A DNA stretch of 64,000 nucleotides, from contig JAIOAT010000001.1 in the NCBI GenBank assembly GCA_019873685.1, positions 100,419 through 164,418 on the forward strand, given 5' to 3'. Positions 1 through 64,000 of this stretch are shown piece after piece. The DNA comes from Chloroflexota bacterium (lineage in GTDB: Bacteria; Chloroflexota; Anaerolineae; Aggregatilineales; Ch27). Made by a program: the position numbers and the translations under genes. The notes below the pieces were generated by a model. The model searched no databases and was not told where the DNA came from. It worked only from the letters and a program-made list of their open reading frames with translations. The number at the start of each line of letters is the position of its first letter. Position 1 is the first letter of the stretch.

Positions 1-1095
1 CCACAGCGGATCGAGGTTGGGCAGGCCAGTGAGCGTGCCCTGTTGCCAGTCCAGCCACCAGAAGTCGACGCCGCGGGCTTCTTCCGGATGGTGTAGCACT
101 TCGAAATAGGCACGGGCAAACTGCGGGTCGGCGATGTCAAAGGGGATCGGTTTCTTGCTGGCGGGATCGACGCCCATGCGCCGGGCCATCTCGGTGTAGC
201 GCTCCTCATGAGGGTGGATGCCTTCTGCGGGGTGGAGATTCAACGCGGTGCGCAGGCCCTTGCTATGCATGAAGCGCAGGAACCGATCCGGGTCGGGGAA
301 AAGCGCCCGGTTCCAGGTGTAGCCCGTCCAGCCGCTACATTGATTGCCGGTGTCCGTGATGTGCCAGTCCATGTCAACGACACAGACAGAGAGGGGAACC
401 TGGTGATGCTGGAAGTCCTCGATCAGAGCTGTGAGTTCATCTTCTGTGTACGCCCAGTAACGGCTCCACCAGTTGCCCAGCGCCCAGCGCGGGATCAGCG
501 GCGACGAGCCGGTGACCAGGGCGTAGTCCCGCAGGCAGGCTGAGTAATCGTGCCCGTAACCGAAGAAATAGAGATCCCGTGCTTCAGGAGCAGCCTGACG
601 AACTTCCAGCCAGCCTGATTCATTGAAAACCAGCGATTCCGAATCATCGACGACCGCCCAGCCGGAGCGTGATATCAGACCGGGATCGAGATGCGTTGGA
701 CCGTTGATGTCATCAAGCGTGCGGATGGTGCCGCCCAGATTGTGCCGGTCGTCGTCCCCGTAGCGCCAGGTTACCCCTGTCGACTTGAGCGTGATGTGCA
801 GGGTATCTGGCGCGAACCCCCGCGGCGTGATGACATAGTGCAATTGCAGATAGGCGGTCTCCAGGGTGATTTGACCTGCCTCAACGATGGCTGTAAAAGG
901 AGGAACCGGTTGTTGGCGGTACCAGAAGACCTGGCTGGGCCGATCCTCGAAGCGCTCAGCCGGGTCATACTCCAGGCGGAGAACCCGTTCCGTCAGCGCC
1001 GTGAAACGGACGCCCGGACCCAGCACTACGGCTGCAGGATCCGCCGCCGGGCGGGCGTCAATCCGGAAGTGTTCAGGAACTACGTTTTCACTCAT
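1..1095 (-). CDS. Glycoside hydrolase family 31-like enzyme (alpha-glucosidase/alpha-xylosidase type), N-terminal 365 aa; 3' end lies beyond the window start
   Basis: Absent from the ORF track because no stop codon falls inside the window. Manual reverse-strand translation from the ATG at 1095-1093 reads MSENVVPEHFRIDARP...SPLIPRWALGNWWSRYWAYTEDEL...PLSVCVVDMDWH...GVDFWWLDWQQG with no stop down to position 1. I associate these motifs with the GH31 catalytic core. Plus-strand ORFs 208-543, 691-1113 and 887-1147 are antisense shadows. Confidence 0.6.
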   Translation of the reverse strand, partial: MSENVVPEHFRIDARPAADPAAVVLGPGVRFTALTERVLRLEYDPAERFEDRPSQVFWYRQQPVPPFTAIVEAGQITLETAYLQLHYVITPRGFAPDTLHITLKSTGVTWRYGDDDRHNLGGTIRTLDDINGPTHLDPGLISRSGWAVVDDSESLVFNESGWLEVRQAAPEARDLYFFGYGHDYSACLRDYALVTGSSPLIPRWALGNWWSRYWAYTEDELTALIEDFQHHQVPLSVCVVDMDWHITDTGNQCSGWTGYTWNRALFPDPDRFLRFMHSKGLRTALNLHPAEGIHPHEERYTEMARRMGVDPASKKPIPFDIADPQFARAYFEVLHHPEEARGVDFWWLDWQQGTLTGLPNLDPLW

Positions 1096-1213
1096 CGGGT
1101 GTCTGTTCCTTGAGCAGGTGAAGAGAAAAAACACACGGGGCGCATGAAAGCAGCGGCAGGGCGGACGAGTCCGTTTTGGGACACAGCCCCTGCCAGCCCA
1201 TGCGCGAATCAGT

Positions 1214-2419
1214 TCAACTATCCGCGGTGCGCTTTTGCCAGGTCACATGCTGAGTGCCGCGCGCCCAGCGCCACAGTCCGACCAGGGCGGCCAGGTTGGA
1301 ACTGACGAAGAAGTAGATGACATTGAGCACGCGGTAATGCTTGCCACGCCGTTCCGCAAGCCAACCTGCCACCGCCAGGCCATAGAAGGCCAGCTGACCC
1401 AGCAGGATCAACCCTCCCCACCAGCCGCGCAACAACAGGATGTCCCCCAGAATGTTGCCAGTTGTTGGCTGGCTTAGGAGGACAGCGAACAGGTTGGCCA
1501 GGAGGATGAGCAGCATCAAGACCGGCGTGAGCGGGCGCAACAGCTTATGGGAGAACAACCGGAAAGCGAGTTCCGGGGTGGGGGCTTTGAGATACCCGGC
1601 GGAAAACAGCGCCTGATACCGCCCGGCGTTGATGCGCACCCGCCGGTTGAATTCATCGCGCATGGTTGCGCTGGCGTCGTCGTAGCTGATGGCGTCTGGC
1701 TCGTAGACAACGCGATAGCCCTGCCGCAGGACTTCCATCGCGATGCTGAATTCGTCATTGATGATCTCGGTGCGCAATGGCCGGTACAAGGCCCGTCGGA
1801 TGGCGAACATGTTGCCGTGAACGGCCACTGTGCTGCCGGTCTTGCTTTCCCAGCGGCGCAGGGCGGCCTCATAACGCCAGTACAGACCGGCGGGCTTGGC
1901 AACGGCAGTGGTGGCATCCCAGACCGCCAGTGTCCCCACCACAACGCCAACGGTGGGATCAGCAAATCGTCGGGCCAGAATGCGTAAACTCTCGGATTCG
2001 TAGCTCGGCGAGGCGTCGCTCAAGACCACAATCTCGCCGGTGGCGTGGGCAAAGCCCGTATTGACGGCGGCCATCTTCCCCCCACGAACCGGTTGCTCGA
2101 TCAGAGTGACGCCGCGCGCAGCGAATTCCCGCACGATGTCCGGGGTGCCATCGGAGCTGCCATCGTCGACGACCAGAATCTGCAGCCTGTCTCGTGGATA
2201 ATTCAGTGTAAGGCTGTTGTTGAGTTTGCGGCGGATAACATCAGCCTCGTTATGGGCCGGGATCAGCAGGGTAAGGGTTGGCAGGCTGTCAGGGGCGGCT
2301 ACTGACGGACTTGGTTTGCCCCGCGCCCGTAGGTACATGAGCAGCGGATAGCCGAAGTAGGTCCACAGGAAGGCGGCTACGCAGATCCAGAAGACAAATG
2401 CGAGAATGGGCAGGATCAC
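1214..2419 (-). CDS. Membrane-embedded family 2 glycosyltransferase, processive-synthase-like (PgaC/IcaA/YdaM-like), no PilZ domain
   Basis: 401 aa. N-terminal TM helix, GT-A motifs (LLIPAHNE, ILVVDDGSSDGT, VVLSDASP, INDEFS), then about four C-terminal TM helices. Confidence 0.8.
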   Translation of the reverse strand: MILPILAFVFWICVAAFLWTYFGYPLLMYLRARGKPSPSVAAPDSLPTLTLLIPAHNEADVIRRKLNNSLTLNYPRDRLQILVVDDGSSDGTPDIVREFAARGVTLIEQPVRGGKMAAVNTGFAHATGEIVVLSDASPSYESESLRILARRFADPTVGVVVGTLAVWDATTAVAKPAGLYWRYEAALRRWESKTGSTVAVHGNMFAIRRALYRPLRTEIINDEFSIAMEVLRQGYRVVYEPDAISYDDASATMRDEFNRRVRINAGRYQALFSAGYLKAPTPELAFRLFSHKLLRPLTPVLMLLILLANLFAVLLSQPTTGNILGDILLLRGWWGGLILLGQLAFYGLAVAGWLAERRGKHYRVLNVIYFFVSSNLAALVGLWRWARGTQHVTWQKRTADS

Positions 2420-2443
2420 AAGTCTCTCACCGGGAATGAGTTT

Positions 2444-4135
2444 TCAGCGCGCACCTTGCCGCTTGAGCACTTGCCCAATTGTACGCAGTATGATCTGTAT
2501 GTCCAATGCCAAGCTGATCTTGTCAATATATAGCATGTCCCAGCGCAGCCAATCGTCGAAGTCGGTGCTGCCACGCGCCCCAATCTGCCACAGGCCGGTG
2601 ATCCCGGGGCGGACCGTCAGGCGTTCGGTGTGCAACAGGGTGTAGCTATCCAGACCCCAGCTGGTGGGCCTGGGGCCAACGATACTCATGTCGCCGCGCA
2701 GCACGTTGAATATCTGCGGCAGTTCATCCAGGCTTGTCTTGCGGAGGATGCGGCCTACCCGCGTCACACGAGGGTCACGGGCGAGTTTGAGCGGCTCGGC
2801 CAGTTTGCCATCCGGGCCAAGCTTGGCCAGCCCCTGAGCGGCCAGTTCCTTGAGTTTCTCTTCAGCATCAGGAACCATGGTGCGGAATTTGTACATCTTA
2901 AAACGCCGGCCACCCAGCCCGGTGCGCTGTTGCACAAAGAAGATCGGGCGACCGCCATCGAGGTAGACAAGCAGCATCAGGACAAGCATCAGCGGCACGG
3001 TTACCGGCATGCTGATGACCACCAGGGTGATGTCGATCAGGCGCTTGAGCACCATGTACACCAGACGGGCGCTGGCGCTCTGGTAGGGCAGCTCGTTAAC
3101 CCAAAAATCGGGATCGTTGGGATGCTGGCTGCCTGAAGAGGAGGGACGCGGCTGGTCGGCATAGTCTGTCGGCAGAGGCTGCAGGAGTTGCCTGATCCAG
3201 GAGACGGGGTGTATAGCGCTGGCGGAACGCTTTGTAGCAGTCTCCGCGGGAGTCTTCCTGGGTGGGGCCACCGCTGGAATCGTTTGGTCGCTCTTCGCCC
3301 CGTCCTGCGGCGGACGCCGCTGATCCTCGGTCTGCAAAGGGATGGGGTGCAGTAGTGCTGCATCCAGGAGATCACGATAGATCAGGCCATCCTCCGGGAA
3401 GGCAGCGACGCCTACGGCGATTTCCAGGCCTAGGCGCATCTTGATCAGCGTATGAATCTGACGCGCCAGGCGGGTCGCCTGCTCACGGTCAGTTTCCGGC
3501 AGGCAGATCACCAGGTTATCGCCGCTCCAGGCGATGGTGTCGCTGCGGTAGATGGCCGACATGGCGATCTGGGCGATGCGTACCTTGAGGTAACGCTTCT
3601 GGAAGGCTGCCTCCAGATTGAAGCGATCGGTGATGTGCTCCTGCATCTCTTCAAGCCACTCTATCCGCAGGGCGACAAACCCAACGGGGCGATCGAAGCG
3701 GCGGGCGCGGAACAGCTCATTGTTGATCTTCTCCTCTCCCTCAGCCTCGGAGAGCACGCTTGACTTTTCCGGGGCAAGCAGCACGTTCTCAATGGCCTTC
3801 TCAATGTTGGCTGTGGCCAGGGAGATAACGCGGGCTACTGAGACGGTCAGGATCAGGACGACTACTTCGGTAATGATCAACGGCAGCGGGGTATCCGGGT
3901 GACCAATGGTCACTTTGGCAATGCCGTACAGGATCAGCGTGGGGATCAATACGTACTCTGAACGCTTGCCCAGGTCTGGCAGAGCTAGAATGGTCACAGC
4001 GACCATGGCGGCGATGACGTAGACAAAGGAGTCCAGGTCGATGTTGCCGAAATCCTGAATGTCTGGCCGTTCCAGGTTGAAGAGAATCACCAGCCAGATT
4101 GTCAGACCAATGAGCAAGAGTCGGAACCTAGCCAT
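2444..4135 (-). CDS. Fusion protein: 4 TM helices + degenerate GGDEF-like domain + bacterial sugar (phosphoglycosyl) transferase domain (WbaP/PglC-type priming enzyme)
   Basis: 563 aa. The N-terminus has 4 hydrophobic helices. The middle region aligns to a GGDEF domain ([17 protein letters not shown]...[31 protein letters not shown]...[12 protein letters not shown]), with SGDNL in place of GGDEF and the metal-binding DxD lost. A Pro-rich linker follows. The C-terminus carries Bac_transf motifs (KRLIDI..., [64 protein letters not shown]). Confidence 0.8.
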
Positions 4136-4368
4136 GTGTTTGAACCCTTCTACCGTTACATCTGATCCGCAGTCGTTCCTGCGCGAGCGCAGGACGTGTT
4201 TGCCTGAAGGTTGGAGTAGGCTTGTGTGCTGGCGGGAATGACGATGGCAGGAGATGCCTTTAATTTATCCTAGCAATTTTCCGCTTACGGCGCTGTGAAT
4301 TTTTCCTAAAATTACCGGTTATATCGAGTCATGCTGGCGCCAGAATGCTATAATGCAACAGGATGCTC

Positions 4369-5481
4369 TTAATCCAGCGTCTTATTGATCTTTACCATCC
4401 ATGATGTCATGATGCGGTAAAACGCCGGGTTGACGATGTAGCGTTGAACCGGCACCCGCCAGGCTGTTCGCCGACCGCTGAAAGCTTGTTGCAGGGCTTG
4501 CAGGCTTTCCAGCCATTTCTGTAGTAGGAAGCGGCCTTCATACAGTGCCAGGAGCACGGGGTCGGCCAGACCGCCGGCAAAGTAGCCAGCCAGGAAAGCC
4601 TGACTGAGCATGTCGATCATCCCTGGTGTAGGAAAGGTTGCCAGCGAGAGAAGACGCGCCCGTCGGCTTCTGAGATCGGCGACCAGCTTACCCAGATCGT
4701 AGTAGGGACTGTCCAGTCGATCAAGCGCCGTATCCATGCTTACAACGCTCTGGTCGGGGAGCAGGAAGAAGTTGCGTGCATGCAGGTCTCCATGCACCCA
4801 GACATAGTGGTTATCGTTCACCTGCTGCAGGGCGGCGAGGGTTGGTTGCCAGAGCGGCCAGCTTTCCAGTTCCACACCCCAGGCGCGGAGTTGCCGGACA
4901 TGTTCCAGCAGAATGGCCAGGCTATCCACCGGACCAAAGCAACGGTCGGCTGGCGCATCGTCAACGGGCAGTTCGTGTAACCAGCGCAGCCACTTGCCGC
5001 AACGTTGTAGCATGGACATCGCTTCGTTCATACCCTGGCGGCTGAGCAAATGGCGCGGCGACAGGTTGTTGTCATATAATGGCTGGCCAGGGACGAAGTC
5101 CATGATCAGAGCGTTGATATCCGGAAGATAGGCTTCCGGGTAGACTGCCCGCAGGTGCGGATCATCCTGTTGGAGGAAATGCTGGTAGACCCGCAGCAGA
5201 CTTTCATACTCGCGCTGGCCGCGAATCAGCAATTCCTCGGACTGATAAGAGACCGCTGCTGTGGCCTGGTCAGGGAAGCGCATGATCTTGACGACCAGAT
5301 GACGTTGTTGCTGCTCTGCCTCGAGGTTTAGGAAGTACAGTGTGCTCCACGGCTTCGGAACGACGGTCGGAGGGCGCTGTAACTGCCAGGGGGAGGAAAG
5401 GGGGTGCTTCTCGTTGAAATAATCAAGGACGGCGCTGACGATAGCTTCGGAGGAAAGAAATGTTTCAGGTTTGAATTTCAT
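4369..5481 (-). CDS. Aminoglycoside-phosphotransferase/protein-kinase-like fold phosphotransferase of unknown substrate
   Basis: 370 aa. Catalytic loop VWVHGDLHARNFFL (HxDxxxxN), followed by VVSMDTA. By eye the gene is less GC-rich than its neighbours and is flanked by AT-rich intergenic DNA. Confidence 0.6.
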   Translation of the reverse strand: MKFKPETFLSSEAIVSAVLDYFNEKHPLSSPWQLQRPPTVVPKPWSTLYFLNLEAEQQQRHLVVKIMRFPDQATAAVSYQSEELLIRGQREYESLLRVYQHFLQQDDPHLRAVYPEAYLPDINALIMDFVPGQPLYDNNLSPRHLLSRQGMNEAMSMLQRCGKWLRWLHELPVDDAPADRCFGPVDSLAILLEHVRQLRAWGVELESWPLWQPTLAALQQVNDNHYVWVHGDLHARNFFLLPDQSVVSMDTALDRLDSPYYDLGKLVADLRSRRARLLSLATFPTPGMIDMLSQAFLAGYFAGGLADPVLLALYEGRFLLQKWLESLQALQQAFSGRRTAWRVPVQRYIVNPAFYRIMTSWMVKINKTLD

Positions 5482-5587
5482 CTTTATAACCGTCTAATGC
5501 GATGTTTAATGTATAATATCGCCTGTTTTTCCGGATGAGTTAGTTTTTTCGTTTTTTGACTGGCCAAGCAAACAGAAGAGAGTTCCC

Positions 5588-6859
5588 ATGGAACTGCGCC
5601 AATATCTGCGTATTATACTGAGAAGCTGGTGGTTCATCATCCCATTGACGCTGATCGCCCTGACGGCGTCCCTGGTATTTAGCTACGCAACCACGCCGAT
5701 CTACCGGGCGACGTCCTCGTACGTGGCAGGCCTGGCCCCGGATGTTGGGACTACCTCTGATGCGATCATCTACGGTCTGGATACCCTGGCCGGTCGAGAG
5801 CGCATCTTCTCCACATACTGCGGTGTGCTCAACAGTCACAACGTGCGGCAGGACGCCTACCGTCTCATGGGGGTGAGCGATCCGACAGGGCTGGGCCTGG
5901 ACGACTATGTTGTCCAGTGCAACGTTTTGCCCGATTCCAACATCCTGTTGTTGATTGTAGAGGGTCCGGCTCCCACGCTGGTTGCTCGGCTGAACGAAGC
6001 GGTTGGGTTGGCCGGGATGGCCCAGACCAACCGTCTATACCGCCCGTTCCCGCTGGAACGGCTCGATCCGGTTGTGCTGGAGCCAGAGCCGGTTTCACCG
6101 AACTACGCACAGAATGCGGTGCTCGGCGCGGTGCTGGGTCTGGTGCTGGGGATCACGCTGGCCTTCGTGGTTGAGTACCTGCGCAGCCCGCTCGAGCGTA
6201 TCGAGGGACTGACCATTCGCGACGCGAAGCTTGGCGTGTACAACGAGCGTTACTTCCTGCGGCGGTTTGAGGAAGAGATCAAGCGGGCGCGGGTGCGCAA
6301 CCGTCCGATCAGTCTGGCCTTCACCCAGCTAGTACCGGATGAGGACTTCAACCTTCTGGAAGAACCTGTGCAGGACGCTCTGCTACGTCAGGCGGCGCTG
6401 TTCATGCAGGATTCGCTGCGAGAAGGTGACATTGTGGCCTATTTTGGCCAGCACGTCTTTGGCCTGTTATTCGCTGAGACACCGGGGGATGAAGCCAGAG
6501 CGATGCTGGTGAATATGCACTATGATATCCGGTCGCGCACCTTCCGGTTTGAGGATTTCAGCGCCAGTTTTGAGGCTAAGTCTGGTGTTGTGGAGAGCAG
6601 CGGTGGGCTGCTGGGCACGCAGGCGATGATGGACAAGGCGGCTGAGGCGCTAAGAGATGCGGAGCTGGCCGGGGAGAATGCCATCCAACTCATTCGTACA
6701 TCGCCAGCACCGTTCATCCAGGGCGATGTCACCGGTACGGCGGCACCCACGCTGGCGTTTGATGCTTCTCCGCTGGATGACACCCTGGGAACAACCTGGA
6801 GTACAGGGAATCAGCCCCCTGTCTTTGATTCGGAACTTGAGCTACGGGAAGATCAGTAA
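5588..6859 (+). CDS. Polysaccharide co-polymerase (Wzz/PCP-like, two TM helices) fused to a degenerate GGDEF-like domain with an intact RxxD I-site
   Basis: 423 aa. Wzz-type N-terminus (MELRQYLRIILRSWWFIIPLTLIALTASLVFSYATTPIYRATSS), second TM AVLGAVLGLVLGITLAFVVEYL, then a GGDEF-like fold (LGVYNERYFLRRFEEEIKRARVRNRPISLAF...). LREGDIVAYFGQHVFGLLFAET aligns to lRxxDxvaRyGGDEFxxLlpeT, giving RxxD = REGD (nt 6419-6430) and A-site = GQHVF (nt 6446-6460). Confidence 0.75.
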   Translation: MELRQYLRIILRSWWFIIPLTLIALTASLVFSYATTPIYRATSSYVAGLAPDVGTTSDAIIYGLDTLAGRERIFSTYCGVLNSHNVRQDAYRLMGVSDPTGLGLDDYVVQCNVLPDSNILLLIVEGPAPTLVARLNEAVGLAGMAQTNRLYRPFPLERLDPVVLEPEPVSPNYAQNAVLGAVLGLVLGITLAFVVEYLRSPLERIEGLTIRDAKLGVYNERYFLRRFEEEIKRARVRNRPISLAFTQLVPDEDFNLLEEPVQDALLRQAALFMQDSLREGDIVAYFGQHVFGLLFAETPGDEARAMLVNMHYDIRSRTFRFEDFSASFEAKSGVVESSGGLLGTQAMMDKAAEALRDAELAGENAIQLIRTSPAPFIQGDVTGTAAPTLAFDASPLDDTLGTTWSTGNQPPVFDSELELREDQ

Positions 6860-8555
6860 TGGCTGATCGCGTGTTAGTCAGTCCTGGAAAGGATATCTGG
6901 CAGCGGCTGGATGACCGCCGAGTGCGCTACCGGTTGCTGGTAGCCGGCTTTGCGCTGCTGATGATCACCGTGGCGCTCATTGGCGGCTTTGTGATCGGCA
7001 CAACCGGCTATGGCTATGCGGTACTTTTCGGAGTCATCGGGGTGGTTGTGGCGGTGCTTGTTGCCGTACGGCCGGTGCTCGGTGTGTACATCCTGACCGT
7101 CAACGTGTATCTCAACCTGTCTGATCTTCTGGAAGTCAACCTGGGTATTCCCAGCGCGAATAAGTGGCTGGTTGCCCTGATCTTCGTGGGTGTGGTTGCC
7201 AACCATATCGTGTTGTATCGGCGTCCACTGGCCCTGGGCAGAGCACAATGGATTATCATCATTTACGGCGTTCTTCTGTTGATCGGGGCGTTGCAGGCTG
7301 AGGAACAATCTGTGGCGGTTGCCCAGTTCACTGACTGGGTGAAGGATTTTGTCATCCTGTTTATCGTCGTGCAGGTGACTACCAACGCTCGAGTCTGGAC
7401 GCGCATGCAATGGCTGCTGATTCTTTCGGCAGGATTAGTGGCGGCGTTGAGCGTCTACCAGATAGTCACCAACGATGTGAGCAATACCTTCTGGGGGCTG
7501 GCCAAGGCGCCGGTGCATCAGATTACCAGCGGGTTTGACAGTACCCGGGTGACCGGCCCGCTGGATGATCCTAACTTCTACGCCCAGATTTTGTTGATGG
7601 TTTTTCCGCTAGCTCTGTATCGATTTCTTGAGGAACGCCACCTTACCCTCCGCGTACTGGGTGGCGTGGCGGCGGCATTGATCGCGGCTGCGGCGATTTT
7701 CACATATTCACGTGGTGCGCTGTTCTCCCTGGCGGTTGTTGGAATACTGGTCACCCGTGAGCGACGGTGGAATCCCTACAAGGCTGCCGTGTACTGGGTG
7801 GCGTGGCGGCGGCATTGATCGCGGCTGCGGCGATTTTCACCTATTCGCGCGGTGCGCTGTTCTCCCTGGCGGTTGTTGGAATACTGGTCACCCGTGAGCG
7901 ACGGTGGAATCCCTACAAGGCTGCCGTGATCGCTGTTGCAGTTGTGGTTGTGCTGGTGGCCATCTTTCCGGTGGGATACTGGGAACGCTTTGTGCAGTTG
8001 CGCGACCTGTTTGTGTCGGATGCGGAGTTGCAGACAGAACGCTCTCTGCGCGGGCGCACAAGCGAAATGATCATCGCCTGGCAGATGTTCCTGGATCACC
8101 CGCTGTTGGGGGTCGGGCCGGGGAACTACGATAAGAACTACCTTAACTATTCATTCCTGCTGGGTATCGACAGCCGGCTGCAGGAACGGCAGGCGCATAG
8201 CTTGTACCTTGAGACGGCGGCGGAGCTAGGGGTGGTCGGCCTAGCAGTGTTGTTCGGCATAATCCTCAGCACGTTTGCCAGCCTGCGCAGCGCGAAGCGC
8301 ATGTTGAAGGCGAGCCATCGATCGGACCTGATACCCTGGGTGACCGGTCTGCAGTACGGTTTTACCTCTTATCTCATCACCAGCATCTTCCTGCATGGTG
8401 ACTACATTCGATATTTCTGGCTTCTGCTGGCTTTTGCTCTTTCCAGCGAAGGGATAGCGCGGTCGTTGCTGCAACAATACCGTGCGCGGAGGGAGCGCGA
8501 GGCGGCGGGGAACCAGAATCTGTTTGTCTTGCGAGAGACGGTACGGATTTCGTGA
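6859..8555 (+). pseudogene. Wzy/O-antigen-ligase family polymerase gene split by a 137-bp tandem duplication (track fragments 6859-7818 and 7767-8555)
   Basis: About 10 TM helices. Wzy_C-like motifs IFTYSRGALFSLAVVG and AHSLYLETAAELGVVGL. Both fragments encode the identical peptide VLGGVAAALIAAAAIFTYSRGALFSLAVVGILVTRERRWNPYKAAV. Deleting one 137-bp copy leaves 1560 nt, a single 519-aa ORF. The start overlaps the upstream stop (TAATG). Confidence 0.8.
7654..7927 (+). repeat. Direct tandem duplication, 2 x 137 bp (copies 7654-7790 and 7791-7927), 3 mismatches
   Basis: Read directly. Copy 2 repeats copy 1 except at 7704/7841 (a/c), 7710/7847 (a/g) and 7713/7850 (t/c). 137 is not a multiple of 3, so the host ORF is frame-shifted. 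Confidence 0.95.
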
Positions 8556-8629
8556 GCGTTCGTTGTTGTGTCGGCCCGGGCGGTGAGCGATTAAGCTGCT
8601 GCCCCCAACTATAGATAGAGAAGAATTCG

Positions 8630-11600
8630 ATGAGACTCCAGGTGCGTTTAGCTTCCCTTGCATTGTTAAGCGGTCTTGTGGTGCTTATACTGGCAGTCAT
8701 TCCTGGCGTTACCGCCCAGAATCCTACCCCTACGTTAACGCCCACCCCGGTTCCTCTGCCAGCCTGTCAGCTCTACTACGTGACGGTCAACGAAGGCGTA
8801 GTACGCTCCTGTGCAGGAACGGGTTGCAGCAGAGTAGGCGGTGTGCGCAACCAGGAGGTTGTGTGCGTTCTGGGCGTATCAGAAACGCCGGGCTGGCTTC
8901 TGATCGATCTGGAACCCCAGAATGCTGATTCCCCGATTCGCTATATCAGCGCTGACATCGTAGCTCCGGGTTTACCCGGCTATACCGAGGATACTGAGTG
9001 CGAAGCCTGGGAGATCACCGTGCCGGAAGCGATTGTCCGGCGCTGCGCGGCGGAAACCTGCGCTGTGGTGGGTGGGTTGCCCCAGGGCACTCAGATGTGC
9101 GTAAAGGAGTACGGCGGCCAGTACGAGGATTGGCTGTATGTCGACTATTCGAGCTATAGCCCGATGAATGGCTGGGTCTCCGTTGACGTTGCCCAGCGTG
9201 TCCCTGCCGGGATGCCGGTCGTCATTCCTACGCCTAATCGTCCGCTGGTCATCCCAGAGTCGATCCTCAGTAGTGCACAGGCTCAGCCGGTCGCTCTGCA
9301 GGCGACACCCTCGCCAACCACCGGGGTAGAGCTTGCTCCGGCGACTCTCACGCCAACAGCCACCCTTCCAGTTTGCCCGCCAGGAGCGGCGACTGTGGGT
9401 GGAGCGGGTGAACTCCCCGCCTATGCGGCGGAGTACCCATTCCAGTTCACCTATGTTGTGCGTGCTGGAGACACCCTTCAGGGGCTGGCTAACCGCTTCT
9501 CCACAAACATGGATGTGATTCGGCAGGCTAATGCCCTGCAACCAGCCGCGGCCATTCTGGTAGGGCAGCAGCTGATCATTCCGGTGCAAACTGCAGAAGT
9601 CCCGGGACAGATCGTGCAGCCGGTGTCAGCCAGCGTTGGCGCGCCGACATGCGTGACTGCGACGCCCACGCCGATTCTGGCGGCGCCTCAGCAGGTAGTG
9701 GCCAGCGGCCCCTTGATTGCCCAGGATGTCGCGCTGGCTGGCTTCCAGGTGAACAATATCGATCTGGTTTCACCACGGAGCGCCGCACAGTTCCGGCTGG
9801 ACGCGCCCACCGACTGGCAGCTGGACGGCAATAACGTCTTGTACCTCAACCTGGAGTACACACAGAACCTCTCGCCGCTTGCTGATCCCATGCGCCCGCT
9901 GGTGAGCATCCTCAATGTCAGGCTGGATGATACGCTGATTTCCTCCACGACATTGACAGCCGCCAACGTGGGGCTGCAGACGCTGGTGATCCCATTGCCT
10001 TCCTCGCTGCTGGTCACGCCTGACCGGACGAACAGTCATCAGATCAGCATCACCTTCATGGCGGATGATTTCTGTAACAGCAACTCGCTGGCCAGAGCGT
10101 TCATCCGTTCCGACCTGTCATACTTCCACTTCGAATACCACCGGTTATCTCCCAGTCTGGATCTGGCGCGGTACCCGGAGCCGTTCTATCACGGGACGGT
10201 GATTGGCACTGAACCAGAGACGGTGTGGCTGGTCCTGCCGGATGAGCCTTCGCTGGCCGATCTGGAATCTGCGGCGGGTATTGCAGCGGCGCTGGGTCAG
10301 TTGACTTTCGGTGAGCTGCGTATCCGTGCCACGCTGGCTGGCGAGTTGACCGATCAGGTTCGCCGTGAGAACAACCTGCTGCTTGTCGGCGAGATCGGCA
10401 AACATGCCCTGATCGATCAGTTGTACGCCGCCAATGCTCTGCCGACACAGCTCAGTGGCAACGTGGTCAGACTGAACGGCCAGGACATAGCTGAATCGGT
10501 CGGGCTTGTTCAACTCATCGCCAACCCGGACAACCCCATGCGCGCCATCGGGGTCGCTACCGGCCTGAACGAGGCGGCGCTGCGCAAAGCGGCCCAGGCG
10601 CTTTCTGGCCCTCCGTCGGTGTTGAGCCTGGGCGGACCGCTGGCGCTGGTCAGCGATGTGCGCCCCAAGGCGGCAGTCCCGGTTGGGATGCGCACGGAAA
10701 CCACCCTGACCTTTGCCGAGCTGGGCGTGACGCAGATGCTGCTGGCCGGGATCGGCACGCAGACGGCCAATGTCAGGTTTACGGCGCCTGCCAGCGCGAC
10801 GATCGCCCCGGATGCTGCAGTTGACCTGATCTTCACCTATTCCGGGGCGCTTGGCCGGGGTTCGACAGTGACGGTGTTGATAAACAACACGCCCATCGCC
10901 AGCACGCTGCTGGCCCTGGAGTCGGTTACTGGCGGTGTAGTGCACGAGACTGATGAATTGGGCCGCAATCACCTGCGGGGGCGTATCCCGCCGGAGAGTA
11001 TCCAGCCTGGCGCTGAGAACACGCTGACTATCCTGGTGAATGGCATCGACAGTAACCCGGATGACTGTGTATTCCCCGACCCGCTGGTGGCCTGGTTCAA
11101 TGTCAGTCCGGAGAGTTCGATCTTCCTGCCTACCCAGGCAGCAGAGCCGGCAGCTGTAACGCCTCTGGTCAGCTGGTTCCCGGTGCCGTTCACCTCGCTA
11201 CCTGATCTCAGTGATGTGCTGGTGTCGTTGCCGCGGGCGGCGGGCGCTACTGAGATCGAACAGGGTCTGCGGATGGTGGCGCGTCTTGGCGCGGAGACCG
11301 TTGGCGGGGAAGCGTTCCGTCCGCGGTTCGCCGTTGGTGACCTGCCGGAAGGGGTCGACCTGGCTCAGTATCATCTGATCGTTATCGGACGACCGTCCAC
11401 CAATCCGCTGCTGGCGGCCCTCAACGCTAATCTGCCGCAGCCGTTCATCCCGGGTACGGATATACTTGAGCAGAAGTTGGATGACGTAGTCTACCAGTTA
11501 CCACCCGGCTACGATGTTGGGTTGCTGGAGATGATCAAGTCACCCTGGGCGCCGGAGCGGGCCATTCTGGTCATCGCCGGGCTGGGCGACCGCGGTCAGG

Positions 11601-12070
11601 CGGATGCAGTGCGCGCTCTGGCGGATAACGTCTACTGGCGCGGAGACCTGGAAGGCGATGTGGTGTTTGTCTCGCCGAACACGATCGCCGTGATTGACAC
11701 GCGCACAGTGTATGCGCAGGAAGATCTGGTAACCGCGTTGCCAGAGCTGGCTACCCAGTCGGTTATAGCAGCTCAGGCGACGAGCACGCCCATCCCGGTC
11801 TATACAGTAACACCAGGCCCAACGCCTACGGCAACAGCGACCAACACACCGACGCCGGTCGTTACCGCAACGCCGATTGTTCCCTTGCCATCACCGACGG
11901 CGCCGACGCCGATCCCGACCTTCCCGCCGCTTGATCCGGAGCAACTGCAGCCTGCCCGGATCGGTCAGCCAGAGTGGGTCAATATCCTGCTGGTTGTTAC
12001 AGCGGTTGTGCTGGTCACCACGATACTGTTTGGTATCCTGGTCGCCGTACGTTCGCGGAGGCGCCCTTGA
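8630..12070 (+). CDS. Secreted, C-terminally membrane-anchored BcsB-like protein with two Cys-containing SH3b-like modules and a LysM domain
   Basis: 1146 aa. Signal peptide, then two about 70-aa modules each with 4 Cys (CQLYYVTV...CAGTGC...VVCVLG; CEAWEITV...CAAETC...QMCVKEYG). LysM is YVVRAGDTLQGLANRFSTNMDVIRQANAL...GQQLIIP (from nt 9452). Two BcsB-like repeats follow (FRLDAPTDWQLDGNNVLYLNLEYTQNLSP...ILNVRLDDTLISSTTL...DDFCNSNS...DLARYPEPF; VRFTAPASATIAPDAAVDLIFTYSGAL...VTVLINNTPIAS). A PT-rich linker and a C-terminal TM (WVNILLVVTAVVLVTTILFGILVAV) match the single C-terminal anchor of BcsB. Confidence 0.6.
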   Translation: MRLQVRLASLALLSGLVVLILAVIPGVTAQNPTPTLTPTPVPLPACQLYYVTVNEGVVRSCAGTGCSRVGGVRNQEVVCVLGVSETPGWLLIDLEPQNADSPIRYISADIVAPGLPGYTEDTECEAWEITVPEAIVRRCAAETCAVVGGLPQGTQMCVKEYGGQYEDWLYVDYSSYSPMNGWVSVDVAQRVPAGMPVVIPTPNRPLVIPESILSSAQAQPVALQATPSPTTGVELAPATLTPTATLPVCPPGAATVGGAGELPAYAAEYPFQFTYVVRAGDTLQGLANRFSTNMDVIRQANALQPAAAILVGQQLIIPVQTAEVPGQIVQPVSASVGAPTCVTATPTPILAAPQQVVASGPLIAQDVALAGFQVNNIDLVSPRSAAQFRLDAPTDWQLDGNNVLYLNLEYTQNLSPLADPMRPLVSILNVRLDDTLISSTTLTAANVGLQTLVIPLPSSLLVTPDRTNSHQISITFMADDFCNSNSLARAFIRSDLSYFHFEYHRLSPSLDLARYPEPFYHGTVIGTEPETVWLVLPDEPSLADLESAAGIAAALGQLTFGELRIRATLAGELTDQVRRENNLLLVGEIGKHALIDQLYAANALPTQLSGNVVRLNGQDIAESVGLVQLIANPDNPMRAIGVATGLNEAALRKAAQALSGPPSVLSLGGPLALVSDVRPKAAVPVGMRTETTLTFAELGVTQMLLAGIGTQTANVRFTAPASATIAPDAAVDLIFTYSGALGRGSTVTVLINNTPIASTLLALESVTGGVVHETDELGRNHLRGRIPPESIQPGAENTLTILVNGIDSNPDDCVFPDPLVAWFNVSPESSIFLPTQAAEPAAVTPLVSWFPVPFTSLPDLSDVLVSLPRAAGATEIEQGLRMVARLGAETVGGEAFRPRFAVGDLPEGVDLAQYHLIVIGRPSTNPLLAALNANLPQPFIPGTDILEQKLDDVVYQLPPGYDVGLLEMIKSPWAPERAILVIAGLGDRGQADAVRALADNVYWRGDLEGDVVFVSPNTIAVIDTRTVYAQEDLVTALPELATQSVIAAQATSTPIPVYTVTPGPTPTATATNTPTPVVTATPIVPLPSPTAPTPIPTFPPLDPEQLQPARIGQPEWVNILLVVTAVVLVTTILFGILVAVRSRRRP

Positions 12071-12288
12071 TGCTCCGCAGGATTTTCAGGACGATCCTGA
12101 TCATTCTGCTGGGGATGGTCATTGGCTGTGAAGCAACCAGTGCGCAGAATGCACCGCTGACATGGTGGGTGGTGGGTAGTACGGTAAAGGTGCTGCCCAC
12201 TACCGCTCCGCCTGCACAGCCAGGCACGGCGGGAATATGCCCCTTTCCAGATCGTGCTGCGCGCCAACCAGATCGCGCTCAAGTTTGA
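12070..12288 (+). other. Signal-peptide-encoding 5' fragment of the downstream DUF4091-like gene, separated from it by an apparent +1 frameshift
   Basis: The ATG at 12070 overlaps the upstream stop (TGATG). It encodes MLRRIFRTILIILLGMVIGCEATSAQNAPLTWWVVGSTVKVLPTT..., then runs out of frame. The frame of 12254-14242 is open back to 12188 and reads LRLHSQARREYAPFQIVLRA. Confidence 0.55.
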
Positions 12289-14242
12289 CGCGCTTTCTGT
12301 GGCTTACCCTGAGCAGTACTTCAGCCTGCAGCTCTACCGCGAGCAGTATGTGCCCCTGTTGCACGTTCCGGACCCGGAGATTGTCTCGCTGGCCCGTCTA
12401 ACAGACGCAGGCGCGATCCCGGATGGGTTGCGCCCACTTGATGGCCCCGTGGAGGTGCGGACTGAGCAGCCCACGGTCATCTGGGCTGATCTCTATGTGC
12501 AACCGGAGACTCCGCCGGGGGACTATACGCTAACGCTGACCATCAAAGGTATGGGCGAACGCCGTGTCACGGTTCGCGTGTACCCGGTCGATCTGGGACC
12601 GCAAACGGCAGTGAGTGTGATCATCCCTGAAGATGCTGGCTGGACAATCCCGTTCTTTGGCGGTGATGATCCGGCGGCTTTTCACCGGGCGATGAATTCG
12701 TTGCTGATCGAACATGGCATAGTACCGGGGACTCTTGTGGCCCGGCCTGTTATGACGGCTGAGGGCTGGGATTTTTCACCGCTGGATGCGGAACTGGATG
12801 CGCTTCCGGCGGGGGCCTCCTTCTATGCGCCACTGCCGTACGACGATTCCTCCGGGCAGTATCTATTGCGGGATGAGCGTGGCCTGCCCTACCAGCAGGC
12901 AATGTTCGACGATCCTCATTTTGTCCGGCAGGCGGAGGCTTTCTTCCGGGCGCTGGCGGAATATCTGGGCGGCAAAGGTCGCCTGGAAGGGGCGCTGGTA
13001 TACCCAGATGATGAAACGCGCTGGGTTGGTGATGAACCGTGGCATGCCGGGCCGCGTGGATATGCCCGGTTGGCTCAGTGGACGGCAATAGCGCGGGCGG
13101 CGGGGCTGCGCGTGACCGCCTCCGGCGTGGACCCGGTGCCGCCCGGCCCGGCTGAACTTGGCTGGCTGGACCCCGATCTGGTGACTGATGACACCCATGT
13201 GCATGTGGACGTGCTGGATGCCGCGCCAGAGGTCTTTGCTGCCTGGATGTCCAGGCCGGGCAAGAGCAGCAGTGTATACCTGAATGAATACGGTGACCTG
13301 ATTGACCTGACGGCAGCGCTCCAGCGTGGGCTGATCTGGCATGTCTATGCCAGGGGCGTACGGATGATCGCCGGATATTCGGCGCTGGAGTGGGTGAGCA
13401 GCGAAGACTACGATCTGGTGGATCCGTGGCAGGACGTGACGGCGCTGTACCCGGTATCAGGCTACGGCGGTGGAGCGCTGGTCTGGCCGGGACCGCTGCC
13501 CTCAATCCGCCTGAAGCTGTTGCGGGAGGGCCTGGAAGACGCTCGTTTGCTGGACCTGTATGCACGGGCAACTAGCCTTGAGGAGGCCCGCGATCTGGCC
13601 GGGCAACTCACCCCCGGCGCGCTGGCTTACCAGAACCCGTCGGCTGACCTCTGGGACCAGGCGCATGAAGCCCTGCTGGCGGCGCTGACGGAGGGTGGAC
13701 GGGCGGACTTCAGCAGCTTCCGTCCACTGCCAATGACCGTCACCCAGGAACACCTGCTGATCGATTTTGACCGGCTTGGCCAGGCGGAAGAATGGGAATT
13801 CACCGACGTGACGGCTGAAGCCGTTGAATCGCCATGGGCGGAAAGCGACCAGGCTCTTCGTCTCACCTTCGAATCGGATGCTAACGAGGCCGGGTTGTGG
13901 TTAGGAACTTCGGACTGGGATGGGTGGCAGGCGTTGCAGTTCAACGTCAAGAGTCTCAGCCCGTACTTCACCACGCTTGATGTTGGTCTCACGGATGCAG
14001 ACGGTCATTACCTGCTAGTGCCGGACAAGGGATTGCTGCTTGGACCAAACGCGGACATGACCGTCACCCTGCCGCTGTTGATTCCTCTGGACGAAACGGA
14101 GCCATTTGACTGGTCGCAGATCAAGTATCTCAGCCTGCAGGTGGCAACCTCATACGAAGCACGGGATGGATTCGGTCAGCGGGGAGTCTATCCACTGGGG
14201 AGCCGCACCCTGATTCTTGACAATTTCAGGCTGGTGAAATGA
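12254..14242 (+). CDS. DUF4091-like putative glycoside hydrolase (GH123-like); probably the 3' part of a frameshifted gene starting at 12070
   Basis: 662 aa from a GTG start. Family-like motifs EYAPFQIVLRA (just upstream, in the same frame) and LKLLREGLEDARLLDLY near the C-terminal third. As called, it has no signal peptide. Confidence 0.5.
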   Translation: MLRANQIALKFDALSVAYPEQYFSLQLYREQYVPLLHVPDPEIVSLARLTDAGAIPDGLRPLDGPVEVRTEQPTVIWADLYVQPETPPGDYTLTLTIKGMGERRVTVRVYPVDLGPQTAVSVIIPEDAGWTIPFFGGDDPAAFHRAMNSLLIEHGIVPGTLVARPVMTAEGWDFSPLDAELDALPAGASFYAPLPYDDSSGQYLLRDERGLPYQQAMFDDPHFVRQAEAFFRALAEYLGGKGRLEGALVYPDDETRWVGDEPWHAGPRGYARLAQWTAIARAAGLRVTASGVDPVPPGPAELGWLDPDLVTDDTHVHVDVLDAAPEVFAAWMSRPGKSSSVYLNEYGDLIDLTAALQRGLIWHVYARGVRMIAGYSALEWVSSEDYDLVDPWQDVTALYPVSGYGGGALVWPGPLPSIRLKLLREGLEDARLLDLYARATSLEEARDLAGQLTPGALAYQNPSADLWDQAHEALLAALTEGGRADFSSFRPLPMTVTQEHLLIDFDRLGQAEEWEFTDVTAEAVESPWAESDQALRLTFESDANEAGLWLGTSDWDGWQALQFNVKSLSPYFTTLDVGLTDADGHYLLVPDKGLLLGPNADMTVTLPLLIPLDETEPFDWSQIKYLSLQVATSYEARDGFGQRGVYPLGSRTLILDNFRLVK

Positions 14243-15357
14243 CAGGCAGGCGAGACTACAGCGTGCTGCTGGTGGATCTGGCGCGGGCCTATGGAGGCGC
14301 GGAAGTCCGCGTGCTCACCCAGGCCAGGGCCTTGCAGGATGACGTGGCGCGGTGCGCTGTAGCCACGCTGGCGGGCAGCCCGCTGCACCAGCGATTGTTG
14401 GCAGAAGGGCTGCCGGTTGAGACGATTGCCATCCAGCGTGGCAACCCGGTTATGGCCGGTGTGTTGCGCCGAACCATCCGCGCGGGCCGTTATCAGATCG
14501 TTGATGCCCACAATGTGCAGTCCATCCTGTGGGGGCATCTGGCGGCGCTGCTGGCCGGGGCGCGGGGACGGGTGGCGACGATCCACAGCGATTATGGCCG
14601 GGAATATCCTGGCGCAAAAGGGATATTTTATCGCAGTGTGCTCTGGCTCGACCGGTTTCTGGCCCGGCAGTACATCACTGTGACCGATGTGCTGCAGGCC
14701 AGCCTGACGGCCCGTGGCGATGGTTCCCGCAGTACCCTGATCTACAATGCGGTGCCCGTGCCGGAGGTGCCGTTGCGGTCGGTTGATCCGGTCATGCGTC
14801 CTGCATGGGGGTTTGGCGCAGAGGATTTTGTAGTGGCGATCATCGCCCGCCTGAAGCCGGTCAAGGGTCACCGGTATCTGCTGGAGGCCCTGGCGCGTCT
14901 GGCGGATCTGCCGCACATGAAGCTGCTGGTGGTGGGCGATGGCCCGCTGCGCCCGGCGCTGGAAGCGCAGGCGAATACGCTGGGGATTGCAGAGCGCGTG
15001 CACTTCTGTGGTTTCGTGGAGGATATCCCGGCGATCTTGCAGTCGGTCGATGCCGTCTGCCTGCCATCGCTGTCGGAGGCGCTGCCGTATGTGCTGCTGG
15101 AGGCAGCTGCTTACGCCCGGCCATTGGTGGTCACACAGGTCGGCGGGATGGCAACGCTCCTGCAGGATGGCGAGACGGCGCGTGTCGTGCCGCCACAGGA
15201 TGCAGCAGCCCTGGCGGAAGCCCTGCGCTGGGTAGCCACGCATCCTGTCGAGCGACAGGCGATGGGACTGGCGGCTTACGCGCTGGTCAAGCGTGCGTTC
15301 AGTGTGGAGACGATGGTGGCGAAGACGCTGCAAGTCTACGATCGGGCGCTGGCATGA
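14239..15357 (+). CDS. Family 4 glycosyltransferase (GT-B, retaining)
   Basis: 372 aa. EX7E-type C-terminal motif (LPSLSEALPYVLLEAAAYARPLVVTQVGG). The start overlaps the upstream stop (ATGA). Confidence 0.8.
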   Translation: MTGRRDYSVLLVDLARAYGGAEVRVLTQARALQDDVARCAVATLAGSPLHQRLLAEGLPVETIAIQRGNPVMAGVLRRTIRAGRYQIVDAHNVQSILWGHLAALLAGARGRVATIHSDYGREYPGAKGIFYRSVLWLDRFLARQYITVTDVLQASLTARGDGSRSTLIYNAVPVPEVPLRSVDPVMRPAWGFGAEDFVVAIIARLKPVKGHRYLLEALARLADLPHMKLLVVGDGPLRPALEAQANTLGIAERVHFCGFVEDIPAILQSVDAVCLPSLSEALPYVLLEAAAYARPLVVTQVGGMATLLQDGETARVVPPQDAAALAEALRWVATHPVERQAMGLAAYALVKRAFSVETMVAKTLQVYDRALA

Positions 15358-16397
15358 GCAAAGTACAGATTGCCTTTAAGGTCCTTATGGCGCTTAAAGC
15401 TCCCCGGTTGCTGGATGCTTACTGGGGAGCCGAACGACTGACTGTGCTGGCCTACCATCGGATTGCGGATCCAACTGCACCGGGGTTTAAGTACGATCCG
15501 CCGGTTGTGAGCGCTACACCGGAGAAGTTCGCCCTGCAGATGGCGTATATCCGGGAGCATTTCAATGTGGTTGATCTGGAAGCGGTGAACGCCTTCCTGC
15601 ATCATGGCAGGAGTCTACCACCGCGCCCGCTGCTCATCACGTTTGACGACGGGTATCTGGATAACTACACCCACGCCTATCCGGTCTTGAAGCGCCACGG
15701 TTTTCCTGCGGTGATCTTCCTCCTGACCAGCCGCATGGATAACCCGTTGCCAGCGTGGTGGGACGAGTGTGCCCATTACTTCCATCACACCCAGCGGCAG
15801 GCCGCTACTCTACCTTTGATAGGCGAGCGCGACCTGTCGTCTCCGGCGTTACGCCGGGCAGCGCGTGAGGCGCTGGTAAGGCAGCTCAAGCGCATCCCTG
15901 AGGCAGAGAAGCTGGCCGCGCTCCGGCAGACGGGCGAAGCGCTGCAGGTTGATCCGCCGGGTCCTGATCCCGATCTGTTTATGACCTGGGATCATGTGCG
16001 TGAACTCGTGAGCGCGGGGATTGCCTGCCAGCCGCACACGGTCAATCATCCGATTCTGGCGCGCGTTGATGAGGAAACTCAGCGACGTGAAATCGTCGGC
16101 TCGTGCGAGCGGATTCGGGAGGAAACCGGCCAGACGATCAGCGCGTTTGCCTACCCCAACGGCGGCGTGGGCGACTACACAGCGACCACTATGCGCCTGT
16201 TGCAGCAAGCCGACATCAGAACGGCATTCACGCTACTGGCAGGCCCGGTGCGCCCACAGGTGGCCCGGCAGCATCCGCTGGAGATCCCGCGGGTGTACCT
16301 CGGCGGGCGCGATACCGTGGAGCGGTTTGTGTTCAAAGTGATGGGTTTGCCAGCGTTGATGGAACGCCCGCGCTTCATCGGCCAGGCTGTGGTGTAG
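15354..16397 (+). CDS. Polysaccharide deacetylase (carbohydrate esterase family 4)
   Basis: The true start is ATG 15354 (ATGA overlap with the GT4 stop). The track ORF 14805-16397 carries an out-of-frame N-terminal extension. NodB-type motifs LTVLAYHRI, LLITFDDGYLDNYTHAYPVLKRHGFPAVIFL, QPHTVNHP. Confidence 0.8.
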   Translation: MSKVQIAFKVLMALKAPRLLDAYWGAERLTVLAYHRIADPTAPGFKYDPPVVSATPEKFALQMAYIREHFNVVDLEAVNAFLHHGRSLPPRPLLITFDDGYLDNYTHAYPVLKRHGFPAVIFLLTSRMDNPLPAWWDECAHYFHHTQRQAATLPLIGERDLSSPALRRAAREALVRQLKRIPEAEKLAALRQTGEALQVDPPGPDPDLFMTWDHVRELVSAGIACQPHTVNHPILARVDEETQRREIVGSCERIREETGQTISAFAYPNGGVGDYTATTMRLLQQADIRTAFTLLAGPVRPQVARQHPLEIPRVYLGGRDTVERFVFKVMGLPALMERPRFIGQAVV

Positions 16398-16443
16398 GGC
16401 ACAGGGCCTGGACGCCTTCGCCTGCAGCTAACCCTTACGAGAC

Positions 16444-18309
16444 TTAGCGGTCGGCTTTTTCATCCGCCAGCAGCTTTTCCCGCCGCTTGAGCTGCTTCAT
16501 GCGTTGCTCTGGATCGAGGATGCGCTTGCGCAGCCGCAGGCTCTGGGGCGTCACTTCCAGCAGCTCATCTTCAGCCATGAATTCGATGAAGTCATCGAGG
16601 CTCATCTCCCGCACCGGCTTGAGCCGCAATTCCTCGGCGTAGTTGCGGGTATGCACGGCGGTCAGGTTCTTGGTCTTGTTCACGTTGATGTCCAGGTCTT
16701 CGGCGCGGATGTGTTCCCCAACGACCTGACCACGATAGACCTCGGTGCCGGGCGTGATGAAGAAGGTGCCGCGTTGTTGCAGGTGGGTCATCGCATAGTT
16801 GACTGCAGTGCCGGTTTCGAAGGCGACCAGGCTCCCGAACTGGCGGCGGGGCGGATCGCCGGGCAGGACGGGCGCATAACCGTGGAACAGCGTATTGAAC
16901 TGGCCCAGACCGCCGGTAGCCCGCACAAACTGCGACTGAAAGCCCAGCAGGAAGCGGGTGGGCACCAGATAGCGCAGATAGGTTGTGCCGTTCTCGCTCT
17001 GCATGTCGAGGAGTTGTCCGCGCCGCGCCCCGATCAATTCGAAGATCGTACCGGTCAGATCGTCGGCGATCTCGATGTGGACTTCCTCGATCGGCTCGAG
17101 TAGCTCGCCAGTGTCCGGATCAGTGCGGAAGATCACTTCCGGCTTGCTGACTTCAAACTCGTACCCTTCGCGGCGCATGGTTTCGATCAGGATGGCCAGG
17201 TGTAGCTCCCCCCGGCCACTGACGATGAAGCGGTCGGGCGTCTGGCCATCTTCAACCCGCAGCGCCACGTTGCTGCGCATTTCGTTATACAGGCGCTCCC
17301 GCAGGCGGCGGGATGTGCCCCAACCTGGCTTGCCTTCCCGACCGGCGAATGGCGACGTGTTGACGCCAAAGGTCATGCGCACGGTGGGCTGCTCCACGCT
17401 GATCACCGGCAACGGCGTGGTGATTGAGGGGTCGGCGATGGTGTCGCTGATGTTGATGGTTTCCAGTCCGGCAAAGGCTACGATGTCCCCCGCCTGCGCT
17501 GTCTCCACTTCCAGGCGTTCCAGGTTGTGGTAGGTGAACAGGTATTCCAGCCGCCCCGGGGTGCGCTGACCGTCTGGCGCGATACGCACGATGGGCATTC
17601 CGCGCTTCAGCATTCCCGCCCGCAGCCGACCAACGCCGATCTGGCCTTTATAGTTGTCGTATTCCAGGGTGGTTACCTGCAGCAAAGCAGGCGCTTCCGG
17701 TTCGCAGACAGGGCCGGGAATCTCCCGGAGGATGGTTTCGAAGAGAGGTGTCAGGTCGTCTGCGATCGCATCCGGGCTGTAGCCGGCGCGGCCCTCCAGC
17801 CCGATGGCGTAGACAACCGGGAAGTCGGCCTGTTCATCGCTGGCGCCCAGTTCCAGGAACAGGTCAAAGGTCTTATTGAGGGCCTCGTTGGAGCGGGCAA
17901 ACGGACGGTCGATCTTGTTGATCACGACAATAACCCGCAGACCGAGCGCCAGCGCTTTACGCAGGACAAAGCGAGTCTGGGGCATTGGCCCTTCCACGGC
18001 ATCGACGAGCAGCAGGGCGCCGTCAACCATGTTAAGGACGCGCTCCACTTCTCCGCCAAAATCGGCATGGCCGGGTGTGTCGACGATGTTGATCTTGACC
18101 CCATGCCAGGTGATAGCCGTGTTTTTGGCCAGGATGGTGATCCCGCGTTCACGCTCCAGGGCGTTGGAATCGAGGATGCGTTCCCCGGTAGGAGCGCCTT
18201 CCCGGAAGACTTTGGCCTGCTTGAGCATGCCATCGACCAGGGTTGTCTTGCCGTGGTCAACATGGGCGATGATGGCAATGTTGCGGAGATCGGTGCGTAC
18301 CTGAGTCAT
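16444..18309 (-). CDS. typA: Translational GTPase TypA/BipA
   Basis: [26 protein letters not shown] (G1), [14 protein letters not shown] (G3), VVINKIDR (G4), EF-G-like domains. The start is trimmed to ATG 18309; the track ORF extends 34 codons further upstream. Confidence 0.95.
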
Positions 18310-18498
18310 AGGGGTTTGTTCAATCTCAATCCAGAGGATTGCTGCGCCCGTGCCGGAGGGCACGTCGTTCGAGCGGCGATGGATTATGCCGGTCGCCCGG
18401 CGGCATGTCAATGACGGATTTGCAGGATTATGTCCGCAAGGGGTGGAATCAGCGCAGGGCCGTCAGTTGTGGACGGGCAGACGGCCCTGCTGATCGCG

Positions 18499-19473
18499 TT
18501 AGTGGCCGGGCAGGGAAGCATACAAGCGGTCGATGGCGACCATGTTGCGGACGGCATCCAGCGGTTCGAACCGGGGCGGGCGGTTATTCAGCAGGGCGTC
18601 CGCAAAGTCCTCCACCATGAGCTGGTACTGGTCGGCTGGCGGAATCACGATCTCATCACAAACATTATCATGATAGTACCGGATCACCGTTTCTCTGTTT
18701 GAAGCCGGGATGAATGCCGGGTCAACGACGATACGTCCCCGACGCCCCCGGATTTCGTAGGTATTGGTGGTCAGTGCGCGGAAGCCGCAGTCCAGATGGC
18801 CGAGCGCCCCGGAAGGAAAGGTCAGGATGCCGGTGAGCGTTTCATCTACTTCGCGGCCTATCCGGGCGAAGGCCCGCGCGTCATCTGGCTCTTCGCCGGT
18901 CATCAGGCGCATCACGTTCACACAATAGCAGCCTACATCCATCAGCGCGCCGCCAGCCAGAGCGCGCTTGAGGCGGATGTCATCTTCGCGCCCGGTGATG
19001 TCAAAGGTGAACGACGCCTGAATCAGGTTGATCTCGCCAACTGCGCCCTCGGCGATCATGGCCTTCACGCGCTGAGTCTGGGGATGAAAGCGGTACATGA
19101 AGGCTTCCGCCAGCAGGACATGACGCCTGGCGAAGGCGTCGACCATGACCTGCGCCTCTGCCGCGTTGCTGGCCAGCGGTTTCTCGCATAGCGTCGCCTT
19201 GCCGGCCTCGGCGCATTTGATGCTCCAGGCGGCATGTTCGCTGTTGGGCAGGGGATTGTAGATGGCGTCAATGTTGGGATCGGCGAGCAATTCCTCGTAG
19301 GAGCCGTAGGCGGTGGGGATGCCGAGTTCCCGCGCGAAGTCCCTGGCGCGGTCCAGGTCACGGCTGGCGACCGCCGCAACAACGCTGTTGCGGGCCTTCT
19401 GGATGGCGGGGATAACCCGAACCCGTCCAATGTGGGCGGTACTGAGGATACCCCAGCGGATCTTATCTGCCAT
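18499..19473 (-). CDS. Gfo/Idh/MocA family NAD(P)-dependent oxidoreductase
   Basis: MADKIRWGILSTAHIGR Rossmann N-terminus and EKPLA motif. A GAAAGGAAG Shine-Dalgarno precedes ATG 19473. Confidence 0.8.
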   Translation of the reverse strand: MADKIRWGILSTAHIGRVRVIPAIQKARNSVVAAVASRDLDRARDFARELGIPTAYGSYEELLADPNIDAIYNPLPNSEHAAWSIKCAEAGKATLCEKPLASNAAEAQVMVDAFARRHVLLAEAFMYRFHPQTQRVKAMIAEGAVGEINLIQASFTFDITGREDDIRLKRALAGGALMDVGCYCVNVMRLMTGEEPDDARAFARIGREVDETLTGILTFPSGALGHLDCGFRALTTNTYEIRGRRGRIVVDPAFIPASNRETVIRYYHDNVCDEIVIPPADQYQLMVEDFADALLNNRPPRFEPLDAVRNMVAIDRLYASLPGH

Positions 19474-19561
19474 GGTCGGTCTTCCTTTCTGCAGGCCAGA
19501 CTCTGCTCTGGCGCTGACGATCTCCGCCTGCATGCGTATGGAATCGGGAGGCAGCAACGAT

Positions 19562-21355
19562 TTAGTCCGCTGCCGCAAGCAGACGTTCGCCGGTTTGCAC
19601 CCGCCACAGGGCGGCGTAGATGCCATCCCGATGGATCAGGTCTTCGTGACGGCCCTGTTCCTTCAAGGCGCCATCGTCCAGCACAAAGATGCGATCGGCG
19701 TTGCGGATGGTCGAAAGACGGTGGGCAATCACAATCGTTGTGCGATTGACGATGATGCGCTCCAGCGAACGCTGGATGGCGGCTTCGGTCTCGTTGTCTA
19801 CGTTGGAGGTTGCCTCGTCCAGGACCAGTACGGGCGGATTCTTGAGCACAGCCCGCGCGATGGAAATGCGTTGCCGCTGGCCGCCGGAGAGCTTCTGACC
19901 CCGTTCGCCAACCACCGTATCATAGCCCTGTGGCAGGGCCATGATGAAGTCGTGGGCCTCGGCAATGCGGGCGGCAGCCATGATCTCCTCGAGACTGGCG
20001 TCAAAGGTGCCGTAGGCGATGTTCTCCCGGACGGTGCCATCGAACAGGTAGACATCCTGGCTGACCAGACCGATGGCATTGCGCAGGTCGGCAACCTGTA
20101 ACTCGCGCAGGTCATGGCCGTCCAGCAGGATGCGCCCGTCGGTGACATCGTAGAAACGGAGCAGCAGCTTGGTGATGGTGCTCTTGCCGGCTCCGGTGGC
20201 CCCGACAATGGCGACGGTTTCACCGGGAGGGATGTGCAGGGAAAGATCGCGCAGCACTTCCTGGCCATTCTTGTAGCAGAAAGAGACATGCTCAAAGCTG
20301 ATCTCCCCGCGAACGCTTTCCAGCGGCAGGGGCTGCGGGCCGTCATCGATCAGGGCAGGGGTGTCCAGCAGGTCTAGGATGCGGGCTGTCGAGGCCATGG
20401 CTCGCTGGTACTGGTCGAGCACCTCACCCAGGCTGGTCAGTGGCCACAGCAGGCGCTGGGTCATGAACACCATGACGCTGTAGAGACTGACTTCCAGTGC
20501 CCCGCTCAAAGCCAGCCGTCCACCGAAGATCAGAATAGCGATGAAGCCGCTCATGATCAGCATCCGGATGAGCGGAACAAACGCCGAACTGAGCGAGATT
20601 GCGCGGCGGTTGCGTTCCCGGTAGGTTTCGCTGCTGACGCGGATACGCTCCCCCTCGTGAGCTTCAGAGGTGAAGCTCTTGATCGTGGCGATGCCGCTCA
20701 GGTTATTGGCCAGCTGGCTGTTGAGAATGCCGACCTGCTCACGCACGGCTGCATAGCGTGGCGCCAGAATCTTCTGGAAGCGGATCGATCCCCAGATGAT
20801 CAGCGGCATCGGCAGCAGGGCCAGCCAGGCGACCGATGGCGCGACCAGGAAGAACATACCGCCAATGACCAGAACGGTGGTGGCCACCTGAATGATGTTG
20901 TTAGCGCCGCTGTCCAGGAAGCGCTCTAACTGGTTGATATCGTCATTGAGGATCGACAGCAGTCCGCCGGTGCTCTGGTCTTCAAAATACGCCATGTCCA
21001 GATTCTGGACGTGGGTGTAGGCGTCGATGCGCAGATTGTGTTCAACCGCCTGAGCCAGATTGCGCCAGATGATCTTGTGAAAGTACTCAAAAACCGATTC
21101 CAGCACCCAGATGATCACCGTCAGCCCGGCCAGGGCGAGCAACTGGTGATCCACGTTGATAATCCCGAAACGGGCAATGAACGACTGTTCCTGTTGGACG
21201 ACGATGTCCACCGCTGCCCCGATCAGCGCCGGGGGTGCGAGATCAACCGTTTTGTTGAGGATGGAAAACAGGCTGGCCAACACCATGCGGGTGCGATAGG
21301 TGCGGGCGTAGCCAAACAGGCGCAGAAGGGGATGGCGGTTGTGGCGGTCTGGCAT
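19562..21355 (-). CDS. ABC exporter, fused permease/ATPase (MsbA/multidrug type)
   Basis: 597 aa. Six-TM N-terminal domain, Walker [10 protein letters not shown], signature [14 protein letters not shown], Walker [10 protein letters not shown]. Confidence 0.9.
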
Positions 21356-21490
21356 GAGAACTCTGTCCTGGGGTGTCTCCTCGGCAGGTATTAGGATGAG
21401 CGGGATCGGAAGCTATTCTAGCGTATCCGCATGACCTGGACTAGACTCAGGCCGGTCTTGTGCTGGCAGCTATGATGGAGATGGGTGGCC

Positions 21491-22432
21491 ATGACCTATC
21501 TGGTTGGCATTGACGGCGGCGGGAGCTACGTGCGTGTAGTGATCACCAACCTGGCGCTGGAAGTGCTGGCTCAGGCAGAGGGTGGCACGGTTAACCCAAG
21601 CGTGGTGGGCCGCGAAGCAGCGGCGGCGCTCATCCAGAAGGTGTTGCGCAGCGCACTCGAGCAGGCCGGGCTGGCGGCTAACCAGATTGGCGCCGCAGGC
21701 ATCGGGATTGCCGGGGCGTCGGCAACTTACGCTGGCGACTGGCTGCGGGAGGTGATCCGCCCGGTGATTCCGGAGGCGCGCACTGTCCCCAGTTCAGACG
21801 TGGAAATCGCGCTGGTTGGCGCGCACGGTGCACGGTATGGCGTGCTGGTGCTGGCAGGCACGGGGAGTGTGGCGCTGGGCATTGACGCCGCCGGACGCAT
21901 GGCGCGGGCAGGGGGGTGGGGCTACCTGCTGGGCGATGAAGGCAGTGGCTACTGGATCGGCTTGGAAGGGCTGCGCGCCGTGGTGCGGGCTGCTGATGGC
22001 CGCGGGGAAAGATCGGCCCTCGAGCAGCGCCTCCTGGCAGCGCTGGAACTGCCAGATGTCCAGGCCGTGACATTATGGTTGTACCGGTCGGAAACCAGCC
22101 GTACGCGCGAGGTCGCCCGGTTGGCGCCGGTGGTGTGCCAGGTGGCTGTGGACGGCGACCGGGTGGCTGACGAGATTGTGGATCGGGCAGCGGCGGAGCT
22201 GGCGTTACTCTGCCGGGCGGTGATCCGTCAGCTTGGAGCCAGCGATCTACCGGTTGCCTTTGCGGGGGGATTGCTCGTCAACCCGACGCCAGTGCGCGAT
22301 CGACTGTGCCAGCGCCTGGGACTGCTGGAGCCGCCGCAGCCGCGCTATCCGCCGGTGATCGGAGCGGCACTGCTGGCGCGGCTGGCGCTGGAGCAGCAAG
22401 ACCAGCGTGAGGGCGGGACGTCGCATGGATGA
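21491..22432 (+). CDS. BadF/BadG/BcrA/BcrD-type ATPase, N-acetylglucosamine-kinase-like
   Basis: MTYLVGIDGGGSYVRVVI phosphate-1 motif and LAGTGSVA. A GTG at 21485 is an alternative start. Confidence 0.7.
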   Translation: MTYLVGIDGGGSYVRVVITNLALEVLAQAEGGTVNPSVVGREAAAALIQKVLRSALEQAGLAANQIGAAGIGIAGASATYAGDWLREVIRPVIPEARTVPSSDVEIALVGAHGARYGVLVLAGTGSVALGIDAAGRMARAGGWGYLLGDEGSGYWIGLEGLRAVVRAADGRGERSALEQRLLAALELPDVQAVTLWLYRSETSRTREVARLAPVVCQVAVDGDRVADEIVDRAAAELALLCRAVIRQLGASDLPVAFAGGLLVNPTPVRDRLCQRLGLLEPPQPRYPPVIGAALLARLALEQQDQREGGTSHG

Positions 22433-23747
22433 GGTGCGGGTCATCCAGACGCCGCAGGAGATTCTCCTGCGTGTGACAGGAGAGGCCGGGCGCGGATTCC
22501 ACGGCGACGAAGTGGAGCCGGGTGTTTGGCTATGCCCTCTGGATGCCGAGAATGCTGTAGCTGTCCGGCGGCTATTGCCCTGGACGACGCCGGTTCCAGC
22601 AGGTCTGCGTCAGTCGATCGGCCTGAGCGATCGGCTGGGGTTGGCTGCGCCGGGTCTGCTCCGCGTAGCACGGCGGCGCGGACTCTTTCCGGTGCTGGCT
22701 CAGCAATCTATCCGCGAGATGGGCGAGTCCGGGTGCACGCCTCAGGAGGTCATCGATACCGCCACGTGGGGGATGCTGGCCGCCGATGACCGCGACGGAT
22801 ACGGCTCAAACGCCGATGGCCTGCAGACCGCAGCCATGATCGACCTGTGCGTTGAGGCCGGGTTCACAGGTTTTACGCTTGAGCCGCAGCGCTCCTTTTT
22901 GGACCTGGCTGCGCTTACCGATCCGGCGGTGACTCTGGATAAAGCGTTCGCTGCGCTGCCATGGGAAAGGCTGGCGTTCAGCCCTGAGGCAATGCTGACT
23001 GTCTACCGGGAAACTGCGCCGGTAGGGGTGGCCGAAGAAGAAGCGGTGAAGCGCGTTGCCTGTGCCTATGGCCCGGCTATCGTGGAACTGGTTCGCCTGG
23101 CTGACCATCTTGACCGGCGCATGGAAGGGCAACACTATGACCTGGAGATCGACCCCGGTGCGGATAGCGGCCTGCTTAGCCCGCTAGTACATCACTTCAT
23201 TGCCGCCGAGTTGCTGCGGCTGGGCGTTCGCTTCACCAGCCTGGTACTTGGGGTAGAGCCGCCGGACAAAGCCTGGGATGCTGCATCTGATCTTGAAAGT
23301 CTCTGCGCTGCACACGCCCGGATTGCCCGTGAACTGGGGCCTTACAAGCTGACGGTTCGTGCTGGGCCGGAAGGTTGCCGGGTGTATCCGATTCTGGCGC
23401 GTCACGCCGGGCCATATACTCACCTCAAGATCACAGGCGTCGACTGGCTGGCCGCATTGCGCGTGATCGCGGCTCACGAGCCAGCGCTATTGCGGACGAT
23501 GCTGGCCCATGCGCTGCAGGGGTATACCCATGATGGGACTGCCCGGATCAGCCGGGTGCCTGTTGACCTGCCAGACAGTCAATTACCGGAACTGCTCAAC
23601 CAGCCGGATACCCGGCAGATTCTTCTGTCGATGTTCGGGGAACTGCTAAGGCGCTTCCGCACACCGATCCTGGCTGCGCTCCGCCGGAATCGTGCTGCTT
23701 ATGCCGAGGCATTGGAAGCCGCCGTAATGGATTGCATCGGCGTCTGA
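22425..23747 (+). CDS. Hypothetical sugar-metabolism protein, possibly UxaE-like (tagaturonate/fructuronate epimerase family) TIM-barrel protein
   Basis: 440 aa from ATG 22425, which overlaps the kinase stop (ATGGATGA). GLSDRLGLAAPG...LAQQSIREM resembles my memory of the UxaE family. The assignment is weak. Confidence 0.3.
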   Translation: MDEVRVIQTPQEILLRVTGEAGRGFHGDEVEPGVWLCPLDAENAVAVRRLLPWTTPVPAGLRQSIGLSDRLGLAAPGLLRVARRRGLFPVLAQQSIREMGESGCTPQEVIDTATWGMLAADDRDGYGSNADGLQTAAMIDLCVEAGFTGFTLEPQRSFLDLAALTDPAVTLDKAFAALPWERLAFSPEAMLTVYRETAPVGVAEEEAVKRVACAYGPAIVELVRLADHLDRRMEGQHYDLEIDPGADSGLLSPLVHHFIAAELLRLGVRFTSLVLGVEPPDKAWDAASDLESLCAAHARIARELGPYKLTVRAGPEGCRVYPILARHAGPYTHLKITGVDWLAALRVIAAHEPALLRTMLAHALQGYTHDGTARISRVPVDLPDSQLPELLNQPDTRQILLSMFGELLRRFRTPILAALRRNRAAYAEALEAAVMDCIGV

Positions 23748-23786
23748 GGTCATATCAGTGATGCTGCCGGGCGCACGCTGCGCTCG

Positions 23787-25334
23787 TTACGGGGCATCCG
23801 GCTGCGCTTGGCGCAGGAAGGTCTGACGAATCTCCTCGGTTCGGTCGAAGAGTTTAGGTTCCAGCGCTGCCCACAAATCGGCTGGGGCGGCAATCTGGCC
23901 GCTCATGTTAGTTGCATAGGTCTGCAGCCAGGCGAAGAACGCTTCTGTGCCGATCTCCTGGCGCAGGGCGTGAAGAAACTGCGCTCCGCGTAGATAGACA
24001 GCGTTGATGTAGTCCCGAACGGTATTGAACTCATAGACGGTCGAGTCGACGAATCCTGTGGGATGGAAGCTATTGACGCGAAAATCCCACCACCAGTCGA
24101 CCAGGGGCGGGTAGCTTTCCTGCAGAAAGACGTATTCACTGTAGGTTGACAACGCCTCATCCAGCCAGGGGTGGCGGCTCTGATCATTGCCCACCCGGTG
24201 GTACCACCACTGGTGGGCAACCTCATGCGCCGTGATCAGGGTCAGGTAGGAAGCCGGATCGCCGCGATAAGAGCGGAACCACTCGCCGCCTACATAGACC
24301 AGCCCGCTGAATTCCATGCCGTCTGGAAAATCACTTTCCAGGATGATCAGGCGGTCATATGGATAGGAGCCATACAGATCGGCGAAGAGATTGAGGGCAG
24401 CTACTGCAGTATGCAGCGCCTGCTCTGCCGCTTCAGCGGGTGTGGACTCAAAGGTGTAAAGCTCGACCATGACTGTGCCATCAAGTGCAGGAGCAACGGT
24501 CTGGCGATAATTATCGCCAAGGCTGAGGGTGATTTCACGGGCGTTGGCCAGTTGATATCGCCAGCCGCATGACTCACGGCTCGCTGTGCCGGGGCCAACG
24601 ACCGTCATGGCCGGGGGCAGATTCTCCACAGCCAGGCACAGGTCAAAATCTGCGGCAGGCAAGACCGTCTGCTCGCCAACCGTGATGGGAACTGGTGTTA
24701 TCCATTGTCCTTCAGCACGCGCTGCTACCGCCGGGAACCAGAGGGCCAGGTTTAGCTGTCGATCGGAATAGCCCAGATATCCCTGTCGCCCAAAAGGGCC
24801 AGCGCCCATACGCGGAATGTCTACCGTGTAATCGAGGCTCAGGGTTACCTGGCAACCCGGTTGCAGCGGGGTTGGAAGGGAGACTGTCAGGCGTGCTCCT
24901 TCCAGAATGGCCTCAGAGGTGCCGGTTTCCTCAGCAATGACAACGTCTTCCAGGTGGAACACGCCGGGTTCCCGATTGGGCAGCACATACAGGACCAGTT
25001 GATCCAGCGACGTCTCTTCTGTATTGCGGAAGGTCACGTGCTGGTGCGCACCAAGACGTTTGAGCGCATAGTCAAGTTCCGCCCGGATCACGTAAGTGAT
25101 GGCCGGCCTATCATCGACAGGGGCGCAGCGTTCCGTTTGTCCTGCCGGTTCGGGCGTGGCTGTTGGGGACTGGTATAACGCGGATGACGGTGTGGCTGAT
25201 GTTGTCTGTATGGATATCGCGGTGGTTGTTGGCGCAGGTGGGGCGATCGTCGCCGGAGGAGCCGAGGGAAGGCAACCGATCATAAGAGCCAGTAACAGGA
25301 GACTAGAAAGGGTGGCGTTCATCAAGGGTTTCAT
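23787..25334 (-). CDS. M1-family (gluzincin) metallopeptidase, lipoprotein
   Basis: HEVAHQWWY-X-E (HEXXH-X18-E: HEVAHQWWYHRVGNDQSRHPWLDE). The start is trimmed to ATG 25334, giving the signal MKPLMNATLSSLLLLALMIGC (lipobox-like). Confidence 0.8.
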   Translation of the reverse strand: MKPLMNATLSSLLLLALMIGCLPSAPPATIAPPAPTTTAISIQTTSATPSSALYQSPTATPEPAGQTERCAPVDDRPAITYVIRAELDYALKRLGAHQHVTFRNTEETSLDQLVLYVLPNREPGVFHLEDVVIAEETGTSEAILEGARLTVSLPTPLQPGCQVTLSLDYTVDIPRMGAGPFGRQGYLGYSDRQLNLALWFPAVAARAEGQWITPVPITVGEQTVLPAADFDLCLAVENLPPAMTVVGPGTASRESCGWRYQLANAREITLSLGDNYRQTVAPALDGTVMVELYTFESTPAEAAEQALHTAVAALNLFADLYGSYPYDRLIILESDFPDGMEFSGLVYVGGEWFRSYRGDPASYLTLITAHEVAHQWWYHRVGNDQSRHPWLDEALSTYSEYVFLQESYPPLVDWWWDFRVNSFHPTGFVDSTVYEFNTVRDYINAVYLRGAQFLHALRQEIGTEAFFAWLQTYATNMSGQIAAPADLWAALEPKLFDRTEEIRQTFLRQAQPDAP

Positions 25335-25666
25335 CGCATGGCGTGCTGGCTGCACGGTGAATTCGCGGCCTGCGCAGAGACCCATTATATCCGGTGTCGG
25401 ACTACCCGGCGGCAAGTTACCTGCTGTGATTGCGCCAGGAATTGCCCCATCTGTTGATAGCTGTGCCGAACGTCGGCGATTTCTGTGAAGATCGTTACCG
25501 GCGCCAGCGCAGGATTCTTGCTCTTGTGCTGTGGCCGCTGTGCGGCTAGAATGGCGCGTGTTCTTCCTGCTACCCTGGATGCGTATCCTGCGTATCATCT
25601 GTGGGTTATAGGTAGCGTTAAATCCGCGCTCATTCCGCGATCATCCTGATCATGGGAGGGGGAATT

Positions 25667-26554
25667 ATGCAGCAACACATCGCCACGAAAACGGTCAGCT
25701 TGATCCGGCTCACTCGGTGGAAAGAATTCGTTCCTTTTACAGTCCCGGTAACAGTTTTTGCCGCACTGCTTTCCGGGCAACCGCTGGACTGGCGGCTGGC
25801 AGCGGTCACGGTGGCCAACATCCTGGCGGTCGCCTACGCCTTTATGATCAATGACATTGAGGATGCACCAGACGACTCGCGCGATCCGGCCCGTGCCGCC
25901 CGTAATCCTATTGCCATGGGGGAACTCTCCATCCGCTCCGGGTGGGTAGCATCTGTACTGGTGGCGTTGCTATCGCTGGTTCTCTATGCCTTTGGCGGCT
26001 GGTGGGTGCTGGGCATCGGCGTGCTGACGGTGCTGCTGTCGCATTTCTACTCCTGGAAGCCGATTCGTCTCAAAGCCTGGCCGGTGGCCGATGTGACCTC
26101 CCATTCGCTGATGCTGAGCGGGCTGCTTTTCCTGGCCGGTTATTTCACCTACGATGTGAATCCGGGATGGGTCTGGCTGGTGATGCTGGCTGTCACGCTC
26201 ATCTCAATATACGGCCAGCTTTATAACCAGCTGCGCGACTACGAAACTGACAAGGCAGCCGGGTTGCACAATACAGCGATCATTGTTGGCGAGCGCATGA
26301 CTCGCCTGTTGATGTATCTGTGTGTTGCCCTGGCGATTGTGTTTTTCCTCAGCGCGTTTGTGCTGGGCGTTCTGCCGATCTGGTTGCCATTTGTGGGTGT
26401 TGGTGTCTTCGCTGTGGTGATGTATCTGTACCGCCCTGGTATGGATATGCGCGGTGGACAGGTTGCCGACACCAGTGGAAACATCCAGATTCAATTTCTG
26501 ATTACGGCGAACGCAACTGTTGCTCTGTGGCTGGCCCTGGCGCTGGTAGGGTAG
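25667..26554 (+). CDS. UbiA-family aromatic prenyltransferase
   Basis: Asp-rich motif NDIEDAPDD and a second motif YNQLRDYETD, with about 8 TM helices. GGGAGGGGG Shine-Dalgarno lies ahead of ATG 25667. Confidence 0.8.
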   Translation: MQQHIATKTVSLIRLTRWKEFVPFTVPVTVFAALLSGQPLDWRLAAVTVANILAVAYAFMINDIEDAPDDSRDPARAARNPIAMGELSIRSGWVASVLVALLSLVLYAFGGWWVLGIGVLTVLLSHFYSWKPIRLKAWPVADVTSHSLMLSGLLFLAGYFTYDVNPGWVWLVMLAVTLISIYGQLYNQLRDYETDKAAGLHNTAIIVGERMTRLLMYLCVALAIVFFLSAFVLGVLPIWLPFVGVGVFAVVMYLYRPGMDMRGGQVADTSGNIQIQFLITANATVALWLALALVG

Positions 26555-26591
26555 GGCCGGGCTGCCGGTGCTGGTGCCGGATCGAGCTTGA

Positions 26592-26620
26592 CAGGCGCTC
26601 CATGTGGGCGCCTTTTGTTT
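26592..26620 (+). terminator. Putative intrinsic terminator after the UbiA-family gene
   Basis: AGGCGC (26593-26598) pairs with GCGCCT (26608-26613), followed by TTTTGTTT. Confidence 0.5.
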
Positions 26621-26718
26621 CGGTTGACGAATTTGGCGGATCGACACGCCATTGGCGTTGGGTTTGCCTTGTCACTACAATAGAGTAACAGCACTGCTGC
26701 ACCGACGGATACCAGGGT

Positions 26719-29700
26719 ATGGGCTTCAAGATTCTCATTGTCGATGATACGCCGGATACCGTGCAAATGCTGTCCGTCTGGTTGCAGGGGGATGGGTACC
26801 AGACTGTAGCCATCAGCAACTCACTGGACGCCGTATCGGTGATTCGACAGGAAAAGCCCGATCTGGTGCTCATCGATAGCGCTATGCCGGGCCGCGATGG
26901 CATCGAGACATGCCAGGAACTGCATGCCAACCCGCTTACGCGGCACATTCCCATTCTGTTGCTGAGCAGCAAGAACCCCGCTGAGGCCCGCGCCGATAGT
27001 CTGATGGCCGGCGCTGTTGACTACGTCAGCAAGCCGATGAACCTGCGCCAGCTTAGCGATCAGATCGCGGCCTGCCTTGCACCGCAGGAGCAGGGACTGC
27101 GGCCTGCAGACGCCCGCCGCATGGTTGATGAAGTTGTCTATGAGGCGCTGGAACTGCTGTCGTGCGATCTGGCCTGGCTGTTCCGGTATGACTCTGTGCA
27201 CAGGACGTTGGAGAGCCATGCCATCGCGGCGACGCTAGGGCGTGAAGCAGGACAGCGTTTATCAGCGCGGCTGGGCGTAGATGCCACGGCGTTGCAGGTA
27301 GGAGGGTTTGACAATGGCAGCCCGCTGGCGGCGGCGATCAGCACGCGGGAGACCGTGCTTGACCTGCCGCTGGAGCGGTTTCGCCAGCATCCTGATACCC
27401 AGTTGCTGTTTCAGGGCTTTTCGGCGCTGGGTGTGACGTCCATCAGCCTGATACCCCTGGCTCTGGCGCGGCAGGTGCTGGGCGTGCTGGTGGTGGGTTA
27501 CGTTCGCCCACGCGATCGGCATGGCGAGTCGCCGTGGCCGGCAATCACGCTGCTCAGCAGGCAGGCTGCTATGGCCCTTGACTATACGCGTCTGGCCAGT
27601 GTCCTGGCTGAGCAGGAAGAGACTCGGAAAGCCGAACATGCCTTCTTGACCACCGTGCTGGATACGATGGGCGATGGCCTGATCGTTATCGGCGAGCATG
27701 GTGAAATTGAATATGTCAACAACCGCCTGCTGCGGATGACCGAATACGGGCGTGAGGAACTGATCGGCCAGCGGGTCGATATGCTCTTCCACCCCGATGA
27801 TCGCCAGGCACTGGTCTACGGATTGCTGCACGAGCGCGGATCCACGATCAAGTTTGACCAGCGCCTCTACACGCGCAGCCAGCATGTGATTCCGGTGCTG
27901 CTGTCGCGTTCCTCTTTTGCGCGGATCGACCCGACCGCGCCGCAGCAGGTGCTGGTTCTAAGCGATCTGACCGTGCAAAAGAGCCGTGAGGAAGCGCTGG
28001 AACGGTACAGCCAGCAACTCCAGGCGCTGAACCGGGCGGCTGAGGCAATCACTTCATCGCTGACCCCCCAGGAAGTGATTCACGAAATCCTGACTGCGGC
28101 GATGGCTGTAGCCAATGCTGAGGGGGCTTCGGTGTTGTTGCGCAGCGACGACAACCCTGCTGAGCTGGTCTTCATGGCGGCGGTAGGGCCGGAAGCCGAG
28201 CGTCTGCATGGCATGCGGGTGCCGATCAATGAAGGGATTGCTGGCTGGGTGGTTCGGGAAGCTACCGGCCAGCTTGTGGTTGATACAGCGCAGGATGATC
28301 GCTTTTATCGGGGCGTTGACGCTCATTCCGGTTTGACGACGCGTTCGCTGATCGCCGTGCCGTTGATCGTGGCCGACCAGGTGATCGGTGTGCTGGAAGT
28401 GGTGAACAAACGCGCTGGTACTTTTGACCGTGCGGACATGGATTTGCTGGAGAGCATTGCCGGCACGGCAGCGGTAGCGATCGAGAATTCGCGACTGTTT
28501 GAACAGACACGCCGTCGGCTTAACGATCTGGGGACCCTGCTGGATGCCAGCGCGGCGGTGTCGTCAACACTTGATTTCGGCAGCGTTCTGGAGTTGATCG
28601 CCCGGCGCTTGCTGGACGCCCTGCATGTGGAACGTTGCCAGGTTATTTCCTGGGACCGCGGAACCAATACCCTGATCACGCTGGCTGAAGTGGTTGACGC
28701 CTACTGGCGGTCGGGGAGCGGGCCGCTGGTCGAGATCGCTGATTCGCCGCTACGCAACCGGGCGCTGACAGCGGGCCGTGCGCAGTATGTGCAGCTGGGC
28801 GATCCGTCAACGACGCCACAGGATCAGGCCGAGCTTATTGCGCTGGGCCAACAGGCGATGCTGGTGATCCCCCTGTGGTTTGGGCGCAAAGTCATTGGCC
28901 TGGCTTCAGTATGTAAGGGCGCGGGCAGCATAGCGCCTGCCGATATCGAGCATGTTGGCCGGATCGTCAGTAACTGGACAACCCGTGTTGAGCGCAGCCA
29001 GCAGCGGTGGGCTGAGAAATCATTCCTTGATGATCTCTGTAATTTGCTGCAAGCCGTCCCCGGCGTTATGTGGGTGCGGATAGAGGAGTGGCTCCCCCAG
29101 GAACGGCGGCTGCGCCGGTTGCGGGAGACCGGCTTCGCACTCTGGAGCGATCGGGAAGGCGCTCAGCTTGATCTGGATCAGCATCCCACGATGAAACGGG
29201 TGCTTTCCATCGCCCAGCCCAGGGTAGTGGAACGGCAGAATCTGGAGGCCGATCCGCGCGAGCAGGACCTGCTGGCGCAGGTTGGCGGAGAGGTCTGCCT
29301 GATGGCCCCATTTATTATCCGGGGGCAGCCGGAGGGCCTGGTTAAGCTGATTGACTCGGATAGCCGACGCACATTTGATGTCGAGCAGGTCTCGCTATGC
29401 CAGGGTATCGCCAATGTGGGAGGGCCTGGTTAAGCTGATTGACTCGGATAGCCGACGCACATTTGATGTCGAGCAGGTCTCGCTATGCCAGGGTATCGCC
29501 AATGTGGTTGGCAATGCCCTGGAGAACGCCTATCTCTATCAGAGTCTGGAGCGTCGTGCGGCGGCGCTGGAAGCTGCTTACGCTGAACTGAAGCAGGCCG
29601 ATCAGCTCAAGGAGGAGTTACTGCAAAATCTTTCCCATGAGATTCAGACCCCGCTGATGCATGTGATGGGGTACATGGAACTGATGTATAACGAAGCCTT

Positions 29701-30343
29701 TGGGCCGCTAAATGCTGAACAGCGCGAGAAGCTCTCATTCGTTGTGGAACGGGCACGGCATCTTTCCGAACTGGCCAGGAACATCATCACCGTGCAGGCA
29801 CTGCAGGCCCGGACGCTGCATATGCAACCCTCCAGCCTGGATGAGATTCTCCCCCGCGTGATCAGCCAGTGGGAACCGGAAGCAGCCAAGCGTTCGATCT
29901 CCCTGAAAATGCAGCTGCCAGACAAACTCCCCCGGGTGATGGCTGACCCCAACCGTCTGGCGGAAGTGGTCGGACACCTGTTGAGCAATGCGGTGAAATT
30001 CAGCCCGACCGGTGCGCCGATCGAAGTGACTGCTCACGAACGCGAAGGCGTTGTTGAGGTTAGTGTTCGTGATCATGGGCCGGGGATCGCGCCTGAGCAT
30101 CATGAACGGATCTTCCGGCGCTTCTATCAGGTGGATGGCGGGGTGTCGCGCAAGCATGGAGGCGCCGGGCTGGGTCTGGCCATTGTCCAGGAAGTCATCA
30201 CCCAGCATGGTGGGCGGGTCTGGGTGGAAAGCGAACCGGGGCAGGGCAGTACTTTCTTTTTCACCGTGCCCAAAGCTTCGACCGTCTCCACGGCGGATTT
30301 TGAACCGACAACGGGCGTCTGGGACGAGACATGGCAGGGCTAG
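26719..30343 (+). pseudogene. Hybrid sensor histidine kinase (receiver-GAF-PAS-GAF-GAF-HisKA-HATPase) split by an 88-bp tandem duplication (track fragments 26719-29433 and 29351-30343)
   Basis: N-terminal receiver (ILIVDDTPD...DLVLIDSAMPGRDG), PAS (GDGLIVIGEHGEIEYVNN), GAF segments, HisKA H-box (LQNLSHEIQTPL), HATPase N/G boxes (LLSNAVKF, RDHGPGI, GGAGLGLAIV). Both fragments encode EGLVKLIDSDSRRTFDVEQVSLCQGIANV. Deleting one copy leaves 3537 nt, a single 1178-aa ORF. Confidence 0.85.
29332..29507 (+). repeat. Perfect direct tandem duplication, 2 x 88 bp (29332-29419 and 29420-29507)
   Basis: Read directly. The unit GAGGGCCTGGTTAAGCTGATTGACTCGGATAGCCGACGCACATTTGATGTCGAGCAGGTCTCGCTATGCCAGGGTATCGCCAATGTGG occurs twice back to back with no mismatch. 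88 is not a multiple of 3. Confidence 0.95.
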
Positions 30344-30373
30344 ACGCCTGCGCTTCACTGGAATGGATCGCTG

Positions 30374-30751
30374 ATGACCACTATTCACCTGGCACTGAAC
30401 AATGCTTATATTCTCTTCTCATTTGCCCTTGGGGTCTGGTGCATCATCAAGCTGGTGCGCAACCAGGGGCTTGACGGTCAGTTCTGGGGGGCGGTCGCGC
30501 TTAATACCCTGCTGGCCGTGGTGATCTTGCTGCTGGCGGCGGCAATGACCCTGGCAGGTATACGTCCTCACCGGGCGGTCTACTTTCTGTACGGGGTTTA
30601 CTTTGCCATTGTGCTGCCCGGCACCTTCTTCCTGTTGCGCGGGCGCGACGATCGCACGGCAGTGATCGTCTTCGGGATCGTGACGATTTTCTCCGGCGCG
30701 GCAGCCACCCGTGTACCTTTGCTGGTGGAACCCTGGAGTGCGGCACCCTGA
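30374..30751 (+). CDS. Small integral membrane protein (4 predicted TM helices), unknown function
   Basis: 125 aa, four hydrophobic stretches, no recognisable motif. Confidence 0.5.
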   Translation: MTTIHLALNNAYILFSFALGVWCIIKLVRNQGLDGQFWGAVALNTLLAVVILLLAAAMTLAGIRPHRAVYFLYGVYFAIVLPGTFFLLRGRDDRTAVIVFGIVTIFSGAAATRVPLLVEPWSAAP

Positions 30752-30818
30752 GCGACGCCTTCCCAAGTGGATGTCTGCCGGGCGCGTCCGGCTCGCGGTG
30801 GGGCAGAGGCGAGATGTA

Positions 30819-32138
30819 ATGGGACGGCACGCCGGGATGTTTGTGGCCGTCTGGGCACTTGTTGCCACCGTGGTGGTTGCCTGTGCGCCGTTGCCCGCGC
30901 CGGTGATCATCACCGATGTGGATGCTACCCGGACGGCTGTGGCACCTCCTGCCACTTCTTCCGCATCAGCACCGGCAACCGGAACAGGGCGCACGCTGCG
31001 ACTGGGAGTCACGTCCTGGCGTGGTTTTGACCCGCTTGATGCTAGCGACGCCGGGACGGAGCAGGTACAGGCGCTGGTCTACGAAACCCTGCTGACTTAT
31101 GATCCAGCCGGTAACCTGATGCCTCTGCTGGCCGCAGATCTACCGGCCGCTGGCGATGATGGTCTGTCCTGGCAGGTAAACCTGCGGCCTGGCGTCACCT
31201 TTCACGATGGCACGCCTCTTGATGCCCTGGTGGCAGCGGAGGCGCTCCAACGTCCTCTGGAGATTGCCGTCCAGGAGGAGACCCTACCTCTAGCTGTGCA
31301 TGTGTATCGGCAGCTGGTCGAGGCGGTTAGCGGTGAAGGCATGACGCTGACGTTCCGATTACGCGAGCCGTTCCGCACTTTTCCAGCCTTACTGGCGGAA
31401 CAGGCGCTGGCGCTGACTCATGGCATCGGAATCGGAAGTGGTCCCTTCCAGGTATCCGGCAGCGCACCGGAAGATGGCCTGCTCAGGCTGACACGCTATG
31501 AAGGCTATCATGGCGGCGCGGCTGCCCTGGAGATGGTGGAAATTACCCTGGGCCAGCAGGAGCCGGACAGCGGAGCGGTTATAATGGAGTCAGGCGGGGA
31601 TAGGCTGCTCGACCTGATCGCCGGGGAATCACGGGCCTCTGAAGACGGTTTCGATTACAGTGAACCATGGTATGCCGCTGAACGGGAGCAGTGGCTGATC
31701 CTCGATGCCGGGCGCGCCGCGCTGCTGCCTGCCGGGGTGATTCCTGTGCTCGCTCTTGCCGTAGAGGGATCGACGGAGGCATACCAGCTTGCCCTGGCGG
31801 AGATTGGCCTGCCGGATGGCTTTGACCTGGCGGCTCGCGCTGTTACCGGGCAGGAGGGGTCGCTGGCGGCGGCATTGCGCCGTTTTGCGCCGGTTCACAT
31901 TCAGACTACGGGCGCGGGCCGGGATACACCCGCTGATGCCCTGATCGTTGCCTGGACGCGTGACTGGGAACGCGCCTGGTGGTTGCGGTTCGCGGGGTAT
32001 GCTGATGATGATCTGGCCAGGGCGGGCGTGCGGCTGGATGCCCGGCCGATGGTGACGTATGTGCGTTCCGGTTTGACCGGGCTGGGAGTCACTTCCGGCG
32101 GTTGGGCGCGCGTTACTGCACAGACGGCCCGATCGTAA
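30819..32138 (+). CDS. Family 5 solute-binding-protein-like lipoprotein (peptide/nickel type), orphan
   Basis: The start is trimmed to ATG 30819 (GAGG upstream). Lipobox-like VVVACAP. SBP_bac_5-like segment LLAADLPAAGDDGLSWQVNLRPGVTFHDGTPLDA. No cognate permease or ATPase is adjacent. Confidence 0.55.
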   Translation: MGRHAGMFVAVWALVATVVVACAPLPAPVIITDVDATRTAVAPPATSSASAPATGTGRTLRLGVTSWRGFDPLDASDAGTEQVQALVYETLLTYDPAGNLMPLLAADLPAAGDDGLSWQVNLRPGVTFHDGTPLDALVAAEALQRPLEIAVQEETLPLAVHVYRQLVEAVSGEGMTLTFRLREPFRTFPALLAEQALALTHGIGIGSGPFQVSGSAPEDGLLRLTRYEGYHGGAAALEMVEITLGQQEPDSGAVIMESGGDRLLDLIAGESRASEDGFDYSEPWYAAEREQWLILDAGRAALLPAGVIPVLALAVEGSTEAYQLALAEIGLPDGFDLAARAVTGQEGSLAAALRRFAPVHIQTTGAGRDTPADALIVAWTRDWERAWWLRFAGYADDDLARAGVRLDARPMVTYVRSGLTGLGVTSGGWARVTAQTARS

Positions 32139-32160
32139 CGGCGGACACTGGAGCATCGAA

Positions 32161-34800
32161 GTGAAGCTGATCCTGACGCACGAGAACGCCGACTTTGACG
32201 CTGTGGCTGCCCAGCTGGCGGCCTATAAGCTGGAGCCGACGGCAATTCCAGTGTTGCCGCGCCGCCTGAACTACAATGTCCGGGACTTCCTGCATCTCTA
32301 TGGCAGCGCCCTTCCGCACATGACGGTGCGCGATCTGCCGCGCGGGCCGGTTGATTCGGTCACGGTTGTGGATACCCAGAGCGTGCTGACAGTACGCGGG
32401 ATGCGGCCCAACACCCCGGCGCATATCATTGACCACCATCCTTTGAGCGAGCCATTGCGTCCGCACCAGACCTATTCCGGTGAGCCAGTTGGGGCGACCA
32501 CCACGCTGCTGGTAGAGTTGATCCGGGAAGCTGGCGTCACACTGACGCCGATCGAAGCGACACTGTTGACGCTGGGAATCTACGAAGATACTGGCTCGTT
32601 ACTCTATGGCACGACTACGGCGCGTGATATTGCGGCGGCGGCCTGGCTGGTGGCAAAAGGGGCAGACCTCGATGTGGTGCGCCGCTTCCTGCAGCACCCG
32701 CTGAATGAGGAGCAGCGCGAGCTGTACGATCGCTTGCTTCAGAATACGAGCGTTGTGGACGTTCATGGTCATGCGGTAGCGATCGCAGCTGTTGGGCTGG
32801 AGGGCAACATTGACCAGATTTCGACGGTGGCCCATAAGCTGCGGGAACTGCTGGAGCCTGCGGCGCTGTTTATGCTGGTGCAGATGGGGTCACGGGTGCA
32901 ACTGGTGGCCCGTAGCACGGTTGACGAGATTGACGTGGGACGGATTGCGGAACAGCTCGGCGGGGGCGGGCATAGCCGGGCGGCTGCCGCTCTGATCGAG
33001 GATGGTGACTTGAGCGCTACGCGGCGCAAGCTGGAGGCGCTGCTTGAAGACTTGGTGGAACCGGCGGTCAAAGTGGCTGACCTGATGTCAACCGGCGTCG
33101 TCCGTACTGTACCGGCGGATATGTCAGTGCGGGAGATTTCCCAGGAGATGCGGCGCAGCGGGCATGAGGGCTACCCGGTTGTACAGGATGGGGCGCTGGT
33201 GGGTCTGCTGACGCGCCAGGCCGTGGACAAGGCCATGGCTCACCGACTGGGGCATCTGCCGGTCTCCCAGATCATGGAGAGCGGGCGGGTCTTTGTCCAG
33301 CCGTCCGATTCGATTGGCTACCTGCAGGAGCAGATGATGCGTTCCGGCTGGGGACAGATTCCGGTTGTCGATGCGGACGGCAACCTGATTGGCATCGTGA
33401 CGCGAACGGATCTGATCAAACGCTGGGGACAGCCCGATAACGGCATCTCCCGCCGCAAAGAGATCGTGCGCCGGCTGGAAGCCGCCCTTTCACCCGGCCT
33501 GCTGCATCTGGTGCGGGTAGTCAGCCAGCAGGCCCAGGAGATGAATCTGGGGCTGTACTGTGTGGGCGGTTTCGTGCGCGACCTGCTGCTTGCCCGTCCC
33601 AATACAGATATCGATCTGGTTGTCGAGGGCGATGCCATCGCCCTGGTTCGCCAGCTGGTGGAACGGTACGGCGGGGCGATGCGCAAACACGCGCAGTTCG
33701 GCACGGCCACCTGGCTTCTGGATGCGAAGGTTGCCGCGTCCTTTGGCGGGGGGGGCGATTGGCCGGATACCCTTGACTTTGTGACGGCTCGGACAGAGTT
33801 CTATGAAAATCCGACGGCGCTCCCAACGGTAGAGCAGAGTTCGATCAAGCTTGACCTGCACCGCCGGGACTTCACCATCAACACGCTGGCGATTCGCCTG
33901 GCGCCGGAGCCGTTCGGCCAGTTGCTGGACTTCTGGGGCGGCGAGCGCGATCTGCGGGCCGGCCAGATTCGGGTACTGCATAGCCTGAGTTTTGTTGATG
34001 ACCCGACGCGTATTTTGCGTGCTGCGCGTTTTGAACAGCGATTTGGCTTCCGTATTGAGGAACGCACGCTTGGTCTGATCGAAAAGGCGTTGCCGCTGCT
34101 GGATCGGGTGAGCGGCCCGCGGCTGCGCCATGAGTTGGAGTTAATCCTGGCTGAGGCGCGGCCTGAACTGGTATTGCGGCGGTTGCAGGATCTGGGGGTG
34201 TTGGCGCGTTTGCAGCCCGATCTGGCGGCTGACGATTGGCTGTTTGCCGCGTTTGAAGCCCTGCGCCAGGCCCGCCAGACGCCACCCTGGACGCTCAGGG
34301 AGATGACCAATACACGCGACGGCTGGGAGCTGGCACAGTTTGTGGTGTTGTGCTGCCGTCTTAAGGTAGAAGATGCTGAGCGGATCGGGCGGAGGTTGCA
34401 GGTCAAACGCCGGACACTGGATGAAGTCGCCGACGGTATCAAGACTTACCGTATGCGGCTGCCTGCGCTGGCTGAATGGCAGAAGCCCAGCACGGTTGTG
34501 CGGCTGCTGGGTGGCTTGAGTGATGTCGGACTGGTTGTCGCCTGGGCCATTGCACCGACTTACCCAGCCCGGACGCAGATTGTCCGCTACGTCACCGAGT
34601 GGAAGGCTGTCCGCCAGACGCTGACCGGCCACGATCTGCGTGCGTTGGGCGTTCCGCCCGGCCCGGAGTATGGGCGCTTGCTCAGGCGACTGCGTGACGC
34701 CCGACTGGATGGCGAAGTTCAGACCCCGGAAGACGAACGGGCGCTGGCTTTGCAGCTTCTGGCTGAGTTCAAAGAAGGGAATCATGACGCTCAGGAATGA
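32161..34800 (+). CDS. DHH/DHHA1 phosphoesterase + CBS pair + tRNA nucleotidyltransferase/poly(A) polymerase family fusion protein
   Basis: 879 aa. THENADFDAV (DHH region), GGGGHSRAAAA (DHHA1), two CBS modules (VADLMSTGVVRTV...; VSQIMESGRVFV...), then the PolyA_pol head GLYCVGGFVRDLLLARPNTDIDLVVEGD and RRDFTINTLA. Confidence 0.8.
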   Translation: MKLILTHENADFDAVAAQLAAYKLEPTAIPVLPRRLNYNVRDFLHLYGSALPHMTVRDLPRGPVDSVTVVDTQSVLTVRGMRPNTPAHIIDHHPLSEPLRPHQTYSGEPVGATTTLLVELIREAGVTLTPIEATLLTLGIYEDTGSLLYGTTTARDIAAAAWLVAKGADLDVVRRFLQHPLNEEQRELYDRLLQNTSVVDVHGHAVAIAAVGLEGNIDQISTVAHKLRELLEPAALFMLVQMGSRVQLVARSTVDEIDVGRIAEQLGGGGHSRAAAALIEDGDLSATRRKLEALLEDLVEPAVKVADLMSTGVVRTVPADMSVREISQEMRRSGHEGYPVVQDGALVGLLTRQAVDKAMAHRLGHLPVSQIMESGRVFVQPSDSIGYLQEQMMRSGWGQIPVVDADGNLIGIVTRTDLIKRWGQPDNGISRRKEIVRRLEAALSPGLLHLVRVVSQQAQEMNLGLYCVGGFVRDLLLARPNTDIDLVVEGDAIALVRQLVERYGGAMRKHAQFGTATWLLDAKVAASFGGGGDWPDTLDFVTARTEFYENPTALPTVEQSSIKLDLHRRDFTINTLAIRLAPEPFGQLLDFWGGERDLRAGQIRVLHSLSFVDDPTRILRAARFEQRFGFRIEERTLGLIEKALPLLDRVSGPRLRHELELILAEARPELVLRRLQDLGVLARLQPDLAADDWLFAAFEALRQARQTPPWTLREMTNTRDGWELAQFVVLCCRLKVEDAERIGRRLQVKRRTLDEVADGIKTYRMRLPALAEWQKPSTVVRLLGGLSDVGLVVAWAIAPTYPARTQIVRYVTEWKAVRQTLTGHDLRALGVPPGPEYGRLLRRLRDARLDGEVQTPEDERALALQLLAEFKEGNHDAQE

Positions 34801-35383
34801 TCCGGAAGCGGCACTGGCAACGTTTGAGATCAGGCAGATCGTAGAGTTGCGACTGGCGCGGGCTTCCGACCTACCAAAGCTGGAGTGGTTCGGGCAATAT
34901 ACGCATTACCGCCGGCTTTTTCAGGCCACATATGAAGATCAGCAGCAACAGCGGCGGTTGATGTTGCTGGCGGTGGTGAATGATTTTCCCATTGGTCAGG
35001 TGTTTATTCACCTGGGTGATGCACTGTGCAGGCCGCAGGCAAGCAGTTACGGGCGCGGCTACCTGTATGCCCTGCGGGTGCTGGAGCCTTTTCGCGGCCA
35101 GGGGATCGGTACGCGCCTGATCCAGTGTGCGGAGGAGCAAATCCTGGCCAGCGGTCTGCGCTGGGCGGTGATCGCCGCGGCCAAAGACAACCCCGCTGCA
35201 CGCCGGTTGTACGAGCGCCTGGGGTATGTGGTCTATGGCGAGGACGCCGGACACTGGGACTATACGGACAATGATGGGCGCGTGCAGCATGTCCATGAAC
35301 CAGCCTGGCTGTTACAGAAGCGGCTGCGCGCGCGGGCAGCGGGGGCGAATGCAGGCAATTCCGAAGGAGCAGATGGATGCTAA
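34784..35383 (+). CDS. GNAT-family N-acetyltransferase
   Basis: Acetyl-CoA motif LRVLEPFRGQGIGTRLI. GAAGGGA Shine-Dalgarno lies before ATG 34784. The track ORF is over-extended upstream. Confidence 0.75.
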   Translation: MTLRNDPEAALATFEIRQIVELRLARASDLPKLEWFGQYTHYRRLFQATYEDQQQQRRLMLLAVVNDFPIGQVFIHLGDALCRPQASSYGRGYLYALRVLEPFRGQGIGTRLIQCAEEQILASGLRWAVIAAAKDNPAARRLYERLGYVVYGEDAGHWDYTDNDGRVQHVHEPAWLLQKRLRARAAGANAGNSEGADGC

Positions 35384-35817
35384 AGCGGCTGTTTGGAGGC
35401 GGAAGACCTGAGAAAGACAGCGCGATCCAACCCGTGCAAGCAGGTGAAGATCGGCGCGACGATGCATCTCGATCAGGGCGTCGTGTCCGCGTGCGCTGGC
35501 GATGGCTGGCGGGTATCCTGGCACTGGCGGCGGCTGTGGCCGCACTGGGCGCGGACCTGTCTGGCTGGTTGCCTGCGGCATGGCTGGAACACTGGCCGGT
35601 CCTCGTGATTGGACTGGGCGCGCTGGGGCTGGTAGCGGGTATGGTGGCGGCCTGGGCGCCCGGCGCATTGGTCGGACCGCAGTTGATCGCGCTGGGCGCC
35701 GCAGGCATTCTGGCCCGGCAGGGCACGCCGATCACCATTGAGCTGATCGGCGGTGCATCGCTGATAGCGCTGGCCGTGGGCGTGGTGATGCGCGGCCTGA
35801 CCATGATCAGGTCGTGA
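35377..35817 (+). CDS. Hypothetical membrane protein (Arg-rich cytoplasmic N-terminus, 3-4 TM helices)
   Basis: 146 aa. The start overlaps the GNAT stop. Hydrophobic Ala/Gly/Leu-rich helices and no recognisable motif. Confidence 0.45.
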   Translation: MLKRLFGGGRPEKDSAIQPVQAGEDRRDDASRSGRRVRVRWRWLAGILALAAAVAALGADLSGWLPAAWLEHWPVLVIGLGALGLVAGMVAAWAPGALVGPQLIALGAAGILARQGTPITIELIGGASLIALAVGVVMRGLTMIRS

Positions 35818-35841
35818 GCCAGTTTCCGGCCCGGTGGCTCA

Positions 35842-37062
35842 TCAGATTGAGCATAACGCCTGATCAAGATCGGCGATGATGTCTTCGACCTCTTCCAGGC
35901 CGACTGATAGCCGAATCAGGCCCTCGGTGATTCCCATCCGCCGCCGTTCCTCCGGCGGGGTCTTGAAGTTCATCATGCTGGCCGGGTGGGCGATCAGGGT
36001 ATCGACAGTACCCAGGCTGACGGCCAGTCTGCATAGACTGACACTGTTCATCACATGCACGGCGGCGTCGTAGCCTCCGTGCAACTCAAATGAGAGCATG
36101 GCGCCGTAGGCGTCCATCTGCGTGTTTGCCAGATCGTGCTGTGGGAACGAAGTCAGGCCAGGATAGTTGACCCGCGCCACGGCAGGATGCTGTTCCAGAA
36201 AGCGGGCTACCGCCAGACCGTTCTCGCAGTGGCGCGGCATACGCAGGTGAAATGTCTTGAGGCCCAGGCCGGTCAGCCAGGCGTCCATCGGGCCAGCGAC
36301 CGCGCCATAGTTCGTCAGAATGGGCAGTAGCTTTTCGCGGTAGAGCGCCTCATGAGGCGTGACGATGACGCCGCCAACGACGGTGCCATGGCCAGTCAGG
36401 TACTTGGTGGTGCTGTGCAGGACGATATCCGCGCCCATTTCCAGTGGACGCTGGACATAGGGTGAGGCAAAGGTGTTGTCCACCACGACCAGCGCCCCCG
36501 CAGCATGGGCGCGGGCGACTACCCCCCGGATATCTGTGAGGGCCATCGTGGGGTTGACGGGCGTTTCGATGTAGACAAAACGCGCATGGGGGTGCTGCTC
36601 CAGGGCGGCCTCCAATTCATCCAGGCAGGGGCCATTGAAGGTCACATGCTGGACGCCCCGGCGAGCCATTTCCTTGGTGAAGAGGGCATGTGTTGCGCCG
36701 TAGAGGGCTACCTGGCTGATGACTGTATCACCAGCGCTGGTGAGCGCGAGCAGTACGGTGCTGACGGCTCCCATACCCGATCCGGTGAGCAGGGCATACG
36801 GCGTTTGGGGCAATCGAATGCCCTCCAGTGCCGCAATTGTTCGGGCAGTTGCTTCTGCGTTGGGGTTGCCCAGACGCCCGTAGATGTAGCCTTCTTCTTC
36901 CCCGCGCCACAGGGCCTGGCCATGGGCCACGCTGTCGAAGAGATAGGTGGATGACTGGTAAATGGGCATGATGTGGGCGTGGGTGCGGTTGATCTGACGC
37001 TCCGTGCGAATGGCGATTGTGCCAAAGTGGGGCCTGTCACTGATACTTCGGGGCTCGGTCAT
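35842..37062 (-). CDS. PLP-dependent Cys/Met-metabolism enzyme (methionine gamma-lyase / cystathionine gamma-synthase / O-acylhomoserine sulfhydrylase family)
   Basis: PLP-lysine motif HSTTKYLTGHG, plus VYIETPVNP and VVVDNTFASP. The start is trimmed to ATG 37062 (GGAAAGG upstream). Confidence 0.85.
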   Translation of the reverse strand: MTEPRSISDRPHFGTIAIRTERQINRTHAHIMPIYQSSTYLFDSVAHGQALWRGEEEGYIYGRLGNPNAEATARTIAALEGIRLPQTPYALLTGSGMGAVSTVLLALTSAGDTVISQVALYGATHALFTKEMARRGVQHVTFNGPCLDELEAALEQHPHARFVYIETPVNPTMALTDIRGVVARAHAAGALVVVDNTFASPYVQRPLEMGADIVLHSTTKYLTGHGTVVGGVIVTPHEALYREKLLPILTNYGAVAGPMDAWLTGLGLKTFHLRMPRHCENGLAVARFLEQHPAVARVNYPGLTSFPQHDLANTQMDAYGAMLSFELHGGYDAAVHVMNSVSLCRLAVSLGTVDTLIAHPASMMNFKTPPEERRRMGITEGLIRLSVGLEEVEDIIADLDQALCSI

Positions 37063-37207
37063 ACGTTGTGGCTGCCTTTCCTGCGGAATTAACGCGTATA
37101 AGCATACCGCTGACCGCAAGGAATGGGCAGGGAAACGGGGAAAAACGGGCGGCACAAGTGTAATTGCCCAGAAGCACTGAGAAGATTGAGCCGCTGGGGT
37201 AGGTGCC

Positions 37208-38596
37208 CTACAGCAGAATGTGGTCGATGGCGATGGTGAGTTGTTCCAGATTGCGCACCTGGTGCACTTCGTCGCAGTAAGGCAGATATAACAGCATGTC
37301 GCTGTCGTCAGTTCCCCACTGGGCCGGATACTCCGGATTCATCCAGATGGTTCTGCGGGAGCGGTGACCAATGTTGCGGAAAGTCTCCAGGGCGGGGTCG
37401 TTGAAGTTGTTGCGGGCGTCGCCCAGGACAATGAAGGTAGTGCGGCTATCGATCAGCGCCAGATGTTCAGCCTCGAATTGGCGCAGGCAGCGTCCCAGAT
37501 CGGTGCTGTAGTAACCGGGCGGCAGGGCAGTCAATACTGCCTGTACAGCCTCATCCACACGCAGAGTCGTCAGGTGCGGGGTAACGTCTTCAAGGTGATC
37601 GATGAAGGCGAAACTGCGCATCTTCTGCACCTGATCCTGAAGCTCGTAGAGCAGGCGCAGGAAGAACTCAGCAACCGGGCGCATCGATGTGCTGACATCC
37701 AGGATAACCACCAGCTTAGGTTTGCGGCGGCGCTCCTTCAGCCTGATCTCAAAGGGCACGCCGCCATAGCTAAGATTGGCTCGCAACGTTGATTTGGCAT
37801 CCAGCCGACCCTGTTTCCCGCGTTTCTGGCGCAGGGCGGCGCGACTGCGCAGGCGGTTGGCCAGGCGGCGCACCTCGTCACGCAGCAAGCTCATGGCGGC
37901 GCTGTCCAGCGAGCTGAACGGACGCTGAAGCAGGTCGGCGGTGGCCTGCGGACGCCGGGTCATCCTGGCGCGTTGCTCAAGGGTCTGCTGTCCTGCGAAT
38001 TGTTCCAGTTGTTGCTGGAGGGCGGCCTGGTTATGGGCCACCTGTTCCTGCAGACCCTGGATGGCCTGCGGACTCATGCCCTGCTGGGCCAGTTGCTCCC
38101 ATAGTTGTTCGAGCACCGCCTGAAGCTGGTCCCATCCCAGTAGCTGTTGCATCCGCCGGGCAGCGCGGCGCGCCTGGTACGGCGAGATGCTTTCATTCGC
38201 CTCAAGCCCGGCCTGCTGGGATAGGCGTTGCAGGTCTTGCTGGGTCAGCGGGCGGCCATTCAGCAGCCAGTCCAGCAGGCGTTGCAGGTCGCGCGCAAGC
38301 TGTTGCAGCACTTCGTTGAGGGCCTGCTGGAGCATCTGGCGTTCATCAGGTGTGAGATCAGCCTGCGGGTCGATCAATGGCTCATTCGCGCCGAAGTAGA
38401 GTGCGAAAAGCCTGTCGAACGTGGGGAAGGCGGCGCTATCTTTAACCAGCGTGGCGCGCAGCACATCATGGAACAGCCGTTGCTGCGTGACACCAGTGCA
38501 GGCGATGGCCTGCCAGGCATCCTGGCTTTCTGCGATGGAGACGCGTACGCCGGCCCCGCGCAGGGCCGCGATGAACCTAGCGATGCGTTCTTCCAT
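37208..38596 (-). CDS. CoxE-type von Willebrand factor A domain protein (MoxR partner)
   Basis: CoxE-like N-terminus MEERIARFIAALRGAGVRVS and MIDAS-like LVVILDVSTSM. GGAGGAAG Shine-Dalgarno lies 7 nt before ATG 38596. Overlaps the MoxR gene end. Confidence 0.8.
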   Translation of the reverse strand: MEERIARFIAALRGAGVRVSIAESQDAWQAIACTGVTQQRLFHDVLRATLVKDSAAFPTFDRLFALYFGANEPLIDPQADLTPDERQMLQQALNEVLQQLARDLQRLLDWLLNGRPLTQQDLQRLSQQAGLEANESISPYQARRAARRMQQLLGWDQLQAVLEQLWEQLAQQGMSPQAIQGLQEQVAHNQAALQQQLEQFAGQQTLEQRARMTRRPQATADLLQRPFSSLDSAAMSLLRDEVRRLANRLRSRAALRQKRGKQGRLDAKSTLRANLSYGGVPFEIRLKERRRKPKLVVILDVSTSMRPVAEFFLRLLYELQDQVQKMRSFAFIDHLEDVTPHLTTLRVDEAVQAVLTALPPGYYSTDLGRCLRQFEAEHLALIDSRTTFIVLGDARNNFNDPALETFRNIGHRSRRTIWMNPEYPAQWGTDDSDMLLYLPYCDEVHQVRNLEQLTIAIDHILL

Positions 38597-39506
38597 TGTC
38601 GCTTCCTCCACCCAGCTTAAAGGCGCGCCGCGCGCGGGCCATATCAGTTTCGTACTTGAGGAGGACGGTCAGGGTGGTTTCCAGCGTTTTCTGGTCAAGG
38701 GTAGTGGCGTTGAGCGCCACCAGCGCGTGCGCCCAGTCCAGGGTCTCGCTAACACTGGGATTCTTTTTGAGATCAAGCTGCCGCAGGGCCTGCACTGCTT
38801 CAACCGCCTGCCGGGCCAGTTGTGGCGCCAGGTCGGGAACCTTGAGGCGGACGATTTCCAGTTCTTCCTGGACATCCGGGTAGCCGATGTAGAGGTACAG
38901 GCAGCGCCGCTTGAGGGCTTCGCTCAGTTCGCGGGTGTTGTTGCTGGTCAGGAAGACGGTGGGGCGATGGCGAGCGACGATGGTGCCCAGTTCGGGGATG
39001 CTCACCTGAAAGTCGCTCAACACCTCCAGCAGGAATGCCTCAAATTCCGCATCGGCGCGGTCGATCTCGTCGATCAGTAGCACAGTCGGCGTATCGCTGT
39101 TGATGGCCTGTAACAGGGGGCGGGGCAAGAGGAAGCGTTCCGAGAAGAAGACATCTTCTTCCGCTGCCAGGCGATCCGCAGCCTCGGTTAGCGACTGTGC
39201 ATCCGCCAGGAGCGCGGAGAGCTTATCGCGCAGGAGTTGAGTGTAGAGCATCTGCTTGGCGTATTCCCATTCGTACAGGGCCTTACTCTCGTCCAGACCT
39301 TCATAGCATTGCAGGCGCACAAACTGGTGGCCGGTAACCGCCGCCCAGGCTTTGCTCAGCTCGGTCTTGCCGACTCCCGCCGGGCCTTCCGCCAGGATCG
39401 GCTTGCCCAGCCTGGTGGCCAGGAAGATCACCGTCGCGATCTCATCTGTGGCAATGTACTGCTGTGCGGCCAGCGCCTGCCTGACTTCCTGCACGGTGTT
39501 GAACAT
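38577..39506 (-). CDS. MoxR-family AAA+ ATPase (CoxD-like)
   Basis: Walker A EGPAGVGKT, Walker B VLLIDEIDRA, plus the CYEGLDESKALYEWEY segment. Confidence 0.85.
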   Translation of the reverse strand: MFNTVQEVRQALAAQQYIATDEIATVIFLATRLGKPILAEGPAGVGKTELSKAWAAVTGHQFVRLQCYEGLDESKALYEWEYAKQMLYTQLLRDKLSALLADAQSLTEAADRLAAEEDVFFSERFLLPRPLLQAINSDTPTVLLIDEIDRADAEFEAFLLEVLSDFQVSIPELGTIVARHRPTVFLTSNNTRELSEALKRRCLYLYIGYPDVQEELEIVRLKVPDLAPQLARQAVEAVQALRQLDLKKNPSVSETLDWAHALVALNATTLDQKTLETTLTVLLKYETDMARARRAFKLGGGSDNGRTHR

Positions 39507-39598
39507 GCCATTGTCTCCTGCTCAGAGGGCAGACTTCACCTGTATTATGGCGGCATTTCGGGAATTGGGTACGAAATATCCGGTTTTCTCAGGGGATG

Positions 39599-40639
39599 TT
39601 AATCTTGCCGGTCAGCGGGATAGGCGATCACCGGCCGGGCGACGCTGACGGCGACATATTGCCCGACATCGAAAGTCTCGCCCGGCCCCAGGCGGGCGGT
39701 CAGGAACAGGCCATTGTCAAGCTCGATGCCCAGGCGCTGATCGTGACCATAGAATTCGCGCCAGGTGACGCGAGCGTGTATACCTCCGTTGGAGGCGGGG
39801 CTGAGCTGCAGCGCTTCCGGACGGATCAGAATGTCCGCCGGGCCGGTCAGCCGGTTCTGCAGGGGGAGGGTGCCCAGCACAGAATCGACGACATCTCCCT
39901 GCGCCTGCCCGCTCAAGAAGTTCGATTCGCCCACAAATGCGGCAACAGCCCGGTTGACCGGAGAGTGGTACAGAGTCTGGGGAGGCGCGACCTGGAGGAT
40001 GCGCCCCTCCAGCATGACAGCAACTTCGTCAGCCAGACTGAGCGCTTCTTCCTGATCGTGGGTGACGAAAAGACAGGTTGTTCCCATACGTCTGAGGATA
40101 GCCCGTACTTCCGACCGAACCTGAGCGCGCAGGGCAGTGTCCAGGTTGGAGAAGGGTTCGTCCAACAACAGTACATCGGGCTGGGGAGCCAGGGCGCGGG
40201 CCAAGGCGACACGCTGCTGTTGGCCGCCGGACAGCTCATGAGGCATTCGCGCCGCATATCCACTCAGGCCGACCAGGTCGAGCATTTCCTGCACCCGGGT
40301 GTGCTTCTGGCGCCGGTTGGCCTGCAGGCCAAAGGCGATATTGTCAGCCACGTTCAGATGTTGGAACAGGGCGTATTCCTGGAAAACCATGCCAACCCGG
40401 CGCTGTTCCGGGGGAACGGCAACGCCTGTTCCTGCGACCGGGCGGCCGTTCAGCAGAATCTGGCCATCATCAGGTTGGTCGAATCCGGCGATCAGGCGCA
40501 GCAGTGTCGTCTTGCCGCAGCCGCTTGGTCCCAGGAGGGCGGTCAGCCGCCCCTGTTCCACTGCCAGGCTGGCATCATCAAGGGCGAGCGTTGGGCCGAA
40601 TCGTTTGGTCAGGTGAAGGCATTCGACGGTGATTGGCAT
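39599..40639 (-). CDS. ABC importer ATPase (FbpC/PotA-like, iron(III) type)
   Basis: Walker [10 protein letters not shown], signature [15 protein letters not shown], Walker [10 protein letters not shown]-terminal TOBE-like region. Confidence 0.9.
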
Positions 40640-40660
40640 GATGGGCCGAACAAGAAACTC

Positions 40661-41473
40661 CTAGAGGTGGAAGGCGTATCCGGCGGCGAATAGCAGAACA
40701 GTCAACAGGCCAAAGCCTATCTCCAGAAATCCGATCGTTCTGGCGGGGACGTCCTGGTAGCGTTTCTGCAGCACCCAGACAGCCCGCAGAGTCAGAATGC
40801 CGAGGGCGACGACGGCCAGCCACGGCGTCAAGCCGGCAGCAGCCAGTGCAGCAGCTAACACCACACCGGCCAGATGCCACAGGATTGCCGCCGCTGGCGA
40901 CGCTGGCTGGCCTTTGGACAGGCGCAGGCGAGCGCGTACATACAGAATCGACGGGATGGCGCGGGCTGTAAGCAGGAGGGTCAGTGTCAGAGCCGCCCGT
41001 AGCGGCCAGCCGCCAGCCAGCGCGATCATGGCCGCGCTGGTGGCCAGCGCAATCGGCCCGGCCAGTTCCGGCAGCAGGTGACGACTTTGCCCGCGGAAGT
41101 CAAAGCCGAGCTGTAGCAGCCCCAGCGGCGCGGCGATCAGCAGCGGGGCTAGGATGCCCGGCCCGGCAAGGGCGATCGCCAGCGCCAGGCCAAGCAGGGC
41201 GATCAGGATGTAGGCCGCAGCAACTTGTTCCGCCAGGCGCGTCCGTGTAAAGCGCCGCCCACGTCGCCAGTCTGTGAACGCCAGCTTGAGCGGATGGCGG
41301 GCCAGGAATGCCCCAATCGTGCCCAGTGTAATACCCAGACCTGCAGTGGTGGGCGCAAGCAGCAGGCCGAGGATTAACGGTTCCAGCAGGAAACCCCAGC
41401 CGCCGTGTTCACTGGGAATGGCCACTGACTTCAGGCGCACAGGATTGGCTGATAGAGTCTGGGTCGATGACAT
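40661..41473 (-). CDS. YwiC-like polytopic membrane protein embedded in the iron ABC operon
   Basis: 270 aa, about 8 TM helices. The N-terminal AIPSEHGGWGFLLEPLILG resembles the YwiC-like family signature as I remember it. Confidence 0.5.
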   Translation of the reverse strand: MSSTQTLSANPVRLKSVAIPSEHGGWGFLLEPLILGLLLAPTTAGLGITLGTIGAFLARHPLKLAFTDWRRGRRFTRTRLAEQVAAAYILIALLGLALAIALAGPGILAPLLIAAPLGLLQLGFDFRGQSRHLLPELAGPIALATSAAMIALAGGWPLRAALTLTLLLTARAIPSILYVRARLRLSKGQPASPAAAILWHLAGVVLAAALAAAGLTPWLAVVALGILTLRAVWVLQKRYQDVPARTIGFLEIGFGLLTVLLFAAGYAFHL

Positions 41474-41531
41474 GCCTGCCTACCTTGCTGCTGTTCGTGT
41501 TCGTTGCTGTGCTGACCAATGCCTCATCAGT

Positions 41532-43184
41532 CTATCCAGCTTCGGCACCTCTGTCACGGGCCAGAATCAGGCTGAGCGCGAGCGCCGATGTGGCGATCAG
41601 CAGCAGCGCCGGGACTCCAATCTGGCTCATCTGGGCTTCGTTGTGCGCCGACCAGATCTGGGTGGTCAGAGTTTTGAATCCGGTAGGGGCCAGCAACAGT
41701 GTGGCGGGCAGTTCTTTTGCCACGTTCAGGAACACCAGCGCCGCCCCGCCCAGGATGCCCGGCCGCACCAGCGGTAGGGTGATGCGTATGTTGACTTGCC
41801 AGCCGGGCAAGCCCAGGCTGCGTCCAGCTTCTTCGTAGCATGGGTTGACCTGGGCCAGGGCGCTCTGGGTCGCGCCAATACTGAGCGGGAGAAAACGAAT
41901 CGCGTAGCCCAGGATGAGGAGCGCGAAGGTTTGATACAAAGCGGGCAAATAGGTAGCAGCAAAGAAGACCAGCGCCAGAGCGATCACCAGCCCTGGCAGG
42001 CTGTTGCCCAGGTAGGCCAGCCGCACCAGCCAGCCGCCCAATGGTGACCGTTGCTGCCGGGCCAGCAGCGCCAGCGGAAGCCCAGCCAGACTCACCAGTA
42101 CGGCAGTCACAGCGCTGATGGCCGCAGTGTTCGCGGCTGGTTGCGCCAGTGCGCTGTAGAGCGGGCTGGCGCTGCTGTGGACGGCCTGAGTCGCCCAACT
42201 GACCAGTACAGCCAGTGGCGCGATTAGCCCCAGCCCAATCAAAGCGGCCATGAACGTTAGAGCGGGAAACCGCCACCATCCCAGGCGAACCAGGGGGAAC
42301 TGGCGCAGCGTGCTGGACCCGCCTGCGCGGTAATTGCTCGCTGAGGACGCCACGCGGCGCTCAAGGCTGACCAACGCCAGCGCCAGTGCAACCAGAACTA
42401 GCGCCAGCACAGCAGCGCGGGTGCGGTCAAACGAACTCGTATACTGCTGGAAAATCGCCCTGGTGAAAGCGTTATAGCGGAGCAGGGCCACTGCTCCGAA
42501 ATCGCTCAGCGTGTACAGGGCGACGAAGAGCATTCCGGTGCCGATCGCCGGGCGGAGTTGAGGCAGTGTGACGCGCCAGAAGACTGACCAGCGACTGTGC
42601 CCCAGACTGCGTGCGGTTTCCTCCTGCGCCGGGTCCAGGCGCAGCAGGGCGGCGCGTGCGGGCAAGAGAACATAGGGGTAGGTGAAGAGGGTGATCACCA
42701 GCCAGGCGCCGGGGAATCCATAGATAGACGGCAGTTCCTGGACACCCAGCGGGCTGAGCACTTGCTGGATGATTCCACGCGGGCCAAGGAGAGCGATATA
42801 CGCAATCGCGCCGATGAAGGATGGGATTGCCAGCGGCAGCGGGCTGCTGATCAGCCACAGTCTTCGCAGCGGGATATCGGTGCGTGTGGTCAACCAGGCG
42901 ACCAGCAAGCCGAGCGTGGTGGCGCTCAGCGCAACGGCTGCGGTCAGTTTGAGGCTGTTAGCAAGCACGCCCAGCACGCGCCCGGAAAGCAGAAAAGCGA
43001 TGCTGTCGGCCCCTGCCTGGGTGGCCCGCAGGAACAAGTAGCCCAGCGGGAGCAGCGACAGACTGACGACGACCACTGCAAAGATGTGCAGAGGGCGTAC
43101 GTCAGCCGCGCGCAGGCGGTGTTGGGCGGTACTATGCTGGTGCAGGCGGCGAGCCTGCTGGCGGATGGCATCGGTGTAGTGCAT
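41532..43184 (-). CDS. Iron(III) ABC importer permease, duplicated-domain type (FbpB-like)
   Basis: 550 aa with two tandem permease modules, each carrying an EAA-like loop (EETARSLG...; EEAGRSLG...). Confidence 0.85.
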   Translation of the reverse strand: MHYTDAIRQQARRLHQHSTAQHRLRAADVRPLHIFAVVVVSLSLLPLGYLFLRATQAGADSIAFLLSGRVLGVLANSLKLTAAVALSATTLGLLVAWLTTRTDIPLRRLWLISSPLPLAIPSFIGAIAYIALLGPRGIIQQVLSPLGVQELPSIYGFPGAWLVITLFTYPYVLLPARAALLRLDPAQEETARSLGHSRWSVFWRVTLPQLRPAIGTGMLFVALYTLSDFGAVALLRYNAFTRAIFQQYTSSFDRTRAAVLALVLVALALALVSLERRVASSASNYRAGGSSTLRQFPLVRLGWWRFPALTFMAALIGLGLIAPLAVLVSWATQAVHSSASPLYSALAQPAANTAAISAVTAVLVSLAGLPLALLARQQRSPLGGWLVRLAYLGNSLPGLVIALALVFFAATYLPALYQTFALLILGYAIRFLPLSIGATQSALAQVNPCYEEAGRSLGLPGWQVNIRITLPLVRPGILGGAALVFLNVAKELPATLLLAPTGFKTLTTQIWSAHNEAQMSQIGVPALLLIATSALALSLILARDRGAEAG

Positions 43185-43253
43185 GTCAGCGGCCCCGGTC
43201 TATTGTGCTCGGTTGCAAGGCAAAGCGAACAGGTCAACCACACAACTATCCAG

Positions 43254-44276
43254 CTATGGGAGCACACCGGTCTCCGCCAGCATGTCCAGCGTTGTCTGCA
43301 AGTCAGCCAGATCACTCAGGTCGATGGCTGACGCTGCAATCAGGTTCAGCGGTGTCAGACGTGGATCCGGATCGACGCCGTCGACCAGCGGATATTCATA
43401 CGTGGCAGTGGCGAAGTAGCGTTGTGCACTGCGGCCAAGCAGGTACAGGATCAGGCGCTGGCTGAGACCGGGGTGGCGGGTGGTATTGACAATACCGGCA
43501 CCGGCTACGTTGACCAGTGAACCAGCGTCTCCTTCCGGGAAGTAGTACAACCTGACCGGCAGATCAGGATTGGTGTCCAGGAACGGGTACAGGTAGTAAT
43601 GGTTGATCAGACCGGCGGCAATTTCTCCGTCAATCACCGCCTGCAGGACGGCGCGGTTATTGTCGTAGGCGACTGTCCCATTGGCCTGCATAGCGGCCAG
43701 CCAGTCGCGAGTGGCATCATCACCCAGCAGAATGCGCAGAGCGGTAACGTGCGCCTGAAACGAGCCATTGGTAGGCGCCCAGCCGACCCGCCCGGCCCAT
43801 ACGTCGTTGGTGAGGTCAAGGATCGAAGCTGGCAGGGTTGCCTCATCGACCAGCGTGGTGTTGTAGGCCAGGACACGCGCCCGACCTGACAGCCCAACCC
43901 ACAGGTTTTGTGCTGAGCGATAGGCTTCCGGAACTCGCTCAAGAATATCAGACGACAGCGGCAGCAGGCGTCCCGCAGCCGCCAAGGCCCCCAGCGCACC
44001 GGCATCCTGGGCGATGAAGACATCAGCCGGACTATTGCCGCCCTCTTCGAGGATGGTCGCTGCCATCTCTGCCGTTGCTCCATAGCGGACGTCGACGGTC
44101 ACGCCGGTTTCGGCGGTGAACTGTTCCAGAAGCGGGCCGATGAGACCCTCACTGCGACCGGAGTAGACAACCAGGTGTTCACTACCTTCCTGAGCCAGGG
44201 AGGGCAGGGCGGCGGTTGCCAGCAGCGCCAGAGACAGGATCAGCGCGGTTGTAGGGGTAATCAGGCGCGAGAACAT
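43254..44276 (-). CDS. Iron(III) ABC importer periplasmic/extracytoplasmic binding protein (FbpA/AfuA-like)
   Basis: 340 aa. Signal peptide, LVVYSGRSEGLIGPLLEQF and DVFIAQDAG motifs. AAGGAG Shine-Dalgarno precedes the start. Confidence 0.85.
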   Translation of the reverse strand: MFSRLITPTTALILSLALLATAALPSLAQEGSEHLVVYSGRSEGLIGPLLEQFTAETGVTVDVRYGATAEMAATILEEGGNSPADVFIAQDAGALGALAAAGRLLPLSSDILERVPEAYRSAQNLWVGLSGRARVLAYNTTLVDEATLPASILDLTNDVWAGRVGWAPTNGSFQAHVTALRILLGDDATRDWLAAMQANGTVAYDNNRAVLQAVIDGEIAAGLINHYYLYPFLDTNPDLPVRLYYFPEGDAGSLVNVAGAGIVNTTRHPGLSQRLILYLLGRSAQRYFATATYEYPLVDGVDPDPRLTPLNLIAASAIDLSDLADLQTTLDMLAETGVLP

Positions 44277-44322
44277 GGCGGTCTCCTTGGTGGATGTGTG
44301 TAGTGTGTTGCCAGTTCCAGCA

Positions 44323-44341
44323 ATTGAGAATGGATCGCAAT
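44323..44341. promoter_or_regulatory. Second, half-conserved copy of the ATTGAGAATGG operator motif downstream of the predicted transcription start
   Basis: ATTGAGAATGG at 44323-44333 is identical to 44360-44370. The right arm (ATCGCAAT) is only partly symmetric. Confidence 0.4.
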
Positions 44342-44354
44342 AACGATCGCTCTC

Positions 44355-44383
44355 ATTCTATTGAGAATGGTTCTCAATAGCAA
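44355..44383 (-). promoter_or_regulatory. Sigma-70-type promoter of the iron ABC operon with a 19-bp palindromic (Fur-like) operator filling the spacer
   Basis: The minus strand reads TTGCTA (44383-44378), then the 17-nt spacer TTGAGAACCATTCTCAA, then TAGAAT (44360-44355). ATTGAGAA-TGG-TTCTCAAT (44360-44378) is an 8-3-8 inverted repeat. Confidence 0.6.
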
Positions 44384-44563
44384 TAGTGAGCCGGGGCACA
44401 AATGACATTTGTCATGGGGCTGCGGTGACTAGTGGGAGGGAGTAGGAGGGCAGTAGCACAACGGCAGATCACGTAGCCAGGCCAGGCGGCTCAGCGTCAT
44501 CTGCCGCTGTAACCTCCTGCCAAGGCGGGAAGCCAACTGATCGGGTCAGTCTCTGGCAGGCTG

Positions 44564-45022
44564 TCAGGCGGAAGCCGGCTGTTCGGTTTCGCCGATTTCC
44601 TCATTGAACCAGGCGATCAGGATTCGGAAGATGTCGCTTTCAGTGATGATCCCGACTACGTGACGTTGTTCGTCCACCACCGGTAGACCGCCGATCTTGT
44701 GGTCGTGCATCAGCTGCGCGGCCTCTTTGATGGTGCTATCGGGGAATACGGTCAGAGGGTCTCTGGTCATCACCTTCCGAATCTTGAGCCTGGAAAGCAA
44801 ATAGTTGATTTCCCAGATGTCCAGCGAAGTTGCCTCAGAAGGTTTGGCGGCCAGAATGTCGGACTGGGAAATGATGCCGATCAGCACGCCATGTTCGTCG
44901 ACGACGGGCAGGCGGCGAATGCGCTTTTTGCGCATCAGGGCGGCAGCGTCGGGCAGGACCATGTCCGGCGGAACACAGATCACGTCAGTAGTCATCCAGT
45001 CCTTGACGAGCAGGTTTTTCAT
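44564..45022 (-). CDS. CBS-domain pair protein
   Basis: 152 aa from ATG 45022. Two CBS modules (VKDWMTTDVICVPPD...RRLPVVDEHGVLIGIISQSDI; VMTRDPLTVFPD...GGLPVVDEQRHVVGIITESDI). Confidence 0.85.
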   Translation of the reverse strand: MKNLLVKDWMTTDVICVPPDMVLPDAAALMRKKRIRRLPVVDEHGVLIGIISQSDILAAKPSEATSLDIWEINYLLSRLKIRKVMTRDPLTVFPDSTIKEAAQLMHDHKIGGLPVVDEQRHVVGIITESDIFRILIAWFNEEIGETEQPASA

Positions 45023-45219
45023 CGTGTCCCTTGCCCTTCTGTGGTGGTCAGACACCAGCTCTTGCACCGAGATAGGCCACGGTGACATGCACCACCGGTT
45101 GGTGCAGCGACAATGGTTTCTTAATCTCTACTGTCATTATGGATCGGAATCGGGTGGCTGCAAGCTGCCGGGTGTTATAATCAGCCGCATTGCCGGTGCG
45201 ACAGCCTGAAGGAGATTTC

Positions 45220-46593
45220 ATGGACGCCCACCTTTATGCCAAGACGAATCAGCAGCGCTCCTTGGAAGAACTCATTGCCCTGCTGCGCATCCCCAGCATC
45301 AGCACCCTGCCGGTCCACCAGGCGGATATCCGCGCCGCCGCTGAATGGCTCGCCGCTCATTTGAGCAGTATGGGTCTTGAATCACGGCTCTATGAGACCG
45401 CCGGGCACCCGATTGTCTATGCCCAGTGGCTGGGCGCTCCATCTGCGCCAACAGTGCTGATCTACGGCCATTATGACGTTCAGCCGCCCGATCCCATTCA
45501 GGAATGGCACACCCCGCCATTTGAGCCAACGCTACGGGATGGCCGTCTGTATGCTCGCGGCGCCTCGGATGACAAGGGCCAGCTCTTTGCCCACATCAAG
45601 GCGGTGGAAGCTCTGTTGCGGACTGAGGGACGCCTGCCGGTGAACGTCAAATTCATCATTGAGGGCGAAGAAGAAACTGGCTCACCTAACCTGGCGCCGT
45701 TTATCCGTGCGCATCAGGACTTGCTGGCGGCAGACGTGGTTTTGGTCTCCGATACGCACTCGCGTTCGCTGGAGCAGCCGTCGATTGTGTATGCACTGCG
45801 CGGCATGGCCTATATGGAACTGGAGGTGTGGGGGCCAAAGCGCGATCTTCATTCCGGGACCTATGGCGGTGCGGTGCACAATCCGGCCCAGGCCTTATGT
45901 GAGTTGATTGCGCGACTGCACGACGACAACGGTACGGTGACTGTGCCGGGCTTTTATGACCGCGTGCGTCCGCTGGATGAGGAGGAACGGGCGGCGCTCA
46001 ACCAGGCGCCGTATACCGAAGCAGCGCTCAAGGCCGAAACCGGTGTACAGGCCGCCTGGGGGGAAGCTGAATACCGCATCCATGAGCGTATCGGAGCGCG
46101 GCCCACACTGGAAGTCAACGGTCTGGTGAGCGGCTGGACCGGCGAAGGCGCCAAGACTGTCCTGCCAGCGAAAGCGCTGGCCAAGATCAGTTGCCGGCTG
46201 GTGGCCGATCAGGATCCGCAGGAGATCTACCAGCTGGTGCGGGACTACATCGCCCGGATCACGCCGCCGACCGTCAGCACGGAGGTGCGGCTACTGCACT
46301 ACGGATTGCCTGCCATCACCGATCGGCATTCGCCGGCAGTACAGGCGGCGGTAGCAGCCTACGAGGAAGGCTGGGGTGCGCAGCCTATCTTCACGCGGGA
46401 AGGCGGTTCCATCCCGATTGTGGCTGAATTCCAGTCCAGCCTCAAGGCGCCGGTGGTGTTAATGGGGTTTGGCCTGCCTGATGACGCTTTGCACGCGCCG
46501 AATGAGAAACTGACGCTGGAATGCTTCTGGCGCGGAATTGCTACCTCGATCAGCTTTCTTACTCGCGCATCAGCATTGCCGGTCCGCGGCTGA
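45220..46593 (+). CDS. M20-family dipeptidase/acetylornithine-deacetylase-like metallopeptidase
   Basis: GHYDVQP, RGASDDKGQ and EGEEETGS motifs. A strong GAAGGAGA Shine-Dalgarno precedes ATG 45220. Confidence 0.85.
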   Translation: MDAHLYAKTNQQRSLEELIALLRIPSISTLPVHQADIRAAAEWLAAHLSSMGLESRLYETAGHPIVYAQWLGAPSAPTVLIYGHYDVQPPDPIQEWHTPPFEPTLRDGRLYARGASDDKGQLFAHIKAVEALLRTEGRLPVNVKFIIEGEEETGSPNLAPFIRAHQDLLAADVVLVSDTHSRSLEQPSIVYALRGMAYMELEVWGPKRDLHSGTYGGAVHNPAQALCELIARLHDDNGTVTVPGFYDRVRPLDEEERAALNQAPYTEAALKAETGVQAAWGEAEYRIHERIGARPTLEVNGLVSGWTGEGAKTVLPAKALAKISCRLVADQDPQEIYQLVRDYIARITPPTVSTEVRLLHYGLPAITDRHSPAVQAAVAAYEEGWGAQPIFTREGGSIPIVAEFQSSLKAPVVLMGFGLPDDALHAPNEKLTLECFWRGIATSISFLTRASALPVRG

Positions 46594-48070
46594 CGTGTGA
46601 GGGAGCGCGCCATGCTGGCGGCGGGATGAGGCGGTAGACGGTGAAGCGCCCCTGTTGGGTCGCCACTGTGGGGGAAAAGCCGGTGTTGCGCAGCGTATGC
46701 AGCCACGGCGTGACAGGCGCCCAGGACGGCGCGACAAAATAGCGCGGCTGGGGATCGGGTTGGCGAAGCGCGTCGGTCACCAGCGCCACGGGGGTAGGGT
46801 AATACGTCAGGCGTAGCCACATGTCAGGTGGGCGGCGCTGGCCCGTGTACCACCAGAGCAACCAGCCGACCCAGCGGTCGTAGACGATTGTGCCGGGCGG
46901 GAGTGTGTTCAGGAAGGCTGCCGTCCCGGTAATGCCGGTGTGCCGGCTGTGGGCGGTTTCCAGGACCGGGCTGATACGCGGCGCGGCAACCAGACTGGCG
47001 AGGGTAATCAGCAGCGCGACCACGGCAACAGGACGTAGACGAGAACGCTGCAGGCGACTGCCTAAGAAATCGATACTGCGGGAGAGCAAAATAGCCGCCA
47101 GCGGCAGCATGGGATGCACGTAGCGGTCATACATGTTGAAGGGCAGCAGCCAGTAGACCAGCAGCCAGGCGAGACTGTACAGGATCAGGACAAGATCGAT
47201 GACGGTGTTGTGATCGCGCGGCTTCTGGTGTAATAGCAGGATCATCCCTGTGGCTGTGATGGCCAGGATGATTGGCCCGCCGAGCGCCTGGCTCAGGTGG
47301 TTCAGCCAGGTCAACAGGCGGGGGATCACTTCCTCCGTGCTGATCATGCCTTGTGGGGCATTGTTGGCCAGGCCCAGCGCCCACCAGCCGGTTGTGGATT
47401 GGCGGGCGGTATCCCAGGCAAACGGCAGGATGACGATGCCCAGCGCGATGATTGCCAGGATGCCGGTGAACTCTGCTTTGTGGCGTTGGCGGGCAACCAA
47501 CCCCAGAGCGGTGATCAGAGGAAGGGCCTGCAGGGCTGACTGTTTAACCGCGAAGGCCAGCGCCGCGAACAACATTGCGATTCCCCACTGCCTGCGGCTC
47601 GATGCCGCGCAGGCAAGCAGGACGAAAAGCGCCAGCAGTGGATCGACAAACACGCTCCCGGCAAGCACCACGTCAAGCGGTGCGAGCGCCATCACCAGTA
47701 CGGCCAACGTCGCAATCCGGCGGCTCCGGTACAGTCCCCGCGCTAACGCCCATAGTGCGGCCAGACCAAGCACGCTGAAGTAGAAAGCGGGCAGGCGGGC
47801 TGCCCATTCACTTGGATCGGTGAAGAGCTTGAAGCTCAGCGCCATAACGAAGAAAGCCAGGGGCGGTTTGTCCACCGGAAGGCCAAGCAGGTAAGGATTG
47901 TTCTCATGGCTGATCTGGCGGGCGAAGGTGGCATACAATGCCTCATCAACATCGAATGGGGCTGTTTGCCAGGGCAGGGGCGCCCGAAGAACCACGCCCA
48001 GCAGGAGCAGGGCGACGGGAAGGACAAGGCGAAGTAGGGAGGTATAGCTGGGCCGCGTGGGCCGGCTCAT
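46559..48070 (-). CDS. GT39/GT83-like (ArnT/PMT-type) polyprenol-phosphate-sugar-dependent membrane glycosyltransferase
   Basis: About 12 TM helices. The first extracytoplasmic loop is DVDEALYATFARQI...PVDKPPLAF. The start ATG 48070-48068 shares one base with the upstream TGA stop. Confidence 0.7.
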   Translation of the reverse strand: MSRPTRPSYTSLLRLVLPVALLLLGVVLRAPLPWQTAPFDVDEALYATFARQISHENNPYLLGLPVDKPPLAFFVMALSFKLFTDPSEWAARLPAFYFSVLGLAALWALARGLYRSRRIATLAVLVMALAPLDVVLAGSVFVDPLLALFVLLACAASSRRQWGIAMLFAALAFAVKQSALQALPLITALGLVARQRHKAEFTGILAIIALGIVILPFAWDTARQSTTGWWALGLANNAPQGMISTEEVIPRLLTWLNHLSQALGGPIILAITATGMILLLHQKPRDHNTVIDLVLILYSLAWLLVYWLLPFNMYDRYVHPMLPLAAILLSRSIDFLGSRLQRSRLRPVAVVALLITLASLVAAPRISPVLETAHSRHTGITGTAAFLNTLPPGTIVYDRWVGWLLWWYTGQRRPPDMWLRLTYYPTPVALVTDALRQPDPQPRYFVAPSWAPVTPWLHTLRNTGFSPTVATQQGRFTVYRLIPPPAWRAPSHVSRGPAMLMRE

Positions 48071-48834
48071 CAGTCTACGAAGCGATAGCGCAACAAGGTC
48101 CACGCTGCTCGCGGCGCGTCGTGCCACCTGATCTTCTTGCCTTCTTCCCATTCGCGACCATTGTAGCTGATGGGCACTTCGTAGATGCGATGGCCGCGTT
48201 TGAGAACCTTGGCCGTGATTTCTGGCTCAAATTCAAAGCCGCGCGCACGGAGCGGAATTTGCTGTACAATCTCCCTCCGGAAGACCTTGTAGCAGGTCTC
48301 CATGTCGGTCAGGATGGTGTTGTAAAGGATATTGGTCAGCAGGGTAAGCATGCGGTTGGCGACCATATTCCAGAAGAACATGGCTTTGGTCGGCCCGCCG
48401 CGGAAACGCGAGCCGTAGACAACTTTGGCGATGCCTTCTTCGATCGGTCTGAGCAACGACGGATAGTCGCGCGGATCATATTCCAGGTCGGCATCCTGGA
48501 TGAGCACGATGTCACCCGTGGCCGCCGCAAAGCCAGTTCGCACGGCCGCACCTTTGCCCTGGTTGTGAGAGTGGAAGATCACCCGTACAATAGGGTCGTT
48601 TTCAAACGTCTTGAGGATGTCCCGTGTGCCATCCTGGGAGCCATCGTCGACGACAATGATTTCAGTCGCCCGACCGACAGCCTTGACGCGCCGGATGATC
48701 TCGGCAATCGTTGGCTTCTCGTTGTAGCAGGGGATGATCACACTCAAGGTCAACGGTTGAGTTTCCACACCTGTCTCCCTGTGACGCGGACGGTTCAGGG
48801 CCGTCTTTGCTGCCGGTGGGGGCATTATAGCCAA
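48070..48834 (-). CDS. GT2 polyprenol-phosphate glycosyltransferase (DPM1/ArnC-like)
   Basis: LSVIIPCYNEKPTI, IIVVDDGSQDGT and LIQDADLEYDP motifs, with no C-terminal TM bundle. Confidence 0.8.
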   Translation of the reverse strand: MAIMPPPAAKTALNRPRHRETGVETQPLTLSVIIPCYNEKPTIAEIIRRVKAVGRATEIIVVDDGSQDGTRDILKTFENDPIVRVIFHSHNQGKGAAVRTGFAAATGDIVLIQDADLEYDPRDYPSLLRPIEEGIAKVVYGSRFRGGPTKAMFFWNMVANRMLTLLTNILYNTILTDMETCYKVFRREIVQQIPLRARGFEFEPEITAKVLKRGHRIYEVPISYNGREWEEGKKIRWHDAPRAAWTLLRYRFVD

Positions 48835-49181
48835 GGGCGTCCTGGCTGTCTAGCGCCGTCGGGGGTATCGAATGTGGACCGGTGCAAACGACGCTGAACC
48901 CTGGGGAAGCACATCGTGAGCAAGCCTGGAAAGGAGGGTGGGAATAAGACTGGTCGACGCCTCTGAAGTAAAATCAGACCGTTTGGGGGCGTTTTTCAGT
49001 CTCCTGTATAATTATACCTGTCTCTGCCTTGATGCCCTATCTGCCATCAACAGGCCCAGACTCTACTTCCATACCTTAGTGCGCAGTGCCTTCGGGGATG
49101 TCCTCGACGTGGTGTCGGGAGGCGAAGGCGTATATTGTGTCTGAGCTGGTTCTGGCCCAGACAAAGGAGAGTAGTCTCACC

Positions 49182-51848
49182 ATGTCCGCGATGAAAGGCA
49201 TCGAACCTTTCGAGCAAGTCATGATCTTGATCGTGCTTGCGACAGCATTCATCGCCCTGGCCTACGCCTACTGGCTGGCGCGGCAGACTTTCGCCGCCGA
49301 CAAAGGCAGCCAGGCGATGCAGCGCATCTGGGGATACATCCGCGATGGCGCTAACGCCTATCTGCGTACCCAGATTCGCACCATCGTCCCGCTGATCGTC
49401 GTTCTGGCAGTGGCAATGTTCTTTAGCGTGGCGCTGGTCAAGCCAACCGGTGAAGCTAATGAACTGTTCTGCCCGGCCCTCGTAGAGGAAGCCTTTGCCC
49501 AGGATATTGCTGCGAACACCAGCCTTAGCGCGGAAGAAGTCGTGGCGTTGCTGGCCGAGCCACACACGACGGCCAAGCAGGTGGCTACCGAGGCGGGGTA
49601 TAGCACGTTCAATCCGGAGCGGGTGGCCGGTGCGGTGGATTGCCAGAGCGCCGTCTGGGGGGTGGCGATTGGCCGCGCCCTGGCTTTTGCGATGGGCGCC
49701 AGCTTCTCTGCGGCGGTGGGCTTCATCGGCATGAACATGGCCGTTCAGGGCAATGTGCGTGTGGCCGCGGCGGCCAACCGCAGCTTCAAGGAAGCGCTGA
49801 AGATCGCCTATCGTTCCGGGACGATCACGGGCATGCTGACCGATGGCCTGGGGCTGTTTGGCGGCACGCTGATCTTCATCATCTTTGGTAAAGCGGCACC
49901 CGACGTTCTGCTTGGCTTTGGCTTTGGCGGTACGCTCCTGGCGCTGTTCATGCGCGTTGGCGGCGGTATCTACACCAAGGCGGCTGATGTCGGCGCGGAC
50001 CTGGTGGGCAAGGTCGAAGCGGGCATGGAGGAAGATGATCCCCGCAATGCTGCCGTAGTGGCTGACCTGGTCGGTGACAACGTCGGCGACTGCGCCGGTA
50101 TGGCCGCGGACATTTTCGAGTCCTACGAAGTGACCATTGTGTCCAGCCTGATCCTGGGGTTGGCTCTGACCGCCATGACCGGCGAGTTGTTCTGGATCGT
50201 GCTGCCGCTGCTGGTTCGCGGCATCGGCGTAATCAGCTCGATCGTGGGAACGTACGCGGTGGCCCTGTGGCGTGTGGATGACGCCGAAGAGGCCATGTAC
50301 AAGAGCTACGAGATCTCCAGCGCGATCACGATCTTCTCCACGTTCACACTGTCGGTGCTGTATGCTGGCTCGCGTGCACCCGGTGGAGACACCCTCGCTC
50401 ACCTGTCGCTCGGCTCACTTGTGGCGGTCGGGGTGGCGCTGGCTGTGATCTTTAACCCGTTGACCTCGCTGGCCACCAGCGCCAAGAGCAAGCGCGTGCA
50501 GAAGATCGCTAAAGCGACGGCTTTTGGCCCGGCGCTGGTGATCCTGGAGGGCATGTCCCTGGGGTATATGTCCAGCGTCTGGTCGGTCATTGTGATCGTT
50601 GCGGCGCTGAGTGCATCGATCCTGGTTTATAGCGTCAACTTCCCCAGCAACCTGTACCTGCCGGTGTTCCTGATCGGCGTGGTGCTTTCCGTCGTGGAAA
50701 TTGTGCGCGGCTTCCGGCGCAACGATGTGGTTTCCGGCATCTTCCATGCGCTGTGGATCATGGTGGCGGCGCTCTTCCTGATCAGCATGCGCGTGCCGCT
50801 GGATCCGGGCACGGGCCAGCCGGTGTCTTCGGCGCAGTTGTTCACGTACATCCTGTTTGGCGTGTCGCTGATCGGCGTGGGCATGCTTTCGCACACCGGC
50901 AACAATGTGAGCATGGACACGTTCGGGCCAATCTCGGATAACGCCAACGGTATCGGCGAGCTTTCCGGTGAGGACTTCACGCCGGAGTCGCGGCAGATCA
51001 TGGCCGACCTTGACGCCGCCGGGAATACCACCAAGGCGATCACCAAGGGTGTGGCCATTGGCTCGGCAGTGATCGCGGCGGTCTCTCTGTTCGGATCGTT
51101 CTTCACGGATATCGAGCGCGTGCTGCCGCCGGGCCGGGAGTTTGAGCGCGTCATCAACCTGGCCGATCCCACCGTGTTTGTGGGGCTGCTGATCGGCGGG
51201 GCGATGCCGTTGCTGTTTGGAAGCCTGCTGATCAAGGCTGTCAATCGCGCTGCTGGCTACATCATGGACGAAGTGCGCCGGCAGTTGCGTATCCCGGAGA
51301 TCATGAGCGGCAAGCGCACGCCAGACTACTCCCAGGCAGTGACGATCTCGACGCGGGCAGCGCAGAAAGAACTGATTCCGCTGGGTGTGATTGCGATTGC
51401 AGCTCCGATTGTCGTTGGCCTGCTGCTGAAGGAACAGGGTCTGGGTGGCTTCCTGGCGGGCGTGATCCTCTCCGGGCAGTTGCAGGCTGTGTTCATGGCG
51501 AACTCCGGCGGGGCATGGGATAACGCCAAGAAGTTCATCGAAGATGGCAACTTTGGCGGCAAGGGCACTGATAACCACAAGGCCAGCGTTGTTGGTGATA
51601 CCGTCGGTGACCCGCTGAAGGATACGGCTGGCCCGGCGCTCAACCCGATGATCAAGGTCATGAATCTGGTTGCGCTGATCATGGCTCCGCTGGTGGTACA
51701 GTCCAGCGGTGGCGGCAGCGGCCTGACTGTTGGCGTCGCTGTGGTGGTGGGCATCATCCTGATCCTGTGGGCAGTACGCCGCAGTGACCGGGAAGAGGGC
51801 GGCGTGCGTTCTGAGGCGCTATCCCCGGAAACGACCACCGCGAAGTAA
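49182..51848 (+). CDS. hppA: Membrane-integral proton-pumping pyrophosphatase, K+-independent-type signature, unusually long (888 aa)
   Basis: Motifs DVGADLVGKVE, DNVGDCAGM, GPISDNANGIGE, GNTTKAITKGVAIGSA (Lys in GNTT-K-A), DTVGDPLKD. AAAGGAGAG Shine-Dalgarno precedes ATG 49182. Confidence 0.9.
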   Translation: MSAMKGIEPFEQVMILIVLATAFIALAYAYWLARQTFAADKGSQAMQRIWGYIRDGANAYLRTQIRTIVPLIVVLAVAMFFSVALVKPTGEANELFCPALVEEAFAQDIAANTSLSAEEVVALLAEPHTTAKQVATEAGYSTFNPERVAGAVDCQSAVWGVAIGRALAFAMGASFSAAVGFIGMNMAVQGNVRVAAAANRSFKEALKIAYRSGTITGMLTDGLGLFGGTLIFIIFGKAAPDVLLGFGFGGTLLALFMRVGGGIYTKAADVGADLVGKVEAGMEEDDPRNAAVVADLVGDNVGDCAGMAADIFESYEVTIVSSLILGLALTAMTGELFWIVLPLLVRGIGVISSIVGTYAVALWRVDDAEEAMYKSYEISSAITIFSTFTLSVLYAGSRAPGGDTLAHLSLGSLVAVGVALAVIFNPLTSLATSAKSKRVQKIAKATAFGPALVILEGMSLGYMSSVWSVIVIVAALSASILVYSVNFPSNLYLPVFLIGVVLSVVEIVRGFRRNDVVSGIFHALWIMVAALFLISMRVPLDPGTGQPVSSAQLFTYILFGVSLIGVGMLSHTGNNVSMDTFGPISDNANGIGELSGEDFTPESRQIMADLDAAGNTTKAITKGVAIGSAVIAAVSLFGSFFTDIERVLPPGREFERVINLADPTVFVGLLIGGAMPLLFGSLLIKAVNRAAGYIMDEVRRQLRIPEIMSGKRTPDYSQAVTISTRAAQKELIPLGVIAIAAPIVVGLLLKEQGLGGFLAGVILSGQLQAVFMANSGGAWDNAKKFIEDGNFGGKGTDNHKASVVGDTVGDPLKDTAGPALNPMIKVMNLVALIMAPLVVQSSGGGSGLTVGVAVVVGIILILWAVRRSDREEGGVRSEALSPETTTAK

Positions 51849-51885
51849 GCCAGCGCGGCAGCTTTGGCGCACGGTAGTCTAGCTC

Positions 51886-51926
51886 GAAGGGCGACTTCAA
51901 TTCCTGAGAAGTCGCCCTTCTGTTAT
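51886..51926 (+). terminator. Putative intrinsic terminator after hppA
   Basis: Perfect 13-bp stem GAAGGGCGACTTC (51886-51898) / GAAGTCGCCCTTC (51908-51920) with a 9-nt loop. The U-tract is weak (TGTTAT). Confidence 0.55.
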
Positions 51927-51955
51927 ACAATCGAGGCGATGCCACTGCGTTCCAA

Positions 51956-52828
51956 GTGACGGGACTGCTCATGCAGCTGATTCATCTTGACCGCGTGTAT
52001 CGTTTTCTGGGCGATGTCAGACTTGACCACGCTGTGACGCTGCATGAGGTCAAGCGGTTGCCTCCAAACCGATTGGGCTGGCTGGCGATCGCCTTCGACC
52101 TGCTGGGGGGAATCGAGTTCATCTTCACACTACCGGGTTTCTGGGTACCCTTTGTGCACTGGTTGTGGCGGATACCGACGATTCTGGTCAGCGCCGGCAG
52201 TGTCAGCCACGAGCTGGAAGATCAAACCTGGAACACGCTACGGGCCACCACGCTCACCGTCCACGAAATCATCATGGCAAAGTTCGCGGCTATCATCCGC
52301 TACATGGAACCTCATTTCATGCTGGTCATCTATGTGCGGTCGATGCCGGTCATTATCTTTAGCGTGTCGTGGGTGGTGAGTACGCTGACGGTGTTGCCTG
52401 CGCGGGGATTCGAATACTGGCTGTCTACGTCGCTGGCTTTTCTGGCAGCGGGGGGATACCTGCTCGTGTCCCCGGTGCTGGATGTTGCGTTTGACGGCGC
52501 GCTGGGGCTGCTGGTGTCAACCTTTAACGCACGTCGCTCGACCGCCCTCATCGTCGCTGTTCTGATCCGACTCATCGGCTTCCTGATTCCCATGACGCTG
52601 ATTGTGCCTCTTTCTTATGGCCTGTTTGACAGCCTTGGCCGGATGGACGTCATCCGGCTGCGTGCCATCGCTGTGGTGAGTACATTCGGTCCCAGCTATG
52701 CCTTTCTCTGGGGGATTGAGCGCTGGTTGAGCATCGCAATTGTGGTGGTTTACACGCTGGTGCGGCTGGGCGCGATCCGACTTATGCTGAAGCTGGCGGT
52801 GATTCGTGCCGAGAGGATCGAGGTGTAA
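51956..52828 (+). CDS. Hypothetical polytopic membrane protein, faint ABC-2-permease-like motif, no ATPase partner
   Basis: 290 aa, about 6 TM helices. HELEDQTWNTLRATTLTVHEIIMAKF resembles the ExExxT...GK loop of ABC-2 permeases. Confidence 0.35.
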   Translation: MTGLLMQLIHLDRVYRFLGDVRLDHAVTLHEVKRLPPNRLGWLAIAFDLLGGIEFIFTLPGFWVPFVHWLWRIPTILVSAGSVSHELEDQTWNTLRATTLTVHEIIMAKFAAIIRYMEPHFMLVIYVRSMPVIIFSVSWVVSTLTVLPARGFEYWLSTSLAFLAAGGYLLVSPVLDVAFDGALGLLVSTFNARRSTALIVAVLIRLIGFLIPMTLIVPLSYGLFDSLGRMDVIRLRAIAVVSTFGPSYAFLWGIERWLSIAIVVVYTLVRLGAIRLMLKLAVIRAERIEV

Positions 52829-52906
52829 GCGGGGCGAGTCGGTGGTCAGGGTGACACAAGGAGCAACGACTCAGATCAGGCAGGCAAAGAATCTTCTGGA
52901 AATGGG

Positions 52907-52935
52907 TTGACAACATCCAATTCAGGCGTTATGAT
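52907..52935 (+). promoter_or_regulatory. Near-consensus sigma-70 promoter of the csoR-copZ-copA operon
   Basis: TTGACA (52907-52912), a 17-nt spacer, then TATGAT (52930-52935). Confidence 0.7.
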
Positions 52936-52943
52936 GATAGCGG

Positions 52944-52970
52944 ATACCCTCCCCCATGGGGAGGGGGGTA
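52944..52970 (+). promoter_or_regulatory. CsoR-type GC-rich pseudo-palindromic operator
   Basis: ATACCCTCCCCCATGGGGAGGGGGGTA lies just downstream of the -10. It resembles the known CsoR operator pattern (ATACCC...GGGTAT with a G/C tract). Confidence 0.6.
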
Positions 52971-52982
52971 AGGGATACTTCA

Positions 52983-53267
52983 ATGAACGACAGGGTACGC
53001 GCCGACGCTATTCAGCGGCTCAAGAGCACTGCTGGTCACATCAACGGCATCATCCGCATGCTGGAAGAGGATCGCTACTGCGTGGATGTGATTAAACAGA
53101 TCCAGGCGGTGCAGGCGGCGCTCAACCGGGTCAACGAATCGCTGCTGGATGGCCATCTGCGCACGTGCGTGACGACGGCGATTCAGGGCGATGATCCTGC
53201 TGAACGCGAGCGCGTCCTCAGCGAAATCACTGAAGTATTCCGCCACGCCAACAAATCGTCCTCCTGA
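52983..53267 (+). CDS. csoR: Copper-sensing transcriptional repressor CsoR
   Basis: 94 aa. RLKSTAGHINGIIRMLEEDRYCVDVIKQI...GHLRTC carries the C-H-C Cu(I) ligand pattern. Confidence 0.85.
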   Translation: MNDRVRADAIQRLKSTAGHINGIIRMLEEDRYCVDVIKQIQAVQAALNRVNESLLDGHLRTCVTTAIQGDDPAERERVLSEITEVFRHANKSSS

Positions 53268-53286
53268 TTGCAGAAAGGGTTGTCTC

Positions 53287-53499
53287 ATGCAGAGCAAAAC
53301 CTTCTCCGTCCCGAACATTTCATGCGGGCATTGCGTGATGACCATCAAGAACGAAGTCAGCGAACTGGCTGGCGTCAGTCGGGTGGAAGCTGACCAGCAG
53401 ACGAAGGTGGTCAGGGTTGAATGGGATGCCCCGGCGACCTGGGACCAGATCAAGGCGCGGCTGATTGAGATCAATTACCCGCCCGCTGAAGCGAACTGA
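53287..53499 (+). CDS. copZ: Copper chaperone CopZ (heavy-metal-associated domain)
   Basis: 70 aa. A ferredoxin-like HMA domain with the CxxC motif SCGHC. Confidence 0.8.
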   Translation: MQSKTFSVPNISCGHCVMTIKNEVSELAGVSRVEADQQTKVVRVEWDAPATWDQIKARLIEINYPPAEAN

Positions 53500-53597
53500 T
53501 CGGCATGGCGCGTTGAGTTCTGCAGGCTGAAATCAAATGGGGGCGGCGGGTCAGTCTGCTCCCATTTTGTTTTCTTAGGTGATTGAGGTGTTGGAAC

Positions 53598-56036
53598 ATG
53601 GGCGACAAGACGTTGACCTTGCCGGTTACCGGCATGACCTGCGCTAACTGCGTGGCTACCGTTGAGCGCAGCGTGGGAAAGCTGGAAGGGGTTAAGGAAG
53701 TCAGCGCCAATTTTGCGACTGACCGGGTGACGCTGGTCTATGACGACAGCCTGGTCAAACCGGAGGCCGTGATTGAGCGCATCCGCAAAGCTGGCTACGA
53801 TGTGCCCCAGGAGACGATCGAGCTGCCGATCACCGGCATGACCTGCGCGAATTGCGCCCTGACAGTTGGCCGCGCCCTGCGAAAAGTGGAGGGCGTCCTC
53901 GAGGCGGACGTGAATTTTGCTACCGAACGGGCGCTGGTGAAGGTCGCCGCCGGTGTGCCGCGGGAAGCGCTGGTGGCAGCGGTGGAAAAGGCGGGCTATG
54001 GCGTGGTGCTGGCTGCTGAGGAAGATACGTTGGAAGACGCCGAGCAGGCGGCGCGAGAGGCGGAGATACGCCATCAGGAACGTCGTCTGCTCGTCGGGGC
54101 GATCTTCACGCTGCCGCTCTTTGTGCTGAGTATGGGCCGTGACCTGGGCATCTTCGGTCACTGGGCGCACGCTGACTGGGTGAACTACCTGTTCTGGGCG
54201 TTGGCCACACCGGTGCAATTCTATGTTGGTCGGGACTACTATGTGGGCGCATACAAGGCGCTGCGCAACGGCGCGGCCAACATGGACGTGCTGGTAGCAC
54301 TGGGCTCCAGCGTGGCATACCTGTATGGCATCCCGATCACACTCGGTCTCCTCGAAGGCCATGTCTACTTTGAGACGGCCGCGGCGATCATCACGCTGAT
54401 TGTCGCCGGGAAGTTGCTGGAAGCGCGAGCCAAGGGCCGGACCAGCGCTGCGATCAAGAAGTTGATGGGCCTGCGCGCTAAGACAGCGCGGGTCATCCGT
54501 GACGGGATAGAGATCGATGTCCCGGTCGCGCAGGTGCGTGTGGGGGATGAGGTGATCGTGCGCCCTGGTGAGAAAATCCCGGTTGACGGTATCGTGCTGG
54601 AGGGGCATAGCGCCGTCGACGAAAGCATGATCACCGGCGAAAGCCTGCCGGTGGACAAGCGGCCAGGGATGGAGGTCATTGGCGCGACGATCAACAAGCA
54701 GGGCCTCCTGCGGTTTAGAGCTACCCATGTGGGGCGCGAGACGGCGCTGGCTCAGATCATCCGTCTGGTGGAACAGGCCCAGGGCAGCAAGGCGCCCATC
54801 CAGAAGATCGCCGATCAGGTGGCAGCAGTGTTCGTGCCGGTGGTAGTGGCCATTGCGGTTGTCGTGTTCTTCATCTGGTTGGCAGCGACGGGAGATTTCA
54901 CCACGGCGCTGGTGCGCTTAATTGCGGTGCTGGTGATCGCCTGTCCCTGCGCCATGGGGCTGGCCACGCCGACGGCGATCATGGTAGGTATGGGCAAAGG
55001 GGCAGAGGCTGGTATTCTGTTCAAGAACAGCGAGGCGCTGGAACGCGCGCACCGGTTGACGGCTGTTGTTCTGGATAAGACAGGCACCCTGACGCGCGGA
55101 GAGCCGGGCGTCACGGATATCGTGGTTGCTGAACAGGCCACCCTGAGCGAGACAGAACTGCTCGCCCTGGCGGCCAGCGCCGAGCGCGGCAGCGAGCATC
55201 CCCTGGGGCAGGCCATTGTTGGGGCTGCCCGCGCCAGAGCGGTGACGCTGGCCGATCCGCAGGACTTTGAGGCGGTGACCGGCCAGGGCGTCCGTGCCCG
55301 GGTCGAAGGACGGCAGGTGCTGGTGGGTAACCTGGCGCTGATGCAGGCCAACAGCGTGCGCCTGGACGGGTTGGAGACCACCGCTGAACGGCTGCAGAGT
55401 GAGGCCAAGACAGCAATGTGGCTGGCGGTTGACGGGCAGGCGCGCGGGCTGATTGCCGTAGCGGATACCATCAAAGAGACTTCTGCCGCTGCGGTGCAGC
55501 GTATGCACGCGCTGGGTCTGACCGTGGTGATGATGACCGGGGATAACCGGGCAACGGCCGAGGCCATCGCCCGCGCGCTGGGAATTGACCGTGTTTTTGC
55601 TGAGGTCAAACCCGGCGACAAGGCGGCTTATGTGAGCAAGCTCCAGGAAGAAGGTTACTTCGTGGGTATGGTGGGTGACGGGATCAATGATGCTCCGGCG
55701 CTGGCTCAAGCAGATGTCGGTATCGCCATCGGTACCGGTACTGACGTGGCCATGGAAGCTGCCGATGTGACATTGATGAGCGGCGACTTGCTTGGCGTCG
55801 CACGGGCCATCGACCTGAGCAAAGCCACCATGCGCACGATCAAGCAGAATCTGTTCTGGGCATTCGGCTACAACACCGTGTTGATCCCGGTGGCGGCGGG
55901 AATCCTCGCGCCGTTTAGCTGGGCGCCGCCGCTGCTGCAGCAACTCCATCCGATTCTGGCGGCGCTGGCGATGGCCTTCAGCAGTGTATCGGTGGTCACG
56001 AATAGCCTGCGGCTGCGCAGTAAGCGACTGATCTGA
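53598..56036 (+). CDS. copA: Copper-translocating P1B-type ATPase
   Basis: Two N-terminal HMA domains (GMTCANC twice), CPC in the TM6 equivalent, DKTGTLT phosphorylation site, GDGINDAP hinge. GAGGTG Shine-Dalgarno precedes ATG 53598. Confidence 0.95.
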
Positions 56037-56054
56037 GCAGCAGGGTACTTGAAA

Positions 56055-56105
56055 CCGGCTGGCAATCGATGAGGGTGATTGCCAGCCGGCCATGGTTTTG
56101 TTGTT
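56055..56105 (+). terminator. Putative intrinsic terminator after copA
   Basis: 13-bp stem CCGGCTGGCAATC (56055-56067) / GATTGCCAGCCGG (56077-56089), followed by a T-rich stretch GGTTTTGTTGTTG. Confidence 0.6.
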
Positions 56106-56113
56106 GCTTGTGC

Positions 56114-56142
56114 TTTACATCGTATTAGGCTTATGCTATAGT
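56114..56142 (+). promoter_or_regulatory. Putative sigma-70 promoter of greA
   Basis: TTTACA (56114-56119), a 17-nt spacer, then TATAGT (56137-56142). Confidence 0.55.
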
Positions 56143-56278
56143 ATCAGTGCCGGCGAAAAACATACGATGAAATTCGTGGATCGTCCCCGTGGCGATCCCT
56201 TCATTTTGCTGATGAACAATGGTGCACAGCCCAGGCTGTGTTTTGTGTGCTTATTTGCGTGTTCGGTGAGGATTAACG

Positions 56279-56752
56279 ATGACAGAACAACCAACCTATC
56301 TGACAGCGGCTGGCCTTAAGGAACTGGAAGAAAGACTGGAATACCTGCGGACGGTGCGTCGGGCGGAAGTGGCGGAACGGTTACGCCTGGCGATGGAAGA
56401 GGGTGGCGAACTGGTTGAAAACGCCGAATACGAGGATGCCAAGAACGAGCAGGCCTTTGTAGAGGGCGAGATCATGCGTCTGGAGCGCATCCTCAGCAAT
56501 GTCGAAGTCATCGAATCCGATGGCCGCAAAGACATCGTCGGCCTGGGGGATCGCGTCACCGTCCAGGAGATTGGCGCCACCAAGCCGGAAGTCTATTATA
56601 TGGTTGGCGCGGCGGAGGCTAATCCGCTGGAGGGGCGCATTTCCTACAAGAGTCCGCTTGGCCAGGCGCTGATGGGCAAGAAGGTTGGCGAGAAGGTGAC
56701 TGTCAAAGCACCTGATGGGGAGATTGTGTTCGAGATCAAGGCCATCGAGTAA
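56279..56752 (+). CDS. greA: Transcription elongation/cleavage factor GreA
   Basis: 157 aa. LTAAGLKELEERLEYL...RRAEVAERLRLAMEEGGELVENAEYEDAKNEQAFVEGEIMRLE coiled coil, plus a C-terminal globular domain. Confidence 0.95.
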   Translation: MTEQPTYLTAAGLKELEERLEYLRTVRRAEVAERLRLAMEEGGELVENAEYEDAKNEQAFVEGEIMRLERILSNVEVIESDGRKDIVGLGDRVTVQEIGATKPEVYYMVGAAEANPLEGRISYKSPLGQALMGKKVGEKVTVKAPDGEIVFEIKAIE

Positions 56753-56777
56753 CGCCTGCTCACTCTTTGGGGGCAGG

Positions 56778-56815
56778 GCGGTCTGTCTGCGTGGGGGTGG
56801 ACAGGCCGCTTTTTG
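56778..56815 (+). terminator. Putative intrinsic terminator after greA
   Basis: GCGGTCTGTC (56778-56787) pairs with GACAGGCCGC (56800-56809, one G-U pair), followed by TTTTT. Confidence 0.6.
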
Positions 56816-56963
56816 TGCCGGGCGCGGTAGAATGGGCGTCTGAGCTGCCGCCGGGCGGATGCCCGCAGGGCAACAGGCGGGCTTGCCGGAATAGTGTCCT
56901 GATGCTGTTGTCGCCATGCGTGTACGCACGACCGACCATGTTGAAGGAGAAGTCTCACGAGAG

Positions 56964-58490
56964 ATGTCCTGGGAACCGACCAATGTAGAGCGTGACCGGC
57001 TGGAAAAGCTGGCTCGGTTGACTGAACTGGGGATTGAGGCTTATCCGCCGCGGGTAGAGCGCACCCATACCGCTGCGCAGGCTATCGCTGCTTTTGAAGC
57101 CGTTGAGGACGACCCGGAGGCGGCGGAAAGCATTGAGGTCACCGTCTGCGGGCGCGTGCGACGAATCAATATCAAGGGCAAGGTGGCGTTCTGGCACATT
57201 GAGGACGGCAGCGGGCGCGTGCAGTTGATGATCCGGCTGGATAACGTCGGGGAAGCCACCTATGCGCTGGTTCAGGACAAGCTGATTGAACTGGACGATT
57301 TCGTTCAGGCGCGCGGGGTGATGATGCGCACGCGCAGCGGTGAGGTCAGTGTGCAGGTTTATGAGCTACGGCTGCTGGCCAAGGCAGTCAGCCCCTTGCC
57401 GGTCATCAAAGAAAAGGTCGAGGAAGATGGCACGATCAGCCGGTTCGGGGAATTCAGTGACAAAGAGACCCGCTACCGCCAGCGTTATGCCGACCTGGCA
57501 GTCAACCCAGACGTGCGTGAGGTCTTCCGCAAGCGCGCGCGGATGATCAGCGCATTGCGGCGGTTCCTGGATGACGAGGGCTTCCTGGAGGTGGAGACGC
57601 CGATTCTGCAGCCGATCTACGGTGGGGCGGCGGCCCGGCCATTCATCACGCACCATAACCAGCTGGATCAGGACCTCTACCTGCGCATCAGCTTCGAGCT
57701 ATACCTCAAGCGGCTGCTGGTCGGCATGTATGACGCCGTGTATGAGATAGGTCGCGACTTCCGCAATGAGGGGGTGAGCTTCAAGCACAACCCGGAGTTC
57801 ACCCAGATCGAGTTCTACAAGGCGTATATCGATTACCACGGGGTGATGGATCTCACTGAGCGTTTGCTGGCCTTTGTCGTGCAGCAGGTGACCGGCGACA
57901 CCGTGATCACCTACCAGGGCCACCGGATCGATTTCAGGCCGCCCTGGAAGCGGCTGACGTTGCATGAAGCGATCCTGGCTACCACGGGGATCGACTACAA
58001 GCAGCACCCCGATGCAGCTTCTCTTCGCGCTGCCATGCGCCAGCGCGGATACCAGGCTCGCGATGACGCGACCTGGGGTAAGCTCGTTGATAGCTTGCTG
58101 GGCGAGGTTGAGCCGACGTTGATCCAGCCCACCTTCATCCTGGACTATCCCCGCGATATTTCTCCCTTCGCCAAGATGTTGCCCGGTGACCCAACCCATG
58201 TGGAACGGTTTGAGTTCTTCATCGGTGGTATGGAGATGGGGAACGCCTTTACCGAACTCAACGATCCCCAGGATCAGGAAGCGCGCTTCCTGGAAATGGG
58301 TCGGCTGTATGCCGAAGATCAGGATGAGGCGACACCACTGGATGAAGATTACCTGCGCGCTATGCGCTACGGCATGCCGCCATGCGGTGGTTGGGGCATG
58401 GGGGTAGACCGGCTGGCCATGCTGCTCACTGACCAGCGCAGTATTCGGGATGTGTTACTGTTTCCGCATATGCGGGACGAAGAAGCGTAA
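56964..58490 (+). CDS. lysS: Lysyl-tRNA synthetase, class II
   Basis: 508 aa from ATG 56964 (GAAGGAGAAG upstream). OB-fold anticodon domain, motif 2 FRNEG, motif 3 GWGMGVDRLAMLL. Confidence 0.95.
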   Translation: MSWEPTNVERDRLEKLARLTELGIEAYPPRVERTHTAAQAIAAFEAVEDDPEAAESIEVTVCGRVRRINIKGKVAFWHIEDGSGRVQLMIRLDNVGEATYALVQDKLIELDDFVQARGVMMRTRSGEVSVQVYELRLLAKAVSPLPVIKEKVEEDGTISRFGEFSDKETRYRQRYADLAVNPDVREVFRKRARMISALRRFLDDEGFLEVETPILQPIYGGAAARPFITHHNQLDQDLYLRISFELYLKRLLVGMYDAVYEIGRDFRNEGVSFKHNPEFTQIEFYKAYIDYHGVMDLTERLLAFVVQQVTGDTVITYQGHRIDFRPPWKRLTLHEAILATTGIDYKQHPDAASLRAAMRQRGYQARDDATWGKLVDSLLGEVEPTLIQPTFILDYPRDISPFAKMLPGDPTHVERFEFFIGGMEMGNAFTELNDPQDQEARFLEMGRLYAEDQDEATPLDEDYLRAMRYGMPPCGGWGMGVDRLAMLLTDQRSIRDVLLFPHMRDEEA

Positions 58491-58502
58491 GCATGTTGGG
58501 GC

Positions 58503-58535
58503 AAGGCCGGGTGTCTCCCGGCCTTGTTCTTTGTT
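58503..58535 (+). terminator. Putative intrinsic terminator after lysS
   Basis: AAGGCCGGG (58503-58511) / CCCGGCCTT (58517-58525) with a 5-nt loop, then GTTCTTTGTT. Confidence 0.6.
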
Positions 58536-58662
58536 GACGGCTGCTTGAAGAGGTCAGGGATTGTCCTACGGCGGGCAGAACGCCGGAAAAGTAGCGATTC
58601 GATCACGTTCCTTTGTAGAATAGGCTAAGCGTCCGTAAGCGAGTTTCGGAACGAGGTCGATC

Positions 58663-60408
58663 ATGGAAGCATTCCGCCCGGAAAGCGACAACGCAGAAGG
58701 ACTGAATTCAGATCGCCACACTCGTCGAGGACGGGCGCGCCAGCGTTACATGGCCCGCCAGTCCCGCCGCGGGCAAGCGCGTGTACTTCCCCAGCGTCCG
58801 CTGAAGGTCGAAATAGGGGAGAGTATCTTCTCTCGTGCTGCCGATAGCGCGGTGGTGATTGCAGACGCTGTGCAGGATCGGCTGCGACGGCTTTCCTGGC
58901 GTTCGCTGCGCAGTCAGGGGCTGGTGATCGTGCCGGTGCTGATCGGGCTGGTCCTGCTGTTTACCACTCTGTCGGCGTATTCTTCTGGAAAAGTCGTGGC
59001 CGGTGTATCCGTTGGGGGCGTTTCAGTAGCCGGCATGACCGAGCAGGAGGCCGCTGAGGCGCTTAAACGAGCCTGGCGGGATGTGCAGGTGACCCTCCGG
59101 GAAGGCGAACGCAGCTGGTCAGTGCGAGCGAGCGAACTGGGCTTCAGGCTGGATGCTGCCGCCTCAGCACGTCACGCTGTGACCTATGGACGCGAGCAGG
59201 GTGGGCTGGGAGCGATGATCGGCGCGGCGGTCAGGGGCGTCAATCTTGAGCCGGTTGTCGATCTGGATCTCAGTGTGGCCCGCGATACGCTGATCCGGAT
59301 TGCCGGACAGGCGAATGTACCGGCCAGGAATGCAACGGTTCGCCTGCAGGGCGTGGTGGTGACGCATATCCCGGCCCAGCCAGGAAGCAGGCTGAACATA
59401 GGCGAGTTGTTGCCTATGCTGGCGTCCGATCCCGCAGGGGTCGTGGCAAAGGGTACAATTGATCTGCCGATGAATCCGGTTCCTCCTCTGATTGTTGACG
59501 CCACGCCGCTGGTCGAATACGCCCAGGCGCTGCTTGAGCGCGATCTGGTGCTCGAAGCGTACGATCCTGTTGCGGATGAATCGCGCCGGTATTCGATACC
59601 TCCAGAGGAATGGGGCAAGTGGTTGGATACGCAGCTGGTCTATCATGAGACCGGGCCACGGTTGTACCTGTCTGTGGCAGCGGCACCGGTGCGTGCCTTT
59701 CTGGAGCAGCAGGCTCAGGCTTTGCCTGAGCCGTTGACCCTTGATCTCGGTGATGGCGTGCGGGCGATTCAGCAGGCTGTGGCCAATGGTTCGCTCAATA
59801 CCTGGGTCACCGTGCGCTATGAGCCTTACATCTACACGGTTGGCCGGGGGGAAACGGCTTACGGTATCTCGCGCACGACTGGCATCCCCTTCTACCTGAT
59901 CGAGCAGGCTAATCCAGATCGCGATCTTTCCGAGCTGTATGTTGGCGATACGATCGTTATTCCGTCGCGCGATAGTCTGTTACCGCTGCGACCCGTGCGG
60001 AACAAACGGATTGTGGTCGATTTGAGCGACCAGTACCTGTGGGCATTTGAGAATGGTCAGGTGGTCTACGAGTGGCCGATCTCCAGCGGCATCGCCTCCG
60101 CGCCGACCGCTACGGGCGTGTTCCAGATCCTTAGCCATGCCGAGACTGCACGCGGCAGCAGCTACACATTGTGTGATGCCAACACCTGCGGGCAGTGGGT
60201 GATGAGCTGGTTCATGGGCATCTACGAAGCGGTGCCTGGCCTGATGAACGGCTTCCATGGCGCTGTGGAACTGCCCAACGGACGTTATCTGGGCGACGGG
60301 CAGGTTGGGCGTCCCTTTACTTTTGGCTGCATCATGTCCCAGGATGACAATGCCTACAAGCTCTATACCTGGGCTGAAGAAGGGGTGATCGTCGAAATCC
60401 GGCAGTGA
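58663..60408 (+). CDS. Membrane-anchored L,D-transpeptidase (YkuD domain) with LysM and YoaR-like peptidoglycan-binding region
   Basis: 581 aa. Arg-rich N-terminus, one TM, LysM (YTVGRGETAYGISRTTGIPFYLIEQANP...GDTIVIP), YkuD catalytic region (IVVDLSDQYLWAFENGQVV...GFHG...FTFGCIMS). Confidence 0.8.
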   Translation: MEAFRPESDNAEGLNSDRHTRRGRARQRYMARQSRRGQARVLPQRPLKVEIGESIFSRAADSAVVIADAVQDRLRRLSWRSLRSQGLVIVPVLIGLVLLFTTLSAYSSGKVVAGVSVGGVSVAGMTEQEAAEALKRAWRDVQVTLREGERSWSVRASELGFRLDAAASARHAVTYGREQGGLGAMIGAAVRGVNLEPVVDLDLSVARDTLIRIAGQANVPARNATVRLQGVVVTHIPAQPGSRLNIGELLPMLASDPAGVVAKGTIDLPMNPVPPLIVDATPLVEYAQALLERDLVLEAYDPVADESRRYSIPPEEWGKWLDTQLVYHETGPRLYLSVAAAPVRAFLEQQAQALPEPLTLDLGDGVRAIQQAVANGSLNTWVTVRYEPYIYTVGRGETAYGISRTTGIPFYLIEQANPDRDLSELYVGDTIVIPSRDSLLPLRPVRNKRIVVDLSDQYLWAFENGQVVYEWPISSGIASAPTATGVFQILSHAETARGSSYTLCDANTCGQWVMSWFMGIYEAVPGLMNGFHGAVELPNGRYLGDGQVGRPFTFGCIMSQDDNAYKLYTWAEEGVIVEIRQ

Positions 60409-60481
60409 ACCGCTGGCACTGTGGCCGCTGGCTCACAGTAGCAGCTTGGCCCACAACAGGACGCGGGTGTTCCGCCTCCGG

Positions 60482-61282
60482 CTATTCGTCAGCCGGGGGC
60501 GGAGTGTCTTCTTCCGCGAGGGTAGCCAGGAAGTGCCGATCAGCATCGTCCAGGCTGGCGGTCAGAAGTAGATCAGGCCGGCGCTGCCAGGTGCGACGCA
60601 GGCCATGTTCGCGTCGCCAGCGGGTAATACGGGCGTGATGGCCGTTGATGAGCACATCCGGCACTCTTAGTCCCCGGAATTCTGGCGGACGGGTGTAGTG
60701 TGGGCCTTCCAGAATGCCGGTTGCATGGCTGTCCTGCTCGGCAGCCTGCGGCGCGCCCAGCGCACCCGGGATCAGGCGGGTGAGGACATCAATCAGCACC
60801 ATGGCTGGTAGTTCGCCGCCGGTGAGCACGTAGTCTCCGATGCTTAGTTCATCGCTGACGACCAGTTCGCGCACACGCTCATCGACGCCTTCGTAGTGCC
60901 CGCAGATGAGCGCCAGGCGCGGATGAGCCGCCAGTTCGCGGGCGATCGCCTGAGTCAGGACACGTCCCTGCGGGGAAAGCAGGATCACTGGCACCTGCTT
61001 CAGATCGCTTCCCAGCACACTTTCTACAGCAGCGACGATCGGCTCCACTTTCATCACCATACCGCCCCCACCGCCGTATGGGGTATCATCGGTAATGTGG
61101 TGCTTGTCCGTGGTGTAATCGCGGATGTTATGCAGGACAACGGTCAGCAAGCCGTTGTCCTGAGCACGCTTGAGGATGCTCTCGGAGAGCGGCCCGTGGA
61201 ACATAGCAGGGAATAACGTGAAGACATCGATGCGCACGGCCTGCCTGCTTTCTGTTTGTTGATCCTGAAAATGCCCCACCAT
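60482..61282 (-). CDS. trmD: tRNA (guanine37-N1)-methyltransferase
   Basis: [46 protein letters not shown]. An alternative GTG start at 61237 would give the canonical N-terminus. The acidic C-terminal tail is atypical. Confidence 0.9.
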
Positions 61283-61360
61283 TATAGCGGCCTTTGCGTG
61301 GTGAAGAATACTCAGCGTTTTCTCACCGATTGAGGTATTCAGGCGGTTATAATCGCAGAT

Positions 61361-62200
61361 ATGAAAGGTCGGAATATGCCAGCAGACTGGGAATTACTGG
61401 GCAGCGTCCGGGCGGTGGTGCTGGATATGGACGGCGTCCTATGGCGCGGGAACGCCGCTCTGCCGGGCCTAGTTGAGCTGTTTGAATTCTTCGACCGGGC
61501 GGGGATAGCGTACATCCTGGCGACCAACAACAGCACCACCACTGTCAGCGCCTATGTGGAGAAGCTCAGGCAATTTGGTGTGGTTGTGCGACCAGAGAGC
61601 ATTGTGACTTCCGCCGTGGCAACGGCGGATTACCTGCGTCTGCACTATGGTGATGGGGCGCGGGTTCATGTTGTCGGGGAGATCGGCTTGATCCAGACGC
61701 TGGCTGAGGCGGGTTATCCCAGCGTGCCGGATGACGCCGATGTAGTTGTCGTCGGGCTTGACCGGGAAGTCACCTACGAGAAGCTCCGGCGAGCTGCCAC
61801 CATGATCCGGGGCGGGGCGCAGTTCATCGGGACCAACGCTGATCGCACCTTTCCGATGCCGGATGGTCTGGTGCCGGGTGCAGGCAGCCTGCTGGCGTTT
61901 TTGCAGGCCTGTACTGACCAGCAACCCCTGGTGATCGGCAAACCGGAGGCGACGATGTTCGCTATGGCCCTTGCCCGGCTGGGGACGCAACCCGGCCAGA
62001 CGTTGATGGTTGGCGATCGGGTAGATACGGATATCGTGGGCGCCAGGCGAGTCGGCCTGCTGACTGCGCTGGTGTTGAGTGGCGTCACCTCGGCTGATAT
62101 GCTGGCCAGCAGCCTGGCCCAGCTTGATCTGTTGTTTGATGATATTGCGGCATTGCGGCGGGCCTGGCAGGCAGTCCGGGAGAAGTCTGCGCCGGTCTGA
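61361..62200 (+). CDS. HAD-IIA family sugar-phosphate phosphatase (NagD-like)
   Basis: [12 protein letters not shown] (DxDG), ILATNNS, GKPE...[10 protein letters not shown]. Confidence 0.8.
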
Positions 62201-62232
62201 GAGTAGATGCGCGGGAGAATGAGGTCTGACGC

Positions 62233-63426
62233 ATGGTAAAGCAGTGGCGTCGCTGGTGCGGAACGGCAGTCGTGATGTGGCTGGTCGTCGTGGCCAGGGT
62301 GTGGATGCCCGCCAGTGGTCAGGGAGCCATACAGATCGTGCGCCAGGATACGGCAACCCGTTATCCTTATTCGGTGACCTTCCGCTTGTCTGCTGTTTCA
62401 TCAGCGGCACCAATCACGGAGGCCCGGCTCTACTGGCAGGCGGGGCCGCAGGACGTCTTCAATGTCCAGCTTGTCGCTTTCACCCCCGCAAGTTTGGTCA
62501 GCCTGGAAGTGCCGCTGAGCACGCAGTTGCTCAGCCTGCCGCCTTTTGCCCAGATCACCTACCGCTGGCAAATTCGTGATGGCCAGGGGAACACGCTGGT
62601 GACCGAGAACGAGACCTTTGAATACGCTGATAACCGTAAAGACTGGCAAGAGACTGCCAACGAGCGGCTTCGCATGTTGTGGTATGGCCTCGACGACGCG
62701 CTCGTAGCGGAACTGTTTGCGGCGGCTGACCAATCGTACCAGCAACTGGCTGCCGACTTCGGCGTGACGCTGGAGCACCGCCCGCTTATCTTGCTCTACC
62801 CCGATCGGCGGGCATTTGAGGAATTCCAGGATTTTGTGAGCAATGTCGAGTTTGTGGTCGGTCGCTACTTTCCGGGTCACAACATCATTGCCTGTCTGGT
62901 TACGCCTGATTTGCCGCGCGAACTGCTGACAGATACGCTGGCGCATGAACTTTCTCATCTCTACAGTGACAACTACTACGTAGGGTACACGCGGTTGCCG
63001 CTGTGGTTGGAAGAGGGCCTGGCGACGTATCACGAATCTGCTGACCTGAGCGATGAACTGGAGCTGGTACAGCGGGCGGCTGCACGGCAAAGGTTGGTGC
63101 CATTCATTGAGTTGCCGGCGGCTATTCGGGCGAACAATGTTCAGACAGCCAATCTGGCTTACGCCGAAGGCGCGACGGTCTTCGCTTTCATTCATGAAAT
63201 GTGGGGACAGGGATCAGTCGTTGACTTCCTGAGCGCGTTCCGACGCACCACACATGTTGATACAGCCATGCGCAATGTCTTTGGGCTGGGCATGGCTGAT
63301 TTTGAGATAGCGTGGCGGGCCTGGCTGGGCTATCCGGTCGAGCAGGTGCCACAGGCCATCCCTACGCCAACGCTGATCCCTCTGCTTCTTCCCACGCCAA
63401 CCTACCTGCCGCCGGGCGGTAGTTGA
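62233..63426 (+). CDS. Secreted MA-clan zinc metallopeptidase-like protein
   Basis: 397 aa. Signal/TM at the N-terminus. HELSHLY...WLEEGLATYHE gives a HEXXH-X18-E spacing. Confidence 0.65.
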   Translation: MVKQWRRWCGTAVVMWLVVVARVWMPASGQGAIQIVRQDTATRYPYSVTFRLSAVSSAAPITEARLYWQAGPQDVFNVQLVAFTPASLVSLEVPLSTQLLSLPPFAQITYRWQIRDGQGNTLVTENETFEYADNRKDWQETANERLRMLWYGLDDALVAELFAAADQSYQQLAADFGVTLEHRPLILLYPDRRAFEEFQDFVSNVEFVVGRYFPGHNIIACLVTPDLPRELLTDTLAHELSHLYSDNYYVGYTRLPLWLEEGLATYHESADLSDELELVQRAAARQRLVPFIELPAAIRANNVQTANLAYAEGATVFAFIHEMWGQGSVVDFLSAFRRTTHVDTAMRNVFGLGMADFEIAWRAWLGYPVEQVPQAIPTPTLIPLLLPTPTYLPPGGS

Positions 63427-63459
63427 TGCGGTTGGCCGCCATTGTTGCTGGAGTGTCAT

Positions 63460-64000
63460 ATGCGTCTTGGGGAGCGTAGTGTCTACGATCTCTGCCGCGA
63501 GAACATACACAGGGCACTGGTCGGTCTGCTGATGCTAGTCGTAGCTATGCTGCTATTGAGTGGTCAAGTTGGGGTGGTCACTCAGGGCGGAGGGCAGACT
63601 CTGGCCGAACCGGTGGCGCCGCTGCCAGCGATGGTCCAGGGTAATGCGGCATGGACGATCGGTGAGTCAACATTCGAAGGGAAGTTCCCGGAAGGGATGC
63701 GCTTCACTATCGCGGCCAGCAGCAGTGCAGGGCGGATCACCAGCGCCCGTGTGGTATGGTCCCATGCGCCGGGAAACAACACGCAGCGAAGCCGGGGAGC
63801 TTCCTTTGATGAAGTCAGCGGGCTGTGGGTGGCCGTTTGGCCGCATGATCGAGGCGATGTTCCCCCCTGGGTGCTGGTGCGCTACCGCTGGGAACTGACT
63901 GACGCACTGGGCAACCGGTATATCAGCGCTGAGCGTGATGAGGTCTATGCTGACTCCGACAATGCCGCGCGATGGCATTCGGCTGAGAGCGAGGATGTGG
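63460..64000 (+). CDS. Partial paralogue of the preceding peptidase-like protein (N-terminal 180 aa; runs off the window end)
   Basis: Not in the ORF track because there is no in-window stop. Manual translation from ATG 63460 gives MRLGERSVYDL...TM...FEGKFPEGMRFTIAASSSAGRITSARVVWSH...VLVRYRWELTDALGNRYISAERDEVYADSDN. This parallels ...YSVTFRLSAVSSAAPITEARLYWQ...QITYRWQIRDGQGNTLVTENETFEYADN of 62233-63426. Confidence 0.55.
   Translation, partial: MRLGERSVYDLCRENIHRALVGLLMLVVAMLLLSGQVGVVTQGGGQTLAEPVAPLPAMVQGNAAWTIGESTFEGKFPEGMRFTIAASSSAGRITSARVVWSHAPGNNTQRSRGASFDEVSGLWVAVWPHDRGDVPPWVLVRYRWELTDALGNRYISAERDEVYADSDNAARWHSAESEDV

Follow-up and report, generated by a model that had tools for sequence, protein, structure and literature searches.

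Two natural alleles in tandem within a split Wzy_C-family gene of an Anaerolineae genome: a probable assembly artefact

The split Wzy_C-family gene and its genomic setting

The window (the whole stretch of DNA analysed here, 64 kb in length) carries a polysaccharide cluster that is syntenic across all relatives. Besides a Wzy_C-family gene, this cluster comprises genes for a Bac_transf priming transferase, a GT2 glycosyltransferase, an APH-like kinase, a GT4 glycosyltransferase and a polysaccharide deacetylase, along with those listed in Table 1. The Wzy_C-family gene is present as two overlapping open reading frames, and a 137-nt unit within it is repeated in tandem; because its length, 137 = 3 × 45 + 2, is not divisible by 3, the repeat interrupts the reading frame and gives the gene a broken appearance. 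The split into an N-terminal and a C-terminal frame, which a sequence-only reading of this DNA had described together with the restoration of a 519-aa frame upon removal of a single copy, was reproduced: deleting either of the two copies yields the identical 519-aa ORF. Each of the two fragment proteins is on record once, and both records come from one NCBI contig of 395,833 bp.

The repaired 519-aa protein matches the Pfam family Wzy_C (PF04932) with E = 1.1e-22 and 80.8 bits (cut-off, 31.7), residues 271-420 covering positions 2-149 of the 149 in the profile, and PF04932 is also the precomputed domain of the homologues. A Kyte-Doolittle scan with a 19-residue window and a threshold of 1.6, which is a crude method for topology, placed 11 hydrophobic segments, some of which overlap in part, within residues 28-429, or about ten segments in all, in keeping with a polytopic membrane protein of some 10-12 transmembrane segments. 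Residues 401-415 (HSLYLETAAELGVVG) fit the WaaL-type motif H[NSQ]x9Gxx[GTY] of the large external loop region; this motif falls downstream of the 137-nt duplication. The duplicated unit itself, residues 266-311, contains a pair of hydrophobic segments together with a conserved stretch, YSRGA. Given that the duplicated unit is located upstream of the motif, a real frameshift would cut off the probable catalytic region from the membrane core.

Pfam PF04932 takes in WaaL ligases, Wzy-type polymerases and IctB-like proteins. The repaired gene product is similar to Wzy_C/O-antigen ligase-like proteins in its domain, in the approximately ten hydrophobic segments, in the WaaL-type motif and in the polysaccharide-cluster setting, the difference being that the host here is an uncultured Anaerolineae bacterium and the gene is known from sequence alone. 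Among the matches listed, the 120 homologues come mostly from assemblies of Anaerolineae and other Chloroflexota; nearly all are single proteins of ~450-550 aa, with a few shorter or partial sequences among them. Taken together, these features suggest that the repaired gene is a member of the Wzy_C / O-antigen ligase-like family and encodes a predicted polymerase or ligase.

Table 1 Genes, repeat copies, junctions and lesions in the window.
Feature	Position in window	Strand	Description
Wzz/GGDEF protein gene	5588-6859		Polysaccharide cluster
N-terminal fragment ORF, Wzy_C-family gene	6859-7818	+	319 aa; ends with the out-of-frame tail YWVAWRRH; P0004
137-nt repeat, copy 1	7654-7790	+	Allele ACA TAT TCA CGT; codes for residues 266-311 of the intact protein
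137-nt duplication junction	7790/7791		…AAGGCTGCCGT joined to GTACTGGGTGG…
Junction 25-mer, 137-nt duplication			TACAAGGCTGCCGTGTACTGGGTGG
137-nt repeat, copy 2	7791-7927	+	Allele ACC TAT TCG CGC
Two alleles of the 137-nt unit			ACATATTCACGT and ACCTATTCGCGC
C-terminal fragment ORF, Wzy_C-family gene	7767-8555	+	262 aa; includes the motif HSLYLETAAELGVVG and the larger part of the Wzy_C domain; P0121
SH3-LysM-BcsB protein gene	8630-12070		Polysaccharide cluster
731-aa gene	12070-14242	+	Same polysaccharide cluster; interrupted by the 23-nt deletion; no Pfam family on record
23-nt deletion	12222-12223	+	GAGGCGCCCCTCCTCCTGCATGT missing; present in all six relatives aligned there
REC-PAS-GAF-HisKA-HATPase hybrid sensor kinase gene	26719-30343	+	Split by the 88-nt duplication into ORFs of 904 aa and 330 aa
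88-nt duplication, copy 1	29332-29419	+	Perfect tandem repeat
88-nt duplication, copy 2	29420-29507	+	Perfect tandem repeat; single copy in L026-L028
Junction 25-mer, 88-nt duplication			ATCGCCAATGTGGGAGGGCCTGGTT

Geometry and allelic origin of the 137-nt repeat

Tandem Repeats Finder reported the repeat at 7650-7928 (period 137, 2.0 copies, 97% matches, 0 indels, score 530), and base-by-base comparison of the two copies showed identity at 134 of the 137 positions. All three mismatches (copy 1/copy 2: 7704 A/C, 7710 A/G and 7713 T/C) are at codon position 3, in the frames of both the N-terminal and the C-terminal ORF, and all three are synonymous (ACA/ACC for Thr, TCA/TCG for Ser and CGT/CGC for Arg). 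Both the tandem arrangement and the synonymous third-position character of the copy differences are thus as described in the sequence-only reading. Within the unit, 50 nt precede the first of these SNPs and 77 nt follow the last one.

At the junction, the exact overlap is 1 nt (G), with the flanks forming an imperfect CCGCG/CCGTG match. Direct and inverted repeats were checked as possible drivers of slippage or template switching, and no direct repeats in register with the 137-nt period were found; an imperfect 21-nt repeat was considered as a driver of the duplication and rejected because its spacing (111 nt) is wrong. A 39-nt probe from the unit matched the window twice, both times in the tandem copies (0 matches expected by chance), and no third copy, paralogue or paralogous donor of the copy-1 allele was detected within the 64-kb window.

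As the sequence-only reading had proposed, the locus was compared with its orthologues. The protein cluster at 90% contains four intact, unsplit members of 519 aa (P0001, P0122, P0123 and P0124), of which P0123 differs from the repaired window protein by one residue and is present on 11 Logan contigs. More distant homologues, of ~500-530 aa, are not split either. At the DNA level, five P0123 loci from five sequencing runs (L018-L022) are 97.4-99.3% (about 98%) identical to the window and hence represent another strain of the same species, and three sister lineages (L017; L023/L024, from the Anaerolineae MAG GCA_013178165.1; and L025) are 88-90% identical. The 137-nt unit is single-copy at every one of these same-species and sister-lineage loci, evidence that covers a sister strain diverged by ~2% (11 contigs) and more distant relatives. 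Exact look-ups with a 423-aa neighbouring protein, the 319-aa fragment and P0004 revealed no second assembly of the window's own strain in the collections searched. A scan of genome contigs retrieved only relatives at 53% identity or less, which say nothing on the duplication. Scanning the JGI metagenomes with a 39-nt core sequence from the unit, in which the three variable sites were made degenerate, gave 0 matches; the species is missing from the collection scanned.

The comparison with these single-copy loci assigns each copy to an allele. Copy 1 is identical to the single copy of L018-L022 over all 137 nt. Copy 2 shows the states of L017, L023/L024 and L025 at the three variable sites and is identical to the same-species sequence at the other 134; because these states are common to all three sister lineages, copy 2 carries the ancestral states. 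Judged by these comparisons, the two copies are shown to be two natural alleles placed head to tail, each of which appears to exist as a single functional copy in nature. The differences between the copies are the difference between existing alleles and, accordingly, do not come from mutation after the duplication; by our own arithmetic, the chance that three random substitutions produce the same allele pattern is ~6/(137 × 3)^3, or ~9e-8. The suggestion in the sequence-only reading that two functional alleles, not a decayed duplicate, lie head to tail is therefore borne out, copy 1 corresponding to the same-species sequence and copy 2 to the sister-lineage states.

Over 18 kb, the window and the sister strain are separated by 251 synonymous and 56 nonsynonymous SNPs (82% synonymous), 79% of the SNPs are at codon position 3, and 44 of the 348 triplets of consecutive SNPs span 10 nt or less. 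The three differences in 137 nt amount to 2.2%, equal to the local divergence between strains. The sequence-only reading had placed weight on the synonymous sites. All three differences are indeed synonymous, but a clustered synonymous trio is ordinary between-strain polymorphism in this region. A 460-nt run that ends with copy 1 is identical to the sister strain, and the preceding 500 nt contain 10 SNPs; SNP-free stretches as large as the 460-nt one occur elsewhere in the region.

Structural lesions elsewhere in the window

The sequence-only reading had also pointed to a frameshift near 12200 and to a second frame-breaking duplication at 29332-29507. The former proved to be a deletion: compared with six related loci, the window lacks 23 nt at 12222/12223. 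Putting the 23 nt back produces the 731-aa ORF without an internal stop, and the gene is intact in L017-L020 and L023-L025. Homology at the deletion junction is 1 nt or less. The latter is real, with Tandem Repeats Finder reporting positions 29331-29507, a period of 88 and copies that are 100% identical; the overlap at its junction is 1 nt, and it has no allelic signature, its copies being identical. When the duplication is collapsed, the sensor kinase has 1178 aa and differs in 5 residues from P0131 (L026), which is intact on 8 Logan contigs. Compared with L026-L028, the 88-nt duplication is the sole indel over positions 16719-38946 of the window.

In the ~48 kb of the window that were compared directly with same-species assemblies, there are exactly three frame-breaking differences (the 137-nt duplication, the 88-nt duplication and the 23-nt deletion), all of them structural, and no nonsense changes or coding frameshifts of 1-2 nt. 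The other indels between positions 463 and 18532 are one in-frame indel of 3 nt (at 3236) and intergenic ones of 1-2 nt, and from 54.6 to 64 kb only small intergenic indels were observed. The stretch from 38.9 to 54.6 kb is covered by no same-species locus and was judged only by the completeness of Pfam domains: its genes have full-length domains, and no split genes are visible in these remaining 16 kb. A fourth candidate lesion, in an M1 peptidase gene (603-aa ORF; 434 aa in relatives), was rejected as merely a different start-codon call.

Each of the three lesions has 1 nt or less of exact microhomology at its junction, and none of the three was found in any independent assembly of relatives. 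No consistent pattern of haplotype switches or steps in SNP density was observed at the three junctions; a dense patch of SNPs borders on just one of them, that of the 23-nt deletion. Compared with the sister strain, the repaired Wzy_C gene shows 10-13 nucleotide differences and 1 amino-acid change, the repaired sensor kinase 38 nucleotide differences and 5 amino-acid changes, and the repaired 731-aa gene 49 nucleotide differences and 14 amino-acid changes. The repaired genes thus appear to bear the signature of continued strong purifying selection. The earlier suspicion of a systematic cause is strengthened by these observations, in that the lesions are structural, specific to this assembly, lacking in junction homology and located in well-conserved genes.

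Origin of the duplication and its consequences

If the duplication were real and older, the copies would have diverged by ordinary mutation in a dead gene. The mere existence of copy differences, and nothing else, speaks for such a history, which is hardly conceivable given that the three differences coincide exactly with those by which the sister strain departs from the ancestral states; it is effectively refuted by this correspondence. In addition, random mutation of the unit would rarely make all three changes synonymous (P = 0.025-0.033) or confine them to 10 nt or less (P = 0.011), and outside the duplication the gene differs from the sister strain by only those 10-13 nt and the one amino-acid change, showing no sign of relaxed selection. 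It is also very unlikely that the duplication is real and that the gene still works, either as a split protein reconstituted from overlapping fragments or through ribosomal frameshifting. Both ORFs hold the whole duplicated 45-residue segment with its two hydrophobic, helix-like stretches, so that the membrane topology could, in principle, survive. However, inspection of the sequence revealed neither a clear ribosome-binding site before the GTG at 7767 nor a slippery or recoding motif, none of the relatives has a split gene, and a similar lesion breaks the unrelated cytoplasmic kinase as well.

A real and recent duplication by recombination between strains, resulting in a precisely reverting null allele, has more in its favour but is, on the whole, unlikely. 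Such a duplication would arise either by homology-facilitated illegitimate recombination, whereby incoming sister-strain DNA pairs homologously at its left end and undergoes an illegitimate join at the right one, or, alternatively, by an ordinary duplication followed by a short conversion patch; with either route, copy 1 would be the donor allele and copy 2 the resident allele. The observed pattern, with copy 1 of the sister-strain type and copy 2 ancestral, fits this scenario, and the 460-nt run of identity that ends with copy 1 would suit an imported tract. Reversible tandem duplications in capsule genes are documented (Waite et al. 2001, 2003, cited in PMC4243769). Against recombination between strains stands the requirement for three independent, very recent and rare structural events within 22 kb, nearly without junction homology and in genes under strong purifying selection, with no further gene decay in the ~48 kb compared and with none of the three lesions seen in an independent assembly. 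The illegitimate joins of homology-facilitated recombination usually use several nucleotides, and the exact homology at this junction is only 1 nt. Two of the three lesions belong to one exopolysaccharide cluster, a frequent target of real loss of function; losing polysaccharide clusters is a common genuine adaptation, and this placement counts against an artefact.

The two options offered by the sequence-only reading, namely, a mis-join of strains and a duplication templated from a diverged allele, remain the two live explanations. Of these, the mis-join is the reading we prefer: the 137-nt duplication is probably an artefact of assembling a strain-mixed metagenome, and the tandem duplication is most likely present in no cell. 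The source is probably an unannotated, metagenome-assembled Anaerolineae genome, the sampled population comprising two or more conspecific strains, and an assembly, scaffolding, gap-closing or contig-merging step probably joined two overlapping pieces end to end, unmerged. The left piece would end at 7790, with the allele of the sequenced sister strain, and the right piece would start at the equivalent of 7654, with the ancestral allele; the 137-nt overlap, which runs across a polymorphic patch, would thereby be written twice. The same fault could have doubled an invariant 88-nt overlap at 29332-29507 and closed a 23-nt gap at 12223 without sequence. We infer both the way in which the assembly failed and the mixing of strains in the sample. 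The living organism most likely has an intact gene for a 519-aa membrane protein of the Wzy_C family, belonging to the exopolysaccharide cluster. An overlap set by a fixed k in a de Bruijn graph was considered as a specific source of the duplicated lengths and rejected: a k of 77-79 would account for the 77 nt that follow the last SNP, yet neither the 50 nt before the first one nor the 88-nt duplication fits.

A comparable error has been described as heterotype false duplication, whereby both haplotypes of a single locus end up next to each other in the assembly, giving rise to false gene models (Ko et al. 2022, Genome Biol 23:205, PMC9516828); the marks by which it is recognized are a halved read depth over either copy, k-mers that are haplotype-specific and single-copy in the reads, and discordant read pairs or a gap in depth at the junction (PMC9516828). 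The likeness to the present locus lies in adjacent allelic versions that differ only at polymorphic sites and in the presumably false gene break. Independent assemblies of the same organism show one copy in this class of errors; here, one copy is seen in those of the conspecific strain (~98%) and of the three sister lineages. Haplotype-specific variants, which heterotype false duplication requires, were found in the two copies. The differences are that the known cases come from diploid vertebrates, on a kb-Mb scale and often beside scaffold gaps (PMC9516828), whereas the present segment measures 137 nt, no gap is visible, and bacterial strains occurring together in a metagenome would take the place of the haplotypes.

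The idea, also put forward in the sequence-only reading, that the duplication acts as a reversible off-switch makes sense as a mechanism, although it goes with the less likely of the two explanations and has no positive support. The known precedent is the pneumococcal genes cap3A, cap8E and tts (Streptococcus pneumoniae serotypes 3, 8 and 37), in which reversible tandem duplications cause reversible loss of the capsule (Waite et al. 2001 Mol Microbiol 42:1223; 2003 Microbiology 149:497; cited in PMC4243769). The cap3A type resembles the repeat studied here as a short, frame-breaking tandem duplication in a surface-polysaccharide ORF that recombination can remove precisely; the pneumococcal duplications arise from resident sequence, their copies are identical at the start, and ON and OFF forms occur in one clone. 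In contrast, the copies of the 137-nt repeat are two alleles, and a similar duplication and a deletion co-occur in unrelated genes of the window. Copies that could have been identical at their origin are found only in the 88-nt duplication, not in the 137-nt repeat.

It is quite unlikely that the duplications are real and that an Anaerolineae (Chloroflexota) population turns off both a Wzy-like gene and a sensor kinase by revertible tandem duplications, at least one of which would have come from recombination with a conspecific strain. If this were true, duplication-based phase variation of the pneumococcal type would extend to an environmental phylum and would be tied to gene flow between strains. 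We know of no reversible null allele of this kind described in Chloroflexota. A real duplication would nevertheless be a known kind of reversible null allele, with no new mechanism, and of moderate interest.

The repeat is real in the sequence record, but the organism itself most probably lacks it. The main worth of the observation is that it flags this assembly and provides a recognizable signature of a class of errors. Metagenome-assembled genomes could be screened for this class by searching for short tandem repeats of a length that is not a multiple of 3 inside conserved genes, a further mark being copy differences that are synonymous and equal to alleles in related assemblies. If the three lesions are artefacts, the assembly reports at least three conserved genes (the Wzy-like gene, the 731-aa gene and the 1178-aa kinase) as broken that are probably intact. 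False fragments of this kind pass into pseudogene counts, pathway calls and protein-family clustering, and the two fragments of the Wzy_C-family gene, P0004 and P0121, are already included in a large protein collection.

Disruptions in the sensor kinase and 731-aa genes

A perfect 88-nt tandem duplication splits the gene for a 1178-aa REC-PAS-GAF-histidine kinase, a protein whose length is kept at ~1160-1180 aa in many assemblies of Anaerolineae and other Chloroflexota. A 731-aa gene located downstream of the BcsB-like gene is broken by a 23-nt deletion, at a site where the relatives have GAGGCGCCCCTCCTCCTGCATGT. The two flanks of this deletion differ in the number of single-nucleotide differences between the window and the same-species assemblies (strain SNPs): six are clustered within the adjoining 45 nt upstream, and none were found over 190 nt downstream.

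Genes and other features in the window, with their positions
Feature	Position	Strand
Bac_transf priming-transferase gene	2444-4135	minus
3-nt indel in the priming-transferase gene	3236	
Wzz-like/GGDEF gene	5588-6859	
SH3-LysM-BcsB gene	8630-12070	
SNP hot spot	~10000-12000	
731-aa gene	12070-14242	
23-nt deletion	12222/12223	
M1-peptidase ORF	23787-25598	minus
REC-PAS-GAF-histidine kinase gene	26719-30343	
88-nt tandem duplication	29332-29507	
H+-pyrophosphatase ORF	49086-51848	
Indel-rich intergenic stretch	60422-60455	
tRNA (m1G) methyltransferase ORF	60482-61282	minus
17-nt tandem repeat	60901-60934	

Genes of the polysaccharide region

The gene that precedes the Wzy_C gene encodes a protein with a Wzz-like (chain-length determinant) segment at its N terminus and a GGDEF domain at its C terminus, and the stop codon of this gene overlaps the Wzy_C start codon. 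All relatives share this arrangement. The presence of both domains in one protein, together with the stop/start overlap with Wzy_C, suggests that control of polysaccharide chain length is linked with c-di-GMP signalling.

The gene for a 1146-aa protein in which SH3 and LysM domains are fused to a BcsB (cellulose synthase subunit B) domain has a hot spot of strain SNPs in its 3' half, with 16-29 SNPs per 500 nt compared to 1-10 per 500 nt across much of the remaining region. The sole in-frame coding indel seen between strains, 3 nt long, is in the priming-transferase gene, the product of which consists of 563 aa in the window vs. 564 aa in the same-species loci.

Other coding and intergenic features

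The M1 peptidase comprises 603 aa under the longest-ORF rule vs. 434 aa as called in the relatives. This discrepancy reflects start choice only, stop and indel differences being absent from the translation; the shorter call leaves a ~570-nt 5' stretch that is apparently non-coding. In the 920-aa H+-pyrophosphatase, the match to a 645-position Pfam profile covers 811 residues, which implies that, compared to the family model, this protein has large insertions or extended loops.

Between the L,D-transpeptidase and tRNA (m1G) methyltransferase genes lies a short intergenic stretch in which ~7-9 single-base indels within 35 nt separate the window from the same-species assemblies; this spot is either hypervariable or poorly aligned. 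The intact methyltransferase ORF contains a 17-nt tandem repeat that is imperfect (88% matches over 1.9 copies), and no indel relative to the relatives was found at this site.

What the first reader, a model, noticed from the sequence alone, without database searches (positions are those of the whole stretch)
29332..29507. Perfect 88-bp frame-breaking tandem duplication inside a large hybrid histidine kinase
Seen: an 88-bp unit occurs twice back to back with no mismatch. It sits at the junction between the last GAF domain and the HisKA dimerisation domain and duplicates the peptide EGLVKLIDSDSRRTFDVEQVSLCQGIANV. Because 88 is not divisible by 3, the sensor part (26719-29433) is separated from the kinase core (29351-30343). 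Deleting one copy gives an intact 1178-aa receiver-GAF-PAS-GAF-GAF-HisKA-HATPase protein.

Inference: this is an assembly or contig-joining artefact, a very recent slippage event, or a reversible genetic switch. If real, it uncouples the sensing domains from an autonomously translated kinase core, since ORF 29351 has its own ATG.
Basis: seen in the sequence. Interest (0 to 1): 0.55.

Follow-up and report, generated by a model that had tools for sequence, protein, structure and literature searches.

The report
Assembly-made duplication in a kinase gene
The perfect 88-bp back-to-back duplication that splits this sensor kinase gene is really in the sequence, but it is almost certainly an error of this metagenome assembly, because an independent assembly of the same strain has one copy and an intact gene.

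Summary
Bases 29331-29418 and 29419-29506 are identical 88-bp tandem copies. They split a hybrid sensor histidine kinase into a 904-aa ORF and a 309/330-aa ORF, and removing one copy gives an intact 1178-aa protein.

The duplication is most likely an assembly artefact, for four reasons.
1. A Logan contig from SRA run SRR16606022 (Sativali hot-spring metagenome) matches the window at 4828/4828 bases left of the junction and 4522/4524 right of it. It carries one copy and encodes exactly the repaired protein.
2. Six further fetched loci from five other runs and one NCBI metagenome-assembled genome (MAG) are single-copy, as are 13 aligned orthologs. The duplication-junction 25-mer is absent from all 21 fetched loci.
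3. The window holds a second frame-breaking tandem duplication (137 bp, 7650-7923, in a Wzy-like gene). Its copies differ only at third-codon positions and carry two different natural alleles, which is what an uncollapsed overlap of two strains' contig ends would give.
4. A third frame-breaking lesion, a 23-bp deletion at 12223, hits a conserved 731-aa gene.

The window comes from an unannotated 395,833-bp NCBI contig and appears to be a metagenome assembly. The gene shows purifying selection in both halves.

A real recent duplication or a reversible switch is not excluded without reads, but I estimate it at about 10% together. Interest is low, except as a quality flag for this assembly.

The parts
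29331..29418 (+). Copy 1 of the 88-bp unit. It encodes aa 872-900 (EGLVKLIDSDSRRTFDVEQVSLCQGIANV), the C-terminal end of the last GAF domain.
29419..29506 (+). Copy 2 of the 88-bp unit, 100% identical to copy 1. The G at 29507 is 1 bp of junction microhomology. This is the surplus copy that is absent from the same-strain contig L020 and from the other six single-copy HK loci fetched (L001-L006).
26719..29433 (+). N-terminal ORF (904 aa) of the split kinase gene: REC, GAF-like, PAS, GAF, GAF-like, GAF-like, then an out-of-frame tail GGPG and a stop. It is in the protein collection as P0121 (NCBI, 395,833-bp contig).
29414..30343 (+). C-terminal ORF. It is 309 aa from ATG 29414 (= P0122); the mechanical ORF starts at TTG 29351 (330 aa). 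It holds the repeated GAF end, a coiled-coil linker, HisKA (H-box SHEIQTPL) and HATPase_c.
7650..7923 (+). A second frame-breaking tandem duplication (2 x 137 bp) in a Wzy_C/O-antigen-ligase-like gene (6859-8555; 519 aa once one copy is removed). The copies differ at 7704, 7710 and 7713, plus 7653 inside the junction microhomology CCG(C/T)G. All differences are at third codon positions and synonymous. Copy 1 carries the allele of the same-species Logan strain. Copy 2 carries the allele of the relative L007.
12223..12224 (+). Site of a 23-bp deletion. AGGCGCCCCTCCTCCTGCATGTG is present in L008-L010, and a homologous 23 bp is present in L007. The deletion frameshifts a conserved 731-aa gene (12070-14242).
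29875..29893 (+). Two third-codon-position SNPs (A at 29875, T at 29893). They are the only differences from the same-strain contig L020 across 9.3 kb. They show that closely related haplotypes exist in this population close to the join.

Best explanation
The 88-bp duplication is a local assembly error in a metagenome-assembled contig.

The organism's real gene is a single intact 3537-nt ORF. It encodes an 1178-aa cytoplasmic hybrid sensor histidine kinase: receiver, GAF-like, PAS, GAF, two GAF-like regions, HisKA, HATPase_c.

The likely origin is that two sequence pieces overlapped by 88 bp and were laid end to end instead of being merged. This could happen at a scaffold join whose true gap was negative and which a gap-closing step then sealed.

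The same process left a 137-bp duplication at 7650-7923, where the overlapping ends came from two co-occurring strains and therefore differ at three synonymous sites. It probably also produced the 23-bp deletion at 12223.

What is shown: the duplication is in this record; the same strain has the single-copy allele; sister lesions exist; one of them contains two haplotypes.

What is inferred: which software step made the error, and that run SRR16606022 or a sister sample is the source of this assembly.
For: 1. Same-strain single copy. Logan contig SRR16606022_148527 (L020, 9263 bp) aligns to window 24592-29419 at 100.000% (4828 bp, 0 mismatches, 0 gaps) and to 29419-33942 at 99.956% (2 mismatches). 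The two alignments overlap by 88 bp on the contig, so it has one copy. Its 1178-aa product is identical to the repaired window protein.

2. Single copy elsewhere. L001-L003 are single-copy (98.7% nucleotide identity; runs SRR31366474, SRR31359997, SRR31366473). So are L004 (GCA_013178165.1), L005 and L006. Thirteen orthologs at 37-100% identity have one copy of this conserved segment. The top 17 hits of the protein search are 1155-1187 aa.

3. Junction test. The duplication-junction 25-mer occurs in 0 of 21 loci. The normal junction 25-mer occurs in 6.

4. Only this record is broken. The broken ORFs (904 and 309 aa) are on record only from one NCBI contig of 395,833 bp, never from Logan.

5. 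The 137-bp duplication. A second tandem duplication lies 21.5 kb upstream.
- It is also frame-breaking. Its copies differ only at third codon positions, and either repair gives the same 519-aa protein.
- Copy 1 equals the allele of L008-L012, and copy 2 equals the allele of L007.
- Real duplicates start identical, and a dead gene would not be expected to accumulate only synonymous changes that match natural alleles.

6. The 23-bp deletion. A third frame-breaking lesion sits in a gene that is 731 aa in L008 and intact at this site in L007-L010. The other indels against the sister strain are benign: 1 bp and 2 bp intergenic, 3 bp in frame.

7. No decay in the gene. There are 38 nucleotide differences from the sister strain, 32 of them at third positions, and only 5 amino-acid changes, including one in the kinase half.

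8. A perfect overlap is expected here. The 88-bp unit has no SNP among the same-species strains, so an uncollapsed overlap would be mismatch-free.

9. Literature. Chen et al. 2020 describe duplicate sequence left at scaffold joins whose flanks overlap (PMC7111523). SRR16606022 is the Sativali hot-spring metagenome, attributed to Narsing Rao et al. 2022 (PMC10787698). A hot-spring MAG paper sharing author W-J Li (my own recollection for that paper's author list; he is an author of Narsing Rao et al. [quoted passage not shown]
Against: - No reads could be inspected, so the junction's lack of read support is inferred, not seen.
- The window has no N runs or other marks of a join.
- Lengths of 88 and 137 bp do not match k or k-1 of the usual assembler k-mer lists (my own knowledge of the defaults). 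The error therefore cannot be a simple untrimmed de Bruijn overlap.
- The window's own assembly record could not be identified or retrieved, so its pipeline and source run are unknown.
- L020 could come from a sister sample in which the allele truly differs.
- The 88-bp copies are identical, so unlike the 137-bp case they carry no internal haplotype evidence.
Confidence: 0.87

Rival explanations
1. The duplication is a real, very recent tandem duplication (replication slippage or illegitimate recombination) in the sampled lineage. It inactivates or splits the kinase gene and has no regulatory role. The single-copy contig L020 would then represent the ancestral allele in the same or a sister population.
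For: - The copies are perfectly identical, and the gene shows no decay, which fits a very young event.
- Population microdiversity exists close by (2 SNPs against L020), so alleles can differ between near-identical genomes.
- There are no Ns or other formal marks of a join.
Against: - Only 1 bp of microhomology flanks the unit. My own understanding is that slippage duplications usually arise between longer short direct repeats.
- This reading requires three independent frame-breaking events in conserved genes within 22 kb of one genome. One of them would also need later conversion of one copy to a foreign synonymous allele.
- The junction is absent from all other assemblies.
- The L020 contig runs unbroken through the unit. 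That would not be expected of a k=31 graph assembly if junction k-mers were abundant (inference from how such assemblers work).
Confidence: 0.08
2. The duplication is a reversible genetic switch. An unstable 88-bp duplication would toggle the population between an intact sensor kinase and a split form: a sensor fragment plus an autonomously translated kinase core starting at ATG 29414, which overlaps the upstream stop codon.
For: - Both states are on record for essentially the same strain: two copies in the window and one copy in L020.
- The junction brings a pre-existing ATG (29414) into frame with copy 2, 15 nt before the upstream stop at 29431-29433. Translational coupling is therefore conceivable.
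- From general knowledge, tandem direct repeats of about 100 bp collapse at high frequency in bacteria.
Against: - The two-copy state is seen in one assembly only.
- That assembly also contains a demonstrably chimeric duplication and a frame-breaking deletion.
- No recurrence appears in the related loci fetched or in the 13 aligned orthologs.
- With 1 bp of microhomology, re-formation of exactly this duplication would be rare. The switch would effectively run one way.
- No repeat tract or recombinase lies at the site.
Confidence: 0.03

Closest known systems
Local assembly errors at scaffold joins in metagenome-assembled genomes (Chen et al. 2020, Genome Res 30:315, PMC7111523: Ns inserted during scaffolding despite overlapping flanks, leaving duplicate sequence)
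   Same: - Short duplicate sequence sits at a point inside a MAG contig.
- It breaks a gene that is intact in every independent assembly.
- It co-occurs with other local errors.
- The sister lesion shows that the two copies come from two co-occurring strains, the situation that the paper says fragments such assemblies.
   Different: - No Ns remain between the copies here, so a further gap-closing or joining step has to be assumed.
- The pipeline of this assembly is unknown.
Spontaneous tandem duplications by replication slippage and their RecA-dependent or RecA-independent collapse (classical bacterial genetics; my own knowledge, not tested here)
   Same: The structure is head-to-tail with perfect copies, and the length falls in the range where such events occur and revert.
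   Different: - Only 1 bp of flanking microhomology is present.
- Three frame-breaking lesions sit in one 22-kb stretch.
- One duplication has copies carrying different natural alleles.
Phase variation by repeat-number change in contingency loci (my own knowledge)
   Same: Gain or loss of a repeat unit whose length is not a multiple of three would switch the reading frame on and off.
   Different: - Contingency loci use many copies of 1-10-bp units and recur across strains.
- Here there are two copies of an 88-bp unique coding segment, seen once, with no recurrence in relatives.
Cytoplasmic multi-GAF/PAS hybrid sensor histidine kinases of Anaerolineae (for example NPV65572.1, 'GAF domain-containing protein', in GCA_013178165.1)
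   Same: The repaired gene is a full-length ortholog.
- It has the same length (1178 aa).
- It has the same Pfam domains.
- It has the same neighbours: UbiA upstream, and a 125-aa protein, SBP_bac_5 and a DHH-CBS-PolyA_pol gene downstream.
   Different: Nothing differs once the surplus copy is removed. As deposited, the gene is split in two.

Membership tests
Assembly join artefact (uncollapsed overlap of sequence ends) | The feature is absent from an independent assembly of the same strain. | tested here: met
   L020 (Logan, SRR16606022) is 100.000% and 99.956% identical on the two sides and has one copy.
Assembly join artefact (uncollapsed overlap of sequence ends) | Other local errors of the same kind occur in the same assembly. 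| tested here: met
   A 137-bp frame-breaking tandem duplication lies at 7650-7923 and a 23-bp frame-breaking deletion at 12223. Both are absent from all relatives fetched.
Assembly join artefact (uncollapsed overlap of sequence ends) | The two copies derive from different templates or haplotypes. | tested here: inconclusive
   This is met for the 137-bp duplication: copy 1 carries the L008-L012 allele, copy 2 the L007 allele, and all differences are synonymous. It is uninformative for the 88-bp unit, which has no SNP among the same-species strains.
Assembly join artefact (uncollapsed overlap of sequence ends) | No read spans the duplication junction, and depth over the copies is anomalous. 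| not testable with these tools
   No read data are available. The unbroken Logan contig is only an indirect proxy.
Assembly join artefact (uncollapsed overlap of sequence ends) | Formal marks of a join are present: N runs, or an overlap length equal to the assembler's k or k-1. | tested here: not met
   The window has 0 Ns. Lengths of 88 and 137 bp do not match common k values (my own knowledge of assembler defaults). A gap-closing step would have to be assumed.
Hybrid sensor histidine kinase (two-component system) | A HisKA dimerisation/phosphoacceptor domain with the conserved His, plus an HATPase_c catalytic domain. | tested here: met
   HisKA scores 6.6e-10 and HATPase_c 6.4e-35 in ORF 29351-30343. 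The H-box SHEIQTPL is readable in the translation.
Hybrid sensor histidine kinase (two-component system) | Receiver and sensor domains lie on the same polypeptide as the kinase core. | tested here: met
   This is not so in the window as deposited, where the gene is split. It is so in the same-strain contig L020 and in the other fetched HK loci and the full-length orthologs: Response_reg 3.3e-25, PAS, and GAF on one ORF of about 1178 aa.
Reversible tandem-duplication or phase-variation switch | Both alleles are shown to coexist in one population. | not testable with these tools
   The two-copy allele is seen only in the window. The one-copy allele is seen in L020. Whether they come from one sample is unknown.
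Reversible tandem-duplication or phase-variation switch | The variable site recurs in related strains or species. | tested here: not met
   The junction is absent from 21 loci, and 13 orthologs are single-copy.
Slippage-generated tandem duplication | Short direct repeats (microhomology) flank the duplicated unit. | tested here: inconclusive
   The 88-bp unit is flanked by only 1 bp (G). The 137-bp unit has an imperfect 5-mer, CCGCG/CCGTG.

The most novel reading that the evidence does not exclude
The two-copy allele is real and coexists with the one-copy allele in the Sativali hot-spring Anaerolineae population. It would be an unstable, recombination-reversible 88-bp duplication that toggles an 1178-aa multi-GAF hybrid kinase between an intact sensor and a split form. 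In the split form, the kinase core would be re-initiated at ATG 29414, which overlaps the upstream stop.
Probability: 0.04. Interest if true: 0.5.

Novelty: not a real feature. Interest (0 to 1): 0.06.

Why it matters
The main value is data quality. This deposited contig carries at least three local assembly errors within 22 kb. Each turns a conserved gene into an apparent pseudogene or split gene: an O-antigen-ligase-like gene, a 731-aa protein of unknown function, and a hybrid histidine kinase.

Gene calls from this record are already in protein collections as fragments of 904, 309, 319 and 262 aa. Anyone counting pseudogenes, split kinases or 'orphan' kinase cores in this genome would be misled.

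The case also gives a practical test for such artefacts without reads. Check whether the copies of a tandem duplication carry different natural, synonymous alleles, and look for a near-identical contig in an independent read-level assembly such as Logan.

If the duplication were real after all, it would be a modest example of an unstable duplication uncoupling sensing from kinase activity.

Tried and rejected
- Retrieving the window's own record. The look-up of encoding contigs failed for the 904-aa ORF, P0122, the 1146-aa, 423-aa and 174-aa window proteins. The source accession and pipeline therefore stay unknown.
- Genome-contig scan with P0001. It found only distant relatives (60% identity or less), not the source genome.
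- Exact 31-mer of the unit in JGI metagenome contigs. It gave 0 hits, so there is no population evidence from that collection.
- Looking for same-strain contigs across the 137-bp and 23-bp lesions. The repaired 519-aa and 731-aa proteins are not in the collection. P0253 turned out to come from the other strain's run, SRR31392930. Same-strain confirmation therefore exists only for the 88-bp site.
- Rfam scan of the window. No hits, so no RNA element explains the repeat.
- k-mer overlap as the cause. Rejected because 88 and 137 bp do not equal the usual k or k-1, and the 137-bp copies have mismatches.
- Long-read homopolymer-type error profile. Rejected because, across 38 kb compared with the sister strain, there are almost no small indels.
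- Literature on gap closers creating duplications. The TRITEX paper's 'artificial duplication' refers to BAC assemblies, not GapCloser. Narsing Rao et al. 2022 is not held. Only Chen et al. 2020 was directly relevant.
- A change of strain identity across the 88-bp junction. Identity to L001 is 98.69% on both sides, so this was uninformative.

Full report
**1. The observation**

Tandem Repeats Finder reports a single array at 29331-29507 with period 88, 2.0 copies, 100% matches and no indels. The repeat finder places the copies at 29331-29418 and 29419-29506, and a string comparison confirms they are identical.

The match extends one base past two full copies (G at 29507), so the junction has 1 bp of microhomology. 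The ORFs are 26719-29433 (904 aa) and 29351-30343 (330 aa). Removing one copy gives a 3537-nt ORF of 1178 aa.

Three details need correcting.
- ORF 29351 begins with TTG. The ATG is at 29414, which is where the 309-aa gene call on record starts (P0122). That ATG lies in the last bases of copy 1 and is brought into frame only by the duplication.
- The duplicated peptide (aa 872-900) is the C-terminal end of the last GAF domain (Pfam GAF profile positions 10-133 of 133), not an inter-domain linker.
- The protein has four GAF-like regions, two of them below Pfam's cut-off.

**2. The gene**

The repaired protein contains Response_reg, PAS, GAF, HisKA and HATPase_c domains. It has many full-length orthologs, and the top 17 hits of the protein search are 1155-1187 aa. 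Those that carry a name are from Anaerolineae/Chloroflexota metagenome-assembled genomes (MAGs).

Gene order around it is conserved. UbiA lies upstream. A 125-aa protein, SBP_bac_5 and a DHH-CBS-PolyA_pol gene lie downstream.

In an alignment of 13 orthologs spanning 37-100% identity, the duplicated segment is one of the best conserved stretches and occurs once in every sequence.

**3. The decisive comparison**

The 90% cluster of the repaired protein contains the window's own two fragments. They come only from NCBI, on one 395,833-bp contig without protein accessions. The cluster also contains several 1178-aa members.

One member, P0124, lies on Logan contig SRR16606022_148527 (locus L020, 9263 bp).
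- L020 aligns to window 24592-29419 at 100.000% (4828 bp, no mismatch, no gap).
- It aligns to window 29419-33942 at 99.956% (2 mismatches).
- The two alignments overlap by 88 bp on the contig, so L020 has one copy of the unit.
- Its protein is identical to the repaired window protein.
- The two mismatches (29875, 29893) are third-codon-position changes.

This is therefore the same strain, assembled independently from raw reads, with an intact gene. SRR16606022 is the Sativali hot-spring metagenome from India (PMC10787698). That paper attributes the metagenome to Narsing Rao et al. 2022, a study of Chloroflexi MAGs.

A de Bruijn contig that runs unbroken through the unit also argues against the two-copy allele being abundant in that run. 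A fixed tandem duplication creates a loop at which such contigs normally break. This point is inference from how these assemblers work.

**4. Other assemblies**

L001-L003 come from three further runs. They are 98.7% identical to the window, have no indel other than the 88 bp, and are single-copy. L004 (GCA_013178165.1), L005 and L006 are 87-90% identical and also single-copy.

The duplication-junction 25-mer occurs in none of the 21 fetched loci. The normal junction 25-mer occurs in six.

Against the 98.7% strain, the gene has 38 nucleotide differences, 32 of them at third positions, and 5 amino-acid changes, one in the kinase half. Both halves are therefore under purifying selection and show no decay.

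**5. The window contains more lesions of the same kind**

A whole-window scan found a second tandem duplication at 7650-7923: 2 x 137 bp at 97% identity. It is also not a multiple of three. It splits a Wzy_C/O-antigen-ligase-like gene into ORFs of 319 and 262 aa. Removing either copy gives the same 519-aa protein, because all differences between the copies are synonymous third-position changes.

One of the four differences (7653) lies in an imperfect junction microhomology, CCG(C/T)G. The other three (7704, 7710, 7713) define two alleles.
- Copy 1 reads ACA..TCA..CGT, the allele of the same-species strain in five Logan loci (L008-L012).
- Copy 2 reads ACC..TCG..CGC, the allele of the more distant relative L007.

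A genuine duplication starts with identical copies. A frameshifted dead gene would not be expected to collect only synonymous changes that reproduce a natural allele. Two overlapping sequence ends from co-occurring strains that were not merged because of the mismatches explain the pattern directly.

A third lesion is a 23-bp deletion at 12223 relative to L008-L010, with a homologous 23 bp also present in L007. It frameshifts a gene that is 731 aa in L008 and intact at this site in those relatives.

The remaining indels between the window and the sister strain over 38 kb are harmless: 1 bp and 2 bp intergenic, and 3 bp in frame. Base-level quality is therefore good, and the three larger frame-breaking lesions stand out as a separate class.

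The 88-bp unit has no SNP among the same-species strains. An uncollapsed overlap at that place would necessarily be perfect.

**6. The most likely mechanism**

The contig appears to be a metagenome assembly from a population with strain microdiversity. Overlapping ends were concatenated rather than merged, and one join lost 23 bp.

Chen et al. 2020 describe this class of error: Ns inserted during scaffolding although the flanks overlap, leaving duplicate sequence (PMC7111523). [quoted passage not shown] Li is an author of Narsing Rao et al. 2022; his authorship of PMC6783470 is my own recollection, not seen in a tool result. Sealing such a gap would leave exactly an N-free tandem duplication.

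That this pipeline produced this contig is an inference. I could not retrieve the record.

Points against the artefact reading:
- no Ns are present;
- 88 and 137 bp do not match usual k-mer sizes;
- no reads could be examined.

**7. Rivals**

A real, very young duplication remains possible, at about 8%. It would require three independent frame-breaking events within 22 kb, plus a conversion of one copy of the 137-bp duplication to a foreign synonymous allele.

The reversible-switch idea is at about 3%. In its favour, both states are on record for near-identical sequence, and the ATG at 29414 overlaps the upstream stop (29431-29433). Against it, the two-copy state exists only in this error-prone record, does not recur in any relative, and with 1 bp of microhomology would rarely re-form.

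**8. Comparison with known things, and verdict**

The repaired gene is an ordinary member of the multi-GAF/PAS hybrid histidine kinases of Anaerolineae. The duplication belongs with the local assembly errors of MAGs, not with phase-variable loci or slippage duplications.

Novelty: not a real biological feature. Interest is low (0.06). Its value is as a quality flag for the deposited genome and for the fragment proteins derived from it.

Mapping the source reads across 29,200-29,650, 7,550-8,050 and 12,150-12,300 would settle the matter.

Noticed in passing
window 7650-7923 (gene 6859-8555): A second frame-breaking tandem duplication (2 x 137 bp, 97% identity) lies in a Wzy_C/O-antigen-ligase-like gene. 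The copies differ only at synonymous third-codon positions and carry two different natural alleles: copy 1 matches L008-L012 and copy 2 matches L007. This indicates a chimeric join of two strains.
   Followed up: yes
window 12223|12224 (gene 12070-14242): A 23-bp deletion relative to the same-species loci L008-L010 and the relative L007 frameshifts a conserved 731-aa protein with no Pfam hit on record. It is probably another local assembly error. No same-strain contig covering the site could be obtained.
   Followed up: partly
window 29875 and 29893: These are the only two differences from the same-strain Logan contig L020 over 9.3 kb. Both are third-codon-position changes in the kinase core. 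At 29875 the window's A is unique among the loci compared. At 29893 L020 and the 98.7% strain share C, while the window's T also occurs in L004-L006. Closely related haplotypes therefore exist in this population near the join.
   Followed up: partly
window ~1200-16400: This looks like an exopolysaccharide gene cluster: GT2 and Bac_transf genes, an APH-family gene, a GGDEF diguanylate cyclase, the Wzy-like gene, a 1146-aa LysM/BcsB-like protein, the 731-aa unknown protein, a GT4 glycosyltransferase and a polysaccharide deacetylase. Domains are taken from the gene calls on the near-identical loci L008-L010. Two of the three lesions fall inside this cluster.
   Followed up: no
window 1126, 3236, 4228: Small indels against the 98.7% sister strain: 1 bp in an A-run (intergenic), 3 bp in frame inside the Bac_transf gene, and 2 bp intergenic. 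They look like ordinary strain differences, in contrast to the three frame-breaking lesions.
   Followed up: partly
whole window: No Rfam family reaches its gathering score anywhere in the 64 kb. GC content is about 0.55-0.64, and GC skew is positive in every 2-kb bin on the + strand.
   Followed up: no
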